From the IMG/VR virus record IMGVR_UViG_3300037156_000089, positions 1 to 57,753 of that record: a stretch of 57,753 nucleotides of DNA; one strand, 5' to 3'. This DNA comes from a virus. Lineage: Duplodnaviria; Caudoviricetes. The translations under genes and the position numbers were made by a program. A model generated the notes under the pieces. The model searched no databases and was not told where the DNA came from. It was given only the letters and a program-made list of their open reading frames with translations. This document shows, in pieces, positions 1 to 57,753 of this stretch (its first letter is position 1; the number at the start of each line of letters is the position of its first letter).

Positions 1-127
1 AGGAGAAGATCGAAGAGGCGGTTTTACCCATTGCGATCAAACAATCGGCCAGCGAATTAAGGGCTGAGCAGCTATCCGAGAAGCTCAAAGATTTCGAGGT
101 CAGCGTAGTTTCGAACTTCGTCTCGAA
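1..127. repeat. Terminal direct repeat, copy 1 (identical to 57627-57753); circular-contig overlap
   Basis: Exact 127-nt match of window start and end; an ORF reads through the junction. Confidence 0.97.
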
Positions 128-295
128 CACCGCCGTCCAACGCCTAGAAGGCCGGATGGACGAGGGCTTTAAGGGGATGCGCGATGAGGTGAGCGCGCTC
201 CGGGACATGCTGATTAAGAAGATGGCCGAGCCGTCGCCGCGATGATTTTGAATTGGCCCGGCTTCGGCCCGGCCTCCGCTGCCCCTTGGGGCGTG

Positions 296-484
296 TCAGC
301 GGGTGTTGAGAATGGACAGCAGAAGGAGACGCACGGCCTGCGAGCGTGACGGCTTCGGGGCCGGCTGCTCAGAAATCCACGCATCGATAGCGTCTAGCAA
401 ACGCCGCTCCATTCTGGACCGGACCATCTCGCTATCCTTACGAGGGCGACCTCGCGCTGTTTTTATGGGCTCATTTATTGACAT
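296..484 (-). CDS. Small ribbon-helix-helix (CopG/Arc-like) DNA-binding protein, paralogue of 49001-49186
   Basis: MSINEPIKTARGRPRKDSEMVRSRMERRLLDAIDAWISEQPAPKPSRSQAVRLLL: GRP hook plus RHH pattern; start reassigned to ATG at 484. Confidence 0.75.
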   Translation of the reverse strand: MSINEPIKTARGRPRKDSEMVRSRMERRLLDAIDAWISEQPAPKPSRSQAVRLLLLSILNTR

Positions 485-509
485 CTGGCAATTTATAAGC
501 CCATAAAAG

Positions 510-577
510 GCGGGCCGCAAGCGATTTACGAGATCGCAGGCGGCCCTAACCAGAGCAACGCTTGATAGGAGCGCGCC
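510..577 (+). promoter_or_regulatory. Structured leader (GGGCCGC..GCGGCCC hairpin plus RBS-occluding hairpin), copy 1 of 3
   Basis: Near-identical to 49212-49277 and related to 25454-25515; TTGACA upstream at 478-483. Confidence 0.7.
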
Positions 578-943
578 ATGGCTGACGTGATCGTTAGCAA
601 ACCCATCTCCGCATGTCCAAGGTGCGGTTCGCCACGAAAGCGCATTCGAACCACAGCCCGCCCCGTTTATGGGAAAATGGTGTGTGGAGTATGCGCAGGT
701 ACGCGGCTCAAAAAGCATCGAGAAAACAACAAAGATCGCGGTGTCTCTTCAGTTCAGAGGGCCGCGCACAAGGCGGTCGCAACGGCCGTCTTACATGGAA
801 TTCTGATGAGGCGTCCCTGCGAAGAATGCGGGGCCGAGGCAAATGTCCACGCTCATCATCATGACTATGCCCGGCCCTTGGATGTGCAATGGCTTTGTGC
901 CACGCATCACAAGGCCGAGCATCGGCGCGCCCGGTCGCTCTAA
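578..943 (+). CDS. HNH-type endonuclease with Zn-finger
   Basis: CxxC pairs; CEECG...HAHHHDYARPLDVQWLCATHH motif; AGGAG RBS. Confidence 0.75.
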   Translation: MADVIVSKPISACPRCGSPRKRIRTTARPVYGKMVCGVCAGTRLKKHRENNKDRGVSSVQRAAHKAVATAVLHGILMRRPCEECGAEANVHAHHHDYARPLDVQWLCATHHKAEHRRARSL

Positions 944-963
944 CCGGGGTTTCTCCCTAGACT

Positions 964-1001
964 GGCCCCTGTCTCACTTCGGTGGGGCAGGGGTCTTTTT
1001 G
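964..1001 (+). terminator. Rho-independent terminator between convergent transcription units
   Basis: GGCCCCTGTCTCAC-TTCG-GTGGGGCAGGGGTC followed by TTTTT. Confidence 0.85.
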
Positions 1002-1016
1002 CGTTGGGCATGGTCA

Positions 1017-1295
1017 TCAGCCGCCATCGCTGGCTTCGGGCGGGGCGGAGAGCGGATGCCTGCGCGCGATGAATGCAGAAAGCCGACGCCGCAATTTCGC
1101 GAACCGATCCGAGTCCATTGAATGGTAATGGCAGCGTTGGCCGGGATAGCGATCCTCGGGGATGGCTTCTTCGCACTCGCAACGTGCTCGGATCGCAGAT
1201 CGCGCTAGCGCGTTATAGGCGGCCTTCTTCGTGAAGTAGCGTCGGCCAGCGGCCTTATAGGCAACCGCCGCCACGCGCAAGATTACGTCGCTCAT
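1017..1295 (-). CDS. Hypothetical phage protein (Cys/His-containing), last gene of left arm
   Basis: Start at 1295 behind GGGAGAG RBS; MSDVILRVAAVAYKAAGRRYFTKKAA. Confidence 0.65.
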   Translation of the reverse strand: MSDVILRVAAVAYKAAGRRYFTKKAAYNALARSAIRARCECEEAIPEDRYPGQRCHYHSMDSDRFAKLRRRLSAFIARRHPLSAPPEASDGG

Positions 1296-1296
1296 C

Positions 1297-1650
1297 TCAC
1301 TCTCCCTTGGGCGCAGCGGACGGGGTGTATCGGCACTTCTCGTTGCAGAGCCAGTCGTTACATGGTGGGCATCCATCCACGCATTTGCGCGGCGCGGCGG
1401 ACGGGGCGGAAGCATCAGTCCAAGGCGTGATTTGCATGATGCTCACGCGCGGATTGTAGAGTTCGAGCGCAGTCTGCCAGTCCGCATGCGTCATGTTCTT
1501 TTCGCTCCGCATTTCATCGCCGTTAGCAAAGCGCACTTCCACGCCGATGGCGCGCAGAGCAATCTCGATCTCACCTGCAATCGCGCTTTTGCCTGATGCG
1601 ACTGGTCCAGCGATGATGATTGTGATGTCGTTTCTGCGAGGTTCGGTCAT
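1297..1650 (-). CDS. Hypothetical protein with degenerate P-loop (GPVASGKS)
   Basis: RBS GGGAGA before ATG 1650; upstream in-frame start at 1713 also possible. Confidence 0.6.
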   Translation of the reverse strand: MTEPRRNDITIIIAGPVASGKSAIAGEIEIALRAIGVEVRFANGDEMRSEKNMTHADWQTALELYNPRVSIMQITPWTDASAPSAAPRKCVDGCPPCNDWLCNEKCRYTPSAAPKGE

Positions 1651-1709
1651 TTCATCTCTCCCTTGGGCGGCGGCTTCGTGCCGCGTCATGAGTTTGGGGA
1701 CGTCCTGGC

Positions 1710-2084
1710 TCATGCGGCGGGCTCCTTGGCTGCGGCGTTAGCAAGTTCGAGCAGAACGTCCGCATGGCAGGCCATATCCGGCGCACAAAAACAGGCGAGG
1801 TTCTTGCCGCGAAGCTCGCCCATTCGGCGCAACAAGGTGCCCCGCTGAACCTGCGTTCCCGCATAGGCGCCGCAGCTCTCGAATTGCTCGCCATCTGAAC
1901 AGGCTAGCCATTGGCGAAACCAATCTACGGCGAACCTATGGGCAGACTCGCGGCCACAATCGAACACCTCGGCGGCGCTCTGCACGGTGAATGGGTTGCC
2001 GAACGGGGTGCCCCGAGTTACGGCAACCGTATTCTCCGGCATTTTCCAACCCTTCGTACGTTTCCGTTGGATGCGGTCAACCAC
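1710..2084 (-). CDS. DUF4326-family protein
   Basis: RIQRKRTKGWKMPENTVAVTRGTPFGNPF...LRGKNLACFC...CHADVLLELAN; GTG start. Confidence 0.85.
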   Translation of the reverse strand: MVDRIQRKRTKGWKMPENTVAVTRGTPFGNPFTVQSAAEVFDCGRESAHRFAVDWFRQWLACSDGEQFESCGAYAGTQVQRGTLLRRMGELRGKNLACFCAPDMACHADVLLELANAAAKEPAA

Positions 2085-2586
2085 GGGCGGCCTCCTTGGC
2101 AATGAGGGCGGAGAGAACGAGGGGGCGCTGAACATGCTTCCAAATCCTGCAACGCCGGATGCCGGAAATCTCGGTAGGCGTCACGCCAAAGTCGAAGGCT
2201 ATAGCCTTTCCCTGCTCGCCATTGGCTAATCTCGCGAGAATCTCTGACACCTTTTTTTCGTCCAGCTTTGCAAACGGATTGCCGCTCCCGCGCAGGGTCT
2301 CACGATGAATAAACCCGCCGGTCTTTTCACGTGGCGCGACCGGCGTTACCTGCCTATGGCATTTCACGCATAGCCACTGGACCTCTGTCGGGTGCTCATA
2401 GCCTTTGTAGTGATGACCTTGGATCAGCGAACGGCCATCAATCCCTCGTGGGGGCTGGACTTCGCACCTCGAGCAGATCTCAGGCTTTATGATAAGCCCG
2501 CGGTTGACGAGTGACCGCACGATCCGGCGGGCGACCCCTTGGCTCACCCGCTCGCGCAGGGCCGTGAGTGTTGCAAGATCAGCCAT
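2077..2586 (-). CDS. HNH-type endonuclease with C-terminal HTH
   Basis: CSRC..QGHHYKGYEHPTEVQWLCVKCH; GSGNPFAKLDEKKV..IAFDFGVT tail. Confidence 0.7.
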   Translation of the reverse strand: MADLATLTALRERVSQGVARRIVRSLVNRGLIIKPEICSRCEVQPPRGIDGRSLIQGHHYKGYEHPTEVQWLCVKCHRQVTPVAPREKTGGFIHRETLRGSGNPFAKLDEKKVSEILARLANGEQGKAIAFDFGVTPTEISGIRRCRIWKHVQRPLVLSALIAKEAARG

Positions 2587-3382
2587 GCGCCGCCTCCATG
2601 TGCTGGACCGTCATGCGGTCGATGTTCTCGCGGTGAACGGTGAATGTGTAGGCCGCAACCCACTGGTTCGCCTCCCACGCGCCGGAGCCGTTGATCGAGT
2701 TCCAGAGCGTGCGGTAGGAGGCCCGCCCGATCTCATCCTCCGGCACATAGACGCTAGGATCGGTGTAACAATCCGGCCCGCCCCACATGCAGAACCACCC
2801 ATCCGACTTGGAATAATTGCGGACGGCAAGAGCTTGATCCCAAACGTCGGTCTCGATGCCCTCGGCCAAAGCGTCTTCCTCGCTGATCTCCTGTAACCGC
2901 TGCACGCGAACGTCGGTCACAGCCAGCGTCAGGCGCGAGTTCGCACGCGGCATGTGGATCGAGGGACGCCATCGAATGTCGCTTGCCGGGGGCACGTTCT
3001 CGTATTGAGGCGAGACGCATTCTGGATAGTCGGCGCGCGTAACGTAAAGGGCGGGATCACCGGAGCCGACGAACGCATGGGCCTCGCGCACCCAGAGGCG
3101 GTCGCCGATCTGAATTGGCATGGCCATGCAAGTGCCCGTGGTGCGATGCCAGATAGCAGCTTGCTCCGGCGCCGGGACACGCTCTCTGTGCTTACCGATC
3201 GTGAAACACCCCCCGCCGCCGTGGGTTGTTGCTTCCCATCCGCCCATGTCGGGACGCTCATAAATAGGGCCGCCAGAGTGGGTCTTCGTCGGAAGCTTCA
3301 GGACGCGCCGGGTTTGCGTTTTGCGGCCGGCGAGCAACGCCTGGATCATCGGCGCGGAGAAGAGAATGGGGCGATCAGCCAT
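2579..3382 (-). CDS. ASCH/PUA-like conserved phage protein
   Basis: MADRPILFSAPMIQALLAGRKTQTRR; GDRLWVRE; WRPSIHMPR; VRVQRLQEISEEDALAEG. Confidence 0.85.
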   Translation of the reverse strand: MADRPILFSAPMIQALLAGRKTQTRRVLKLPTKTHSGGPIYERPDMGGWEATTHGGGGCFTIGKHRERVPAPEQAAIWHRTTGTCMAMPIQIGDRLWVREAHAFVGSGDPALYVTRADYPECVSPQYENVPPASDIRWRPSIHMPRANSRLTLAVTDVRVQRLQEISEEDALAEGIETDVWDQALAVRNYSKSDGWFCMWGGPDCYTDPSVYVPEDEIGRASYRTLWNSINGSGAWEANQWVAAYTFTVHRENIDRMTVQHMEAAHG

Positions 3383-3647
3383 TGGGCTTCTCCCCGTTGC
3401 TAGCGAGTGCGCGGATGGATGCGGCGATAGCCTCCGCAACCTCACAACCCTCGTGCGCGTTTTCCTCCGCCACCCTAGCCGCCTCATCCAGCGCGGCCGC
3501 CCGTATCAGCGGAGCGACTGCGGAGAGGATGTTCCGCACATCATCACCATCGACATACCCTCGCGTGACTATGCACCTCGGTGCATCGGCGGCTTTTAAG
3601 CCTGCCTCGATCCACTCGCTCTCGATCTTCATGGGGGCGCGAGTCAT
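3375..3647 (-). CDS. Hypothetical phage protein
   Basis: Overlap-coupled ORF; AALDEAARVAE..IAASIRAL motif common in phage early genes. Confidence 0.65.
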   Translation of the reverse strand: MTRAPMKIESEWIEAGLKAADAPRCIVTRGYVDGDDVRNILSAVAPLIRAAALDEAARVAEENAHEGCEVAEAIAASIRALASNGEKPNG

Positions 3648-3895
3648 TGAACTAATCCTTTCCGACCCTCAACACGCAGATCAAATTCCTCGGATGAGCC
3701 CCAACCATCTCCGGGGCCGAGCAGTCGAATATTCACCAGATATCCAGCGATCAAATCGTTCTCAGATCGAAGCCAAACCGTTTGGTCTGCCAGGGCATAA
3801 TGGCTGCGCGCAATATGATCTTCGCTGTGATGCCCACCCCATACGTCGTAGCGGAGAACCCGTCCGTCAGTTTCGATCTTCATGGGGGCGCTCAT
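3644..3895 (-). CDS. Hypothetical phage protein
   Basis: ATGA overlaps; begins MSAPMK. Confidence 0.6.
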   Translation of the reverse strand: MSAPMKIETDGRVLRYDVWGGHHSEDHIARSHYALADQTVWLRSENDLIAGYLVNIRLLGPGDGWGSSEEFDLRVEGRKGLVQ

Positions 3896-4122
3896 GACGG
3901 ACGACCTCCTGCATTGATGCATTCAGTAAGATATTCGGCCGCAGCTTTTGCAGCCCGAAGCGCACCTTGGCGGTCGTTGACATCGAGCTTCTCAAGAGCT
4001 TGTTTTGCGGTCAGTCCGGGCGGACGGCGCAGATCAAAGCAGGCTTCGACGATGCGCGCCGCAAGTTCGGCGGAATCGATCTCAGCAATGAAGTCGCATT
4101 TCTTCTTCATGGGGGCGCTCAT
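3892..4122 (-). CDS. Hypothetical phage protein
   Basis: ATGA overlaps; begins MSAPMK. Confidence 0.6.
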   Translation of the reverse strand: MSAPMKKKCDFIAEIDSAELAARIVEACFDLRRPPGLTAKQALEKLDVNDRQGALRAAKAAAEYLTECINAGGRPS

Positions 4123-4658
4123 GTGGAAAACCGTTGCGTCGGGTTGAAGGGGTGAAATTTTGCTTTAGCTACATCGCGCGCGGCTACGGCTTCATCCTTT
4201 GTGCGGAAATAGCCGAGGTTCTTCCACTCGCGCCTGACCCGTATTCGAGCATGGAATTTTCTCTTGCCGCTATGGAAATAGAAGCCAGGGTGTCCACTCG
4301 AATTATTTGAGCCAACTTTGTAGTTCTGGCAGTTCTCCAAATGTGATGCCTCTCTCAGATTGCACAGACGATTATCGCTCTTAGCGCCGTTAATATGGTC
4401 GATCTCATCGGCGGGCCAATTCCCATTTGAGAACAACCAAGCAAGCCTATGAGCCCGATATTTATGGCCATAAATTCTGATAGTGACGTAACCTCGTCCA
4501 TCATCAGACCCAGCTTGAGAGCCTGCATATCTAGTATTCCAACATTTATCGTAACGACTTACCCCGCGACGGAGAATCCACTTAAAGACTCCCGTCTCAG
4601 GATCGTATTGGAGTAATTGGCGTAGGGCCTCTGCCGTGAGATCCGACTTTCCAGTCAT
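4119..4658 (-). CDS. HNH endonuclease with AP2-like domain
   Basis: LQYDPETGVFKW; YRAHRLAW; IDHINGAKSDNRLCNLREA; LGYFRTKDEA; AT-richer than flanks. Confidence 0.9.
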   Translation of the reverse strand: MTGKSDLTAEALRQLLQYDPETGVFKWILRRGVSRYDKCWNTRYAGSQAGSDDGRGYVTIRIYGHKYRAHRLAWLFSNGNWPADEIDHINGAKSDNRLCNLREASHLENCQNYKVGSNNSSGHPGFYFHSGKRKFHARIRVRREWKNLGYFRTKDEAVAARDVAKAKFHPFNPTQRFST

Positions 4659-4891
4659 GTGCGGGGCTCCGGCTTCCTAAACGCCGCGCGTCCCTTGGTC
4701 GTCAGAGCCCAAAGTGTCCCGCCAGCTTCGATCCCTCGGTCGGATGAAAATGCGTCGATATCGTCATCGGTGACTGCCCTCAAGTGAGCGAACCCCGCTT
4801 TCTCCATCCGCTCGATGAAGTTGTCGGGCACCGGATCCGCATCGCAGAAATTGTTCCAGTGCGCTCTTAGGTCTGCTGCTGCACGGCTCAT
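4655..4891 (-). CDS. Hypothetical protein (small wHTH-like)
   Basis: ATGA-coupled; WALTTKGRAA ending. Confidence 0.6.
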   Translation of the reverse strand: MSRAAADLRAHWNNFCDADPVPDNFIERMEKAGFAHLRAVTDDDIDAFSSDRGIEAGGTLWALTTKGRAAFRKPEPRT

Positions 4892-5109
4892 GTGCGATCC
4901 TCGCTGGCTGCGGGCGGGGCGGAGCGTTCATACTTCACACCACAGAAGGGGCAGAAACTCGCCATCAGGACCGGCGTCCGCTTCCCTCTAATTTTCTTCT
5001 CGGTGTAAGTCTCGACGCACGCTTCTGGCGGGCCGAACAGGCTGGACATCACCACTGCTCCGTAGGGCTTGAGAAGTTCATTGGTATTTTTGATGCAATC
5101 GCACTTCAT
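4888..5109 (-). CDS. Small Zn-binding phage protein
   Basis: MKCDCIK...ASFCPFCGVKY; start behind GGGAGAG RBS. Confidence 0.7.
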   Translation of the reverse strand: MKCDCIKNTNELLKPYGAVVMSSLFGPPEACVETYTEKKIRGKRTPVLMASFCPFCGVKYERSAPPAASEDRT

Positions 5110-5110
5110 C

Positions 5111-6136
5111 TCACTCTCCCTTGGGCGCGGCGGACTTGAATGTGCTGCATTGGCAGTATTTGCATCCAACCGCAGCCCACTCTTCGTAAGAGTCGAAATG
5201 CCGCTCATATGGATGCCCGCATTCACAGACGGCCTGTTGATCGTGGCTCGGATCGTAAACTCCCTTGGGCGCGGCGGACGGGGGCTGCTGGGGGTTAAAC
5301 GGCCTATTGGGGTAGGGCTGACCCGCACCCGGCTTTCCCATCTTAGAACCCTCCGGCGCGCCCTGAGCGGGCTGCGGCGAAGCAGCACATTCTGGGCAAG
5401 GCTCGCTGCGATACCCCGCCTCTGCATGATCGAATCCGCCGATTTCTCCGCGTCCTTCGCACATTTGACAGTGCAGCGGCGATGCGGAGAGGGCGGCAAT
5501 TGCGTGATAGCTCAAATCCCTACGGTCGAACGCCGGTCCATGAGGATGCGGCTTGTAGATTTCCGGGTTTGCGTACCATTCCAGCGCCTTCCGCAGATCC
5601 CCGCACTCGCACGGGTTGGCCTGCGCGGCGGATCGGAGTGAGGCGGCAAAGGAAACCGAATAGTCCCGTGCGATTTTCTCGATTACTGCCGCTTCCATCG
5701 CCCCGCAGGAGCGGGGGGAGGGGAGAACCGCAGCACGCAGCGCGGATCGCAATTTGTCGCGCTCCGCATAAAGCTCGTCTAATTGGTCTATGGCTTTGTC
5801 GAGGGTCTGACTGACGGCATCCCTTTCGGCTATCACGCTCGCCAGCGTCGAACCGTCTTGTGTATAAGAAACCGGGGTTGGTGATACACAAGCCGCGTTG
5901 CTTACAATGGGAGACACACAAGCGAGCGTCGGTGCGCCAGCGGTCTCAGGCGTGATGCCGAGGGCGGCGTCGATGAAGTCCACAACCGTTTCGTTTGGGT
6001 GATCGTCTGGCATCCAGAGGGTATCGGTCACGATGCCGAACGGTGCTTCCATGATGGCGCGGCGAACTTCGGCCAACGCCTTCCGCGCGACGGCCTCGCG
6101 CGTCGCTTCGTAGTCAGATGTATCGTGCAAGGACAT
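5111..6136 (-). CDS. Mosaic multi-module early protein (Ea22/Eaa-style) with coiled coil and Cys modules
   Basis: LRKALEWYA, CQMC..CPEC and CECGHPYERHFD modules joined by SAAPKG-type linkers. Confidence 0.7.
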   Translation of the reverse strand: MSLHDTSDYEATREAVARKALAEVRRAIMEAPFGIVTDTLWMPDDHPNETVVDFIDAALGITPETAGAPTLACVSPIVSNAACVSPTPVSYTQDGSTLASVIAERDAVSQTLDKAIDQLDELYAERDKLRSALRAAVLPSPRSCGAMEAAVIEKIARDYSVSFAASLRSAAQANPCECGDLRKALEWYANPEIYKPHPHGPAFDRRDLSYHAIAALSASPLHCQMCEGRGEIGGFDHAEAGYRSEPCPECAASPQPAQGAPEGSKMGKPGAGQPYPNRPFNPQQPPSAAPKGVYDPSHDQQAVCECGHPYERHFDSYEEWAAVGCKYCQCSTFKSAAPKGE

Positions 6137-6344
6137 TGCCATCTCCATTCAACCGGACGCGTTTGTTGTCATGATCGAACTCAACGAGTTCCGCTGGCAC
6201 GTCTGTCGTCACGAGATTCCAAAGAATTCCACTCACCTGGCGCCATCCGTCGCCAATGTCTGGGCTCCTCATGATGAGTTTCAGTGTGCCGCTCTCCTTG
6301 CTCGAAAGCCTCAAACTCTCGCGCTTTGATTCGTTGTCAGTCAT
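6114..6344 (-). CDS. Hypothetical phage protein
   Basis: AGGAGG RBS; SPDIGDGWRQVS. Confidence 0.65.
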   Translation of the reverse strand: MTDNESKRESLRLSSKESGTLKLIMRSPDIGDGWRQVSGILWNLVTTDVPAELVEFDHDNKRVRLNGDGNVLARYI

Positions 6345-7044
6345 GCGAGACCTCCTGTTGGGCGCCGGTAGCGTTGCTTATCGCCACACGGCAAACATCG
6401 CGCATGACGGCGCCGTCGGGATGAACAGACAGCCACCACTCAAGCCGAACGACCACGTCAAGCAAGTCACTATCAACCTGCGGGAGAGCACGCTTTGATG
6501 TCTGGATATGCTTCGATGATCTCGACATTGATCGCCCGTCCAACATCATCAAGCATTCGGGGGCGTCTTGGACGGAAGGACATCCGTCCTCAGAAATTGT
6601 CAGCACTGTCAGGAGCGAGGTAGGCCGAGCGTCCATGAACTCGCGGAGCGTCTTTGCCATCACGGCGATGGGCCATGGGCCTTTCATATCTGGAACACAG
6701 CCCGGATCGCGAACAATGATCCAGAACCGACCCTGCGCGACGGATTCGCGCTTCGCTTCGTAGTTGGTCGGGGGACTCGCCAGCGTCGGTACGTTCACTA
6801 CAAAGCCGCCGCACTTCTTGCAGAACTTCCCCGACTCACCCTCTGCGCTGTAGGGCTCCCAATCATGGATGCACTTCTCAAACGAAACCTTCCACATTTC
6901 ATTGCACCCGCCGCACCAGAAGCTTGTGTCCAAAGCTGGTGAATGAGCATTGCTAATTGGCGCTGTCTTTTCGCAATGCTCGCAGATGAAGGTTTCTTCG
7001 GATTCCGTAATCGCAGTTTCTGGCGTCGGTTCATTCTCGGTCAT
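6337..7044 (-). CDS. Hypothetical mosaic protein with Cys-rich N-terminus
   Basis: GGGAGG RBS before ATG 7044; CxxC motifs. Confidence 0.6.
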   Translation of the reverse strand: MTENEPTPETAITESEETFICEHCEKTAPISNAHSPALDTSFWCGGCNEMWKVSFEKCIHDWEPYSAEGESGKFCKKCGGFVVNVPTLASPPTNYEAKRESVAQGRFWIIVRDPGCVPDMKGPWPIAVMAKTLREFMDARPTSLLTVLTISEDGCPSVQDAPECLMMLDGRSMSRSSKHIQTSKRALPQVDSDLLDVVVRLEWWLSVHPDGAVMRDVCRVAISNATGAQQEVSHD

Positions 7045-7054
7045 TGTGGCCTCC

Positions 7055-7444
7055 CTATTGATCGACAAACATCGGGCGTGGACAGCCCAGCGGGTTCAAG
7101 TTCTTGCGGGCCTTCTCAGCTTTCTTCATCAGCGCGGACTCGATCTTCTTCGTGTCCTCACGCTTGATCCCCAGCGCGGCCTTCTTTTGCGCCTTGGCTT
7201 TGACGATCCGTTCCATGTCGGATTCGGTCTTGACCTCGGCGCATACACGATGCGCGGGGCCGCGGTTGGCCATTTCGTTGCTGCCGCCAAGTGCAAGCGG
7301 GCGAATGTGTTCGTCTATCCATGGATCGCCAGCGCGGATCAGCGTCTTGCAAATGCAGCAGAGGCCGGAATGAGCCTCGAACATTTTAAGCCGTTGCGTT
7401 GGCGTCAGGGGCTTTCGGACAGTGGTCCCGACGTCGGTCGTCAT
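7055..7444 (-). CDS. HNH endonuclease
   Basis: CCICK...DEHIRPLALGGSNEMANRGPAHRVC. Confidence 0.85.
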   Translation of the reverse strand: MTTDVGTTVRKPLTPTQRLKMFEAHSGLCCICKTLIRAGDPWIDEHIRPLALGGSNEMANRGPAHRVCAEVKTESDMERIVKAKAQKKAALGIKREDTKKIESALMKKAEKARKNLNPLGCPRPMFVDQ

Positions 7445-7647
7445 TTGGGCTGATCCTCCCACTTCGGAACGGCGGGCGCGGTCGGAGCCGATGGCGTGAT
7501 GCGAAGGCGGTAGAGGGGCTTGTAGTGGAAGGCCTTTGCCGCAAAATCGGCGCGCTGCTCTCCGGCTGCTCGGGTGAGGGCTTCGTATTCACCCACGAAC
7601 TGGTCGCCGATCGTGTCCCTGTAGACGGTGCGGAAATGGGGCTGCAT
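7441..7647 (-). CDS. Hypothetical protein
   Basis: Overlap-coupled ORF in operon. Confidence 0.55.
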   Translation of the reverse strand: MQPHFRTVYRDTIGDQFVGEYEALTRAAGEQRADFAAKAFHYKPLYRLRITPSAPTAPAVPKWEDQPK

Positions 7648-7967
7648 CAGAAGCCCTCCACTTTCGCGAGGGCTTGATCGATCTTGTTCCGGGCCATCGG
7701 TGGGATGGTCGGCAAGCCATCGCGGCGGCAGTCTTCGTCCGCGTCGCGAACCATGATCAGGGCTTCGAGTAGATCGGGCGCGGCTGCGATCAGGCGGGCG
7801 TTTGCTTCTTCTTCGGCGCGCGTGAAGACGCTAAATTGCAAAGGCTTTCCGAAGACGATCGCGACAGCAGATCCCATGGAGTTGTTGCAATAGACGTATC
7901 CAGGTTGACCATTCCCAATTTCCCCGACTTCCCACGGCCCGGCTGTGTGCGTCACTTGCTCGCTCAT
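7647..7967 (-). CDS. Conserved phage protein (HTPGPW / ANARLIAAAPDLL family)
   Basis: HTAGPW and ANARLIAAAPDLLEAL motifs. Confidence 0.8.
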   Translation of the reverse strand: MSEQVTHTAGPWEVGEIGNGQPGYVYCNNSMGSAVAIVFGKPLQFSVFTRAEEEANARLIAAAPDLLEALIMVRDADEDCRRDGLPTIPPMARNKIDQALAKVEGF

Positions 7968-7970
7968 CAA

Positions 7971-9401
7971 TCAGCCCTCCACAGTCGCGTCGGACATGGC
8001 GTCTTTGGCCTTGTCCCAGCCTTCGACCCAAGCATCAGCCTCGGCCTTGCGCGCGGCGGTCCGATATTCAGCCGGGATCGCGCTGCGCTTCGTCTGCGCT
8101 TGGTTCGCGTCCCATCCCGCTTTCATCGCAGCGAGCGCAGGGTCTACATTCGGGGCAGGGGCCTCCTCGTCATCCCAAGGTGCAGCGGCGTCATCCGCGG
8201 CCTTCGCAGCGAGCAAAAGCTCCGGCAGGATCGGCTTGACGTGCTCGGCGTATTCCTCTGGCGTGATACTCTTCGCCCAAAGGCGGAGGCGGTTCGCGCC
8301 TTTCGCGGCCTTGGCGCGCGCGGTGGTCGCGACCTCGTGTTCGGCGGCAGTGCCATCGTCAGCTTCGGGCTCAACGATATCGCCAGCCACGGGGCCGAAG
8401 TCATCGACGATCGTGTCGGCCTTCACTTCCTCCGCAATCTCTCCCGTCTCCGGATCGTGCGCGGGCTCCAGTTCGGCCTTGGCGGTAGGCGTGGCGGTCT
8501 CCGCCGCAACGAAGGCAGCATCAAACCCTGTCGATGCCTTTGGGCCGCTGGCGGGGCTCGGGTCGCCATCGGTGACGATCTTCGGGGCCTGGTCGGACAG
8601 CGGGTTCGCGACCACTTGGTGTGCCGCCGCCGCAGTCTGACGGGTCGAGAACATCTCTTCGACGGTCGCTTCGCCGTTTTTCAGCGCGGCAAACATACCT
8701 CGGAGGACCGGGATTTTATCTAGACCAATGTCGTCAAGCCCTTGCACGGCAATAGCCGCAAAGACTTGCTCCGGCTTCACGCCGTAATTAGCAAAGGCCT
8801 TGAGGCTCTTGTCCCGAGTTACAACCAGGGTCTCGATTGTACCCGCGACAACCTTCCGAACGGCGTCTTCTGCCTGTCGCCAGACCGGCTTCGGAACCCC
8901 GCCCAAGATCGCATTGCGCTTTGCAATCGAACAGGCGGCATTCCCGGTCACAATAATCATATCGTCCGAATAGAGGCGTCCCTTGGAGTCCACGATACGG
9001 CGGCGAACCCGTGCCATCGTCGCACTGTTCGTTTCCAAATCGTGATAGACGCCTTCCGCCTCAACGAACTTCTCGGTCCGGTCGACATGGACGACGCGCG
9101 CCGCGACTCGACAATTGCCCCAACACTGTTGGATGATCTCGGCAAGGCGGATGGACGGCCCGGTGATCGGCTTCCCGCCTCGTGGCAGGGCATAGGTGCA
9201 TTCTTCCGCCGTCATCTCGTCCAGCGTCGCGAGCGTGAAGATTGCATCCGTTGCGCGCTTGATCGAGCGGGGATAAGCCCGTGCGGTTGCGATTTGCTGG
9301 TCAATCTCGGCGCGGGTCAGGCCGATTGCCAAGCTTTGATCCGGGGCCGTCATTTCAATGACTTCGCCGTCTTGCGTGATGATTTCGTTCTTATTTTCCA
9401 T
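7971..9401 (-). CDS. Putative ssDNA-annealing recombination protein with acidic, Ala-rich tail
   Basis: AEIDQQIATARAYPRS..YALPRGGKPITGPSIRLAE; sits directly after the exonuclease gene. Confidence 0.6.
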   Translation of the reverse strand: MENKNEIITQDGEVIEMTAPDQSLAIGLTRAEIDQQIATARAYPRSIKRATDAIFTLATLDEMTAEECTYALPRGGKPITGPSIRLAEIIQQCWGNCRVAARVVHVDRTEKFVEAEGVYHDLETNSATMARVRRRIVDSKGRLYSDDMIIVTGNAACSIAKRNAILGGVPKPVWRQAEDAVRKVVAGTIETLVVTRDKSLKAFANYGVKPEQVFAAIAVQGLDDIGLDKIPVLRGMFAALKNGEATVEEMFSTRQTAAAAHQVVANPLSDQAPKIVTDGDPSPASGPKASTGFDAAFVAAETATPTAKAELEPAHDPETGEIAEEVKADTIVDDFGPVAGDIVEPEADDGTAAEHEVATTARAKAAKGANRLRLWAKSITPEEYAEHVKPILPELLLAAKAADDAAAPWDDEEAPAPNVDPALAAMKAGWDANQAQTKRSAIPAEYRTAARKAEADAWVEGWDKAKDAMSDATVEG

Positions 9402-9406
9402 GACGA

Positions 9407-10405
9407 TCAAGTCCTTCCGAACCAAGCGGGCATTTCTTCAACGAACAGCTCATTCACCGGGCTCGCGACGACCCAAGGCGTGTCGGGGCCAAACTGCTCC
9501 ATGTGGCTGCGATAATTGGCTTCGGCGCGGGTGATCGTCGCTCGAGCGATGTCGTGAATTCCGTTGCCGGGAGAGATTGAGCAAGCCCATGTCAGGGGCG
9601 CCCCTTCAGCCTGCCAGAACACGAAAACCCATGCGAAGGCGTCAGCATCGGCAACCGATTGAAGCCATGCTGGGTCGACTTCGCCGCTGACATTCCCAGC
9701 GGCGATCAACTTCCGCATGGCCTCTCGGCCTTCACGGTAATGCTCGACTTGAACGTCATAACGGTATTCGGAAATGGCGCGGCGGCAGGCTTCCGAAAAT
9801 TCAATGGACCTAGAATTGCGGATCGACTTCAAGTCCACAGTCGCGCGGACCTTCACGTAATCGAGCCGGCACTTTTTCCGCACACCGTCCTTGACCCAAA
9901 AGACCGAAACTTCAGCCCGCCCGCCGCTGAAGGCATCGGACAGATAGGGGTTTGCACGGATCATGGCAGAGGCTTGTTGGATGCGATCAAAGTCCGCACG
10001 CTTCAGCGCCGTCTTGCCGAGCACGGCAATCAATTCGCGTTCCACCTTCCCGGCCTTGATATTCCCCGGGTAATCGCAAGGCGCGTATTGCCGATCAAAT
10101 ACGGACCGCCCCTCAAGAACATTGGAGTGGACCGCGCGGCCGAAGATTTGCGCCGTGGTAGGATCGCCATCAGCTTCCCGGAGCGGGTTCAGCGGGGAAT
10201 CAAACCAGTAATCAGCTGGAGAATAGGCAAGGCGCTTCACATCACCGGAGCCGAGCGCGGCATCGCCGTGATAGTCCGCTTCCGGCATTCCGAAATAGAC
10301 CCCCGGCTCAACTGGCTCCCGAGCCAGTTTCTCGACTTCTGCGTTTGCGATCACGGCAGCAGCGGCGGAGCCAAGCGATGTCACGGGGAAAGTGGCGATA
10401 TTCAT
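9407..10405 (-). CDS. PD-(D/E)XK exonuclease, RecE/exoVIII-like (DUF3799-type)
   Basis: PGVYFGMPEADYH; FGRAVH; EVSVFW..KCRLDY..VDLKS; YRYDVQ. Confidence 0.8.
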   Translation of the reverse strand: MNIATFPVTSLGSAAAAVIANAEVEKLAREPVEPGVYFGMPEADYHGDAALGSGDVKRLAYSPADYWFDSPLNPLREADGDPTTAQIFGRAVHSNVLEGRSVFDRQYAPCDYPGNIKAGKVERELIAVLGKTALKRADFDRIQQASAMIRANPYLSDAFSGGRAEVSVFWVKDGVRKKCRLDYVKVRATVDLKSIRNSRSIEFSEACRRAISEYRYDVQVEHYREGREAMRKLIAAGNVSGEVDPAWLQSVADADAFAWVFVFWQAEGAPLTWACSISPGNGIHDIARATITRAEANYRSHMEQFGPDTPWVVASPVNELFVEEMPAWFGRT

Positions 10406-10572
10406 TTGCGTTCTCCGGTTTGCTTGGATTTCTGTTCAGGCGCGTCGATCTCGTCGTCTTTGTCGGGCGGGTAGGGCAGGCGGCGGGATTTTCGGCGCCG
10501 CTCTCCGGCCTCGTAAAAGCGAGCGAGCGCTGCTTCAAAGGCCGGGTTGGGCGCGTCGTGCCGGGATTTCAT
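10402..10572 (-). CDS. 56-aa hypothetical protein (not in ORF track)
   Basis: MKSRHDAPNP...GERK; ATGA overlaps at both ends. Confidence 0.5.
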   Translation of the reverse strand: MKSRHDAPNPAFEAALARFYEAGERRRKSRRLPYPPDKDDEIDAPEQKSKQTGERK

Positions 10573-11060
10573 TGCGCGAGATCCCGGTAACGGACGGGCT
10601 GCTCATCCTCGTCGTCGGGCTCGTCATCAGGCGCGGGGCGCGGAGCAGGCCCGAAGATCAGCCAAGCAATCGACAATGCCGCGAGCGTTCCGATGAAGTA
10701 GAGAGGCCACAGAGCGGGCGCCGGGTCGGCATTGGCGAGCGAAGCCGCATGGGCGGTGCCGGGCCAGAACGCGACCAGTGCAATCGCCGGCGCCAGTGCC
10801 GCGACATAGAGGGCTGCGGCAATCGGATCGGCATTAATCTCATGCTGGCGCAAGCGCCGGGCCTGTTCGGTGACAAGATCGAGAAGGCTCATGATGTCGC
10901 GAGGGGCATATTTGCCAACTAGCGCGTGGATGATCGCGCGCTCGTCGCCGAGGTCGCAACCATGCGGCAGGTCGTCGATCATGCTCGCGAGCATTGCGCG
11001 CTCGAGACCAGAGAGGATGCGCGGGGCAGGAATCGTCCGGCGGCGGGCGGTGGCGGCCAT
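10569..11060 (-). CDS. Hypothetical membrane protein
   Basis: Two hydrophobic segments; acidic tail. Confidence 0.6.
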   Translation of the reverse strand: MAATARRRTIPAPRILSGLERAMLASMIDDLPHGCDLGDERAIIHALVGKYAPRDIMSLLDLVTEQARRLRQHEINADPIAAALYVAALAPAIALVAFWPGTAHAASLANADPAPALWPLYFIGTLAALSIAWLIFGPAPRPAPDDEPDDEDEQPVRYRDLAQ

Positions 11061-11437
11061 CAGCGTGCCTCCGCTTTCGTGACTGCATCGCGGGCAAACT
11101 GATAGGCGGATTCCATCGAAGGGCAGGCGAACTTCGGATCGAGCGGCCCGTCTGGTCTCGCGGTCTCTGATACTTCCGCCATAAGCATCTTTAGTGCTTC
11201 CAGCGGGTCATCTTCCTTGCGGCAACCTTCCTCGCGAGCGGCGATCATGGCATCGGCGATGCGGTACGCGCCGTTGCCGTAATAATCCCAATCGGCGCAG
11301 CCGGGGCCTCTGATGGACGCGGCAAGCCCGGTGAGCGCCTGCCCGGCGAACCAATCGCGGATGGTCATTCCGTTATGGCCATTCGCATCATAGTTACGGG
11401 GAAACGCGGGCTCGTTCTTCGGCGTATCGGCGGCCAT
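11060..11437 (-). CDS. Conserved phage protein (GMTLRDYFA family)
   Basis: PAFP..GMTIRDWFAGQALTG..AYRIADAMIAAR. Confidence 0.85.
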   Translation of the reverse strand: MAADTPKNEPAFPRNYDANGHNGMTIRDWFAGQALTGLAASIRGPGCADWDYYGNGAYRIADAMIAAREEGCRKEDDPLEALKMLMAEVSETARPDGPLDPKFACPSMESAYQFARDAVTKAEAR

Positions 11438-11769
11438 CATACCTCCCCCCTTGCCATGTCTCGATCGTGTTCCAAATCCTCAGCAGCGGCAGCACAAAGC
11501 GCGTCTGTGTCGAGGTTTTCGGTGATGATTTCTTCGAGCCACTTTGGGCAGTCGAGAGTGATCGTCGCGCCAGCCTTCGGGCCGGGGTAATAGATCGAGA
11601 CCGACTGAACTTCGACAGAGTCGGGTTCCGCCGGATGGCCCGGATAGTTCATATCCCCCATGTGCGCGGCGATGCCCGCGTCATAGGTGAACGTGATGCA
11701 GGCCATGACCTCCGAGCTGCCGCCGCCCGCACAAATCTCGATTGAAGTGTCGTGCGTGTGCTTGCTCAT
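11437..11769 (-). CDS. Hypothetical acidic phage protein
   Basis: Start MSKHTHD at 11769; YPGHPAEPDSVEV. Confidence 0.6.
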   Translation of the reverse strand: MSKHTHDTSIEICAGGGSSEVMACITFTYDAGIAAHMGDMNYPGHPAEPDSVEVQSVSIYYPGPKAGATITLDCPKWLEEIITENLDTDALCAAAAEDLEHDRDMARGEV

Positions 11770-11873
11770 TGTCCCGCCCCCGTATTTTTTTGGTCGAAGA
11801 GATGCGTGAGCGCGAATGCCGAAAACATCAGCGCGGGAAAGGCGAAGAGGAAGAAGGTGGCGAAAGCGAACAT
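11766..11873 (-). CDS. 35-aa hydrophobic peptide (not in ORF track)
   Basis: MFAFATFFLFAFPALMFSAFALTHLFDQKNTGAGQ; GAGG RBS; coupled at both ends. Confidence 0.55.
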   Translation of the reverse strand: MFAFATFFLFAFPALMFSAFALTHLFDQKNTGAGQ

Positions 11874-12124
11874 CAGGCGGCCTCTTGAACTTGGCTCGCC
11901 AGATAGGCGGCGCGTGCAACAAGGCTCGGCTGTGCAGCGAGCGCGGCGTTGAGCGCGGCGGCGGCGGCTTCGATGAGGGCGGGCGGCGTGTCGCGCTCAA
12001 AAAACAGGTTCAAATCGCTTAACCCGAGCGGCTCCTCTCGGAGCGAGAGTGTGGAAAAGCTACCCGGCACGACATCGGCGGTGACTGTTGCTGTTTTCGA
12101 GAAGTGATAATTACAGGCGATCAT
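11873..12124 (-). CDS. Hypothetical protein
   Basis: GGAGG RBS; ATGA overlap. Confidence 0.6.
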   Translation of the reverse strand: MIACNYHFSKTATVTADVVPGSFSTLSLREEPLGLSDLNLFFERDTPPALIEAAAAALNAALAAQPSLVARAAYLASQVQEAA

Positions 12125-12462
12125 GTGCGTGCCTCCGATTGAGCAAGGATCGCGGCGCGCGCCGCAAAAGAGCGGGCGGTTTCATCGATCATGTCGGCGC
12201 CAAACAGCGCGGCGCGGCGATCAGCGAGGCGGGCGCTGGCCTCGGGCGTCAGCAGCGCCTCAGCGCGAGCGGCCTTAGCAAAGGCCCACACAAGGCGGAG
12301 GTTCGCGGGGAAGGCTTCGCGGTATGTCGTGGGGGCAAAGCCCGGCAGAAGCGGGCCACTGACCTGCCCACGGCAGGAGCGCGCGGCCTCGGCCATGATG
12401 GCCCGGCGGTTGAAGCTCAGGTCGGCGTTTAGAAGGGGGTGGGGATGGCTGCTGCTGAGCAT
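12121..12462 (-). CDS. First gene of the PL operon, hypothetical
   Basis: AGGAG RBS directly after PL. Confidence 0.65.
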   Translation of the reverse strand: MLSSSHPHPLLNADLSFNRRAIMAEAARSCRGQVSGPLLPGFAPTTYREAFPANLRLVWAFAKAARAEALLTPEASARLADRRAALFGADMIDETARSFAARAAILAQSEART

Positions 12463-12488
12463 GTCGGTCGCTCCTTGGGTGTGGAGCG

Positions 12489-12541
12489 AGTATCCAATAT
12501 GGAAACTATGAGGTCAAGCGAGAAGTATCGGATTTGGAAAC
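12489..12541 (-). promoter_or_regulatory. PL-like promoter with two 17-bp operators (OL)
   Basis: Minus strand TTGACC-17nt-GATACT; GTATCCAATATGGAAAC (12490-12506) and GTATCGGATTTGGAAAC (12525-12541). Confidence 0.8.
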
Positions 12542-12740
12542 TTTTTTAGTTGAGCCGGTGTGAAGGGGTGCTAAAACAAAATGCCAGGCGCTAGGCAAAT
12601 CAGTTCATGCGTCAAGCGCGGCCCGTTCTTCGGGCGCCACAGTGACGGGGCTATCGGCCGGAAAACCTCGCCCCGTCACTGCCCAAACACCGCGTTGAAG
12701 CGCGGCGCCCTATCAATCCGGCTTTAGAGGAGCCAAACTG

Positions 12741-13454
12741 ATGCTTCAGCATATCACGACCAACGACGGGGGCATGCCGTCTGCGGCGACGCCTAGCAGC
12801 CTCACGATGTCGAGCCGCGAAATCGCGGATCTGCTCGAGAAGCGCCATGATAACGTGAAGCGGACCATCGAGACGCTCACGGAGCGATCCGTGGTCCATC
12901 CTCAAATTGAGGATGAACAGGAATGCGACGCTCTCGGACGGGTAAGAAGCACGCAAGTCTACCGCGTATGCAAACGCGACAGCTTCGTCATTGTCGCTCA
13001 AATGTCGCCCGAGTTCACGGCCCGCGTCGTGGATCGGTGGCAAGAGCTGGAGACACAGCTTGCATCTGTCGCCATGCCGAACTTCTCCGATCCCGTCGCG
13101 GCGGCACGGGCATGGGCGGATCAATACGAGGCTCGCGTGATCGCGGAGCGGAGGAAGGCTGAGATAGGCACTCGTCGGGAAGCAACGGCGATGAATACCG
13201 CTAGCCAGGCGGTCAAGAAGGCCAACCGGCTCGAACTCGAATTGGACCGGTCCAAGCAGTACGCCAGCGTCAAGCGCATGTCGCTGCTTTATCACGGGCA
13301 GGAATTTCAGTGGCGGACACTCAAGCACGTCTCGGCTGAGATGGATATGCCAGCGATTGATGTCTTCGACGCCAACTACGGGACAGTGAAGGCATACCAC
13401 GCCGACGTGTGGCAGGAGGCATACGCGCTCGGAATCCCGGAGGGCAGCGCATGA
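12741..13454 (+). CDS. rha: Rha-family regulator / antirepressor
   Basis: TMSSREIADLLEKRHDNVKRTI; FTARVVDRWQELE; PNFSDPVAAARAWADQYE. Confidence 0.85.
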   Translation: MLQHITTNDGGMPSAATPSSLTMSSREIADLLEKRHDNVKRTIETLTERSVVHPQIEDEQECDALGRVRSTQVYRVCKRDSFVIVAQMSPEFTARVVDRWQELETQLASVAMPNFSDPVAAARAWADQYEARVIAERRKAEIGTRREATAMNTASQAVKKANRLELELDRSKQYASVKRMSLLYHGQEFQWRTLKHVSAEMDMPAIDVFDANYGTVKAYHADVWQEAYALGIPEGSA

Positions 13455-13481
13455 TCATGCCGGAAAACGAACAAGGATCGA

Positions 13482-13958
13482 TTACGGACTGGTTCCCGAT
13501 CTCACGATTTGTGGATTTAAACACCTATCTTCAAAACCCCTCAGAGGGCCGGGAGATAGCGCGCCTGCGCGAAGAGATGACCATACACGAAGCGCCCCCT
13601 CAAGGTGGCGAAGTTTTAGCTCTCCGCCTAGTGTCATGGTTTCGACGTGCCGCGCTAAGCGTTCAGAGATTGTCGCAAGCCCTACAGAGGCGGTCGGATC
13701 GGCTTTATTATCGAGTGCGGTCACAACAGCGCGCTCGAGGATATGCTCTGTGGCTGCAATCACGCGAAGGACTGCCCCAAATCGACGCATCCCTGAAAAG
13801 GAAGTAAGTTCGCGGTGCAGCACCTCAGTGAGTTCCTCAGCCGAGGAAGGCCGGAACTCGAAGCAGTACGCCAGCACGAAGACCAGTATGTCCGATCGGA
13901 TCGTCATCGGAAGCTTAACGAGGAAGTTAGCAACGGTTTCGTCGGGATCTGCCATCAT
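13482..13958 (-). CDS. Hypothetical protein downstream of the repressor (immunity-region accessory gene)
   Basis: Co-oriented, a few nt after the repressor stop; no family recognised. Confidence 0.5.
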   Translation of the reverse strand: MMADPDETVANFLVKLPMTIRSDILVFVLAYCFEFRPSSAEELTEVLHRELTSFSGMRRFGAVLRVIAATEHILERAVVTALDNKADPTASVGLATISERLARHVETMTLGGELKLRHLEGALRVWSSLRAGALSPGPLRGFEDRCLNPQIVRSGTSP

Positions 13959-13965
13959 CAAGGGA

Positions 13966-14307
13966 TCATCCAGCCTTGAGGAGTGTACTTATTACCTTTA
14001 GGGCTCGCTCCCTGACTTCCTCGGGGGCGGCTAGAAGATCGCGGATTTCCTCAGGAGCTTTTAGCAGGAGAGATCGAACATCGTCCGCCTTCGGGTCTCG
14101 TAAAAGGTCCCCAGGCTCGATGTTGAGGCCCTCTGCGCACAATGCGATCCACTTATCGTTGAATCTCTGTGCCCCAGTCTCAAGCTTCGAAATTTGCCCC
14201 TTGCCGGTCCCAATTCTCTCGGCGAGCTGCTCCTGCGTCAGATTGAAGTGGTTCCGCCATTCTGGCAGGAACCATCGAAGGGGCTTTTTCGAACCGATGC
14301 GATCCAT
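13966..14307 (-). CDS. cI: CI-like XRE HTH repressor, short, with no S24 peptidase domain
   Basis: EWRNHFNLTQEQLAERIGTGKGQISKLETG; divergent from cro; start at 14307. Confidence 0.85.
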   Translation of the reverse strand: MDRIGSKKPLRWFLPEWRNHFNLTQEQLAERIGTGKGQISKLETGAQRFNDKWIALCAEGLNIEPGDLLRDPKADDVRSLLLKAPEEIRDLLAAPEEVRERALKVISTLLKAG

Positions 14308-14341
14308 TCTGACAGCATAGGCGACGCCACAGCAGACGTCG

Positions 14342-14411
14342 TTATCCGGAATGGAAACTTTTCTGCTTGACGAGAGGTTTCCAATTTGGATACCATCGTG
14401 GTTATGGAAAC
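14342..14411 (+). promoter_or_regulatory. PR/PRM region with OR operators
   Basis: TTGACG (14367)..TACCAT (14391); GTTTCCAATTTGGATAC (14377-14393), TTATCCGGAATGGAAAC (14342-14358), half-site over the cro ATG. Confidence 0.8.
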
Positions 14412-14631
14412 GCACCCCATCAAGTCCTTTCGGAACTCCACCGGCCTCTCTCTTGAGGACTTCGGCCAACGTGTTGGCGTCAAGAAGGCCGCCGTTTGTA
14501 AATGGGAACACGGCAAAGCACCGTCTCCTGCCTGTGCTCAGAAAATTGAAGAGGTGACAGAAGGTGCTGTCCCCCGCTGGAAGTTGCGGCCCGATCTTTG
14601 GTCTGACCCCAACATCGGGGCCGCCGCATGA
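14404..14631 (+). CDS. cro: Cro-like (YdaS-type) HTH regulator
   Basis: LSLEDFGQRVGVKKAAVCKWEHG..IEEVTEGAVPRWKLRPDLW. Confidence 0.85.
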   Translation: METHPIKSFRNSTGLSLEDFGQRVGVKKAAVCKWEHGKAPSPACAQKIEEVTEGAVPRWKLRPDLWSDPNIGAAA

Positions 14632-14683
14632 CCCTAGACCGCATCATCATCCTTTCCACCCCCTCGAAAAACGCAGGTGAAGC

Positions 14684-14971
14684 ATGGCCGACTTTATCGA
14701 AGACCACATCGAAACCAACCTTCTGCCAAGCGGCCTCTCCCGCCGCGACCGGACGACCGTTACTCGTGAGCGGAAGCGTGACGTTTCCGTGCATGAGACC
14801 AATGGCGGCGTCGTCCAGCTGTTCCTCGGCGAATTTCGCAACCAGCCGCTCGGGCCAGAAGCGCGCGGCGAATTCCTCGACATGTCGCCAGCCGACGCCC
14901 GCCACCTGGCGCAGGTCCTTATTGATGCTGCTGACCGCAGCGAGGCTCGCGCAGGTTGCGTCGCCGCTTAA
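14684..14971 (+). CDS. Hypothetical protein
   Basis: AGGTG RBS; MSPADARHLAQVLIDAADR motif. Confidence 0.6.
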   Translation: MADFIEDHIETNLLPSGLSRRDRTTVTRERKRDVSVHETNGGVVQLFLGEFRNQPLGPEARGEFLDMSPADARHLAQVLIDAADRSEARAGCVAA

Positions 14972-15228
14972 GGCGCGTCGTCTGGGCCAAACACCTTTGA
15001 CCGACGACGTCCGTGGTCCTCCAATTTTTGCAATAGGTCCGCCATGGTCGCCCTCGAATCCTCGTGGACCCATTCGTCGACTAGGAACTCCAACCCTTGG
15101 TCGCCAGATGCGCCATCGATCAGGCTGTCTTCCAGCTCGCGCCGCTGCGCCTCGGGCATCCGGCGGATCACTCGCTTCAGGGCTAGCTCGATCATGCGGA
15201 TGCGGGCCTCGGTTTCGGCTCGGTTCAT
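14968..15228 (-). CDS. Hypothetical protein antisense to the early right operon
   Basis: GGAGAG RBS before ATG 15228; helical and charged. Confidence 0.5.
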   Translation of the reverse strand: MNRAETEARIRMIELALKRVIRRMPEAQRRELEDSLIDGASGDQGLEFLVDEWVHEDSRATMADLLQKLEDHGRRRSKVFGPDDAP

Positions 15229-15503
15229 GTCTCTCTCCATCGGCTGATTCGCACCCCGATGGTGACGGGAGTCGGGTCGCCCCACAAGGCGACCTGACGC
15301 TCCCTTCTGTCTGCCCAGTGATCTCTGACGCCAATCTGATGCTCGCTGGGCTTCTTCTGTGCATCCATGATTAGCAACACTTCCCAATCGAGGGTCGTGA
15401 CTGGTCTCTTGTTCTCTTCCATCTAGTCCCCGCGTTTCCCCAATTCTCATGGAAACACGGGCATCTTTGCGGATTTGCAATCTTCCCATGTGAGGTGTTT
15501 TCC

Positions 15504-15830
15504 ATGACTCAGTACGTCAAGAAAGCCCAACAAATGGCTCACGCTCTCGTCGCTCGGGAAACCATCAGCGGCAGGGACACGGGCGAGGCGATGCGGATCG
15601 CGTCTCGGAAGTACGGCATTCCTTACAACGCGCTTTGGTCGCTTCGCTATCGCGCCCCGAAAGACATCTTCGCCAGCATCTATTTCGCAATTTCCAGCGC
15701 GCACGAGGCCATGTGTGACCAGCAACGTCAGAAACTTGAACACGAACTTTCCGTCGCCAAAGCGCGCGGGGCTCATCCGGATTTGCTTCGCGAGGTTAGC
15801 GCTCTCGGCGGCGTGCACGAGCCGGAGTGA
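15504..15830 (+). CDS. CII-position HTH regulator
   Basis: GAGG RBS; AMRIASRKYGIPYNALWSLRYR; position after cro. Confidence 0.65.
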   Translation: MTQYVKKAQQMAHALVARETISGRDTGEAMRIASRKYGIPYNALWSLRYRAPKDIFASIYFAISSAHEAMCDQQRQKLEHELSVAKARGAHPDLLREVSALGGVHEPE

Positions 15831-16085
15831 CGATCACGAAGGGTCGTTCTTCTGGGGCCTATTGTGCGGCGGCGGCCCCTTAATCCTGCTCTGGGCGCTG
15901 ATCTATCTCGCAGTGCTCGCAGTCCGATGGGCGGTGTCCTGACAGCCACTCACGCATTCAAACCGGGCTCGTGTTCGCTCGGTTCTTAGTTCCCCAGAGT
16001 ATTCATCCCGCATCGCAGCAATGCCGCAACCCTGACGCGTCTGTCTAGGGCGATTTGTTGCACCTGTACTCTTAAAAACCGGAGC

Positions 16086-16439
16086 ATGAAAATGAACATC
16101 ACCCTCAACGATGGCGAGCAGTTCGCAATCGAAACCGCAATCGAAAACGCTTCTGCCGTTCAGGCTGCTGCGGCGGCCTATTTCGATCGCATCGGACAGC
16201 CTGGCATGGCGGACTCGATGCGCCTTTCGCAGAACTACCAGCGCACCGTTCGCGAGATCCTGGCGAGCAAAGGGATGGTGATCAGCGCCCCGAAGGTCTC
16301 GGTTCGCTCTGTGGGTTCGCAGGCGGTGGCGGACTCGCTGGCGCGCATGGTGGTCACGTCCACTTCGCCGGAAGGCACGCTCGACCAGGCGCTGTCCCTC
16401 GCAATCAGTGGCCAAGCTGACGAAACGCACGCCCAATGA
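16086..16439 (+). CDS. Hypothetical protein
   Basis: GGAG RBS; phage-typical codon usage. Confidence 0.65.
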   Translation: MKMNITLNDGEQFAIETAIENASAVQAAAAAYFDRIGQPGMADSMRLSQNYQRTVREILASKGMVISAPKVSVRSVGSQAVADSLARMVVTSTSPEGTLDQALSLAISGQADETHAQ

Positions 16440-16595
16440 TCGCGCGCCTCGCCCTTCTTTTTCGCGGGAGGGCGTGGCGCCAAACCCGTCCGGTGGCCCG
16501 CACATTCATCGCCCGGAACGGCTTTTATCACCGCGTCGGCGCGCCATGATCGGGTTCTTAGCAGTCATCATTCTAGCAATCATATGGGGGCTCTC

Positions 16596-16916
16596 ATGAT
16601 CTCTCCGCATACACCGCCGGGGACGAAGGTCGTTTGCATTGATGCGAACGCAAATAGCAACAAGAAGCCTGGGTTTAATTACAAAGGCGACTTGGACGGT
16701 TTGTCTGAAGGGCAGGTTTACACGGTTAGCCATCTCCAAATCGGCGACCAACTTGATCATATGGGCGAATTTGAAGTTGTACTCGTAGAAATTCGACGGC
16801 TCGGCAGCGTTGGGTATCTACTATCACGCTTCCGTCTCGCCGTTCTCCCTTCCTGCCTCACTGACTGCCTGACATCAGCCCCTATCCGCACCCGCAAGAC
16901 CGTAGGTGCAGCATGA
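16596..16916 (+). CDS. Hypothetical protein (SH3-like, GxKVVCID)
   Basis: PGTKVVCIDA..LSEGQVYTV..RFR. Confidence 0.65.
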   Translation: MISPHTPPGTKVVCIDANANSNKKPGFNYKGDLDGLSEGQVYTVSHLQIGDQLDHMGEFEVVLVEIRRLGSVGYLLSRFRLAVLPSCLTDCLTSAPIRTRKTVGAA

Positions 16917-17164
16917 GCGAGATCGGCAGCAACTCCGTCAACGCCGGGCAATTGCGCGCTTTCATCGAACGGGCTGAGCGCCTGCACGAAGAGCGGCAGG
17001 CTATCGCGGATGACATCAGCGAGGTTTTCAAAGAAGCGAAATCCGAGGGCTACGATGTCGCCATCATCAAGAAGGTGATGGGGCTGCGCCGCATGGACCC
17101 TCAGAAACGTCGTGAGATGGAAGAACTTTTGGCGGTTTACTGTTCAGCCCTCGGGGAGGCTTGA
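16913..17164 (+). CDS. gapR: DUF2312 / GapR-like DNA-binding protein
   Basis: AGQLRAFIERAERLHEERQAIADDISEVFKEAKSEGYDVAIIKKVMGLRRMD. Confidence 0.9.
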   Translation: MSEIGSNSVNAGQLRAFIERAERLHEERQAIADDISEVFKEAKSEGYDVAIIKKVMGLRRMDPQKRREMEELLAVYCSALGEA

Positions 17165-17165
17165 C

Positions 17166-17354
17166 ATGAAGCCGCAAATCACCGACGCGCATGTGCACCT
17201 GCGCAAGATCAGATGCGCGGCTCTCACTATCAATCTGGTTTTGGACGCATTCAACTCCGGCCTCGATACATCGGATATCGCCCATATCTACAATGTATCT
17301 GAGGCGGCGGTCTATAATCTGCTGGCGAAGATGGATGGGGAGGTCGCGCAATGA
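17166..17354 (+). CDS. Small HTH protein
   Basis: GLDTSDIAHIYNVSEAAVYN; GGAGG RBS. Confidence 0.65.
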   Translation: MKPQITDAHVHLRKIRCAALTINLVLDAFNSGLDTSDIAHIYNVSEAAVYNLLAKMDGEVAQ

Positions 17355-17905
17355 GGCACGATCTGACCGCCGAAGAACTACGCGCTTTGCTGGATTATGA
17401 TCCTGTGGCTGGTGTTTTTATTTGGAAAACACGTACAGAAATGACGCGTGAAGATAAGATATTTAACACGAAATGTGCTGGAAGATTAGCAGGAACGCAT
17501 GACGATAACGGATACAATCAGATCCGCATTCATGGTTATACTTATCGCGCCCATCGCCTCGTCTGGTTGCATGTCTATGGAAGGTGGCCATTGCATGTGA
17601 TTGACCATGAGAATGGTGTAACGGGGGATAATCGTCTTTCTGAACTACGCGAGGCGACGCGCGCCGAGAATCAGCAGAATCAAAAGTTAAATTCTCGAAA
17701 TAAAAGTGGTGTAGATGGCGTATCTTGGGACAAGAAACGAGAAAAGTGGCGTGTCTGCATAGGAGTAGACGGAAAACATAACCATATTGGTCGGTTCTCC
17801 GACTTCGATGAAGCATGCGCCGCTCATGTAAAGGCCAAAGCCAACTTTCATAAGTTCAATCCCGCTCATCGTAATCACTCGATCACCGTTCGGGAGGTCG
17901 CATGA
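17351..17905 (+). CDS. HNH endonuclease with AP2-like domain
   Basis: YRAHRLVW; IDHENGVTGDNRLSELREA; NKSGVDGVSW; AT-richer. Confidence 0.9.
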   Translation: MRHDLTAEELRALLDYDPVAGVFIWKTRTEMTREDKIFNTKCAGRLAGTHDDNGYNQIRIHGYTYRAHRLVWLHVYGRWPLHVIDHENGVTGDNRLSELREATRAENQQNQKLNSRNKSGVDGVSWDKKREKWRVCIGVDGKHNHIGRFSDFDEACAAHVKAKANFHKFNPAHRNHSITVREVA

Positions 17906-18450
17906 TCTGGCTTGGTTGGACACTCGAATCCGAGACTGAACTGCGCAGGCTTCATGCGCGCGGATTGAGCTTCGGCACGATCGCCAAAGAACTCGGCGCA
18001 ACACGCAATTCCTGCATTGGCAAGGGCAGGCGCCTTGGTCTCGAAGCGCGGAACTCGCCGATCCAGATCGTAGAAGTCGCGGTTTCCGTGAATGGGCGCC
18101 CCATCTTCGTGACCGAACCCATCGTCGTGGCAAAGCCCCCGCGCGCCCGGCCCAAGTCTTCGGCGGATGTTGTGCCGATCCATGTCCCGCTTACGGACAC
18201 AACACCGCCGGAGGCTTTGCCGGGCGTCGGCTTTATGCAGCAGCGGGACGGTCTTTGCCGGTTTCCGATCAGCGAGGAAACCAGCTTCGAGCTATTCCGC
18301 GCCTGCGGATGCCCCTGCAATATCGAAAAGCCCTATTGCGCCGAGCACACGAAGCGCGCCAGCGCCGGCCGTCCTGTCCCTGCGCCCCGCGTACGGCAGA
18401 GGGGCGGAATGATGCCCCGCAACCACGTATTCGCGGGGGTGGCGGAATGA
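17902..18450 (+). CDS. gcrA: GcrA-family cell-cycle regulator homologue
   Basis: WT..LRRLHARGLSFGTIAKELGATRNSCIGKGRRLGL; CRFPI..CG..PYCAEH. Confidence 0.9.
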   Translation: MIWLGWTLESETELRRLHARGLSFGTIAKELGATRNSCIGKGRRLGLEARNSPIQIVEVAVSVNGRPIFVTEPIVVAKPPRARPKSSADVVPIHVPLTDTTPPEALPGVGFMQQRDGLCRFPISEETSFELFRACGCPCNIEKPYCAEHTKRASAGRPVPAPRVRQRGGMMPRNHVFAGVAE

Positions 18451-19040
18451 GCGCGACCGTCAGCCACACGAGCGAGAAGAAAGCAATTCAGGCGCACCTC
18501 TGGGCGCGCGATCCTCTTGACTATTACACCGAGCCGAGTTGGATCTCCGAAAGGCTTTTCGCGGTCGAGAAGTTCGAAGGCGATATCGTCGATCCGGCTT
18601 GTGGCTCGGGGCGCATCGTGCGCGCCGCGCGCGCCGCTGGGTTGCACTCCTTCGGCACGGACATCAAGAAGCGGTGCGAGGAATGCCTAGTCGTCCGCGA
18701 CTTCCTCGGCGAGACCGGCGCGCGATACGACAACATCGTCTCTAATCCTCCCTTCAAACACGCTGAGGCATTTATCGACCTCGCGCTCAAGCGGACAGAG
18801 CGCAAGGTCGCGATGATCCTGCCTGCGAAGTTCATGTCGGGCGACAAGCGTTCGCGCTGGCTTGAGACGACGCCGCTCCGCAGGGTTCTCCATATCACGC
18901 CCCGGCCTTCTATGCCGCCCGGCGCAGTCATCGAAGCCGGTGTTTCTCCCGGCGGCGGGAAGGAAGATTTCGCGGTCCTCATCTGGCTCAAAGGCTTCGA
19001 CGGCAAGCCCGAAACCGGCTGGCTCAGGAGGCAGGCATGA
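18447..19040 (+). CDS. DNA amino-methyltransferase (orphan)
   Basis: DYYTEP; IVDPACGSG; IVSNPPF. Confidence 0.85.
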   Translation: MSATVSHTSEKKAIQAHLWARDPLDYYTEPSWISERLFAVEKFEGDIVDPACGSGRIVRAARAAGLHSFGTDIKKRCEECLVVRDFLGETGARYDNIVSNPPFKHAEAFIDLALKRTERKVAMILPAKFMSGDKRSRWLETTPLRRVLHITPRPSMPPGAVIEAGVSPGGGKEDFAVLIWLKGFDGKPETGWLRRQA

Positions 19041-19228
19041 GCGTCGAATGGGGCCACAAGGAAAACGATCTGCGCAGCAAAGAACGCCTCTGGGTCAAAG
19101 GCCCGGAAGACGTGTCCATGCAGAAGCGGCTTCGCGCCGTACGCAGGAAGGATGCAGGGCTCAGCCGGGCGCAAGCCGCCTATTGGGTCGCCTCTGCTGA
19201 ACGGCAAACACTACGGGGGGTGGCATGA
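19037..19228 (+). CDS. Hypothetical protein
   Basis: ATGA overlaps at both ends; AGGAGG RBS. Confidence 0.55.
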   Translation: MSVEWGHKENDLRSKERLWVKGPEDVSMQKRLRAVRRKDAGLSRAQAAYWVASAERQTLRGVA

Positions 19229-19797
19229 GCGATCCAAGGAAGAATCCCGTCACCCCTGAAAAGTTGCACGCAATGATTCGGCTCCATCAAAAAGGCTGGA
19301 ACCATGCGCAGATCGGCCACCATTTGGGCTTCGCCAGTTCAACGGTGACGACCCGGCTCGGGCGGCATTACGATGAAGTCACGTCCAGGGGGAAGGCTCT
19401 CCCCGAACGCGAAACTCGCCTCGACATAAAGCAGGTCGCGCACTTCAAGCCATCGGACGAACCGATGCTTCGCGAGCTTTACGCGGCGGGCATTCCCTAT
19501 GCTGCGCTGACGAAAGCATTCCCCGGCCAGACAGTCGACTCGCTTTATGGGGCGATCAAACGGCTTGGCCTTCCGGGCCGGGGTGGCCGATCGCGCAACT
19601 CCGAGACGGTGGAGGAGTACGAGGTCAAGCAAAAGACCGCGCCCCCCGCCATGTGCGAGGCGATCGAAGACCGCATCAGCGAGCTCGCCAAGCGCGGCCT
19701 CGGTCCCATGCTCATCGCAACCCATACACGCCAGCCTTATCGGGTCATCAATGAGACGATGGAGCGGCTGGGACTGCTTCGGGCGGTGGGGGCATGA
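19225..19797 (+). CDS. Multi-HTH DNA-binding protein
   Basis: GWNHAQIGHHLGFASSTV and further HTH-like repeats. Confidence 0.65.
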   Translation: MSDPRKNPVTPEKLHAMIRLHQKGWNHAQIGHHLGFASSTVTTRLGRHYDEVTSRGKALPERETRLDIKQVAHFKPSDEPMLRELYAAGIPYAALTKAFPGQTVDSLYGAIKRLGLPGRGGRSRNSETVEEYEVKQKTAPPAMCEAIEDRISELAKRGLGPMLIATHTRQPYRVINETMERLGLLRAVGA

Positions 19798-21254
19798 ACG
19801 CGCACACGAACCCACCCGTGCTTGAGCGCGCCCCGCCGGCGAGCATACCGGCAGAGCAAGCCGTCCTTGGCACGCTTCTTATGCGGAACGACCTTTTCCA
19901 GCGGATTGCCGGCATCCTGAAGCGCGAGCACTTTTTCGAAGAGCTTCACGCACGCATCTTCGAAGTGACAGCTGAGCTCATAGCTTCGGGAAAGACCGCC
20001 TCGGTGATCTCTCTTCCGACCTTTCTCGGGAACCACGATCTCGGTAACGGGATGACGATTGTTCGTTATCTCGCCCAGCTCTCCGCCGAATGCGGGAACC
20101 CCGCGCACGTCGTCGATTATGCGGTCTGCGTTCGGGATCTCGCGGCGCGCCGGCAGATGATCGCGGTCGCCGAAACCCTCATCGGCAAGGCTTACGATCT
20201 GCCCGTCCAGACGACGCCAGCTTCGATTGCGAGCGATGCGACGACGGAATTCCTTTCGATCACTTCGACGGGGGCGGTGACGGATACAATGCGAGATCCG
20301 GGGAACAGCGCAGCCGCGCTCATCCAGCGGGCGACGGACCTTCGCGACAAGAAGATTTCGGACGCGGGCGCCACAACGGGGATCTCGGCCCTTGATCGCA
20401 GCACGGGCGGTTTTCAGCCCGGCGCGCTTTGGGTGGTCGGGGCACGGCCTGGCATGGGTAAGTCAATTATGATGACCTCGTGCTCGCTTAAAGCGGCCCG
20501 TGCGGGCTCTGGGGTGCTTGATTTCTCCCTTGAAATCTCCGAGCCGCAGTTCGTGGCTCGGATGCTCTCCGACCTCGCCTATGACGCTAACAGGCGGGCT
20601 CTGCCGTTTGGAAACATCCTTCGCGGATACGTCAGCAACTCCGACATTGTGCGGCTGGATGACGCCAGCCGGATCTTGCGTGAATTGCCGATCTCGGTCG
20701 ATTTCGCCTCCCGCCTCACGGTCGCTCAAATCACGATGCGCGTCCGGGCGGAGAAGAAGCGCATGGCCGAAAAGGGCCAAAGCCTCCGCGTCATCTTCCT
20801 CGATTACCTCAAGATGATTCAGGCCTCGGATAGATACCGGGGAAACCGCGTCTACGAGGTCGGCGAGATCTCGGGCGGGCTCAAGCAACTCGCAAAGGAC
20901 GAAGAGATCTGCGTCGTTCTCCTGGCGCAGCTAAATCGCGGTCTCGAAAACCGGGAAGACAAGCGGCCGCAACTGTCGGACCTCCGCGAATCCGGCGATC
21001 TGGAAGCGGATGCCGATGTCGTCGCCTTCATCCATCGGGAAGCCTATTTCCTCGAACGCTCCCCAGACCTGAAATCAACCAATGCCGAGAAGTCCGGAAT
21101 CGCCACGGCCCTTCTGATGGCCGCGCAGGGCAAGATGGAACTCATCATCGGGAAGAACCGTGCCGGCCCCATGGAGACGCTCAACCTTCTTTGCGAGGTT
21201 GGGGCCTCAAGGATCGACGAAGACCCGTCGCAGACGCGCGCAGAGGGATTTTAG
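19794..21254 (+). CDS. dnaB: DnaB-like replicative helicase
   Basis: AEQAVLG; GARPGMGKS; LDYL; LAQLNRGLENREDKRPQLSDLRESGDLEADAD; KNRAGP. Confidence 0.95.
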   Translation: MNAHTNPPVLERAPPASIPAEQAVLGTLLMRNDLFQRIAGILKREHFFEELHARIFEVTAELIASGKTASVISLPTFLGNHDLGNGMTIVRYLAQLSAECGNPAHVVDYAVCVRDLAARRQMIAVAETLIGKAYDLPVQTTPASIASDATTEFLSITSTGAVTDTMRDPGNSAAALIQRATDLRDKKISDAGATTGISALDRSTGGFQPGALWVVGARPGMGKSIMMTSCSLKAARAGSGVLDFSLEISEPQFVARMLSDLAYDANRRALPFGNILRGYVSNSDIVRLDDASRILRELPISVDFASRLTVAQITMRVRAEKKRMAEKGQSLRVIFLDYLKMIQASDRYRGNRVYEVGEISGGLKQLAKDEEICVVLLAQLNRGLENREDKRPQLSDLRESGDLEADADVVAFIHREAYFLERSPDLKSTNAEKSGIATALLMAAQGKMELIIGKNRAGPMETLNLLCEVGASRIDEDPSQTRAEGF

Positions 21255-21256
21255 CA

Positions 21257-21811
21257 ATGAGCGTGAGCCCGACACTCCGAGACATCCGCTTTAGGTTCGA
21301 TATGCTTCATGACCCCGCGGTCCTGGCCTTATCTCCTGAAGCATTTAAGGCGCTCATGGAGCTGGTTAAGTATGTGGCCGCGGGTCAGGTCTGGACCTAT
21401 TCCGCGCCAAGCGACGGCAGTTTGCATAGTGACGATAAGCGACTGAGCCTGATGCTGGCCGTCGATCTTGATGACTGGCTACGGGTCAAGGCGAGTGTCC
21501 TCGCGTTTTTCGAGATGCGGGACGGACGGCTATTTCTTAAGCCAGATTGGATTTTGATCGTCGGCGGCTCTGAGCGCCCGGTTATATCCGCGGCGATCCG
21601 GATGGCCGTCATGCGTCGAGATAACTGGACCTGCGGCTACTGCGGCACCACCGAGGCCCCGTTTGATCTCGATCATATTATCCCGGTAAGCCGGGGCGGG
21701 AGCAATTCTGACAAGGAAAACCTGATCTGCGCGTGCGCCAAATGCAATCGGTCAAAGGGTGCGGACACTCCGGCCGAATGGCTGAATCGCGCGCCTAAAG
21801 GGGGGCTGTGA
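21257..21811 (+). CDS. HNH endonuclease with DUF1376-like N-terminus
   Basis: RDNWTCGYCG..LDHIIPVSRGGSN..NLICACAKCNRSKG. Confidence 0.85.
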   Translation: MSVSPTLRDIRFRFDMLHDPAVLALSPEAFKALMELVKYVAAGQVWTYSAPSDGSLHSDDKRLSLMLAVDLDDWLRVKASVLAFFEMRDGRLFLKPDWILIVGGSERPVISAAIRMAVMRRDNWTCGYCGTTEAPFDLDHIIPVSRGGSNSDKENLICACAKCNRSKGADTPAEWLNRAPKGGL

Positions 21812-22779
21812 TGGTCGCGTTTTACAAGCACGACATACCGCACTGGCGCGGCGGCACCGCTAGTCTCTCGGATCGGGCGTACCGCGTCTATCACGTCATC
21901 GTCGAGGAAATCATGATGCAGGAAGGCTCCTTCCCGCTTCACGAGCGATCGCTTGCAGGTATGGCGAACAGGTCTGTCCGCGACTGCAAGCTTGCGCTCA
22001 ACGAGCTTGTGGCATGTGGAAAAATCAAGATCGAGGGCGGCCGGATCTTCAACGAACGGGCCGAAAAAGAACTCGATTGGATTCGTGAAAATCGGAAAAA
22101 CGCAGCAGCTGGCGGGAAAAAAACAGCCGAGAAGGTCTCGACTACTCCGCGAGATGATCTCGACTGGTCAGCGACCACGCCGCGAGAGGCCGTCGAGAAT
22201 ATTGGAAGACACAATGAAATCAGTAGCGCTGTTGAAGCGGCGCTTGATGCAGCTAACAAGCCTAAAAGAGAAGAGAAGAGAAGAGAAGAGAAGAAAGAAT
22301 CCTTTCCCCCAGCATTGAGCTTGATCCCCGCGACGGCCGAGCCGCCCGCGACCGAGAGCGCTGTTGTTGAGCTGAAGAAAGGAATTGTCCAAGCGTTCAT
22401 TCGGGCAGGGAGCATGAACACGAACCCCGACACGCACCAGGCGTCCCTTTGGATTTCGCTAAAGTACCACCCCTCGGTTTGCCTCGCTGTCATCGAGGGG
22501 ATTTTGGCGAAGAACCCGAACGTCCGTTCGCTGAGCTATTTCGATTCCGCGATCCAGCAGGCGCACGAAAAGCTTATCCCCGACTTGCCGCCCGAGAAGC
22601 CCATGGAGCCGAAGTTCGATCTCGGCTGTGGGGTTGTCATGCCAGCCTCCTTGATTGCCATCCATGTGGCTAATTTCACGAAGACGGGGCACTGGCTCGG
22701 GATGCTCGGCCCACCCCCCGGCGAGCACGGTTGCCGCATCCCCTCGCAATTCCTCCCGAAAAAGGAACAGGCAGCATGA
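21808..22779 (+). CDS. DUF1376/YdaU-like replication initiation protein
   Basis: FYKHDIPHWRGGTASLS..IFNERAEKEL..AAGG; EKRREEK linker. Confidence 0.75.
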   Translation: MMVAFYKHDIPHWRGGTASLSDRAYRVYHVIVEEIMMQEGSFPLHERSLAGMANRSVRDCKLALNELVACGKIKIEGGRIFNERAEKELDWIRENRKNAAAGGKKTAEKVSTTPRDDLDWSATTPREAVENIGRHNEISSAVEAALDAANKPKREEKRREEKKESFPPALSLIPATAEPPATESAVVELKKGIVQAFIRAGSMNTNPDTHQASLWISLKYHPSVCLAVIEGILAKNPNVRSLSYFDSAIQQAHEKLIPDLPPEKPMEPKFDLGCGVVMPASLIAIHVANFTKTGHWLGMLGPPPGEHGCRIPSQFLPKKEQAA

Positions 22780-23204
22780 GCAATGGATTTCGGACTTTCG
22801 GATTTGAAACCAAGGTCTCGTTTCTCGCTTGGGAGGAGCACAAAGATCACCCGAACTATCTCGCCTCTATCCGGGGATCTGCTGGGCGAGCTTTGGCGGA
22901 GAAGATCTTGGCCGACGCTGCTGTCTACAAACGGATCGACCTGCCCGACTGCGACCCCTTCGGCAAAGTCTCCCACCGCTGGACGGTCGGTATCCAGACG
23001 GACCTTTCCGAGATCGCAGCGCGGGAGGTTGAGAAGGAAATCGCTCGGATCGAAGGGCGCAGGGAAGCCGCTGCGGTCTGCCTCGCGGCTGCAAGTCGTT
23101 ATCGGCGGCAAGACGGCGGATGCGCCTATGTGATCGCCTCTGCGCTGGAAGATGCAGCAAGGGCAATTCAGACCGCAACAGATCAGGGGAGGGCAGGGGA
23201 ATGA
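22776..23204 (+). CDS. Hypothetical protein
   Basis: ATGA-coupled. Confidence 0.6.
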   Translation: MSNGFRTFGFETKVSFLAWEEHKDHPNYLASIRGSAGRALAEKILADAAVYKRIDLPDCDPFGKVSHRWTVGIQTDLSEIAAREVEKEIARIEGRREAAAVCLAAASRYRRQDGGCAYVIASALEDAARAIQTATDQGRAGE

Positions 23205-23371
23205 TCTGGCTCATCAAGTTCCTAATCTTCGGCCACGCCCATAAGTGGGAGACGATCAAAACCGAGAAGTTAAGCGACATCATCGTTGAAGGGGCGCCCG
23301 GACACCACGGCTCCCGCTACATCTGCCGTTGCACCAAGTGCGGCTCTATTCGGAAATTCGACTGCTTCTAG
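23201..23371 (+). CDS. Small Zn-ribbon protein (DUF1660-like)
   Basis: IFGHAHKW...CRCTKCG. Confidence 0.6.
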   Translation: MIWLIKFLIFGHAHKWETIKTEKLSDIIVEGAPGHHGSRYICRCTKCGSIRKFDCF

Positions 23372-23459
23372 GACATGAGGGGATCACCCCATTCCTTATT
23401 CACATCAGCGGCTTGCGGCTATTTCTAGCCTCGAAGGAAATCACCGTCTAGGAGGCCAC

Positions 23460-24002
23460 ATGAGCAGACCCGGTCGCAAACGTAAGATGGCACCACGCAC
23501 CCCCTGCGGAAAAATCAAACTGAGAAGGCCGACCATGACCGAACTCGCAACCCTCGACCGCGAAGCCCGTCAATCCGAAATGCAGGTCGTCTTGCTCCAG
23601 CCTCACCGCCTGGGCGATACGGACCAATTATGCGTCTCGGCCCTAGGAAGGTTCGTGAAGGCCCATAAACTGCGTCGGGAGTACCATGACGCCGCGGAGA
23701 GTTATGCGGGCCTGGTGCGCCGCCTGTGGGCCGCCAAGGGGGTTCCTACAGACCAGAGGTCGGGTGAAACTGGTTCCGGCATCGGTCCATCCGACGCGAC
23801 CGTGCGCAAATGGGAAAAAGAAGAGCTTGCGGTCCGGACGGCTTTGATGCGGGTCCACACGCAGGCGTTCCTGACGGTGCGGCGTGTGGCGATTGAGGAC
23901 CGGGAGATTCGGGACGAGATGGCACAGTTCCTGATCGCAGGGCTGAAAGTGGTGGCGGTCGAATACGGCATGGCGAGGGCTGGCGATCACCCTTTCCGAT
24001 AA
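23460..24002 (+). CDS. Putative late-gene regulator (Q position)
   Basis: AGGAGG RBS; MSRPGRKRK basic N-terminus; last early gene before a TTGACA promoter. Confidence 0.55.
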   Translation: MSRPGRKRKMAPRTPCGKIKLRRPTMTELATLDREARQSEMQVVLLQPHRLGDTDQLCVSALGRFVKAHKLRREYHDAAESYAGLVRRLWAAKGVPTDQRSGETGSGIGPSDATVRKWEKEELAVRTALMRVHTQAFLTVRRVAIEDREIRDEMAQFLIAGLKVVAVEYGMARAGDHPFR

Positions 24003-24027
24003 AATGGGCCATGGTCCAGATGTCAGC

Positions 24028-24056
24028 TTGACAGCTTATCGCAAATCAGTCAGGTT
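24028..24056 (+). promoter_or_regulatory. Putative late promoter (PR'-like)
   Basis: TTGACA at 24028 just after the Q-position gene; weak -10. Confidence 0.5.
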
Positions 24057-24079
24057 TTCCGATATCCAAAATCCAAACC

Positions 24080-25130
24080 CGCGCCCGGAGCTGAATAAAC
24101 GCCCGGGCGTGATTCGTTTAAGCGCCCGTCTGGTCCCATGATAGGCTTGGCGGCGCATGAAAAGGCCATGGCTTTGGCCTCAGTGGCGGTGGCGTCTTCT
24201 TGTCCGGTGGGCGCCACCGCCGCGCACCTTTTCAAGTTTCACGGTAAGTGCCTGGCGCAGTCCTCGCTCGCTGCACCTAGTTTGTCCTAGGCATCTGACA
24301 ACCCGCCGGGGCGGGCCGTGAGTTCAGTTTCAGAGTTTGCCGCGTAGGCAAGAAAGTCAGGCAGGTTCAATTCCTGCTCGCTGACCGAGATCAGGTGAAA
24401 TGACGGTTCAAATCCGTCCGGCGCTTTCGAGCGCTCGCAGTCCGCAGGGGTGTGCGGAGGTCTAACGTTTCAGGGCCATCCTCCGGGGTGGCCCTTTTCA
24501 ATTCAAGGACCGAACCCATTCCGAAATGGAATGAGTTTGAATTCCGGCAGGGTTAGATTAAGTGCAATACCGCCGCCCCGCCATCCACGTAGGGCAGGGC
24601 AGGCCTCAAGCCTATTTCTGCGCCGGGTATAGCCAGAACCTAATCGAAGGCATCGGCCGGGCGCCCTAGCGCCGCGCCTTCCATCCTTTCGTCGGGCCGT
24701 GCTCGAGCCCGATGCTGAGACAGCGCGCACCTCTCCGGAGCAAGCGGGCCTCGTAAGTTTCGCCCGAAGGGGCGTCCGACTCCCAGGGCAGTTTGGGCCT
24801 GCCTTACCTCCGCGCCGGTTTCCGGGGTCAGCGCGACAGGGACAAATGAAACCGGCGCGCAAGGCGCTCCAATAGGAGGCCGCAAGCGCGACAATTCGCC
24901 CGAACGGGCAACGATGGCGCCCGCTGCATCAAAGGTGCAGCCCGGTTCAAACGATGGCGAGTTCGCGCCGTGGGCCATGAAGTTTGTGCGGCGGCGGAGT
25001 TCTGGAACAAGCCAGATTAAAGCGGAGGCACCTTCCCGCGCCTCACCCGCACAATTCAATCGCATCCAACCGGCAGGCATCGAACCCTCGCCCGGCTAAG
25101 TCTCAGCGGACAGGTGCGACCTCATGATGG
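24080..25130 (+). ncRNA. Highly structured non-coding region with tRNA-like fragments
   Basis: No convincing ORF; two T-arm hairpins (24361-24377, 24402-24418) and many GC stems. Confidence 0.45.
24472..24499 (+). terminator. Rho-independent terminator (tR'-like)
   Basis: AGGGCCATCC-TCCG-GGGTGGCCCT-TTTC. Confidence 0.7.
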
Positions 25131-25239
25131 CTGGACGGCTAAACGCAACGCGCCGTCCGCACCACCCACGGTAATAATCAAACAGATCCCGTGCACAACG
25201 GTTTCAGCTAAGCCGCAAACTCTTTCCCCAGAGAGCCCC

Positions 25240-25413
25240 ATGCCCGAACCTCATCAGGCCATCACCCGTGTCCTCGTCACAGAGTTCGGTGAGCAAATCC
25301 GGGCCATGCAGCCCGTCGCCATAGAACCCGGCTCAGACTTCGATCGGGAGTGTCGTGAAATATTGGAGCGGATCGAGAGCGCCTATACCAAAATAAAGGC
25401 CGATGGAAACTAA
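25240..25413 (+). CDS. Small hypothetical protein
   Basis: GAGAG RBS; MPEPHQAITRV. Confidence 0.5.
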   Translation: MPEPHQAITRVLVTEFGEQIRAMQPVAIEPGSDFDRECREILERIESAYTKIKADGN

Positions 25414-25453
25414 TAACTCATTGTGCCGAAAGTAAAACATCGTAGAATCAAAA

Positions 25454-25515
25454 CGGGCCGCAAGTGATTTATCAGATCACAAGCAGCCCTAACCAAACCG
25501 CTGTAAGGAGCGATT
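25454..25515 (+). promoter_or_regulatory. Structured leader, copy 3 of 3
   Basis: GGGCCGC-AA-GTGATTT/AGATCAC-AA-GCAGCCC-TAACC..CGCT..GGAGCG..ATGGCT. Confidence 0.7.
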
Positions 25516-26049
25516 ATGGCTAAGGTCAAAGATACCCCGACTTGCGGGGATTTACAAACGCGCCTCGATTACGACCCTGATACCGGCGTTTTCACTTGGA
25601 AAGCGCGGTTGGAAGGTACTCGCCAGAGCCGTCATTTCAATACGGTCTACGCTGGGAAGGTTGCAGGTAGCGTCGAGACGACCGGATATCGGGTAATCTG
25701 GATCGATGGGAAGCGTTATAAGGCGCACCGCCTCGCGATGGTCTACATGAGCCACGCTGTTGAATGTATTCAGGTCGACCACATCGATGGCGACAAAGAG
25801 AATAACCGTTATTCGAACCTACGGCTCGCAACCCCATCTGAAAACTCTCAGAACCTTGCAGCGCCAGCAGGTAGGCTTATGGGCGCGTACTTCCGCCCGA
25901 AAGACGGCTTCTGGGTCGCCAGCATCCGCCTCAATAGGCGCTCTCACTATCTCGGCTGCTTCTCAAGCGCCGAACTTGCTCATGACGCTTATACCTCCGC
26001 AAAATCCAGACTTCACATATTCCAGCCCACTTTGAGAGTGGCCCGCTAG
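25516..26049 (+). CDS. HNH endonuclease with AP2-like domain
   Basis: LDYDPDTGVFTW; YKAHRLA; VDHIDGDKENNRYSNLRLAT. Confidence 0.9.
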   Translation: MAKVKDTPTCGDLQTRLDYDPDTGVFTWKARLEGTRQSRHFNTVYAGKVAGSVETTGYRVIWIDGKRYKAHRLAMVYMSHAVECIQVDHIDGDKENNRYSNLRLATPSENSQNLAAPAGRLMGAYFRPKDGFWVASIRLNRRSHYLGCFSSAELAHDAYTSAKSRLHIFQPTLRVAR

Positions 26050-26160
26050 CATGCGCCAAAGGCTCGCGGAGATCGAGCGCAGGATCGCCGCTGATAAGGC
26101 GACGGAGAGTTAAGCTGCGTCCCACCAATAATTAATCCATCCAAACCCAAGAGGTCTGAA

Positions 26161-26646
26161 ATGAAAAAGAGCATTCTCGCCCTGTCGATGTTCGCCGCCC
26201 TGGTCAGCTCTACTGCCTATGCCGGAAACTATAGCGCCTATCCCTCTGCCGCAGGCGCCCTCACGGGCATCGAATCTATGCCGGCCGACACCAATCTCCC
26301 GAACGGGGCCAATCCCCAGACCGAAATCATCTCCGTTCAGTCCCTCCGCGCCAGCGCATACGCCCAGAGCACGCCGTCGACGGCCTTCTCGATCACCCCC
26401 GGCCTCGGCGTACAGGTCGTGCAGATCACCCCTGCCGGTACGCTCGCCACGGGAACGATCACCACCCCGGCGGCCCCGGTAGACGGACAGACGCTCCGCA
26501 TCTTCTCGACCCAGATCGTCACCGCCTTCACCCTGACGGCAAATACCGGGCAGACCATCAACGGCACTGCCGTGACCGCGCTCGCTGCGAACGTAGCTGT
26601 CACCTACATGTACTCGGCCGCAACTGCCGCTTGGTTCCGCATCTAG
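26161..26646 (+). CDS. Signal-peptide protein with virion fibre/decoration-type beta domain
   Basis: MKKSILALSMFAALVSSTAYA signal; ITPAGTLATGTITTPAAPVDGQ..W domain typical of phage structural proteins. Confidence 0.75.
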   Translation: MKKSILALSMFAALVSSTAYAGNYSAYPSAAGALTGIESMPADTNLPNGANPQTEIISVQSLRASAYAQSTPSTAFSITPGLGVQVVQITPAGTLATGTITTPAAPVDGQTLRIFSTQIVTAFTLTANTGQTINGTAVTALAANVAVTYMYSAATAAWFRI

Positions 26647-26660
26647 AGATCAGGTGTGCA

Positions 26661-27305
26661 GTGACAGAGCAAAAAAAAGCCCCGACCGACTGGGAATCCA
26701 TAGAGAAGGATTATCGGGCCGGGGTTCTTTCCATCCGCGAAGTGGCGAAGATCCACGGGGTTTCAGATACCGCTATTCGGAAAAAGGCCAAGGCCGAAAG
26801 TTGGCAGCGCGACCTCACCGAGCGAGTAAACGAGCAGGTTCGCGCCGAGTTGGTTCGCAATACGGTTCGCGCGAGCGACCCGCAAACCGAACGGGAGATC
26901 GTAGATGCTGCCGCAGCGACCGTTGTTCAGGTCGTGCGAAGTCACCGAACCCGGATTGGCCATGGAAACGACCTCGTCGATCTGCTCACCAAGCAATTAA
27001 TGGACGTCGCCGGGAAGCGCGAAGACTTCGAGCAGGCGATTGACCTCGAATGCGCGGGGGATAAAAGCCCCGAGCGACGCACCCGGCTTATGAAGGCCGT
27101 GGCCTTGTCGACGCATGCGGGAATGGCGGTAAATCTCGCCAATGCCCTGAAGGTTTTAATCGGCCTTGAGCGCCAGGCCTTTAATCTCGACGCCCCTGCC
27201 GAGACAGCCATCATATTGGATGCAACCGACGCCACGACCGCATCCCGCCGCAAAGCCGCTCTCGCGCTTCTGCTGGCAAAGCAAGACGAAGGACAGCCTT
27301 CATGA
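26661..27305 (+). CDS. terS: Terminase small subunit
   Basis: DWESIEKDYRAGVLSIREVAKIHGVSDTAIRKKAKAESWQRDL; LERQAFNLD; GTG start. Confidence 0.8.
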   Translation: MTEQKKAPTDWESIEKDYRAGVLSIREVAKIHGVSDTAIRKKAKAESWQRDLTERVNEQVRAELVRNTVRASDPQTEREIVDAAAATVVQVVRSHRTRIGHGNDLVDLLTKQLMDVAGKREDFEQAIDLECAGDKSPERRTRLMKAVALSTHAGMAVNLANALKVLIGLERQAFNLDAPAETAIILDATDATTASRRKAALALLLAKQDEGQPS

Positions 27306-27703
27306 GCATTTCAATCGATCGCAAGATCATCGAGCCTGTTATCGACGGCAGGGCGCTCCGGATCACGATTGATGACCACGGGGCTCATGTCGAACTGAGC
27401 TCGGCTAATCTCAATCATACGTTCTGCCAGATTTCGGATTCGGCATGGCTCCTCGAGGATTGTGCGGACTTCCACCGGGTGATTGCGATCATCAACCGTG
27501 ATGGGACGGTTTGCGCTGCGAATGCCCCGCCCGCCGTCGAAGATGAGGATCCTGTCCTCGTCGCCGAGCCCGATGCCATCATTGCGGCCGCGCTCGCCGC
27601 TCCGGAGCCGCAGGCGCTTGTCGCCGAGCCCGCCAGCGCTGTGCTCGAGCCCATCCATGATGTCGCTCTCGTGCCTCTGGCATTCCCTGAAGCTGAAGGC
27701 TGA
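27302..27703 (+). CDS. Hypothetical protein
   Basis: ATGA-coupled between terS and terL. Confidence 0.6.
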   Translation: MSISIDRKIIEPVIDGRALRITIDDHGAHVELSSANLNHTFCQISDSAWLLEDCADFHRVIAIINRDGTVCAANAPPAVEDEDPVLVAEPDAIIAAALAAPEPQALVAEPASAVLEPIHDVALVPLAFPEAEG

Positions 27704-27729
27704 CCCTTCGAAACCTTGCGAATTAACTC

Positions 27730-29331
27730 ATGTCCGCTCTCGATCGTCTTGAGGCTCTTCTATCTGGCCTCGACGCGAAGCAAACTGCTGATCTGGACCG
27801 GTTGCTCGTTGAGGAATTAAAGAAGCCGTGGCTCCCGACGCCGGGGCCTCAGCTAGTCGCGTACCTCTCGGCGGCCGACCTGCTCCTTTTCGGCGGCAGT
27901 GCTGGTGGAGGGAAGAGTGATTTGATCTGCGGGCTCTGCCTAAACGAGCATCAGCGTTCGGTCGTGTTCCGAAGCCAATCGAAGGATCTGGACGGGTTCT
28001 GGGAGCGACTCTGCCAGTTGGCGAAGGGAACGAAGTCTCAGAACTCGGTAATGAAGAAGCTCGTCACCTTCGATGATCGAATGGTCGAGGGCGGGCATCT
28101 CGAAAAGCCGGGTTCGGAAAACTCATGGCAGGGCCGCGCACACGACTTCATCGGGTTTGATGAGGGGGCGCAGCTTACCGCCTACAAAGTCAAATTCGTG
28201 ATGGGCTGGCTCCGCTCCGCAGGCGGGCGCCGGTGCCGGGCCGTGATCGCATCGAACCCGCCAATCGGCGGCGAAGGATCATGGCTCCTCGAATGGTTCG
28301 CACCTTGGCTGAACCCAATGTTCTCGAACCCGGCAAAGCCTGGGGAGCTTCGTTGGGCGATAGCGATCGGCAGCAAGAGTGAGATCAAGACCATCTGGTG
28401 CGATGGACCGGACCTCGTTTACCTGAATTCAGACGGAACGGTCCGCTTGGCCACGGAGGAGGAGATTAATCACTCCCCGCCGCTCGATCAGATCAACAAG
28501 CCGCTCTCGCGCACATTCATTCCATCGCGACTGGACGATAACCCGCATCTGAGGGATACCGATTACCGCGCCCAGCTCATGTCGATGCCGGAGCCTTTGC
28601 GGTCGCAACTGCTCCATGGCGACTTTCTCGCCGGGCGCGAAGACGACGAATGGCAGGTCGTTCCTTCAGACTGGGTTCGCATTGCACAAGCTCGATGGGT
28701 TGACCCCAGCTCGACGCGCATGATCGCGCTGGGTGTCGACGTGGCGCAGGGCGGGGCCGATTCCAGTGTGCTCGCTCCGCTGCATGAGAAGAACGTGTTT
28801 GGCAAGATCGAGACGCGGCCGGGCCGGGATACGCCGGATGGGCCGTCTATCGCCAATCTAATTCTGAAATACCGCAGGGACGGCGCGGCGATCGCGATTG
28901 ATACGACCGGCGGCTGGGGCGGCTCCGCGAGGGACCATCTGAAAACCCATCATCAGATCACGGTCGTGCCGATTGTTTATTCGGCCGGGGCCGATGGAAT
29001 GGACCCATCAACACGGCTTGGTTACGCGAACGTGCGGGCGAAAATGTACTGGGAACTCCGGCTCGCGCTCGATCCGTCGAAGAACGAGAACGTCGCGCTG
29101 CCGCCAGGTGATCGCATCCTCGCGCAATTAACCGCCTCTCGCTGGAAGCCGCGCAACGGCAAAATCGTGATTGAGAGCAAGGAAGACATCCGGGCTCGTC
29201 TCGGATCATCGCCTGATGAGGCGGACGCAATCGTTGAGGCATGGCACGTCCGGGACCGCGCCTACAAGGCGTCCAAGACGCGCAGCGGGGCGTCTGACGC
29301 CAATCCGTCGAGACTGGGGTGGCTAGGTTAG
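27730..29331 (+). CDS. terL: Terminase large subunit
   Basis: GGSAGGGKS Walker A; FIGFDE Walker B; ASNPP; LGVDVAQGGAD; SPDEADA. Confidence 0.95.
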   Translation: MSALDRLEALLSGLDAKQTADLDRLLVEELKKPWLPTPGPQLVAYLSAADLLLFGGSAGGGKSDLICGLCLNEHQRSVVFRSQSKDLDGFWERLCQLAKGTKSQNSVMKKLVTFDDRMVEGGHLEKPGSENSWQGRAHDFIGFDEGAQLTAYKVKFVMGWLRSAGGRRCRAVIASNPPIGGEGSWLLEWFAPWLNPMFSNPAKPGELRWAIAIGSKSEIKTIWCDGPDLVYLNSDGTVRLATEEEINHSPPLDQINKPLSRTFIPSRLDDNPHLRDTDYRAQLMSMPEPLRSQLLHGDFLAGREDDEWQVVPSDWVRIAQARWVDPSSTRMIALGVDVAQGGADSSVLAPLHEKNVFGKIETRPGRDTPDGPSIANLILKYRRDGAAIAIDTTGGWGGSARDHLKTHHQITVVPIVYSAGADGMDPSTRLGYANVRAKMYWELRLALDPSKNENVALPPGDRILAQLTASRWKPRNGKIVIESKEDIRARLGSSPDEADAIVEAWHVRDRAYKASKTRSGASDANPSRLGWLG

Positions 29332-29502
29332 TTGGTGCGGCCGGAGATGCGTATGAGCCCCAAGACTGCCTACGCCATCCAACAGTTGATTGAGCGCAAA
29401 TTGGCGCAGGGGGCTGCGGAATTCGAGTTCGTCTCCGCCACAAACGCAATTCTGCATGATCTGCCATTCGTTGAAGAACAGAACCAAGTCAGGAATCTTT
29501 CT

Positions 29503-29943
29503 ATGACCCATGACGCATACAGCACGAAACGCGTGACCGTTTGGGATGAGGCCCGGGCCGGAGTTCCCGGCAAGGCGGTCAAGTATCAGGACGGTTACAC
29601 GTCATGGTGCCCGGACACGGTTTTCGAGCGCGATTATCAGGCAGTCTCGGCCATGTCGTTCGGTCACGCAGTCCATGCGCTCAAAGCTGGCCACCGCGTC
29701 TGTCGTCAGGGCTGGAACGGCAAGGGCATGTTCCTTTTGCTTGTGCCCGGATCGACCGGCCTGACGGTTGATGAAGGGCGCCCGCTCGCGAAGGCTGGCC
29801 TGCCTATCGGTACGAAGTTCAATTATCTGCCGCATATCGACATGTGGACGGCGCAAGGCGATTTCGTGCCATGGCTCGCCTCACAGACCGACGTTCTGGC
29901 GGATGACTGGATGATCTGCGCCCCAGACGACAAACAGGCATAG
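29503..29943 (+). CDS. DUF2829 / Tad2-like putative nucleotide-signal sponge
   Basis: MSFGHAVHALKAGHRVCRQGWNGKGMF...VPWLASQTDVLADDW; N-terminal YQDGYTSWCP..F module; longer in-frame start at 29353 possible. Confidence 0.8.
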   Translation: MTHDAYSTKRVTVWDEARAGVPGKAVKYQDGYTSWCPDTVFERDYQAVSAMSFGHAVHALKAGHRVCRQGWNGKGMFLLLVPGSTGLTVDEGRPLAKAGLPIGTKFNYLPHIDMWTAQGDFVPWLASQTDVLADDWMICAPDDKQA

Positions 29944-29946
29944 CGC

Positions 29947-32076
29947 ATGTCTGACACTGTCGGCATCGACGAAGAGACAGCTGGGCTTACTGGCGACGTC
30001 CTCATTGTGACCGAGGCGAAGACGCGCTTTAAGCGATGCGTCGAGTGGGAATATACCCCGCGTGAGCGCGCGGTCGCTGATCTTAAATTCGTTAACGGCG
30101 ATCCGGACAACGGCTGGCAGTGGCCCGACGAACTTCTGAGTTCGCGCGATCTTCAGGCCAAGGTCTCACTCACGCTCAATAAGACCCGCGTGCATTGCCT
30201 CCAGATCGAAAACGAAGCCCGAAAGAACAAGCCTTCCGTCAAGATCCGCCCCACGGGCAACGGCGCGACCTATGAGGCCAGTCAGGTATTCGAGGGCATC
30301 GTCCGCCATATCGAATACATCTCGCGGGCCCAGAACGCCTATATGACAGCAAGCCGGTTCCAGATCCGGACCGGCATCGGATACGTCCGGCTTGTGACCG
30401 ATTACGTGGGCCCGGACACGTTCGACCAAGAGATATTTATTCGGCGTGTGAAAGACCCGACGACGGTCTATCTCGACCCGGACATCAACGAAGAGGACGG
30501 GTCCGACGCTCGTTTCGGCTTCGTCTATGACGACATGCCGAAGGATGAATTCCGGAACAAATATCCGAAGTTCACGGATGTCGCAGCCTCGTCTGCCCTC
30601 GGCGACGGCATTGATTCGGGATGGATCGGTGAAGATCACGTCCGCGTCTGCGAATATTTCCGCAGGACGGAGAAGACGGACACCTTAATTCAGGCGATTG
30701 ACCCCGCGACGGGAGAGATCGTCCGGGGCCGGAAGAGCAAGCTGCCGCCAGACGTCTGGAAGGCGCTTGATAGCAGCCTCGACAAGAAGACCCGTGACAT
30801 CGTTGAGAACAAGGTCGAGTGGTTCACGATCGCGGGATCGAAGATCATTGATCGCCGCGATTGGCTCGGGGAATACATCCCGATCGCGCGCGTGGTCGGC
30901 GAAGAAACGATCGTCGAGAAGAAGCTTGATCGCAAGGGCCATGTCCGGCCGATGAAGGATGCGCAGCGCCAGTACAATTTTTGGGCGTCTGCGACGACTG
31001 AATCCGTTGCGATGCAGCCAATTCAACCTTGGCTGATAGACCCGCAGTCCATCGAAGAGCTTGAGAGCGTTTGGGCGACGGCGAACACCAAAAAGCACGC
31101 CTATCTCCCTTGGAAAAAATGGGATGATGAAGGCCGCGAGCTTCCTGCGCCCGTGCGCGTCGCCCCACCGATGATCCCCGAAGCCCTCATCAAGGGAATG
31201 CAGATCGCCGAAACCCAACTGATGATGGTTTCGGGTCAGTATCAGGCCCAAATGGGCGAGAACGAGAACGCCAAGTCAGGCCGCGCCATCCAGGAGCGTC
31301 AGGCGCAGGGCGACAATGCGACCTATCATTTCAACGACGGCATGGCGACGATGATCCGGTTCGTCGGCAAGATGCTGATTGATCTAATTCCGAAGGTTTA
31401 CGATACCAAGCGCGTGGTCAAGATCCTCGCTGAGGATAATTCGGAAGAGGAGGTTGAGGTCGATCCGCAGGCGAAGCAGGCGTATTTCAAAAAGCAGGGC
31501 CAAGATACCCGCAACGTGCAGGCGATTTTCAACCCGAACGTCGGCACCTACGAGGTCGAGGCGGATATCGGCCCGGATTACGCGACGCGCCGCCAGGAGG
31601 CCTACAACGCCCTGACGCAACTGATGGCGTCAAACAAGGATCTCCTGCTTTGGGCGGGCGACCTCCTGATGAAGGTTTGCGACTTCCCGATGGCTGATGA
31701 GCTGGCCGAGCGTCTTCGTCGCATGGTGCCCCCGCAGGCCCTCGGCGAAGCACCGCCGGCCCAGATCCAAGAGCAGATGCAGCACCTCTCGCAGCAGAAT
31801 CAATCGTTGCAGAACTTGGTCACGGAACTGACCAAGAAGATCGCCGAGGACGCGATCAAGATCAAATCGCACGCGGAGCAAAAGGATATCGACGTGATGG
31901 ACGCCGAGTCGCGTCGGATCACGGCGGTTTCGAATGCCATTCCGGAAGTGGGCAAGGACGACGCCCGCCTGATCGCGGTCATCCAGAAGACGCTGCACGA
32001 GATGCAGGGCAGCGACCCGGGCGCTGATGTTGTCGCCGCGAATGCACCGGAGCTGACGGAGGGAGCAGACGCATGA
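29947..32076 (+). CDS. Portal protein, P22-like
   Basis: 709 aa after terL; DLKFVNGD..WQW; YLDP..DGSDA; KDAQRQYNFW; SGRAIQERQ; GPDYATRRQE; coiled-coil tail. Confidence 0.92.
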   Translation: MSDTVGIDEETAGLTGDVLIVTEAKTRFKRCVEWEYTPRERAVADLKFVNGDPDNGWQWPDELLSSRDLQAKVSLTLNKTRVHCLQIENEARKNKPSVKIRPTGNGATYEASQVFEGIVRHIEYISRAQNAYMTASRFQIRTGIGYVRLVTDYVGPDTFDQEIFIRRVKDPTTVYLDPDINEEDGSDARFGFVYDDMPKDEFRNKYPKFTDVAASSALGDGIDSGWIGEDHVRVCEYFRRTEKTDTLIQAIDPATGEIVRGRKSKLPPDVWKALDSSLDKKTRDIVENKVEWFTIAGSKIIDRRDWLGEYIPIARVVGEETIVEKKLDRKGHVRPMKDAQRQYNFWASATTESVAMQPIQPWLIDPQSIEELESVWATANTKKHAYLPWKKWDDEGRELPAPVRVAPPMIPEALIKGMQIAETQLMMVSGQYQAQMGENENAKSGRAIQERQAQGDNATYHFNDGMATMIRFVGKMLIDLIPKVYDTKRVVKILAEDNSEEEVEVDPQAKQAYFKKQGQDTRNVQAIFNPNVGTYEVEADIGPDYATRRQEAYNALTQLMASNKDLLLWAGDLLMKVCDFPMADELAERLRRMVPPQALGEAPPAQIQEQMQHLSQQNQSLQNLVTELTKKIAEDAIKIKSHAEQKDIDVMDAESRRITAVSNAIPEVGKDDARLIAVIQKTLHEMQGSDPGADVVAANAPELTEGADA

Positions 32077-32438
32077 GCAGGAAATCCTACGGGCGCAAGC
32101 ATCGCGAATATGATTTTTCGAACATCGCTCAGAATCATGTGATGCCCGAAGACGTGCCCGTCCTAATCCGCACGAGCGCCGAGCAGATCGCGGGCGCATT
32201 CTACGAGGACGATCGATCGCCGCGCTTTCGCGGTCGGTGGATCAACCAAGACGTCTACGTGAAGCTGAACTGGGCTTCGTTCGTGCCGGTCGCGCGGAAA
32301 GTTCTGTCGCACATGCTCGAGCTTTCGAGCACGTCGCTCGCCCAGAAGGAAGAGATTTACGAGGCTTTCGTTCAGCAGGGCCAGACCCGGACAATGCTGG
32401 ACTTTTCGGAAGCTCTCGCCCCGGGCAATGTCCACTAG
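32073..32438 (+). CDS. Hypothetical protein
   Basis: ATGA-coupled to portal. Confidence 0.65.
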   Translation: MSRKSYGRKHREYDFSNIAQNHVMPEDVPVLIRTSAEQIAGAFYEDDRSPRFRGRWINQDVYVKLNWASFVPVARKVLSHMLELSSTSLAQKEEIYEAFVQQGQTRTMLDFSEALAPGNVH

Positions 32439-32446
32439 GAGTTCAC

Positions 32447-33397
32447 ATGCCGAATGATGACAATCGCAGCCTCGCCGCTTGGGCCGCGTCCGATATCGCA
32501 GATGAGCCCGTAGCGGCTGCTCCTGCGCCCGTGGCGCCTGTTGCTGCGGCTCCGGAGCCAGTGATTGAGCCCGTCGCTGAGCCTGTCGCTGAGGTTCCTG
32601 AGCCCGTCGCCAGCACCCCCGCAATCGTCACGGATGACGACGAGCCGGAGGCTAAACCCGAGCCCGAGCACAAGCCAGAAGGTTCGCAGAAAAAACCCAA
32701 GGCCATGGAGCCTTGGATGAAGGATCGCCTCGCGGAGCAGACCGCGAAGCAGCGGGAAGCCGAGCGGCAGGCGACGGAAGCCATTGCTCGACAGAGGGTG
32801 CTCGAGGCGGAATTAGAGACGCTGCGTCGTCGCCCGCCCGCTCCGGATGCCGCTGAGGCGGCGATGGGCGACGCCCCGGCAGCGGCAAGCGGCGCGGTCC
32901 CGGCAGGCTACGTTCCGGCGGAGCGAGTGCAGGAGGAAGCATCCCGGATCGCTGCACAACAGTCGTTTGATGCGCAGGCAAACGCTGCTTATCACACTGG
33001 CAAGGAATCTTATTCGGATTTTGACGAGGCCTTGCAGCCGCTTCAGGCGATGGGCGCGATCCAGCGCCGCGACTTCCAGGAAGCGGCTCTCGCGACCGAC
33101 GCCGCATCCGACGTTCTCTATCATCTCGGGAGCAACCCGAATGAAGCGAGCAAAATTCTCGGCTTCCTGAAAGCCGGGCAGAGCGCTAAAGCCGTCTCGG
33201 AGATGACCAAGATTGCGATGTCGCTCAACGCCGAGAAAGCAGCGAGCAAAGCCGTTAGGGCGAAGCCGTCTGCTGCTCCCGCGCCTATCCGCCCCGTTGG
33301 CGGCTCGGCTCTTCCGTCCGTCGATCTTGAGAAGGCGTCGGATGAAGAATTTACCCAAGGCTTTGACAAGATGGCCAAGGCGAACGGCTGGTATTGA
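32447..33397 (+). CDS. Scaffolding protein
   Basis: AGGAG RBS; acidic Pro/Ala N-terminus, coiled coil, LYHLGSNPNEA, SAAPAPIRPV; between portal and coat. Confidence 0.8.
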   Translation: MPNDDNRSLAAWAASDIADEPVAAAPAPVAPVAAAPEPVIEPVAEPVAEVPEPVASTPAIVTDDDEPEAKPEPEHKPEGSQKKPKAMEPWMKDRLAEQTAKQREAERQATEAIARQRVLEAELETLRRRPPAPDAAEAAMGDAPAAASGAVPAGYVPAERVQEEASRIAAQQSFDAQANAAYHTGKESYSDFDEALQPLQAMGAIQRRDFQEAALATDAASDVLYHLGSNPNEASKILGFLKAGQSAKAVSEMTKIAMSLNAEKAASKAVRAKPSAAPAPIRPVGGSALPSVDLEKASDEEFTQGFDKMAKANGWY

Positions 33398-33622
33398 TCT
33401 GCGTGCTCGTTAAATTCTCAGCGTCGAGCAACTGAGGACCGCGCATATCGGCTGCGTCCAACGCCGAGCAAGCTCGTAAATGCAGTGCACCGAGCAAACT
33501 GCAAACCGCGCATCTGGCGCGTAATCCAGAGCACGTCCGCAAACGTCTGATCTCGGGCCCCAGACACAAATTGCGACTTTGAAAGGGTCGCTCCAAATCC
33601 CCCGAGATCAGGATGCCTCAAA

Positions 33623-34933
33623 ATGGCTAATTCACTTATCACCATCAACATGGTCACCCGTATGGCCGTGCGCATCTTCAAGAACACGAACCGTTTCCTG
33701 AAGAGCATCAACACGCAGTACGATCCCGCCTTCGGCATCGACGGCGCCAAGATCGGCGACACCCTGCGCATCCGCCTGCCGAACGATTACACCGTTCGCT
33801 CCGGCGCCGCGGCCTCCGTCCAGAGCACGACGGAACAGTATACCACGCTCCCCTTGCAGACGCAGCTTGGCGTGGACACCGGCTTCTCGACCGCCGAGCG
33901 CACCCTGAAATTGGATGATTACGCCGAACGCGTGATGCTCCCCAAGATGAACAAGCTCGCCGGCGCGATCGCGGCCGATCTCATGTCCATCGGCGAGTCG
34001 GGTTACACGACCATTTACGGTGGCGCGGCTCCTGTCGGTGGCGGCGGCGGCATCTGCAACATGGTCGGCAACTTCGCCAACGGCCCTGGTTCCGCGATGC
34101 TGAGCCCGACGCAGTTCACCTGGCTCGCGGCCGGCGCGCTCCTCGATGACAACTCCGCTCCGGAGCTTCGTCGCAAGGCGATCAACGACCCGACCGCCGA
34201 CGCTCGCGTTGCTGGTCTCCTCACCGGCCTCATGAACCCGGCCACGGAAATCTCCGGGCAGTATCGCTCCGGCTCCATGAAGAACGCCTTGGGCTTCGAT
34301 TGGGCCAAGGATCAGACCGTTCTCAAGCACACCGTCGGCTCCTTCACCGCAGGAACTGTCAACAGCGCAGGACAGGGCGGCAACCCCGGCAGCACGAACC
34401 TCGTCGTGAACGCGATCACCGGCACGCTGAACGCTGGCGATATCATCACGATCGCGGGCGTGAATGCCGTCAATCGCGTGACCAACCTCTCGACGGGCAC
34501 TCTGCGCCAGTTCGTCGTGACTGCGAACGTCGCGACCGGGGCGACCATGATCCCGATCTATCCCGGCATCGTCGGCCCGACGCTGGTCAACGGCGTCAAC
34601 GTGCCCTCGCAGTACCAGACTGTTACGCCGTCCGCTGTGAACACCGTCACGCCTGCGAATGGCGCGGCAATCAACCTCGTGACGCTGCCGGGCATCACCT
34701 ACCGCAAGAACATCGCCTTCGCGCCTGAGTTCATGACGATGGCGACCGCCGATCTCGTTCTCCCGCCGAACCTTCAGGAAGGCTCGCGCGCGAACTATGA
34801 CGGCGTGGCGATGCGCGCCCTGACGCAGTACCAGGCTGGAACTGACGTGTTAATTTCTCGTCTCGACGTGATCTACGGCGCAGTCGTCCCGCGCGGCGAA
34901 TGGGGTTGTATTGTGCCCGACATTATCGGTTAA
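33623..34933 (+). CDS. Major capsid protein, P22 coat (gp5) family
   Basis: MANSLITINMVTR; AKIGDTLRIRLP; LNAGDIITIAGVNAVN; RLDVIYG; strong codon bias. Confidence 0.95.
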   Translation: MANSLITINMVTRMAVRIFKNTNRFLKSINTQYDPAFGIDGAKIGDTLRIRLPNDYTVRSGAAASVQSTTEQYTTLPLQTQLGVDTGFSTAERTLKLDDYAERVMLPKMNKLAGAIAADLMSIGESGYTTIYGGAAPVGGGGGICNMVGNFANGPGSAMLSPTQFTWLAAGALLDDNSAPELRRKAINDPTADARVAGLLTGLMNPATEISGQYRSGSMKNALGFDWAKDQTVLKHTVGSFTAGTVNSAGQGGNPGSTNLVVNAITGTLNAGDIITIAGVNAVNRVTNLSTGTLRQFVVTANVATGATMIPIYPGIVGPTLVNGVNVPSQYQTVTPSAVNTVTPANGAAINLVTLPGITYRKNIAFAPEFMTMATADLVLPPNLQEGSRANYDGVAMRALTQYQAGTDVLISRLDVIYGAVVPRGEWGCIVPDIIG

Positions 34934-34999
34934 GATCATTGAAACAGTGGTGCCCAATCATTATATTTCTTGTGCTTAATAAGCATGGGGATTGTAGCG

Positions 35000-35674
35000 A
35001 TGGGCACCATTGTTGATCTTACCGGGAAGCGCTTTGATCGTTGGTTGGTGCAAGATATTTGTAGCGATAGCGGCAAGGTGAAATTCTGGAACTGCATATG
35101 TGATTGTGGCGTAAAAAGGCGGGTCTTTGGCGGTGATCTCAAGCGCGGAATGTCAAAAAGCTGCGGTTGTTTAGCCAAGGAAGTTGTCGGCCAGCATTGC
35201 ATAACTCACGGCATGTCTTTTCATCCAGCGTATCGAAACTGGATTCATGCAAAGACAAGATGCGAAAACCCCGCTGAAGATGCTTTCAAAGATTACGGCG
35301 GTCGTGGAATTTCGGTCTGTGATCGGTGGTCATCATTTGAAAACTTTTGGCAGGACATGGGGCCTACGTGGGTCAAAGGACTGACAATTGACCGCATCGA
35401 CGTCAACGGTTCTTACGAGCCGGGAAATTGTCGATGGGCGACCGCAAAACAGCAGGCTAATAATCGGCGCAATAATAGAATCATCAACACGCCTCGTGGG
35501 CCGATGAATATCACCCAAGCAGCTCTTGCTTTTGGCATTAAGCGAGTGACCCTTGCATCTAGGGTAAACAGCGGATGGCCGGAATCTGAACTCTTATCTC
35601 ATGTCAATTTCACGATGAGATGGCATGGGCGAACCACTTCTGAGGAAACCCCATGCGCTTCGACCAACAGCTAG
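35000..35674 (+). CDS. Free-standing HNH-like homing endonuclease
   Basis: DLTGKRF..WNCICDCG..SKSCGC..DYGGRGISVCDRW..TIDRIDVNGSYEPGNCRWAT; low GC. Confidence 0.85.
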   Translation: MGTIVDLTGKRFDRWLVQDICSDSGKVKFWNCICDCGVKRRVFGGDLKRGMSKSCGCLAKEVVGQHCITHGMSFHPAYRNWIHAKTRCENPAEDAFKDYGGRGISVCDRWSSFENFWQDMGPTWVKGLTIDRIDVNGSYEPGNCRWATAKQQANNRRNNRIINTPRGPMNITQAALAFGIKRVTLASRVNSGWPESELLSHVNFTMRWHGRTTSEETPCASTNS

Positions 35675-35937
35675 CCGCGCGAATGCAGGCCGCCAAGCCC
35701 CGTGAATTCCTTGAATATCCGAAATGGATCAAGGTCGATGGGGCCGACGTGCTTGTGCAAAGCGCGGAAGAAGAGGCCGAGGCGCTTGGGGCTCCTTCCG
35801 AGAATGAGGGGCCGTCGTCTGAAGAAGACGCGGCGGCTTCCGTCGAAAATCTTCTCAGTGCGCCCGATAAGCGCAAGCCGGGTCGGCCTGTCGGATGGCG
35901 CAAGCCCGTCCTGGTCCCCAATGAATCGAAGGATTGA
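35653..35937 (+). CDS. Small head-region protein (EYPKW family)
   Basis: GAGG RBS; EYPKW..V..AEEE; KRKPGRP. Confidence 0.7.
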   Translation: MRFDQQLAARMQAAKPREFLEYPKWIKVDGADVLVQSAEEEAEALGAPSENEGPSSEEDAAASVENLLSAPDKRKPGRPVGWRKPVLVPNESKD

Positions 35938-36353
35938 TGATCATGTTCCAGCCTTTCCCCCTGGGTATGGCGCTGCAGGATGGCGGCGCGCTTAATGCCG
36001 CTTTCGCAGCTGGCTTTGCCGGCGCGGCAGATGGTATCGTCGCCTTTGCCGGCGGTGGCCAGACAGGCGCCATCCCGCTCACGGCCGCCATGAGCAACAT
36101 CAAGACTGTGGCGACGACGGCCGATAGCGTGAAGCTACCGCCATCTCTCCCGGGTGCATGGATCTCGATCACAAATAGTGGATCCAACAGCCTGCAGGTG
36201 TTCTCCGCGCTCACCTCCTCGATCCCCAGCAATGTTCTCGACACGATCAACGGCACGGCTGGCGCGACGGGCGTCGCCGTTGCTGCGGGTAAGACTGCCG
36301 AGTTCCGCTGCTTCTCGGCGGGTGCCTGGGTCGGCCCGGTTGCGTTAGCCTAA
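35937..36353 (+). CDS. Putative capsid decoration / virion protein
   Basis: AFAGGGQTGAIPL..TVATTADSVKLP..DTING. Confidence 0.65.
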   Translation: MIMFQPFPLGMALQDGGALNAAFAAGFAGAADGIVAFAGGGQTGAIPLTAAMSNIKTVATTADSVKLPPSLPGAWISITNSGSNSLQVFSALTSSIPSNVLDTINGTAGATGVAVAAGKTAEFRCFSAGAWVGPVALA

Positions 36354-36356
36354 ACC

Positions 36357-37103
36357 ATGACAACAGCGCGCGAGATCATCACATCTGCGCTCGAGGATGT
36401 CGGCGTTCTGGGCGTTGGCCAGACGCCGCTCGCCGAGGACGTGAACTTCGGTCTCGTGCGGCTCAATCGCATGATTGGGCAATTCAACCGTCGCCGCTGG
36501 CTCGTCTTTCATCTGATGGACGTTGCCTGCACGGCGACGGGGAATGCCTCATATACGGTCGGGACAGGTGCGAGCTTCGATATCCCGCGTCCCGACAAGC
36601 TCGAAAACGGGTGCTTCTACCGCCTCAACGGGATCGATTACCCGCTGACCCTGCTCGAATCCCGCGAGGATTACAGCCGGGTTGCAATGAAGAACCTCGG
36701 GAGCTGGCCGTCCCTCGTCTATTACGATGCCGCGATGACCCTGCACACGCCCATTGCTGGCGGGGCCACGCAATTCCCGTGCGGGAACCTGCTGATTAAC
36801 CCGGTCCCGGCCTCGGGGCAGGGCGAGATTCACCTTCTCGTGAAGGACGTGCTTGGGACGCTGGCGAACCTCTCGACGGTGCTCCTGACGCCTCCCGAAT
36901 ACGAAGAGGCGTTCGAATACAATCTGGCCCTGCGCTTCTGCGCAAAATACCAGATCGATGCGTCCAAGGAGATCGCAGGGCTCGCGCGCGCCGCGCTGTC
37001 GACGATCCGCTCTGCAAATACGCAAGTGCCGCTGTTGCAGCTTCCCGCCGGACTCGTCGGCACGGGTCGGCGTTACAATATCTTTTCCGATCGGAGCTCG
37101 TAA
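36357..37103 (+). CDS. Head-tail adaptor, P22 gp4-like
   Basis: MTTAREIITSALEDVGVLG..LNRM; PPEYEEAFEYNLALR; position. Confidence 0.8.
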   Translation: MTTAREIITSALEDVGVLGVGQTPLAEDVNFGLVRLNRMIGQFNRRRWLVFHLMDVACTATGNASYTVGTGASFDIPRPDKLENGCFYRLNGIDYPLTLLESREDYSRVAMKNLGSWPSLVYYDAAMTLHTPIAGGATQFPCGNLLINPVPASGQGEIHLLVKDVLGTLANLSTVLLTPPEYEEAFEYNLALRFCAKYQIDASKEIAGLARAALSTIRSANTQVPLLQLPAGLVGTGRRYNIFSDRSS

Positions 37104-38609
37104 ATGCTCGTTCCCCTGACAGGCGGCGCGTATCAAAATCGCAGCCTGCTCCCGAACGCGCAGCGTCAGGTCAATCTGTATTCCGAGAACAATCCTCAGA
37201 ACTCGCAGGCTCCGACCCCCGTCACGACCTATCTCACACCGGGGCTGCGGCTGCTTGTGACCGCGCCGAATATCGAGGGATACCGGGCGACCTATCGCGC
37301 GTCGAACGGCGATCTTTACGTCTGCGTCGGGTCTCAGGTCTATTACGTCAACCCGTCGTTTGTGTTCTCGCTTCTCGGTGTGATCCCGGACAATACAACG
37401 CCGGTTTCGTTCTCGGACAATGGAATCGTGATGGTTCTGGTCGATGGGACCGGCACCGGATATTGCGTCGATATCACGCCAACCTCGATCAGCGGCCTTC
37501 CTGTCCCCAGGACGTGGGGTGCCATCGCAGATCCGAACTTCCTCGGGTCGAACTTCGTCGACTACATCGACACCTATTTCGTCTTTAATCAGCCGGGAAC
37601 GTCGAACCTCTATATCTCGCTGTCCGAAGTCTCCTTCCAGATGCTCACGCAATCGAGCATCGGAACTGGGGTGATTTCCAGCGCAGGTTCGAGCTACACG
37701 AACGGCACCTATTACGGCGTCCCAATGAGCGGTGGGACCGGCATTGGAGCCATGGCGACGATCACTGTAGCAGGGGCTGCTGTGACCGGCGTCACGATCG
37801 ACAATCCGGGGCAAGGGTTTGCGGCCGGGCAAGTGCTCACGGTTGCAGCCTCTCATATGGGGGGCTCGGGCACCGGATTCACCTATACGATCTCGACCAT
37901 GGCTCCGGCATTCGATCCGCTCGACATTGCCGGGAAGACGGGCTCCCCGGACGCCATCCAGCGCGTGATCGTCGTTTATCGGACGGTCTGGCCGATTGGC
38001 ACGCTAACGACTGAGGGATGGATTGATTCCGGCGCTGCGGACTTCGCATTGCAGCCGCTGCCGGGTGTGTTCATCGAGCATGGGTGTGCGGCGCCGTTCT
38101 CTGTCGCAGCGCATGACCGATCGGCCTATTGGCTGTCCATGGACAGGCAGGGAACGGCCATCGTCATCAAGATCAAGGGCTATGGCGCTGAGCGCGTCTC
38201 GACGCACGCCATAGAGTCCATCTTTCAGAAATACGCTAATATCTCGGACGCGATCGGGTTCACGTTCCAGCAAAAAGGCCACGTCTTTTACGTCATTACG
38301 TTCCCCAGCGCGAACGCAACATGGGGCATGGATATCGAGACTGGCGACTGGTTCCAATGGGCCTTCACTGACGATAACGGAAACCTGAATCGGCATCGGG
38401 CGAACTGCGGCTGCTTCGCCTATGGGCTGAATATCGTCGGGGATTGGCAGAACGGCAATCTCTACGCGCTCGACCCCGGCGTCTACACCGATAACGGCCA
38501 CCCCATCACGCGCATCCGCACCTTTCCGCATCTTCGCGAAGATGGCTCGCGCGTGACCTATACGAGCCTCATCGCCGATCTTCAGTCAGGGCTTGAAACG
38601 CCCGCCTGA
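37104..38609 (+). CDS. Tail hub / packaged-DNA stabilisation protein, P22 gp10-like, lacking its normal C-terminus
   Basis: QVNLY..TPGL; IDTYFVFNQPGT; IEHGCAAPFSV; RVSTHAIE; FQQKGHVFY; HRANC; VGDWQNGNLY; stops after LIADLQSG. Confidence 0.88.
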   Translation: MLVPLTGGAYQNRSLLPNAQRQVNLYSENNPQNSQAPTPVTTYLTPGLRLLVTAPNIEGYRATYRASNGDLYVCVGSQVYYVNPSFVFSLLGVIPDNTTPVSFSDNGIVMVLVDGTGTGYCVDITPTSISGLPVPRTWGAIADPNFLGSNFVDYIDTYFVFNQPGTSNLYISLSEVSFQMLTQSSIGTGVISSAGSSYTNGTYYGVPMSGGTGIGAMATITVAGAAVTGVTIDNPGQGFAAGQVLTVAASHMGGSGTGFTYTISTMAPAFDPLDIAGKTGSPDAIQRVIVVYRTVWPIGTLTTEGWIDSGAADFALQPLPGVFIEHGCAAPFSVAAHDRSAYWLSMDRQGTAIVIKIKGYGAERVSTHAIESIFQKYANISDAIGFTFQQKGHVFYVITFPSANATWGMDIETGDWFQWAFTDDNGNLNRHRANCGCFAYGLNIVGDWQNGNLYALDPGVYTDNGHPITRIRTFPHLREDGSRVTYTSLIADLQSGLETPA

Positions 38610-38648
38610 CCTGCCTCCCCAAACCCTTCTTTCGCAAAGGAAAGCCTC

Positions 38649-39086
38649 ATGGGCGCTCTCTCCGACTACGCCGAAAATCACTTGATCGACTGGTTTTTCC
38701 GTGGCCAGACCTTCACACCCCCGGCGACGATGTACGTCGCCTTGATGACGGCGGCACCAACGGACACGGGCGGAGGCACCGAATGCACGGGCGGTTCTTA
38801 TGCCCGCGTCGCCGTCACGAGTGCGCTTGCGAACTGGGCAGGCACGCAGTCGGCAGGCTCGACGACGGCATCGTCTGGCACCGGTGGCACCACGTCGAAT
38901 AACGGCGTCATCACCTACCCGACCCCGACCGCAGGCTGGGGAACTGCCGTTGCAATGGCCGTTTACGACGCCTCCACGAGCGGCAATCTTCTCTTCTACG
39001 CAGCCCTCACGGTTTCGAAGACAATCAACACGGGCGACGTCGTAGACTTCCCGGCTGCTGCCTTGACGTTCCAGATCGACAACTAA
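38649..39086 (+). CDS. Small tail/fibre-associated structural protein
   Basis: SDYAENHLIDW..YVALMTAAP..GGSYARVAV..WGT..YDASTSGNLLFY family. Confidence 0.8.
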   Translation: MGALSDYAENHLIDWFFRGQTFTPPATMYVALMTAAPTDTGGGTECTGGSYARVAVTSALANWAGTQSAGSTTASSGTGGTTSNNGVITYPTPTAGWGTAVAMAVYDASTSGNLLFYAALTVSKTINTGDVVDFPAAALTFQIDN

Positions 39087-39096
39087 GGCTAGACGA

Positions 39097-39180
39097 ATGA
39101 TCGATCGCGCGAACGGATTGCGCGCGTGGACGGGCTTGCGCGAGTTCTCGCGCGCGGTGCGCGGTGAGGGCTCGGCATGA
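39097..39180 (+). CDS. 27-aa coupling peptide (not in ORF track)
   Basis: MIDRANGLRAWTGLREFSRAVRGEGSA; ATGA overlap with the next gene. Confidence 0.3.
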   Translation: MIDRANGLRAWTGLREFSRAVRGEGSA

Positions 39181-40466
39181 CCACAACATGGAACCCATCT
39201 TATATTCCGGCCTCAATCTCGCTAAGCGGCGGAAATCTTACCTGGACGCAGGCGATCAGCACCACGTTCACGGTGCCTGCTACGGGTGGGTTCAGTACGG
39301 GCAAGCTCTATTTCGAAGTTCTTCTGTCGTCCGTCACGTCTGATTGCCTAGTCGGAATCACCAACCAGTCGACCGGGAGCGCGACGGTCGGTCTTGGGCT
39401 CGACGCTCACGGCTTCGCCTATGACGCCGCGACCGGCAAGGTTTACAATAACAACACGGCCTTCGCGACGGGATCATACGTCACCTATACCAGCGGCGAC
39501 CGCGTCATGGTGGCCGTCGATCTGGTCAATAATCTTCTCTATGTCGGGAAGAACGGCACATGGTCACTGGGCGGGAACCCGTCTGCGGGCACTGGCGGCA
39601 TATCGATCCCGGCCAATACGTATTTCCCGGCCTTCGGCGCAGCTTCTAGCCGGAGCAACGGAACCGCGAATTTCGGCGCGACTGCTTTCACTTATTCCCT
39701 GCCGACAGGATACTCCGCTTGGGATGTGGCGATCGTCGATGATCTCGCTGCATCCGCCATCGCACAAGCGACCGCAACGGCAACACTCGACGTCGAGCAT
39801 AACCTCGCGGCCTCCGCCGCCTCTATCGCCTCTGCTACCTCTGCGATCGACGTTCAGAACCACCTAGGGGCGCTCGCCGCAGCAGTTGCGACAGGCACGG
39901 GCGCTCTCGATCTCAAGCACCATCTCGCGGCAGCCGCGGCTTCTATCGCGACCGTGATGGCGACTCTGACGTCCGACCCATCGGGAGTGGAGCACCTCGC
40001 GGCGAGCGCCGTCTCTGTGGCGTCGGCAACAGCCTCTCTCGATTTGCAACACCACCTCGCGGGTGCAGCAGCGGCAATCTCTACCGCCGTGGCATCGCTC
40101 GACCTGCAACACCCGCTGTCAGCAGATGCTGCTGCCAGCTCAGTAGCGGCAGCCGGCCTCCGGCTCGCGCACCACCTGGCCGGGGCCGCTATTGCGGAGC
40201 CGCTAGTTACAGCCGGCCTCGTTGGCCCCACAGACACGCCAGTGCGCCCGTCTCCCATGATCTCCCTTCGATGGAGCGATGACCGGGGCGCGACGTTCGG
40301 AAACCCTGTCGAACAATCGATGGGCGGGGCAGGCGAGTTTCTGACCTCGATCAAGTGGAATCGCTTGGGTATGGCGCGGGATCGCGTGTTCGAACTCTCA
40401 TGGTCCTGCAATTCCAACACCTGTCTCAGCGGCGCATTCATCGAGACCATCAAGCACAAGTCGTAA
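39177..40466 (+). CDS. SPRY/concanavalin-like domain + eight 20-aa Ala-rich repeats + gp10 C-terminal segment
   Basis: LSGGNLT..GKLYFEV..GDRVMVAVDL..GKNGTW..NFG..PTGY; HLAAxA repeats; ISLRWSDDRG..WNRLGMARDRVFELS. Confidence 0.8.
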   Translation: MTTTWNPSYIPASISLSGGNLTWTQAISTTFTVPATGGFSTGKLYFEVLLSSVTSDCLVGITNQSTGSATVGLGLDAHGFAYDAATGKVYNNNTAFATGSYVTYTSGDRVMVAVDLVNNLLYVGKNGTWSLGGNPSAGTGGISIPANTYFPAFGAASSRSNGTANFGATAFTYSLPTGYSAWDVAIVDDLAASAIAQATATATLDVEHNLAASAASIASATSAIDVQNHLGALAAAVATGTGALDLKHHLAAAAASIATVMATLTSDPSGVEHLAASAVSVASATASLDLQHHLAGAAAAISTAVASLDLQHPLSADAAASSVAAAGLRLAHHLAGAAIAEPLVTAGLVGPTDTPVRPSPMISLRWSDDRGATFGNPVEQSMGGAGEFLTSIKWNRLGMARDRVFELSWSCNSNTCLSGAFIETIKHKS

Positions 40467-40481
40467 TGCTCGGGGCAGATC

Positions 40482-40820
40482 ATGGCAGCCAATAAAGGAA
40501 CGCCGTCGTGGTCGAACCCGGTGGTTGATCCAGGCACGGGGATTGCGACTCCGTCATGGTTCTCATTTTTTGCGCTCCTGGCCGGCGCGCCGGGGCCGAT
40601 CGTGCCGGTGCAGCCGACAGCAAGCCCATTCTCCTTTCAAGCGCCGTCGCGCGGGTCGCTCGCGGTCTCTGGCGGGACGGTCTCCGCGATCCTGCTCAGC
40701 CGGGGCCGGGTGTCGGGCGTGAATATCGGGTTTACCAACGGCCCGGTTCCGATGGCAGCCGGGGATACCGTCTCGATCACGTTTTCTGCGGCCCCTACGA
40801 TCAATTTCATCCCGCAATAG
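40482..40820 (+). CDS. Tail needle/plug-position protein (gp26 position)
   Basis: PVVDPGTG..PSWFSFF N-terminus; position after the hub. Confidence 0.6.
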   Translation: MAANKGTPSWSNPVVDPGTGIATPSWFSFFALLAGAPGPIVPVQPTASPFSFQAPSRGSLAVSGGTVSAILLSRGRVSGVNIGFTNGPVPMAAGDTVSITFSAAPTINFIPQ

Positions 40821-40830
40821 GAGAGAGCAT

Positions 40831-41145
40831 ATGGCATGGCCGAAGAAGGGAAACGCAATCGACCGGGCAGCCGACAAGGCGACTGGGGCCGCGCAGAGTG
40901 GCGGCTCTCCCGGGTGGTCCGATAAGGCGAGGGAAGCGGCCGCTGCATCGCGGCAGGCTCATGCGGCCACAGTCTCTCCTGCTATCCAGAAAACCCGCGA
41001 CAAAGCGACTAAGGCTGGGATGTCTCACGATCAATATTCTCAGAGCCTTGGTTACAAAAGCCACCAAGAGCACATGGATTTGACTGCACCTCGGAAGGGT
41101 GCCGACAAGGGCCGTTATCGTCCGAAGACGATGGGAGAGTGGTAG
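40831..41145 (+). CDS. Hypothetical basic protein
   Basis: AGGAG RBS; WSDKAREAAAASR. Confidence 0.6.
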   Translation: MAWPKKGNAIDRAADKATGAAQSGGSPGWSDKAREAAAASRQAHAATVSPAIQKTRDKATKAGMSHDQYSQSLGYKSHQEHMDLTAPRKGADKGRYRPKTMGEW

Positions 41146-41147
41146 TC

Positions 41148-41345
41148 ATGGCCAAATCGAAGAACAAGGACGTGGACAACGCCATTGCCAAGGTCTCCCC
41201 GGGCTATGCCGAGGACATGGGATGGAAGGCAGACGACGCCATGCGCACGATCGCCCGGGCGGAAGAGCACAAGGCCGACAAGCCCCTGATGAAGGCGGTC
41301 AAGAAGAAAGCCTCCGATCTGGTCAAGGCCGTGGCGAAGTGCTGA
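41148..41345 (+). CDS. Hypothetical protein
   Basis: GGAG RBS; WKADDAMRTIARAEE. Confidence 0.65.
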   Translation: MAKSKNKDVDNAIAKVSPGYAEDMGWKADDAMRTIARAEEHKADKPLMKAVKKKASDLVKAVAKC

Positions 41346-41358
41346 GGGGTCGAAGAGA

Positions 41359-41898
41359 ATGAAATTCTTCACCCCGATTGCGCAGAACATCGACATCGTT
41401 CCGGTCATGAATGCGCTCGCCGTTCACCCGGAACTCTGGGATCAGAACACGCTGCGCACGACGCACCCGGGGACGGCTCACTCGGACGTGAGCGATATCT
41501 GGATTTGGTTCAATGACCCCACGAACCCCGCCGAAGTCGTCAATGACCGCGAGGTGATCGAATATCCGGCATGGCGCGCTATCCCGCAGTTGCGCCCGAT
41601 CATCTTCGACCTGATGCGCCGCGTCGATGCCGTGCGCCTTGGCCGGGTGATGATTACTCGTCTCCCTCCAGGCAAGACGATCACTCCCCACATCGATGGC
41701 GGGGCGCCTGCTACCTACTTCACCCGCTATCAGATCGCGCTGCAGAGCCTTCCCGGTGCGCTCTTCAATATCGGTGACGAGACGGTGAATTTTCGAAACG
41801 GAGAGTGCTGGATGATCGACAATCGCGTTGAACATAGCGTAGTCAACAACAGCGCTGACGACCGGATCGTGATCATCGCGGATCTTCGACTCGCATGA
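41359..41898 (+). CDS. Aspartyl/asparaginyl beta-hydroxylase-like 2OG-Fe(II) oxygenase
   Basis: LGRVMITRLPPGKTITPHID..GECWMIDN..HSVVN..DRIVIIAD. Confidence 0.85.
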   Translation: MKFFTPIAQNIDIVPVMNALAVHPELWDQNTLRTTHPGTAHSDVSDIWIWFNDPTNPAEVVNDREVIEYPAWRAIPQLRPIIFDLMRRVDAVRLGRVMITRLPPGKTITPHIDGGAPATYFTRYQIALQSLPGALFNIGDETVNFRNGECWMIDNRVEHSVVNNSADDRIVIIADLRLA

Positions 41899-42356
41899 TC
41901 ACCTTTTCGACGGAGCCATGGGATCTGATCAAGCTCGAGATCCTGCCGCTCTGGCAGGAGCATCATGCCGCGATCGCGGACCCGGACGATGCGGGATATG
42001 TCCCGCTCGATCCGGACTGGGCGAAATACCAGGCCACGGCGGATCGCGGCGCGTTGCATATCACGGCGGCGCGGGACCGGGGCGCGCTCGTTGGGTATGC
42101 CTTCGCGTTTATCGAGACGGGGCTTCACTACAAATCGACGCTCTTCGGGCATTTCGATCTGTATTGGATGGCACCCGGCGCGCGCGGTCACTGGGTTGGA
42201 ATTCGGCTTTTCAAGGAAGTCGAGCGGGCCATGAAGGCGCGCGGCGTCCAGAAGATGACGAACGCGCGGAAGATTTGGCACGACACGGGACCGATCTTTC
42301 GTCGCCTCGACTGGCGCGACGTGGAAGTCCGTTCGACGAAATGGATCGGAGTTTAG
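41895..42356 (+). CDS. GNAT-like acetyltransferase
   Basis: LDPDW..Y; ARDRGALVGY; HYK..DLYWMAPGARG..GIRLFKEVE. Confidence 0.8.
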   Translation: MITFSTEPWDLIKLEILPLWQEHHAAIADPDDAGYVPLDPDWAKYQATADRGALHITAARDRGALVGYAFAFIETGLHYKSTLFGHFDLYWMAPGARGHWVGIRLFKEVERAMKARGVQKMTNARKIWHDTGPIFRRLDWRDVEVRSTKWIGV

Positions 42357-42357
42357 A

Positions 42358-43071
42358 ATGGTCATCGTTGCAACCATCGGGGCCGCCGCTATCGGGGCCG
42401 GAGCGACCGTGTACGCTGCCAACTCGGCGGCCGACGCGCAGAAGTCCGCCGCCGATTCCGCAAGCGCGACCCAGATGAACATGTTCACCAAGATGCAGGG
42501 AAACCTGCAACCCTACATGGATACGGGCACCTCTGCGAATAACGCCCTGACCGGGCAATTGCCGAGCCTGACGGCCCCGATCAACATGAACGAAAGCACG
42601 CTGCAGAACACGCCCGGCTATCAGTTCAACCTCACGCAGGGCCTGAAGGCCACACAGAGCGCAGCGGCGGCGCGCGGCTTGGGAGTGTCGGGCGCAGCCT
42701 TAAAGGGCGCAGCGACCTATGCCACCGGCCTTGCGGACAGCACCTATCAAAACCAGTTCAACAACGCGAATACAAACCGCCAGACGACATACAACATGCT
42801 CTCCGGCCAGCAGTCGCTCGGCGAGAACGCAGCTGCGGGCGTCGGCAACGCGGGCATCCAGACCGGCAACAGCATCGCCTCGAACACGATCGGCGCGGGC
42901 AATGCGCAGGCCGCAGCTGATATGGCGATGGGCAAGGCTGTCGGCGGGGCTGCTAGTTCAATACCGAGCGGCATGGTGTTGAATAATCTTCTGAGCAATA
43001 ACATGGCCGGCGGCTCGCAGAATAGCATTGGGTCGAACAACTATTTTGACGGCCTCGGAGGGCTTCAGTAA
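42358..43071 (+). CDS. DNA ejection protein, gp7-like
   Basis: Hydrophobic Ala/Gly N-terminus; LQPY; TPGYQF..QG..SAAAARG..SGAALK. Confidence 0.8.
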   Translation: MVIVATIGAAAIGAGATVYAANSAADAQKSAADSASATQMNMFTKMQGNLQPYMDTGTSANNALTGQLPSLTAPINMNESTLQNTPGYQFNLTQGLKATQSAAAARGLGVSGAALKGAATYATGLADSTYQNQFNNANTNRQTTYNMLSGQQSLGENAAAGVGNAGIQTGNSIASNTIGAGNAQAAADMAMGKAVGGAASSIPSGMVLNNLLSNNMAGGSQNSIGSNNYFDGLGGLQ

Positions 43072-44408
43072 TGCCGATCGATGTCTCGATGTACAATCAA
43101 GAGCCCGTCGACCCCATGGCGGCCATTGGCAAGACCGTGGGTGTGGCGAACCAGCTGACCCAGAACCGAATCCTTGGCACGCAAAGCGAGCGGGCACAGG
43201 CCGAACTCGCAGCGGATCAAGCAGTCGGCTCGGCTGCGCAGAACAACATGCTTGCAAACGGGACTCTCAACCAAGCGGGATTTGGTGCGGCCGTCGCGGC
43301 AGACCCGCGCGCCGGGATGCGCGCCCTTTCCGCACTTCAGACGGGCGGTACCGTTCAGGGCCAGAGCCTTTCCAATCAGGGCACGGGCGTCGTTCAGGCG
43401 CAGCAGCGGCAGGATAATTTCGCAGCCAAAGTCGGCGCGCTCGGGCCGAACCCCACTCGTCAGGACGTGTTGAAAGTCGCTTCGGACATGCTCCATCAGG
43501 GGCAGCTTATCCCAGACGATACGCCGGGCATCCTCGGCGAGATCCCGATGAAACCGGCTGATGTCGCAGATTATGCCCGGCGGAAGGTTATGGCCGCCCA
43601 CTCGGCGCAACAGCAGACAGCGCAGACACCGGCTGGCGTCGGACCTGACGGGGCCCCATTGCAAGCTCCCCTGGCAACTGTTGTGAGGCAGCAGGCAGCG
43701 GCGCCGAGCGGTGCTATCCCGTCTGCGCTCCCGCCCGGCCAAGGCGACGTCATGGCTAACGATGAGAAGTCCTATCAGGCAGACCAGCAGGGGGCGGCGT
43801 CGATTATGAAGAATGCACGCCCACTTCAAGCGGCGCTCCCTCTCATCGAGCGGTTGAACAACCATTCATTCGGCCCGGGATCCAAACAGTTCAACAAGAT
43901 CAAAGGCGCGCTTCAATTCGCAGGCATCATCCCTCCCGGAACCACAGACACAGAAGTCCGGCAGGAGGCGAACAAATATTTCCACAACTATGCGGCAAGC
44001 ACGGGAGGCGCTGGGCGTTCAGATCAGGCCCTTTCCCAAGCGGCAATATCGAACCCGAGCATGGAGCTGACGCAGGGCGCAAACCTTGACCTCATCAAGA
44101 GTCAGATTGGCCGCGATCGTATGGACGCCTCTCTTGCGAGCGCGTTCAAGGCTCAGAACCCCAACGTGAAGGGTGGCGCCGGCTACTCTGACTTCAAGAG
44201 TCGATTTTACCAGCAAAATGACCCGAGGGCGTTCAGCTACGATTTGCTGGATCCGGCGGGAAAGCAGAAGGTCCTGAATAGCATCGGGAAGCCGGGATCG
44301 GATGCGTACAATAAATTCGGGCGGTCGCTCAAACTCGCGCACGAGGCTGGCATGTTGCAGATGCCGCCGCCGCCATCAGCAACGACGCCCCCAGCAGGAG
44401 CTCAATAA
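43071..44408 (+). CDS. DNA ejection protein, gp20 position
   Basis: Gln/Ala-rich helical protein in the ejectosome cluster. Confidence 0.65.
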   Translation: MPIDVSMYNQEPVDPMAAIGKTVGVANQLTQNRILGTQSERAQAELAADQAVGSAAQNNMLANGTLNQAGFGAAVAADPRAGMRALSALQTGGTVQGQSLSNQGTGVVQAQQRQDNFAAKVGALGPNPTRQDVLKVASDMLHQGQLIPDDTPGILGEIPMKPADVADYARRKVMAAHSAQQQTAQTPAGVGPDGAPLQAPLATVVRQQAAAPSGAIPSALPPGQGDVMANDEKSYQADQQGAASIMKNARPLQAALPLIERLNNHSFGPGSKQFNKIKGALQFAGIIPPGTTDTEVRQEANKYFHNYAASTGGAGRSDQALSQAAISNPSMELTQGANLDLIKSQIGRDRMDASLASAFKAQNPNVKGGAGYSDFKSRFYQQNDPRAFSYDLLDPAGKQKVLNSIGKPGSDAYNKFGRSLKLAHEAGMLQMPPPPSATTPPAGAQ

Positions 44409-45026
44409 ATGGCCGGTAACAGACTTGCGGGCTCCGGCCCGACGATGCCGGGCGATGGCGGGGATGGGCCTTCGGCCGGATTGTCCGGGACGATGGGCGC
44501 AACGCCACAGGCGGCCCCACAGGCGGCCCCGAACATGCTCAGCGGCGCGCAGCCCCAACAGCAACAGCAAGGCCAGCCACAGGCCGCACAGGGCCAGCCT
44601 GGCGCCCCGCTCGTTCCCCCGTCCCACGCGACGCTGATCGACGTCTTCCATCGCGGGTCATACGTGGTCTCGGCGCTCAAGCAACTGCTCAGCAAGCCCG
44701 ACCTGAAGACGAAGGACATCCTCGACACAGTTGGTGAGATCGTCGCCGATCAGGTCATGTCGCCCTTCGATGCCGCCAAATATCTGGCCGACATGCCGAC
44801 GCAGGCCGATCCGCTTCAGCTCCGCCAATGGGTCGGGCAGCATTACGCTAATTCGGCGAAGAACCTTCAGACGGTGGCTGAAATGCTGCACGCGCATGGA
44901 GCGATGACGCGCCGCATGGCGCAGCAGCCCCCGCAAATGATGCCCCCGGACGCCTCGCCCCAGATGCCGCCCCCAGATCAATCGGGCGGAAACCTCCTGT
45001 CTCAGACAACGCAGAGCGTGCACTGA
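44409..45026 (+). CDS. Hypothetical virion/ejection-cluster protein
   Basis: AGGAG RBS; Q/P-rich ends. Confidence 0.6.
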   Translation: MAGNRLAGSGPTMPGDGGDGPSAGLSGTMGATPQAAPQAAPNMLSGAQPQQQQQGQPQAAQGQPGAPLVPPSHATLIDVFHRGSYVVSALKQLLSKPDLKTKDILDTVGEIVADQVMSPFDAAKYLADMPTQADPLQLRQWVGQHYANSAKNLQTVAEMLHAHGAMTRRMAQQPPQMMPPDASPQMPPPDQSGGNLLSQTTQSVH

Positions 45027-47659
45027 TGCAAGACGACACCCAGCCTTCCGTCGCGATCAGCCCGGCTGACCGAGACATCGCGATCCGGACCATGATCGGC
45101 GAAGAAAGTACGCCCCATGGGCAGGCTGGGGTTGCCTCGACCATGCTCAATCGCGCGACGAGCGGGAAATACGGCGGCAAGTCACTGTCTGACGTGGCGT
45201 TCGCGCCCGGGCAGTTCGAGCCTTGGTCCTCTCGCGCCGCGGATCTGCTCAAGATCAGCCCGGACGATCCGAAATATCAGCGCGCGGGCGCGATCCTCGA
45301 CGGCGTTTCGTCGGGCGAGATCCCCGATTTTACCGGCGGCTCAACCCATTTCTATTCCCCCGGGTCGCAGGCTGCTTTGGGTCGGAATGCTCCCAATTGG
45401 GCGAGCGGGCAGGGCACGCCATTGGGGAAGACGATGTTCTACGCCCCAGAGGGTCCTGTGAGCTATAAACCGGCGGCAAAGGCGATTGCGGCGGCGACCA
45501 CGGCACCGGTGGCAGACCCGTACGCCGGACTGATCGCGCAATATACGCAGCCGACTGCTCAGGCTGATCCGTATGCTGATCTGATCAAGCAATACACCGG
45601 TGCGCCGGAAGCATCCGGCGCTGGACCGTCGGCAGCGCCGACCGCGGCCGCAGCATCAGCCGCCGTAGACCCGTACGGCGACCTAATTCGGCAGTACACC
45701 GGCACACCGGATGCCGCGCCAGCCGCGCCCACCGCTCCCGCGACGCCCATCGGCGTCAACGATTCCGTGCGCGCCATTGCGCGAGGCGTGCCGATCATCG
45801 GCGGCGCCCTAAATAAGATCGATGCGGCGACAAACGCAGCTCTCGCGCCTATCGCAAACCGGTTCTTCGATCCGCAGGACCAGTTGAAAGGCGAAACCTT
45901 TGGCGAACGCTACGCAAATTCGCTCGAGCAACAGAACCAGGGGGACAAAGCATTCGGCGAACAGCACCAGATAGCTGACAACGTGCTTGGCGCGGTCGGC
46001 GCTGTCGGCGGGACTGTACCGATGATGATGGCAGCCCCCGGCGCCTTTGGCGTTGGCTCAGGCAACCTGCTTGCGCGCTCTGTCGCCAGTGCGGCCTCCG
46101 GGGGCGTTATCGGCGGGGCTGACGCAGGTGTTCGCTCCGGCGGTGATCTGGATGCGGTGAAGAGCGGCGCTGAGGTAGGGCTGGCGTTTGGCGGCATTGC
46201 TCCTGCAATTGGATCGGCCGTCGGCGCGGGCATCAACAAGCTCACAAACTTCGCTACCCGCACCACGCCCGCTGCGCGCAATGTCGCCGGTGTCCTATCC
46301 GATATCGGCATGACGCCGCAGCAGGCGGATAACGCCCTCTCTCGGATTGGTCCGCAGGCGGTTTTAGCTGATATCGATCCGGCTTTGACCACAGAGGCCG
46401 GAGGCCTCGCGTCTCTCGGCGGAGCGCCTACGTCGGTCCTCAAGAAAGCTATGGCTGCGCGCGGGGCGGGAGCAGACAACCGAGTGGCGCAGGCGGTCGA
46501 TCAATCGCTCGGCCCGAAGCCAGACCTCACAGCAGCCGTGGAAGCCATCGAAAAGGACGCCGCGACTCGCGCTGGGCCGCATTATAACGCTGGCCGGAAC
46601 GGTGCGCCCATGGACGTAACCGGCGTGCTCGCCGACATCGACTCGCGGCTACCGAATGCCACGGGCGGGGCTGAGAGCGTCCTGAACAAGATCAAGGGCT
46701 TCCTGACGGACAAGGTCGCCAGTGGGGCCAATCCGACCGGCCTCGACGTCCCCAAGAGCGACCCCGGCGCGATCCATGCCGCCCGGCAGGCGCTTGACGA
46801 CATGATTGAAAAAATGCCGCTCGATACGTCCGCCGGCAAGAACGCATATCGGGTGGCGAATGATCTTCGTAACAAACTAGATACGGTCGTGAAGGGAAAT
46901 CCGGACTTCGCGGCGGGCGACGCCATCTATGCGCAATCGATGGGGATTCGAGATGCGATGCAGGAAGGCGTTGACGCATTCAAAAAGGCTGTCCGCCCCG
47001 AGGATATGGCGCGCACGATTGCATCAATGAGCCCAGAGCAGGCTGCAGCCTACCGTCAAGGGGCGCGCGTTACGATCGGCGACACGATGGAGGGCGCCCA
47101 GCGCGGTGAGCACGCTGGCGCGCAAAGCATGTTTGGGCGGGGCTCTGCGAACAGGGCGAAGCTCGACACGCTCTTCCCGAAAGCCGGCGATGTTTTCGAC
47201 ATGCTGCACGGCGAGGCGTCTATGCGCACGACGGAGCAGCGCGTGGCCCTCAATTCCGCGACCGCAGAGCGTCAGGCCGTCCAGCAAAAATATTCGCCCT
47301 CGTCAGAGCAAGGCATGAGTGCGGCTGTCCCGGTGCTGGGTCAGGCTATGGGCGGCGGGTATGGTGCAGCGGCGGCCACCGGCGGTCGGATGTTATATGG
47401 TGCCCTGCATGATGCCTTTACGACAGCGGCTCGGAACAAGCTGACCGAGGGAACGGCGCGCGGTCTGGCGGCATCGGGGCCGGAACAACGTGCGTTCATG
47501 GCCCAAATCGGCAGGGCAGCAAACTCGCAGCGGGTATCGAACGCGCTTACGGGCGGGGTCTCATCGGCCGCGAATGCCCTCACGAGATCAGGGGCTCAGG
47601 AATATAATAATCAGGTCATCCCGACGCTGACCGTCAACCGCCTATCGGGGGCTCAATAA
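45026..47659 (+). CDS. Large ejection protein (gp16 position) with N-terminal SleB/Hydrolase_2 cell-wall hydrolase
   Basis: IRTMIGEE..GQAGVA..LNR..QFEPW..DFTGGSTHFY; three DPYxxLIxQYT repeats. Confidence 0.8.
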   Translation: MQDDTQPSVAISPADRDIAIRTMIGEESTPHGQAGVASTMLNRATSGKYGGKSLSDVAFAPGQFEPWSSRAADLLKISPDDPKYQRAGAILDGVSSGEIPDFTGGSTHFYSPGSQAALGRNAPNWASGQGTPLGKTMFYAPEGPVSYKPAAKAIAAATTAPVADPYAGLIAQYTQPTAQADPYADLIKQYTGAPEASGAGPSAAPTAAAASAAVDPYGDLIRQYTGTPDAAPAAPTAPATPIGVNDSVRAIARGVPIIGGALNKIDAATNAALAPIANRFFDPQDQLKGETFGERYANSLEQQNQGDKAFGEQHQIADNVLGAVGAVGGTVPMMMAAPGAFGVGSGNLLARSVASAASGGVIGGADAGVRSGGDLDAVKSGAEVGLAFGGIAPAIGSAVGAGINKLTNFATRTTPAARNVAGVLSDIGMTPQQADNALSRIGPQAVLADIDPALTTEAGGLASLGGAPTSVLKKAMAARGAGADNRVAQAVDQSLGPKPDLTAAVEAIEKDAATRAGPHYNAGRNGAPMDVTGVLADIDSRLPNATGGAESVLNKIKGFLTDKVASGANPTGLDVPKSDPGAIHAARQALDDMIEKMPLDTSAGKNAYRVANDLRNKLDTVVKGNPDFAAGDAIYAQSMGIRDAMQEGVDAFKKAVRPEDMARTIASMSPEQAAAYRQGARVTIGDTMEGAQRGEHAGAQSMFGRGSANRAKLDTLFPKAGDVFDMLHGEASMRTTEQRVALNSATAERQAVQQKYSPSSEQGMSAAVPVLGQAMGGGYGAAAATGGRMLYGALHDAFTTAARNKLTEGTARGLAASGPEQRAFMAQIGRAANSQRVSNALTGGVSSAANALTRSGAQEYNNQVIPTLTVNRLSGAQ

Positions 47660-47829
47660 CCGGATCTTTCCGCTTTCTGGCCAGCCCACAATACCAGAAG
47701 TGTCAACACGACGCCGAGGGCGAACCCATCGCCGAATTGGCTGCTAATCCCAGTAACGAGGTACCGGACACAATAATAGACCCCGACCATAACAACTGTG
47801 CCGAGCGTGTAGGTGATAAGCTTTCTCAT
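47653..47829 (-). CDS. 58-aa two-TM membrane protein (not in ORF track), possible superinfection exclusion
   Basis: MRKLITYTLGTVVMVGVYYCVRYLVTGISSQFGDGFALGVVLTLLVLWAG; convergent with the ejection gene. Confidence 0.5.
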   Translation of the reverse strand: MRKLITYTLGTVVMVGVYYCVRYLVTGISSQFGDGFALGVVLTLLVLWAGQKAERSGY

Positions 47830-47912
47830 ATTCTCGGCACTTTCTTCGGACTAATCAGGGTATGGTTAAGCGGAGAAATCGGTTTTGTTGGAGCGGTCAC
47901 TTGGTCTCCTGC

Positions 47913-48374
47913 TCATTTCTCTGAAGATGTGCATTTCCCTGTATTTAAATCCATTCCGTACTGCCCGAGATTTGTAGTCCAGATTTTTTTATAATCTCCA
48001 CTTAGCTTATTTATTATGATAGTAATTGTGTAAATAGCATTATTACCGTCGTCATTTAACGATGCTTTTTCAGCATGCGCTATGGTCGCAAATTTATTGT
48101 TGGTGGTAATTTTGTATGTGGCTGGATAAAATGGGGTTCCTAAGTACTTATGAACTAAGTCAAGTACAGGCTCCTTCTGTCCAGGAACTGGATCTGCCGC
48201 GCCTTTGGCCTCATCTTTAAGGAATGCGCCATCAACAAGGTACTGATCGATTGTTATGTCGTTGGTCGGCTGACCGGAGGAGTGAGCGCAATACCAGCGC
48301 GTGCTTTCAAGGCCTAGCGCGGGCGACCCAGCCAGCAACCCGCACGCCATCACAACCACTGCAATTTTCTTCAT
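47913..48374 (-). CDS. Exported low-GC moron protein
   Basis: GGAGG RBS; MKKIAVVVMACGLLAGSPALG signal; terminal Cys pair; AT-rich. Confidence 0.7.
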   Translation of the reverse strand: MKKIAVVVMACGLLAGSPALGLESTRWYCAHSSGQPTNDITIDQYLVDGAFLKDEAKGAADPVPGQKEPVLDLVHKYLGTPFYPATYKITTNNKFATIAHAEKASLNDDGNNAIYTITIIINKLSGDYKKIWTTNLGQYGMDLNTGKCTSSEK

Positions 48375-48439
48375 TCCCGCCTCCCCAGACTTTAGGGGAG
48401 GGAGCATAGCTGAACTTAACTGAGAGAGGATAGCCCCGC

Positions 48440-48730
48440 ATGGAACAGGGAAAAAAGCCCAGAACGTCAAAAAGCGTGGTGCCTTACGTCCTCACCCTCA
48501 TCGAATGGGTTGATGCGAGTCGTCTGAGCGACGGCTGGATGGACTTAAGCAGCATCCCCGATCCGTATGCGCACAAGTGCGTTACGGTCGGGTTTGTCGT
48601 CGCTGAGAACGATTTTGCGAAGGTATTGGTCCCGACCATCGGGGACACAGAGCACACCGGCAATAGTCATACGTACGGAGGAATGATGATTCCCCGGTCC
48701 GCGATCATTCAAGAGAGGGTTCTTCGCTAG
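48440..48730 (+). CDS. Small conserved phage protein (VxWxDA..GF..IP family)
   Basis: LIEWVDAS..GW..CVTVGFV..IPRSAI; GAGG RBS. Confidence 0.65.
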   Translation: MEQGKKPRTSKSVVPYVLTLIEWVDASRLSDGWMDLSSIPDPYAHKCVTVGFVVAENDFAKVLVPTIGDTEHTGNSHTYGGMMIPRSAIIQERVLR

Positions 48731-48736
48731 AGGCGC

Positions 48737-48898
48737 TTACCTCTTTTTCGACTTACCCTTGTCGGCCACCCCTTGCCGGGCTGCTACTGAGGCGTCTGCC
48801 ATTGTCCGTCCACCGGATGAATGGCCTCCGCGAAGCTCTTTGCTTCCGTCAGTGGTCTCTTTCTTGGTCGGAGGCTTGATTATCTCTTTCTTGGCCAT
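48737..48898 (-). CDS. Small basic hypothetical protein
   Basis: MAKKEIIKPP..ASKELRGGH-like; GAGG upstream. Confidence 0.4.
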   Translation of the reverse strand: MAKKEIIKPPTKKETTDGSKELRGGHSSGGRTMADASVAARQGVADKGKSKKR

Positions 48899-49000
48899 TT
48901 CCGCGATCCTCAGGGCAGAGCCAGAATCAGCTCTGCGTTGATGATACATGGTTGTTTCGGAAAGCAAGCGACGTGGGCGGGAGTCGAATCTGGGTCCGGG

Positions 49001-49186
49001 TCAGCCCTTCAGTGCTTTCTCAAGAATGCGCCGAATGGCTTCTGAGCGTGAAGGTTTTGGATCGGGCTGTGCTGAAATCCAAGCGTCGAGTCGATCCAAG
49101 AGACGTCGATGAATGCGCGCACGAACCTCCTCGGTGTCTACCGGGGGGCGGCCTCGTGTCGATTTCTTGCGCGCATCAATTGACAT
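49001..49186 (-). CDS. RHH DNA-binding protein, paralogue of 296-484
   Basis: RGRPPVDTEEVRARIHRRLLDRLDAWISAQPDPKPSRSEAIRRILE. Confidence 0.8.
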   Translation of the reverse strand: MSIDARKKSTRGRPPVDTEEVRARIHRRLLDRLDAWISAQPDPKPSRSEAIRRILEKALKG

Positions 49187-49211
49187 GGCGATTTTATACG
49201 CGCATAAAAGA

Positions 49212-49277
49212 CGGGCCGCAAGCGATTTGCGAGATCGCAGGCGGCCCTGACCACCGAACGCTTAACAGGAGCGCCCC
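49212..49277 (+). promoter_or_regulatory. Structured leader, copy 2 of 3
   Basis: Near-identical to 510-577. Confidence 0.7.
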
Positions 49278-49703
49278 ATGGCTAATTCCGCGAATACCAC
49301 GAATCTGTCCCGCCGTCTCATGCTGCTGCGCACGGGCGGGGCGCTTGCCGCCACCGCCGTTCTTCCAGCCGTTGCTCTGGCGACCATGCAGCCCGCATCC
49401 GCACAAGCCGTCATGGCGACGGGCATCGACCCTGTTCTGAAAGCCATCGGTGTATATTGGGACGCGCGCGACGGCATGAACGCCATTGCGGATCCTTATG
49501 ATGACGATGCCATCGATGCAGCCGCCGACCGTCTTATGGAAGCAAGGAGAGGCATTCTCTACGCGCTTCCGACAACTCAGGCCGGAGCCGTCCAGTTGGC
49601 GCGCTTCACGGCGAACGAAGCCAGTAAGGAAGACCGAGATCTGGGCATAGCGATCGATACGATCTGCGCTTTTCTCGTCAACACCGTTGGGACGAGTGTC
49701 TGA
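49278..49703 (+). CDS. Hypothetical protein with twin-arginine-like N-terminus
   Basis: MANS..LSRRLMLLRTGGALAATAVLPAVALA; IDPVLKAI; PTTQAG. Confidence 0.7.
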   Translation: MANSANTTNLSRRLMLLRTGGALAATAVLPAVALATMQPASAQAVMATGIDPVLKAIGVYWDARDGMNAIADPYDDDAIDAAADRLMEARRGILYALPTTQAGAVQLARFTANEASKEDRDLGIAIDTICAFLVNTVGTSV

Positions 49704-49936
49704 TCTCACCTTTTCACGAATTCCCCGCTGCCATGGGGATGAGCGCGCCAAGCTCCCGCTTGTAAAGCCGGGCAACACCTAGCAACGCTGTATTTCTGAA
49801 TTCAGTTTCGCGCTTCGGCGCGGAGGCTCGTGCTTCTACCACGAGCGGACGGGGGAGCCTGAGCTTGCAGGCAGTAGAGCTCCCCCGTCCTTCATCCACG
49901 GCCGCGTAGAAGACGGCCATGGACTAGGTCAAGCAG

Positions 49937-50650
49937 ATGACCAATAATGATCTTTCTACAGTCCCCCTCACCATGTCGAGTCTGGAAATCGCGGGCTTAG
50001 CGGTGAAGCGGCATGACCATGTCATCCGCGACATAAAGAAAATGCTCTCTGATCTAGAAATCACTTCTCCCCAAATTTGGGGGAAAGTAGCTTCTGACGG
50101 CGGGCGCCCACTAGATGTGGCGTATCTCTCAAAGAGAGAGACCTTGATCCTCGTCTCCGGCTATTCGACCGAGCTTCGAGCCCGGATCATCGATCGCTGG
50201 ATGCAGCTCGAGGCCGCGGTCGCTGGGGATGGAGACGGCATTATTACGAAGCTGGACCGCTCCGTGATGAACGACCTCGGCGGCATGATCAAAGGCATCC
50301 TTCACAAGCAGCTTGCCAACGTCGTTCCCGACATGGTGGAAGCTGAGATCGCGAAGCGGCAGTTCGCAGTCGTGCACGCTGTCACTGCTGGCGAGGTCAT
50401 TGTTATGGCCGGTATCGAGAACCGGAAGGGTTTGAAAGGCTTGGCGAGCGTCATTTCCAAGCACTTGCAGCGGTTCCATGCCGCGCACGCAGTGGCTGTG
50501 AAAATTGCTACTCTCGGCACGCGCTCGGCATATGCCTTCGACCCGGCACTCTGTCGGCAGTGGCTCGCAGAGCAGGGCAAGGATCTGATCTTAAAGCGCA
50601 TCGCAGAGCGTCGTGGGCAGGGCGTACTGAAGCTCGTTCCGCCGAAGTAG
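49937..50650 (+). CDS. rha: Rha-family regulator / antirepressor
   Basis: TMSSLEIAGLAVKRHDHVIRDIKKML; LSKRETLILVSGYSTELRARIIDRWMQLE. Confidence 0.88.
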   Translation: MTNNDLSTVPLTMSSLEIAGLAVKRHDHVIRDIKKMLSDLEITSPQIWGKVASDGGRPLDVAYLSKRETLILVSGYSTELRARIIDRWMQLEAAVAGDGDGIITKLDRSVMNDLGGMIKGILHKQLANVVPDMVEAEIAKRQFAVVHAVTAGEVIVMAGIENRKGLKGLASVISKHLQRFHAAHAVAVKIATLGTRSAYAFDPALCRQWLAEQGKDLILKRIAERRGQGVLKLVPPK

Positions 50651-50694
50651 AGCCCGATTCAAAGCCGGTCGGTCGCACATCGACACGCAACATC

Positions 50695-50720
50695 AGGGCG
50701 TCCTTCGGGGCGCCCTTTTC
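50695..50720 (+). terminator. Rho-independent terminator
   Basis: AGGGCGTCC-TTCG-GGGCGCCCT-TTTC. Confidence 0.75.
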
Positions 50721-50733
50721 TTATGGAGCCCAC

Positions 50734-52272
50734 ATGACCACGAACCGCGTTCTAAGCCTGTTCCTGGCGCTTTGCTTCAGCGGCATGGCCCACGCAGCCA
50801 CGCTCCTCCCGCCCGGAGAGATCACGTTCCTTGACAACAATGGCCTGCCGTTGGCCGGTGGCCTAGCTTATTTCTACGTCCCCAACACTTTGACGCCGAA
50901 AAACACCTATAGGGACGGTGCCCAAACGACCCTTAATCAAAACCCCGTGCTGCTGGACGGTTCCGGCCGGGCGATCATTTACGGGGCCGGCACCTATCGC
51001 CAGATCCTGAAGGACTCGACCGGGAACCTCGTTTGGGATCAGACGACAGCAGACACGTCGAGCAACAACTTCTCTTGGGCCGGAATAACTGGCGGGTCCG
51101 CCAATGCCCAGACTGTCACGGCGCCGAACTTCACCATCGGCGATGGCCAGACGATCGGCTTTGTCGCCGGCCTGACGAATACGGGGGCGACGACCCTTAG
51201 CGTCAACGGCGGCACTCCGATCAATCTTGCGAAAGCGACCGCATCCGGCCCGATCAGCCTCAACGGCGGCGAAATCATCCTCGGCAACCAATACGAGGTC
51301 ACATACAGCGCCTCAGCCGGAAACCTTCAGCTCGTATCATTCCCGACCCCGCCGGGCATCGGGCAATCCAGCACGATCGCTTCTGCCTCCACGACCGATC
51401 TCGGCACGATCACATCCCATCTTGCCAACATCAGCGGATCGACGCCGATCACATCATTCGGCGCTTCGGCAAGCACGTCCTCCCCGTTTTATGTCGTGAC
51501 GTTTAGTGGTGCCCTTTCTGTCACCTACAACGCATCGAGCATGATCCTGCCCGGCGGCGGGAACATCACGACTGCATCCGGTGATAGCCTATTCGCTCAA
51601 TATCTTGGTTCTGGAAACTGGCGCGTTCTTTCCTATATGCCCGCGGCCTATCTTAGTGGGTATCCCGGTGAATTGCGGCCCTTCGCGGTGAATGCGTGCC
51701 CGGCGGGCTGGCTCAACGCGGACGGAACGCTCCGGTCTCGCAGCACCTATCCGACGCTGTATGCGGCTCTGGGGACAACCTGGGGCGCTGGGGATAGCTC
51801 CACGACGTTCGGCACGCCCGACACCCGAGGCCAGTTCATGCGCGGATGGGACAACGGGGCAGGGCTCGACGTGACCGTCATATCCGGCGTGACGACGAGC
51901 GGGAGCAATAGCGTCACGGGCCTGACGAGCACCGCAACATTCTACGTCGGGATGCCGATCAGCGGCGCGGGCATTCCGAGCGGGGCGACCCTCTCTTCGA
52001 TCGCGTCCTCAACCTCGGTGACTCTCTCGAGCAACGCGACAGCGAGCGCTACCGTCCCCCTGACATTCACAGGGCGAGCCTTCGCCAGCGCAGAAGATGA
52101 CGACCTCAAGGCGCACTCGCACGGCGGCATTCCCAACGGTTCGCTTGGCGTCAATACCAGTTCTTCCGGGTCTGCCGTTCCGGCGGGAACATCAGGCGGG
52201 ACCACGGCATCGACCGGCGGCGCTGAGACCCGCCCGAAGAACCTCGCGGTCCTCTACTGCCTGAAGACCTGA
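50734..52272 (+). CDS. Tail fibre: signal peptide + head-binding domain + tail-collar domain
   Basis: GGAG RBS; FLDNNGLPLAGG..TP..NPVLLDGSGRA; CPAGWLNADG..SRSTYPTLYAALGTTWG..PDTRGQFMRGWD; ETRPKNLAVLYCLK. Confidence 0.9.
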   Translation: MTTNRVLSLFLALCFSGMAHAATLLPPGEITFLDNNGLPLAGGLAYFYVPNTLTPKNTYRDGAQTTLNQNPVLLDGSGRAIIYGAGTYRQILKDSTGNLVWDQTTADTSSNNFSWAGITGGSANAQTVTAPNFTIGDGQTIGFVAGLTNTGATTLSVNGGTPINLAKATASGPISLNGGEIILGNQYEVTYSASAGNLQLVSFPTPPGIGQSSTIASASTTDLGTITSHLANISGSTPITSFGASASTSSPFYVVTFSGALSVTYNASSMILPGGGNITTASGDSLFAQYLGSGNWRVLSYMPAAYLSGYPGELRPFAVNACPAGWLNADGTLRSRSTYPTLYAALGTTWGAGDSSTTFGTPDTRGQFMRGWDNGAGLDVTVISGVTTSGSNSVTGLTSTATFYVGMPISGAGIPSGATLSSIASSTSVTLSSNATASATVPLTFTGRAFASAEDDDLKAHSHGGIPNGSLGVNTSSSGSAVPAGTSGGTTASTGGAETRPKNLAVLYCLKT

Positions 52273-52314
52273 ATCGCCCCTTCTGAATTCCGCCTCTCAA
52301 CAAAAGGCTACATC

Positions 52315-52986
52315 ATGCGCACCTTCCGAGTTTCCTTGATCGCGGCACTCCTTTTCAGCGCGGGGCCGCTGCTCGCCGCTCCGGCTCCCAATACCTCCGG
52401 CTCCATGGGTGTTTGCGATCAGAGCGCCCCGACGACAAACTGCCTCAAGCCGGGCGCAGATGGCTCAATCAACACGATTCCTCAGATCGGCGGCGCCCCG
52501 GTCACGACATCGAACCCTTTGCCTGTCGGAGCAGGGAACACGGTTTCGGTCTGCGTCACGCCGACGGTGACGGCGAGTAATGCCTATGGGACGAACTATG
52601 TCGTGGGCGGGCTGCTCACGTTCTCCAATGCCTTCACGGCGAAGGGCTCCGGACTTCTTCAGGGTGTCGCCGTCACGATCAAGAAGGTCGAGACATCGGG
52701 ATTCACCTTTGTTCCGTTCACATCGAACCCCTCAAATACAACTTGGACGGATGCTGCGGTGGCGGCCATCAATGCGGCAGATGTTGCGGCGGTGCGCGGC
52801 CCCGTTACGCTCACCAACTATTCCGGGCTTGGGACGCATACGGTCGCCTCTGCGGCGGCTATCGCTGAGGCGCTCGCGCCGGGAGCGACGCTTTACGGCG
52901 TGTTGATCGCGAATGGGGCTCTGACCAACAACTTCGGGTCGACGTCCGACGTTCAGGTCTGCGTTAAAACCCTGCAGGACCAGTGA
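52315..52986 (+). CDS. Signal-peptide beta-rich protein in the fibre cluster
   Basis: MRTFRVSLIAALLFSAGPLLA; VTTSNPLPV; AY..VVGGLLTF; TLYGVL; four Cys. Confidence 0.8.
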   Translation: MRTFRVSLIAALLFSAGPLLAAPAPNTSGSMGVCDQSAPTTNCLKPGADGSINTIPQIGGAPVTTSNPLPVGAGNTVSVCVTPTVTASNAYGTNYVVGGLLTFSNAFTAKGSGLLQGVAVTIKKVETSGFTFVPFTSNPSNTTWTDAAVAAINAADVAAVRGPVTLTNYSGLGTHTVASAAAIAEALAPGATLYGVLIANGALTNNFGSTSDVQVCVKTLQDQ

Positions 52987-52988
52987 TC

Positions 52989-54911
52989 ATGAAGCCCGTG
53001 TCCCGCCTTCTCTCGGCGCTCTGGATCATCGTCTCTGGCCTCATGGCCGGAGGCGTCAATCCGGCGTTCGCGCTCAGCGGCAATAGCCTGTTTGAGACCT
53101 CCGCGCTCAGCCATGTGTCGAGGGATCATTACGATGCGGAAGGCATCGATTGGGCGCGAGATCGTGTTGAGGTCGCGTCTCTCATCGGGCCGCGCCGGGC
53201 GCTGCTAGGCGGGAGTGGGTTCAAGCCCGCCCTCTCCCTGCCGTTCTACCAGATGTCCACCGGCGCGGACCTCTCCTCGCGCGGCGTCACGTACTCCGGC
53301 CCCGGCAACAAGACACAGTATGACAGCACGGGGAAGCTGACGTACGCGCCGAATAACCTGATCCCAAACTCAACATCCTCGACTTGGTGGTCCACCGGCA
53401 AGTCAGCGGGAACCACGGTCACGGGCGGGCAAGTTGACCCTTTTGGCGGGGCACTGGCTTCTCAGCTTACCTTCGGCGCTCAAGGCGATTTTGCGGGCTC
53501 AAATATCGCGACGCTAGCTGCTAGTAACTACATCAACTCACTGTGGGTTCAGGGTAACGCAAGCGGCACGATCCATCTTTTCGACGCATCACATGGTGCA
53601 TGGAATGTCTCAGTTCCAGTAACAACTACTTGGACTAGGGTTGATACCGGTTCGATCTTTATCGCTTCTGGCCGCATTATAGCGATTCAGCGAGGATCTG
53701 GGGATCTTACTCAAGTCAATGTGTATGCCCCCCAACTCGAAGCCGTCACCTACCAGACCACGCCCCGCACCTACGTTGCGACCACCAGCGCAACCTATTA
53801 CGGCCCGAGGTTCGACTACCGCTACAACGCGACAAGTGGCCTGTGGGAAGCCGCTGGCCTGCTGATCGAAGAGGTGCGGACGAACCTTGCGACTTACAGC
53901 GGCGACTATACAAACGCTGCGTGGACCCGGGCCGGCAAAGTCAACGTCACTGCAAATGCTATTCTTGCACCTGACGGTACAACGACAGCCCAAAAGCTAT
54001 CCGCCTCGGTTTCGGCAAGTGACAACTATCAGACCTTCCAAATTGGCAAGACGATAACCAGCGGATCGGCGTATACAGCGTCCGAGTACTTCAAGGCGGC
54101 TGAATACACATTCGGTATTCTCAACATCTATGACGGCACGAACAAGCGCGCATGGTTCAACCTATCGACAGGGACTGTTGCGACAACTGATGCCGGTGTC
54201 ACCGCCACGATCACCTCCGTGGGTGGAGGTTGGTATCGCTGCACGGCTACCGCCACGGCGGGCTCTACCAGCGGCGGCATGTCCATTGAGTTCTCCAACG
54301 CTGACAATGTGTTTACATTCGCGGCGACTGCTGGCTCCGGGGTGTATGCCTACGGGACGCAATACGAACTCGGCTCCTTCGCCACCAGCTATATCCCAGA
54401 TACGTCCGCAGCCGTTACTAGAGCGGCTGACTATGTGAGCATGACGGGGACGGCGTTCTCGAGCTGGTATAATCAGGCGGAAGGAACTTGGGTTGTCGAG
54501 GCGGACTCCGCAAAGCCGAGCGGTGGTTCTGCTGGCGTGTTCGTCGTTAGCGATAATACTGGCAACGAGCGGATGCTAATCTCTCACGATCTGAGCGGCA
54601 CGAACATTGAGTCCATCGTGATCTCAGGGGCTGTGCCACAGGCCGATATTATCTCTGCGGGCTCGACCACGACGGGTTCCGCGTACAAGACGGCGCTCGC
54701 CTACAAGGCAAATGACATCGCGGCGGTTACCGCGGGCGGCACGGTTGGTACTGACACATCTGCCACTATCCCGACCGTGAACCGATTGGACTTCGGGTTC
54801 TATTACCCCGGCCTGTCTAGCTCGAATATCCTCAACGGCCACATCAAGTCCCTCGACTATTACCGCACCCGCCTACCCAACCCCACGCTCGTCACCAAGT
54901 CGACACCATAA
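52989..54911 (+). CDS. Signal-peptide spike/fibre protein with duplicated carbohydrate-binding-like and LamG-like domains
   Basis: PRFDY..GLLIEEVRTNL; SFATSYIP..VTRAAD; WYNQAEGT; LNGHIKSLDYY. Confidence 0.85.
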   Translation: MKPVSRLLSALWIIVSGLMAGGVNPAFALSGNSLFETSALSHVSRDHYDAEGIDWARDRVEVASLIGPRRALLGGSGFKPALSLPFYQMSTGADLSSRGVTYSGPGNKTQYDSTGKLTYAPNNLIPNSTSSTWWSTGKSAGTTVTGGQVDPFGGALASQLTFGAQGDFAGSNIATLAASNYINSLWVQGNASGTIHLFDASHGAWNVSVPVTTTWTRVDTGSIFIASGRIIAIQRGSGDLTQVNVYAPQLEAVTYQTTPRTYVATTSATYYGPRFDYRYNATSGLWEAAGLLIEEVRTNLATYSGDYTNAAWTRAGKVNVTANAILAPDGTTTAQKLSASVSASDNYQTFQIGKTITSGSAYTASEYFKAAEYTFGILNIYDGTNKRAWFNLSTGTVATTDAGVTATITSVGGGWYRCTATATAGSTSGGMSIEFSNADNVFTFAATAGSGVYAYGTQYELGSFATSYIPDTSAAVTRAADYVSMTGTAFSSWYNQAEGTWVVEADSAKPSGGSAGVFVVSDNTGNERMLISHDLSGTNIESIVISGAVPQADIISAGSTTTGSAYKTALAYKANDIAAVTAGGTVGTDTSATIPTVNRLDFGFYYPGLSSSNILNGHIKSLDYYRTRLPNPTLVTKSTP

Positions 54912-54924
54912 GGAGGGCGCACAG

Positions 54925-55302
54925 ATGGATTACGTTCTCAAGTCACCCTCCCAAGCCGCCTTCATGGCCGCAGCGGAACAACTCGGCTACGTCCAGCGCG
55001 ACACGGACGGCACCAACCCGCGCCTCATCGCGCAGGGCATCACGAGTGACGGCGGGGATTACTTCATAAATGTCGTGGGTGATGCTTTCAAGCCCACTGG
55101 CAAGATGCTCATCGGACCGATGGGGCCTTATCCTGAAATGGTGCAGGACCCCGGCTATTGGGTGCGTATCAGGCCCAACAACGGGCGGCCTCTCCCGGAA
55201 CTGCCTGATGGGTTCGAACTGTTCCCGCCCAAGAAGTATCTCGCGGATGGCGTGACGGTCGATACGAGCTATGTGCAGCCGCCCTATGGGGAGATCGCCT
55301 AA
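54925..55302 (+). CDS. Fibre-associated protein / chaperone
   Basis: AGGAGG RBS; G..FKPTG..PGYWVRIR; follows the spike gene. Confidence 0.65.
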   Translation: MDYVLKSPSQAAFMAAAEQLGYVQRDTDGTNPRLIAQGITSDGGDYFINVVGDAFKPTGKMLIGPMGPYPEMVQDPGYWVRIRPNNGRPLPELPDGFELFPPKKYLADGVTVDTSYVQPPYGEIA

Positions 55303-55328
55303 CCGCTTCCGCTTTCCGGCAATCCAGC

Positions 55329-55353
55329 AACCCGCCCTCGTGGCGGGTTTTTT
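55329..55353 (+). terminator. Rho-independent terminator
   Basis: AACCCGCC-CTCGT-GGCGGGTT-TTTT. Confidence 0.85.
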
Positions 55354-55367
55354 ATTGAGGCAAGCTC

Positions 55368-55793
55368 ATGATTAATCTCGATCCATCATCGCTATCCAAG
55401 CTGGTCGGCGTGCACCCCGATCTCATCAAGGTCGTGCACCGAGTGGCTGAACTCTCGACGATCCCATTCTGCGTCGTCTACGGCGTTCGGACGATCGCCG
55501 AGGAAATCGAAGCGATAGATTCGGGCCACTCTTCCCTGAGCGACCCGACGAAATGCCGCCACGTCCCGACGGGCCACCCGCCCTATGGGCACGCTGTCGA
55601 TATCGCTCTCTGGCTCAACGGCCGGCCGTCCTTTCACGACAACGCGCAGATGACGACGTTCATCAAGATCGGCCAGCTTTTCCAGCAAGTCGGCGTCGAG
55701 CTGAAGGTTCCCGGCGGCATCCGCTCTGGCTTCATGTGGAAGACATTCAAGGACTGGGGCCACCACGAGCTCACGGCATGGGCCTATCCCTGA
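55368..55793 (+). CDS. Endolysin, M15 L-Ala-D-Glu peptidase family
   Basis: SLSKLVGVHPDL; GVRT..E; RH..GHAVDI; W..FKDWGHHEL. Confidence 0.88.
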   Translation: MINLDPSSLSKLVGVHPDLIKVVHRVAELSTIPFCVVYGVRTIAEEIEAIDSGHSSLSDPTKCRHVPTGHPPYGHAVDIALWLNGRPSFHDNAQMTTFIKIGQLFQQVGVELKVPGGIRSGFMWKTFKDWGHHELTAWAYP

Positions 55794-55811
55794 CCTTCGG
55801 AGCCATTGGCT

Positions 55812-56444
55812 ATGCGTCATTCTGATCTCGCCGCGCTCGCGCAGCGCGCATACACGGCCACGCCCGAATGGCAATGCGCCGGGCACGTCCGGGCGATGCT
55901 CGACATAGTCGATGGGGTTCCTGTCGTCTCGGTGCCGGGCACGGACCCGATGAGCTTCGCGGACGATTCCCGCGATCTCGATTGCGATCAGGTGTTCGTT
56001 CCGGGCCTCGGCTACTGCCACGACGGGTTCCAGAGCGCGGCCCTTTCGATTTGGCCGATGGTGAAGGAAACGCTCTTCGCCAACGGCAAGCACGCGCCTC
56101 GGATCACATTCACCGGCCACTCGCTCGGCGGCGCAATCGCGGTGATCCTCGCTGCCCTGACGTTACGCGACAAGCTCGCCGATGAGGTGGAACTCGTCAC
56201 GTTCGGATGCCCGCGCGTCGGTGCGCAACGCCTCGCCCTGAGCCTCTTCTCCGCGAAAAAGACGCTGTACCGCTTCGGGATCGATCCGGTGACGCAAGTG
56301 CCGTTCACCTGGCTCTTCCACCTCCCTCCCGTCGTCTACATGCACCCCACAACGATCTCGCGCATAGGCGCGCCGGAACTGCCGCTGATCTGCAATCACG
56401 CAATCAGCAATTACGTGACTGAGCTTCAACGGCTCGGCCTTTAA
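55812..56444 (+). CDS. Class-3 lipase (alpha/beta hydrolase)
   Basis: VSVPGT; CHDGF; FTGHSLGGAIA; TFGCPRVG; DPVTQVP; HAISNY. Confidence 0.9.
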   Translation: MRHSDLAALAQRAYTATPEWQCAGHVRAMLDIVDGVPVVSVPGTDPMSFADDSRDLDCDQVFVPGLGYCHDGFQSAALSIWPMVKETLFANGKHAPRITFTGHSLGGAIAVILAALTLRDKLADEVELVTFGCPRVGAQRLALSLFSAKKTLYRFGIDPVTQVPFTWLFHLPPVVYMHPTTISRIGAPELPLICNHAISNYVTELQRLGL

Positions 56445-56451
56445 AGGAGTA

Positions 56452-57084
56452 ATGACCATGGATGGAACGAAATCTCTGCTCGCGAGCCGGACTTTTTGGG
56501 GTGCCGTCCTCGCGCTTATCGGCATTGTCGCGCCCGCCTTTCACCTGACCGCGCTCGCTTCATGGGCCGGCGCACCCGCGACGCTCGACACCATCCTCCA
56601 GGTTGCGGGCATTGCGGGCGGCCTGCTTGCGATCGTCGGGCGCATCGGTGCAACCAAGACGATCACCCTTCCGACCAGCGCGGGGCCGACCGTTGGTCTC
56701 CTCGCATTTCTGGCAGTCCTGCCGCTCGGCCTCGGCGGATGCGCGAAGGTCGTGGACCAGTTGCAGCAGGGCACGGTCGCATTGACCAATTTCAATAACG
56801 CTCTGATTCAGCTTCAGCTCACGATCCTCGGCAACATGCAGGCGCAGGCCAAGCAGCTTGCGCCGCTCGTCTGCGGCACGATCTCGCTCGGCACCACGAT
56901 TGCCGCCAACCCGGCCGTCGCGGGATCCGTGAATGACTACCTCGGCAAGCACAAGGCCGCAGGGCAGATTATCGCGGTCGCCAGTGAGCTTTGCGCAGTC
57001 GCCGGCCTGCCTGTCACGGTTACGGCGGTCCCTGCGGGGGCAACTGTTCCCGTGCCGGCCGCGCCCCCCGCAGTGGGAGGCTGA
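56452..57084 (+). CDS. Holin-like membrane protein fused to a lipoprotein-like domain
   Basis: TKSLLASRTFWGA..LAIVGRIGATKTI, then LLAFLAVLPLGLGGC lipobox-like segment. Confidence 0.65.
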   Translation: MTMDGTKSLLASRTFWGAVLALIGIVAPAFHLTALASWAGAPATLDTILQVAGIAGGLLAIVGRIGATKTITLPTSAGPTVGLLAFLAVLPLGLGGCAKVVDQLQQGTVALTNFNNALIQLQLTILGNMQAQAKQLAPLVCGTISLGTTIAANPAVAGSVNDYLGKHKAAGQIIAVASELCAVAGLPVTVTAVPAGATVPVPAAPPAVGG

Positions 57085-57086
57085 AC

Positions 57087-57377
57087 ATGTCGCCAGAAGC
57101 CCGGCAATTCATCGACGCCCGTGTGGCGGACATCGCGCGGATTAACGCCGTCGCGAAAGCCATCACGGGGTCGCCGATCACGCTCGAGATGGAGGCCATT
57201 ATTCCCGGACTGGCTCAGATCGTGGCTCAGATCGAAGTCGCGGAGGAGATCGCGAGTCTCCTCACGACGGCGGTCCCGATTCTCGAAGGCCTTTCGGGCG
57301 TTTTCATCGGCCTTGAGATCAGGCCAATGACGGTCGAGGAAATGGCCGCGCGCGACGAAGAGGCGAACTGGCATTAA
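57087..57377 (+). CDS. Hypothetical lysis-region protein
   Basis: GGAGG RBS; MSPEARQF. Confidence 0.6.
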   Translation: MSPEARQFIDARVADIARINAVAKAITGSPITLEMEAIIPGLAQIVAQIEVAEEIASLLTTAVPILEGLSGVFIGLEIRPMTVEEMAARDEEANWH

Positions 57378-57484
57378 GCCAGCGCTGAAGGATCGGAATC
57401 GACAACACTTTTGGTGAACATGGGGGCTGGGCGTATGGCGACGGGGACAGAGGGCGAAGTAGGCACGATCACGGGCGCGCTCAA

Positions 57485-57753
57485 ATGATCGGGGACTTTC
57501 AGGGCACGACAATCACCGTAGGGGCACTACTCCTCATCGCGGGCGCAATATGGGGCGTGGTTCGAACGCTCGATTGGCTAAATGCCAAGTTTACGGCGAA
57601 CGAAGATGCGAGCAAGCAGCTCCTGAAGGAGAAGATCGAAGAGGCGGTTTTACCCATTGCGATCAAACAATCGGCCAGCGAATTAAGGGCTGAGCAGCTA
57701 TCCGAGAAGCTCAAAGATTTCGAGGTCAGCGTAGTTTCGAACTTCGTCTCGAA
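57485..57753 (+). CDS. N-terminal TM + coiled-coil lysis-region protein; continues across the origin to stop at 245
   Basis: MIGDFQGTTITVGALLLIAGAIWGVV.. reads in frame through the repeat to TGA at 243-245. Confidence 0.7.
   Translation, partial: MIGDFQGTTITVGALLLIAGAIWGVVRTLDWLNAKFTANEDASKQLLKEKIEEAVLPIAIKQSASELRAEQLSEKLKDFEVSVVSNFVS
57627..57753. repeat. Terminal direct repeat, copy 2
   Basis: Identical to 1-127. Confidence 0.97.

Follow-up and report, generated by a model that had tools for sequence, protein, structure and literature searches.

Predicted export signals on the receptor-binding genes of a P22-like podovirus suggest fibres that mature in the periplasm

The window, i.e. the whole stretch of DNA that was analysed, constitutes the complete 57.7-kb genome of a P22-like podovirus with a 127-nt direct terminal repeat, and carries genes for terminase, portal, capsid, adaptor, hub and ejection proteins. 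The layout is that of a temperate phage. The features relevant to the fibre transcription unit and its surroundings are:

37104..38609, plus strand: gp10-like tail hub (head closure Hc3), the presumed docking partner of the ORF A N-domain
50695..50716, plus strand: intrinsic terminator-like hairpin of 9 pairs, 7 of them G-C, with a T tail
50725..50728, plus strand: GGAG ribosome-binding site (RBS), with a 5-nt spacer to the ORF A ATG at 50734
50734..52272, plus strand: ORF A, a 512-aa tail fibre with a Phage Tail Collar domain at residues 312-369 (nt 51667-51840)
50734..50796, plus strand: ORF A leader, 21 codons (n-region MTTNR, h-region VLSLFLALCFSGM, c-region AHA)
50797..51153, plus strand: mature tail-docking ('head-binding') domain of ORF A, residues 22-140, by profile match to PDB 7eeq_A
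52315..52986, plus strand: ORF B, 223 aa, a flexible stalk and a C-terminal jelly-roll knob (AlphaFold model, pLDDT 79)
52315..52377, plus strand: ORF B leader, 21 codons (MRTFR, then VSLIAALLFSAGPLLA), predicted cut after LLA, possibly after APA
52989..54911, plus strand: ORF C, a 640-aa tail protein of family phrog_5939 (E 7.7e-65)
52989..53072, plus strand: ORF C leader, 28 codons (MKPVSR, then LLSALWIIVSGLMAGG, then VNPAFA ahead of LS)
53073..53222, plus strand: residues 29-78 of ORF C, an N-terminal extension missing from most family members
54925..55302, plus strand: 125-aa ORF without leader and without family, the final gene of the fibre unit
55329..55349, plus strand: second strong terminator-like hairpin, the downstream limit of the fibre unit
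55368..57084, plus strand: lysis cassette of endolysin, class-3 lipase and holin-like protein
55368-55793, plus strand: soluble endolysin without leader or SAR domain
55806-56444, plus strand: class-3 lipase of the lysis cassette
56452-57084, plus strand: multi-TM holin-like protein of the lysis cassette

The first hairpin lies between a Rha/Ant-like gene and ORF A and marks the upstream limit of the fibre unit. ORF A is located 3' of the antirepressor block, the position of the tailspike gene in P22.

ORFs A, B and C (50734, 52315 and 52989) each open with a basic, hydrophobic leader ending in a small-x-small motif. The initial annotation had pointed out these three ORFs and their N-termini, and a re-reading of the sequence confirmed both. 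ORF A begins with MTTNRVLSLFLALCFSGMAHA followed by ATLLP, with a predicted signal peptidase I cut between AHA and ATLLP; ORF B (ATG 52315, AAGG 7 nt upstream) with MRTFRVSLIAALLFSAGPLLA followed by AP; and ORF C (ATG 52989, AGGA at 52976-52979, GTG 52983 as alternative start) with MKPVSRLLSALWIIVSGLMAGGVNPAFA followed by LS. An internal ATG at 50785 (M18 of ORF A) is present and lacks a purine-rich RBS upstream; the best RBS is that at 50734. The leader calls rest on conservation and on our own rule-based scorer, which considers a positive n-region, a hydrophobic core, the -3/-1 rule and the absence of Pro at +1, the gene and signal callers being crude. The scores were 7.4, 6.4 and 7.6 for ORFs A, B and C, respectively. 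Among the 83 crudely called ORFs of the window only five scored at least 6.3 at the first start, the other two being a 161-aa accessory (moron) gene at 26161 and the multi-TM lysis-cassette protein at 56452. The other virion proteins do lack leaders, as had been noted: in the 19 late ORFs that lie on the plus strand from 27730 to 47659, which include those for terminase, portal, capsid, adaptor, hub and ejection proteins, the caller made no call at any first start, and weak calls appeared in two of them, only at internal alternative starts (40602/40608, score 6.03; 42054, score 6.53). The chance of three consecutive calls, given a background of 2/80, is about 1e-5, a rough figure that assumes independence; chance is ruled out because the leaders are conserved family-wide.

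The N-domain of ORF A is matched by 14,862 cluster representatives (50% identity clusters) at E<=0.001. In a first sample of 100 proteins the cut site was set by the conserved mature end and not by a predictor. At least 14 residues precede the conserved ATLLP anchor in 81 of these, 11 begin within four residues of it (M-ATLLP), one is intermediate and seven have no anchor by pattern. The 81 leaders show Ala (70), Gly (5) or Ser (4) at position -1 and Ala (48), Val (10), Ser (5) or Thr (3) at -3; residues at -2 vary and are often bulky, and Pro is over-represented at -4 (27/81). A positive n-region and a hydrophobic core are found in 78/81, and the median length is 25 residues. The leaders are conserved in kind, not in sequence: the mean pairwise identity is 0.18 for the leader versus 0.62 for the first 15 mature residues. 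Most leaders lack a Met near the cut, and the residue ahead of the mature Ala is Ala, Gly or Ser, never a start codon. A second sample comprised the best 150 of the 14,862 representatives, of which 149 were used after one fragment was dropped. Here, 84/149 carry a leader directly ahead of the invariant mature end, 64 are leaderless, starting M-ATLLP, and one is intermediate; position -1 is Ala, Gly or Ser in 79/84 and position -3 is Ala, Ser, Val or Thr in 78/84. Some of the database entries, e.g. P0018, P0030 and P0038, have over-extended starts. Of 33 isolated-phage records with the N-domain five were checked (PBR31, MW202483, P4282, P26218 and PAE2), and none of these has a leader.

The family profile A1 aligns with the 'Tailspike head-binding domain' of PDB 7eeq_A (E 6e-5), where chain residues 15-86 correspond to profile positions 36-103, so that residue 1 of the chain falls at about residue 22 of ORF A. 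The PDB entry contains 18 copies of this chain and is named as phage Pam1 in PMC13730344. Cleavage of the leader would expose exactly the N-terminus at which the leaderless relatives and a solved tailspike head-binding domain begin, in support of the initial annotation. To judge from the profile match, the N-domain of ORF A is a virion-docking module. In 30 leader-bearing viral loci the same hub is encoded upstream in 25, and ejection genes in two more.

For ORF B no family was found in Pfam and PHROG, and its BFVD matches are uncharacterised phage proteins and the knobs of collagen-like fibres. The knob spans residues 75-221 (nt 52537-52977). The four Cys that had been pointed out are indeed present, at residues 34, 43, 80 and 216, of which Cys80 and Cys216 lie in the first and last modelled strands of the knob. 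ORF C is modelled (pLDDT 74) as tandem lectin/CBM-like beta-sandwiches, with the N-terminal extension poorly modelled (pLDDT below 50, residues 23-76). Its best PDB matches are tail fibre and baseplate chains of the Pseudomonas phages Pa193 and E217, together with CBM and laminin-G domains. Most of the ORF C family is leaderless; the leader is retained in the 79%-identical sibling P0222, and in P0223, a Hyphomicrobiales relative, a leader directly precedes the conserved N-terminus of the family.

The presence of a leader is associated with the Cys content of the mature protein. Within the ORF B family, sampled as the best 120 of 170 matches, 63 members are leader-like and 57 leaderless; Cys occupies both the C80 and C216 columns in 61/63 leader-bearing versus 2/57 leaderless members, the latter having Thr or Val at these positions. 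In the ORF A family the mature Cys count is even in 65, zero in 10 and odd in 6 of the leader-bearing proteins of the first sample, and even in 2, zero in 2 and odd in 7 of the leaderless ones. In the second sample these numbers are 61, 16 and 7 versus 21, 11 and 32. Mature ORF A itself has two Cys (322 and 509). The suggestion that disulfides form in an oxidising compartment is therefore supported by a Cys signature in the leader-bearing A and B families, and is inapplicable to ORF C because the mature protein has a single Cys. On the best trees the leader state changes 9-11 times in the B family and 24 times in the A family, but only one (B) and two (A) contrasts lie on well-supported branches, so that the covariation could reflect few events. 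Oxidation in the medium, once the proteins have been released, is another way in which disulfides might arise. The leaders do not always occur as a set. A sibling phage keeps them on its B and C homologues, and at nine leader-bearing loci with a large ORF directly downstream this ORF has a leader in five cases and is an endolysin in four. Among 19 related loci with a leaderless fibre, however, three (L089, L094 and L108) have a leader-bearing spike next, which in L094 is a 1355-aa, depolymerase-like protein.

On the sequence evidence, the leaders are translated, conserved in kind, provided with predicted signal peptidase I sites and co-varying with mature Cys content. The -1/-3 pattern at the mature end supports the original view that they are genuine export signals, and we consider it highly probable that they are functional as such. 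The best reading suggested by these data is that the proteins are Sec/signal peptidase I substrates that fold and oxidise in the periplasm. Unfolded precursors would cross the inner membrane and be cleaved by signal peptidase I, in ORF A exactly between AHA and ATLLP, which would yield the same N-terminus as the mere loss of Met does in leaderless relatives. Folding, trimerisation and disulfide formation would follow in the periplasm, while the leaderless capsid, portal, adaptor, hub and ejection proteins would build fibreless particles in the cytoplasm. The two pools would meet either on perforation of the inner membrane by the holin or in the lysate; ORF A would then dock on the tail hub through its mature N-domain, with ORFs B and C attaching as further fibres. 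The lysis cassette would be the route by which the cytoplasmic and periplasmic compartments mix; a soluble, leaderless endolysin fits a large-hole holin that allows this. Assembly after lysis looks inefficient. We infer actual export, the folding compartment and, above all, the time and place of particle attachment. The evidence leans slightly towards this explanation as a whole, namely receptor-binding proteins made as precursors with cleavable Sec-type signal peptides; that the pathway holds in full, with the virion fibres drawn from the exported pool, is in our view an even chance. The initial annotation knew of no such pathway, and in the literature searched we found neither a precedent nor a description of such export for tailed-phage virion proteins. 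If true, fibre maturation is separated from the cytoplasm, in which the remainder of the virus is made.

It seems unlikely that the exported copies, instead of being virion parts, work in trans, either from the periplasm or from the medium, by masking or binding receptor glycans against superinfection, by keeping progeny off debris, or as free depolymerase or lectin, with the virion fibres derived from an export-escaping fraction or from internal starts. The lectin/CBM-like domains of ORF C and the temperate layout agree with such a role, a docking fibre without leader followed by a leader-bearing spike, as in the three loci above, fits a free enzyme, and each of the three ORFs has an internal Met (M18, M31 and M19 in A, B and C, respectively). 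These Mets, however, lack an RBS and are not conserved, whereas leader-bearing fibres show strong conservation of the docking domain (identity 0.62 across the 15 residues that open the mature protein), which stays linked to the hub module. Moreover, ORF A was the sole match to the docking domain in a search of the genome's proteins (one match), and no leaderless receptor-binding candidate was found in the genome. The location of the unit between two terminators, in which no promoter-like site was found, argues against expression in a lysogen. Receptor blocking, the alternative offered in the initial annotation, is neither supported nor excluded.

That the hydrophobic N-terminus is kept uncleaved, as a membrane tether or structural element, is quite improbable. 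Fibres might then be held at the inner membrane, with SAR-like release, or the segment might insert into the tail. Signal-anchor-release domains are known in phage endolysins, the h-region of ORF C ends rich in Gly, Ala and Ser (SGLMAGG), and Leu occupies -3 of the best cut site of ORF B. Yet the -1/-3 pattern exactly at the mature-end junction (79 and 78 of 84), with Pro enriched at -4, is the signature of cleavage rather than of anchoring; in leaderless relatives the protein functions with Ala free at its N-terminus, and even an N-in anchor would leave the docking domain facing the periplasm. Still more remote is the idea that the leader-bearing genes are becoming, or already are, cellular surface fibres on defective or domesticated elements. 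The ORF A family is very large, with some members on long bacterial contigs, and phage-derived adhesins with a layout like that of ORF A, the MAT proteins, are known in Bdellovibrio (PMC10769870). The present genome nevertheless belongs to a complete phage: it has a terminal repeat, and its morphogenesis and lysis genes form a full set. Furthermore, a tail or ejection module adjoins the fibre gene in 27/30 leader-bearing viral loci. Least credible of all is an artefact of mis-called starts or chance hydrophobic N-termini. The over-extended entries mentioned above and the crude callers speak for it, but an open frame with an upstream start is found in 81/100 and 84/149 homologues, the leader composition is patterned, their mature Ala never follows directly on a start codon, and the best RBS belongs to 50734.

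The preferred reading, export through Sec with maturation in the periplasm, can be compared with several known systems. P22-like tailspikes and the 7EEQ domain (Pam1; PMC13730344) share with ORF A a docking domain of about 100 aa at the N-terminus, behind which lies a variable part for receptor binding. The P22-like tailspike gene likewise comes after the ejection genes and the antirepressor block, and its domain is linked to a gp10-like hub. However, known tailspikes have the docking domain at their very start and are folded in the cytoplasm, whereas in ORF A a 21-residue predicted cleavable leader comes first. The filamentous phage proteins pIII and pVIII are virion proteins with Sec leaders that are assembled outside the cytoplasm; unlike the phage described here, filamentous phages are non-tailed and assemble by extrusion through the envelope without lysis. 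Among phage proteins that use Sec are signal-peptide and SAR endolysins, spanins, the T4 antiholin RI and T5 Llp. Like ORFs A-C on the present reading, these proteins have phage-encoded N-terminal export signals and an activity tied to the envelope and to lysis timing, but none is known to be a structural virion protein, and their target is the envelope of the infected cell, unlike that of the fibres here. The MAT fibres of Bdellovibrio (PMC10769870) are encoded by chromosomal genes of the predator and displayed on the cell or vesicle, not on a virus particle. Finally, WceF of Pantoea stewartii (PMC7949094) is trimeric, has a tailspike fold and is active outside the cytoplasm once an N-terminal signal has been removed. 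This cellular enzyme of an exopolysaccharide cluster is, however, exported folded by Tat instead of unfolded by Sec and is without the virion-docking domain that is present in ORF A.

The three consecutive genes that follow the antirepressor in the window, ORF A (a tail fibre of 512 aa), ORF B (223 aa) and ORF C (640 aa), each begin with a predicted N-terminal Sec-type signal peptide, here called the leader. Their starts, ribosome binding sites (RBSs) and N-termini agree exactly with those of the initial annotation. In all three a positive n-region is followed by a hydrophobic h-region with a strong core (Kyte-Doolittle 2.6-2.9 over 8 residues). The residues at -3 and -1 point to a cut at AHA↓A in ORF A and at AFA↓L in ORF C, and for ORF B either LLA↓A, which has Leu at -3, or APA↓P, which would have Pro at +1, may be the site of the cut. 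A rule-based signal-peptide caller, which asks for a positive n-region, a hydrophobic core and a small residue at both -1 and -3 and disallows Pro at +1, gave scores of 7.4, 6.4 and 7.6 for ORFs A, B and C, respectively. Run on 83 crudely called ORFs of the window, it assigned a score of at least 6.3 at the first start to five: the three fibre ORFs, the ORF at 26161 and the multi-TM protein at 56452. The earlier claim that the capsid, portal, adaptor and hub genes lack leaders was borne out, as none of the 19 plus-strand late ORFs between 27730 and 47659 was called at its first start; two of these 19 gave weak calls, at internal alternative starts only. The ORF at 26161-26646 (161 aa), just 5' of the packaging genes, has a GAGG RBS and a strong signal peptide (MKKSILALSMFAALVSSTAYA↓G; score 7.45). 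No PHROG family was found for it, and its product is probably a secreted accessory (moron) protein.

Several other classes of N-terminus were considered and rejected. A lipoprotein (signal peptidase II) reading fails on the lack of a lipobox in ORFs A, B and C and on the Ala found at +1 in 67 of 81 leader-bearing ORF A homologues, and a Tat reading fails on n-regions (MTTNR, MRTFR and MKPVSR) that have no RR pair. A signal-arrest-release (SAR) reading is opposed by the strong hydrophobic cores and the conserved cleavage motif; ORF C is in composition the nearest of the three to SAR-like. The initial annotation had also raised an internal ATG at 50785, which does exist but is not preceded by an RBS. 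A cytoplasmic isoform made from an internal start was rejected, given that there is no RBS at 50785, 53043 or 52405 and that the Met is not conserved in homologues.

The virus record of 57,753 bp, all of which is contained in the window, carries a 127-nt direct terminal repeat. PHROG matches to a portal, a gp4-like adaptor, a gp10-like hub, ejection proteins and a tailspike-type gene after an antirepressor block identify the phage as a P22-like podovirus. The gene order is that of the P22 map, with ejection genes, the immI region with ant, and then the tailspike gene.

Features of the late, accessory and fibre regions
27730, large terminase (PHROG search)
29947, portal (PHROG search)
33623, major head protein (PHROG search)
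36357, gp4-like adaptor (PHROG search)
37104, gp10-like hub (PHROG search)
42358-47659, ejection and internal proteins (PHROG search)
47913-48470, minus strand, lipoprotein-like ORF (accessory block)
49001-49186, minus strand, ribbon-helix-helix ORF (accessory block)
49937-50650, Rha/Ant-type antirepressor (accessory block)
50695-50716, strong terminator hairpin between the antirepressor and ORF A
50734-52272, plus strand, ORF A
52315-52986, plus strand, ORF B
52989-54911, plus strand, ORF C
55329-55349, second strong terminator, 3' of a 125-aa ORF

The immI-like accessory block (47660-50650) separates the ejection genes from the fibre gene. The G+C content of the accessory region is lower (0.555 over 48-50 kb), and an internal Met of ORF 47913-48470 starts a lipoprotein-signal-like leader (MKKIAVVVMACG...). 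The fibre unit runs from the hairpin at 50695-50716 through ORFs A, B and C and the 125-aa ORF to the terminator at 55329-55349. The lysis genes at the end encode an endolysin, which is soluble, followed by a class-3 lipase and a multi-TM protein. The lipase (55806-56444; Pfam Lipase_3, E 1.4e-17; phrog_21992 esterase/lipase), situated between the other two, has a possible role in outer-membrane disruption, and weak relatives of it lie near the fibre/lysis genes of three related loci (L060, L069 and L083). The ORF that spans the terminal repeat (57485-57753, continuing at 1-245) has an N-terminal TM helix and a long helical tail, and may encode an inner-membrane spanin. The major head gene is separated from the connector genes by an inserted HNH endonuclease with 12 Cys (34970-35674). 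In nearly all relatives the hub is followed by a small gene, with which the 429-aa ORF 39177-40466 has no more than its final ~70 residues in common; its first 350 residues (phrog_10080, unknown function) are peculiar to the window phage, and a tail needle or plug that has gained a domain is a possible identity of the product.

ORF A matches several tail-fibre PHROGs and contains a Phage Tail Collar domain (PF07484) at residues 312-369 (72.3 bits against a Pfam gathering cut-off of 24). The profile of its family matched the 'Tailspike head-binding domain' chain of PDB entry 7EEQ (E 6.1e-5), which holds 18 copies of this chain and is named as phage Pam1 in PMC13730344. Residues 15-86 of the chain align with profile positions 36-103, by which chain residue 1 corresponds roughly to residue 22 of ORF A; thus, the solved protein starts where the cleaved ORF A would start. 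This docking domain was found in a single protein of the window genome, ORF A, and across the 83 related loci (viral contigs and genome contigs) it is nearly always located beside the same hub and ejection genes. From this linkage with the hub module we infer that it docks on the tail hub/adaptor. A search of genome and viral contigs with the single ORF A protein yielded no related loci, and the profile of the family alignment was needed.

The leaders of the ORF A family were analyzed in two samples. The first comprised 100 proteins anchored on the motif ATLLP(P/N)GE. In 81 of these at least 14 residues precede the anchor, whereas 11 start at most four residues from it, typically as M-ATLLP; one is intermediate, and the pattern was not found in seven. 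Because the mature end is conserved, the junction could be fixed without a predictor. Among the 81 leader-bearing proteins, in which the leader has a median length of 25, position -1 is occupied by A (70), G (5) or S (4) and position -3 by A (48), V (10), S (5) or T (3), position -2 is variable and often bulky, and Pro is enriched at -4 (27/81). This putative junction displays the classical signal peptidase I pattern, that is, the -3,-1 rule. The second sample was drawn from representatives clustered at 50% identity, 14,862 of which were found by exhaustive search to contain the docking domain at E<=0.001. The best 150 of them, minus one fragment, gave 149 proteins: 84 leader-bearing, 64 leaderless and one intermediate. 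With the site again set independently by the mature end, 79 of the 84 have one of A, G and S at -1 and 78 have one of A, S, V and T at -3. The combination of positive n-region and hydrophobic core is present in 78/81 homologues of the first sample and in 80/84 representatives of the second, and mean pairwise identity in the first sample is 0.18 in the leader versus 0.62 in the first 15 mature residues. The leaders are conserved in physical character without conservation of sequence. Leader removal would leave an N-terminal Ala, the same as in leaderless relatives after removal of Met. The leader pattern is real and far beyond chance, and it typifies a large group of podovirus fibres that is for the most part uncultured. 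All five isolated phages with the docking domain that were checked, out of 33 records, are leaderless, which may explain why the feature has gone unnoticed.

That the leaders are carried as a set holds as a tendency. They co-occur on all three fibre proteins of the window and on the homologues of both B (82% identical) and C (79%) in a close relative, the sibling phage, which was not recovered in the one metagenome scan; exceptions do exist. Judged by eye from the N-termini, 30 of the 83 related loci have a leader-bearing ORF A homologue; the automatic call differs at a few loci, and was overridden in favour of a leader at L037 and L064. In 28 loci an ORF of at least 150 aa starts within 300 nt downstream of the ORF A homologue. 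Nine of these are leader-bearing loci, in which the next ORF is leader-bearing in five and an endolysin in four; in one of the five, L046, it repeats the docking domain and again has a leader. The two tandem fibre genes of this locus (L046:10001-12723) both combine docking domain and leader, the second as MRWLAALLFLCALAGHAGA↓ASLLPPGK. In the other 19 loci the next ORF lacks a leader in 16 and has one in three (L089, L094 and L108), which form the exceptions. For instance, L094 encodes, directly after a leaderless docking-domain fibre, a 1355-aa spike (L094:11586-15653) with EPS-depolymerase and tailspike PHROG matches and the canonical leader ...AAPAAWA↓QT. Most ORF C relatives in viral contigs begin, leaderless, at a conserved motif, and in a homologue from Hyphomicrobiales (P0223) a leader directly precedes that motif. 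Considering the leaders on A, B and C homologues together with the mixed loci, leaders have been added to several unrelated receptor-binding families. Moreover, the loci range from 40% to 68% in G+C. Those of low G+C (L062, L076, L077, L083, L087 and L092, the last at 40%) have Ile/Phe-rich leaders that end in YAQ(T/N), a Bacteroidota-style ending, before the mature end A(S/A)ILPP. As these leaders are differently styled, the trait spans very different hosts.

ORF B has no Pfam and no PHROG family match. Its predicted structure (pLDDT 79) consists of a flexible stalk and a jelly-roll knob (residues 75-221), and resembles uncharacterised phage proteins, the best match being from Caulobacter phage Seuss, as well as the knobs that end collagen-like viral fibres; against the PDB, Foldseek gave no match at E<=0.001, only generic viral jelly rolls. 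ORF C belongs to phrog_5939 'tail protein' (E 7.7e-65; residues 273-634, the C-terminal 360 residues), and its family includes 31 relatives in viral contigs. It is modelled (pLDDT 74) as a string of lectin/CBM-like beta-sandwiches, and among solved structures it is best matched by tail-fibre and baseplate chains from the Pseudomonas phages Pa193 and E217. No leaderless receptor-binding candidate was found among the other late ORFs of the window.

In bacteria that make disulfides, even numbers of Cys tend to prevail in exported proteins. The ORF A family shows this in both samples when divided by Cys parity and leader state.

Cys content of ORF A family proteins (number of proteins)
First sample, leader-bearing: even 65, zero 10, odd 6
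First sample, leaderless: even 2, zero 2, odd 7
Second sample, leader-bearing: even 61, zero 16, odd 7
Second sample, leaderless: even 21, zero 11, odd 32

The even-Cys trend of the leader-bearing fibres may be read as an independent sign of an oxidising compartment. ORF B does contain the four Cys reported initially. Its family separates more sharply than that of ORF A: among the best 120 of its 170 matches, a leader-like N-terminus is found on 63 and is lacking from 57, and the Cys pair at positions 80 and 216 is present in 61 of the 63 versus 2 of the 57, the leaderless relatives having Thr or Val at these positions. The modelled jelly roll has Cys80 and Cys216 on its first and last strands, which are neighbours in such folds. 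Leader state changes 9-11 times on the best conserved-domain trees of the B family and 24 times on that of the A family. Well-supported branches offer only one (B) and two (A) contrasts, with which sign tests have no power, so that the Cys-leader counts do not fix the number of independent events. Cys parity and the covariation of the Cys pair lend indirect support to translocation and cleavage.

Comparison of the homologues shows that the putative leaders are translated and selected for signal-peptide character, that they end in a cleavage motif exactly where the virion-docking domain begins, and that they co-vary with the Cys features that a periplasmic protein would be expected to have. That the fibres are exported and oxidised in the periplasm is a prediction well supported by sequence evidence of three independent kinds. 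In the pathway we propose, Sec would carry the fibres across the inner membrane and signal peptidase I would cut them, after which they would fold, trimerise and oxidise in the periplasm. Their encounter with the fibreless cytoplasmic particles would come once the inner membrane has been opened by the holin, or else following lysis; since the endolysin is soluble and has no leader, a holin producing large lesions is implied. Tailspikes of P22 are known to bind to tailspike-less particles in vitro, which would make this last step, itself a reasoned inference, physically plausible. Speculatively, the phage could gain from fibres stabilised by disulfides, from a separation of glycan-binding or glycan-cutting proteins from the precursors in the cytoplasm, and from action on the cell's own receptors before lysis.

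A bolder reading is an obligatory division of virion assembly over two compartments. We regard it as a possibility somewhat short of probable that in a large and widespread podovirus group DNA-filled particles are made fibreless in the cytoplasm, that the fibres are Sec-exported, trimmed by signal peptidase I and oxidised in the periplasm, and that the infectious virion is completed only in the moments after the holin has triggered and before the outer membrane ruptures, or else in the lysate. The hosts of such a group range from high-GC Alphaproteobacteria to low-GC organisms that look like Bacteroidota, the native host of the window phage being probably a member of the Hyphomicrobiales, and its tail fibres would have a new maturation route. 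The exported copies could instead work in trans, masking receptors or serving as decoys or free enzymes, while an unexported fraction supplies the virion fibres. The loci with mixed leader states are in line with this, and that of L094 bears on the free-enzyme version, but the conservation of the docking domain, its single copy in the window genome and the lack of usable internal starts render it unlikely.

A role of the leader as an uncleaved anchor or in a SAR-like manner fits poorly with the cleavage motif, and we consider it quite improbable. Even less credence is due to domesticated cellular fibres of the Bdellovibrio MAT kind, since the window is a complete phage genome. That the leaders are an artefact is the least credible reading of all, being excluded by their conservation.

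Virion assembly in tailed phages is taken to be an entirely cytoplasmic process, and annotation pipelines and structural-protein predictors count a signal peptide against a virion role. If the leaders work, a substantial share of a very common family of docking fibres (84 of the 149 closest representatives) would exit the cytoplasm before contact with the particle. Morphogenesis would then include an unrecognised envelope-dependent step, with the host Sec, signal peptidase and disulfide-bond machinery as determinants of phage yield and, should the two-compartment assembly be correct, Sec, LepB and Dsb functions as morphogenetic factors of tailed phages. Such a route would also explain a possible dependence of these fibres on structural disulfides, and exchange of fibres between phages and complementation from outside would be expected; under the two-compartment reading, co-resident phages could also share fibres. 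In phage engineering, these fibres might not fold without the leader or in a reducing cytoplasm, and prophage secretome predictions would have to be re-read.

We found no account of Sec-leader virion fibres in tailed phages in the literature, our coverage of which is incomplete, and absence from print is not claimed. Phage proteins with Sec signals as such are well known, for instance endolysins, spanins, RI of T4 and Llp of T5, and the coat proteins that filamentous phages assemble at the membrane likewise have leaders. Cellular proteins with a tail-fibre/tailspike fold are exported as well, one case being WceF, which leaves the cytoplasm by the Tat route (PMC7949094).
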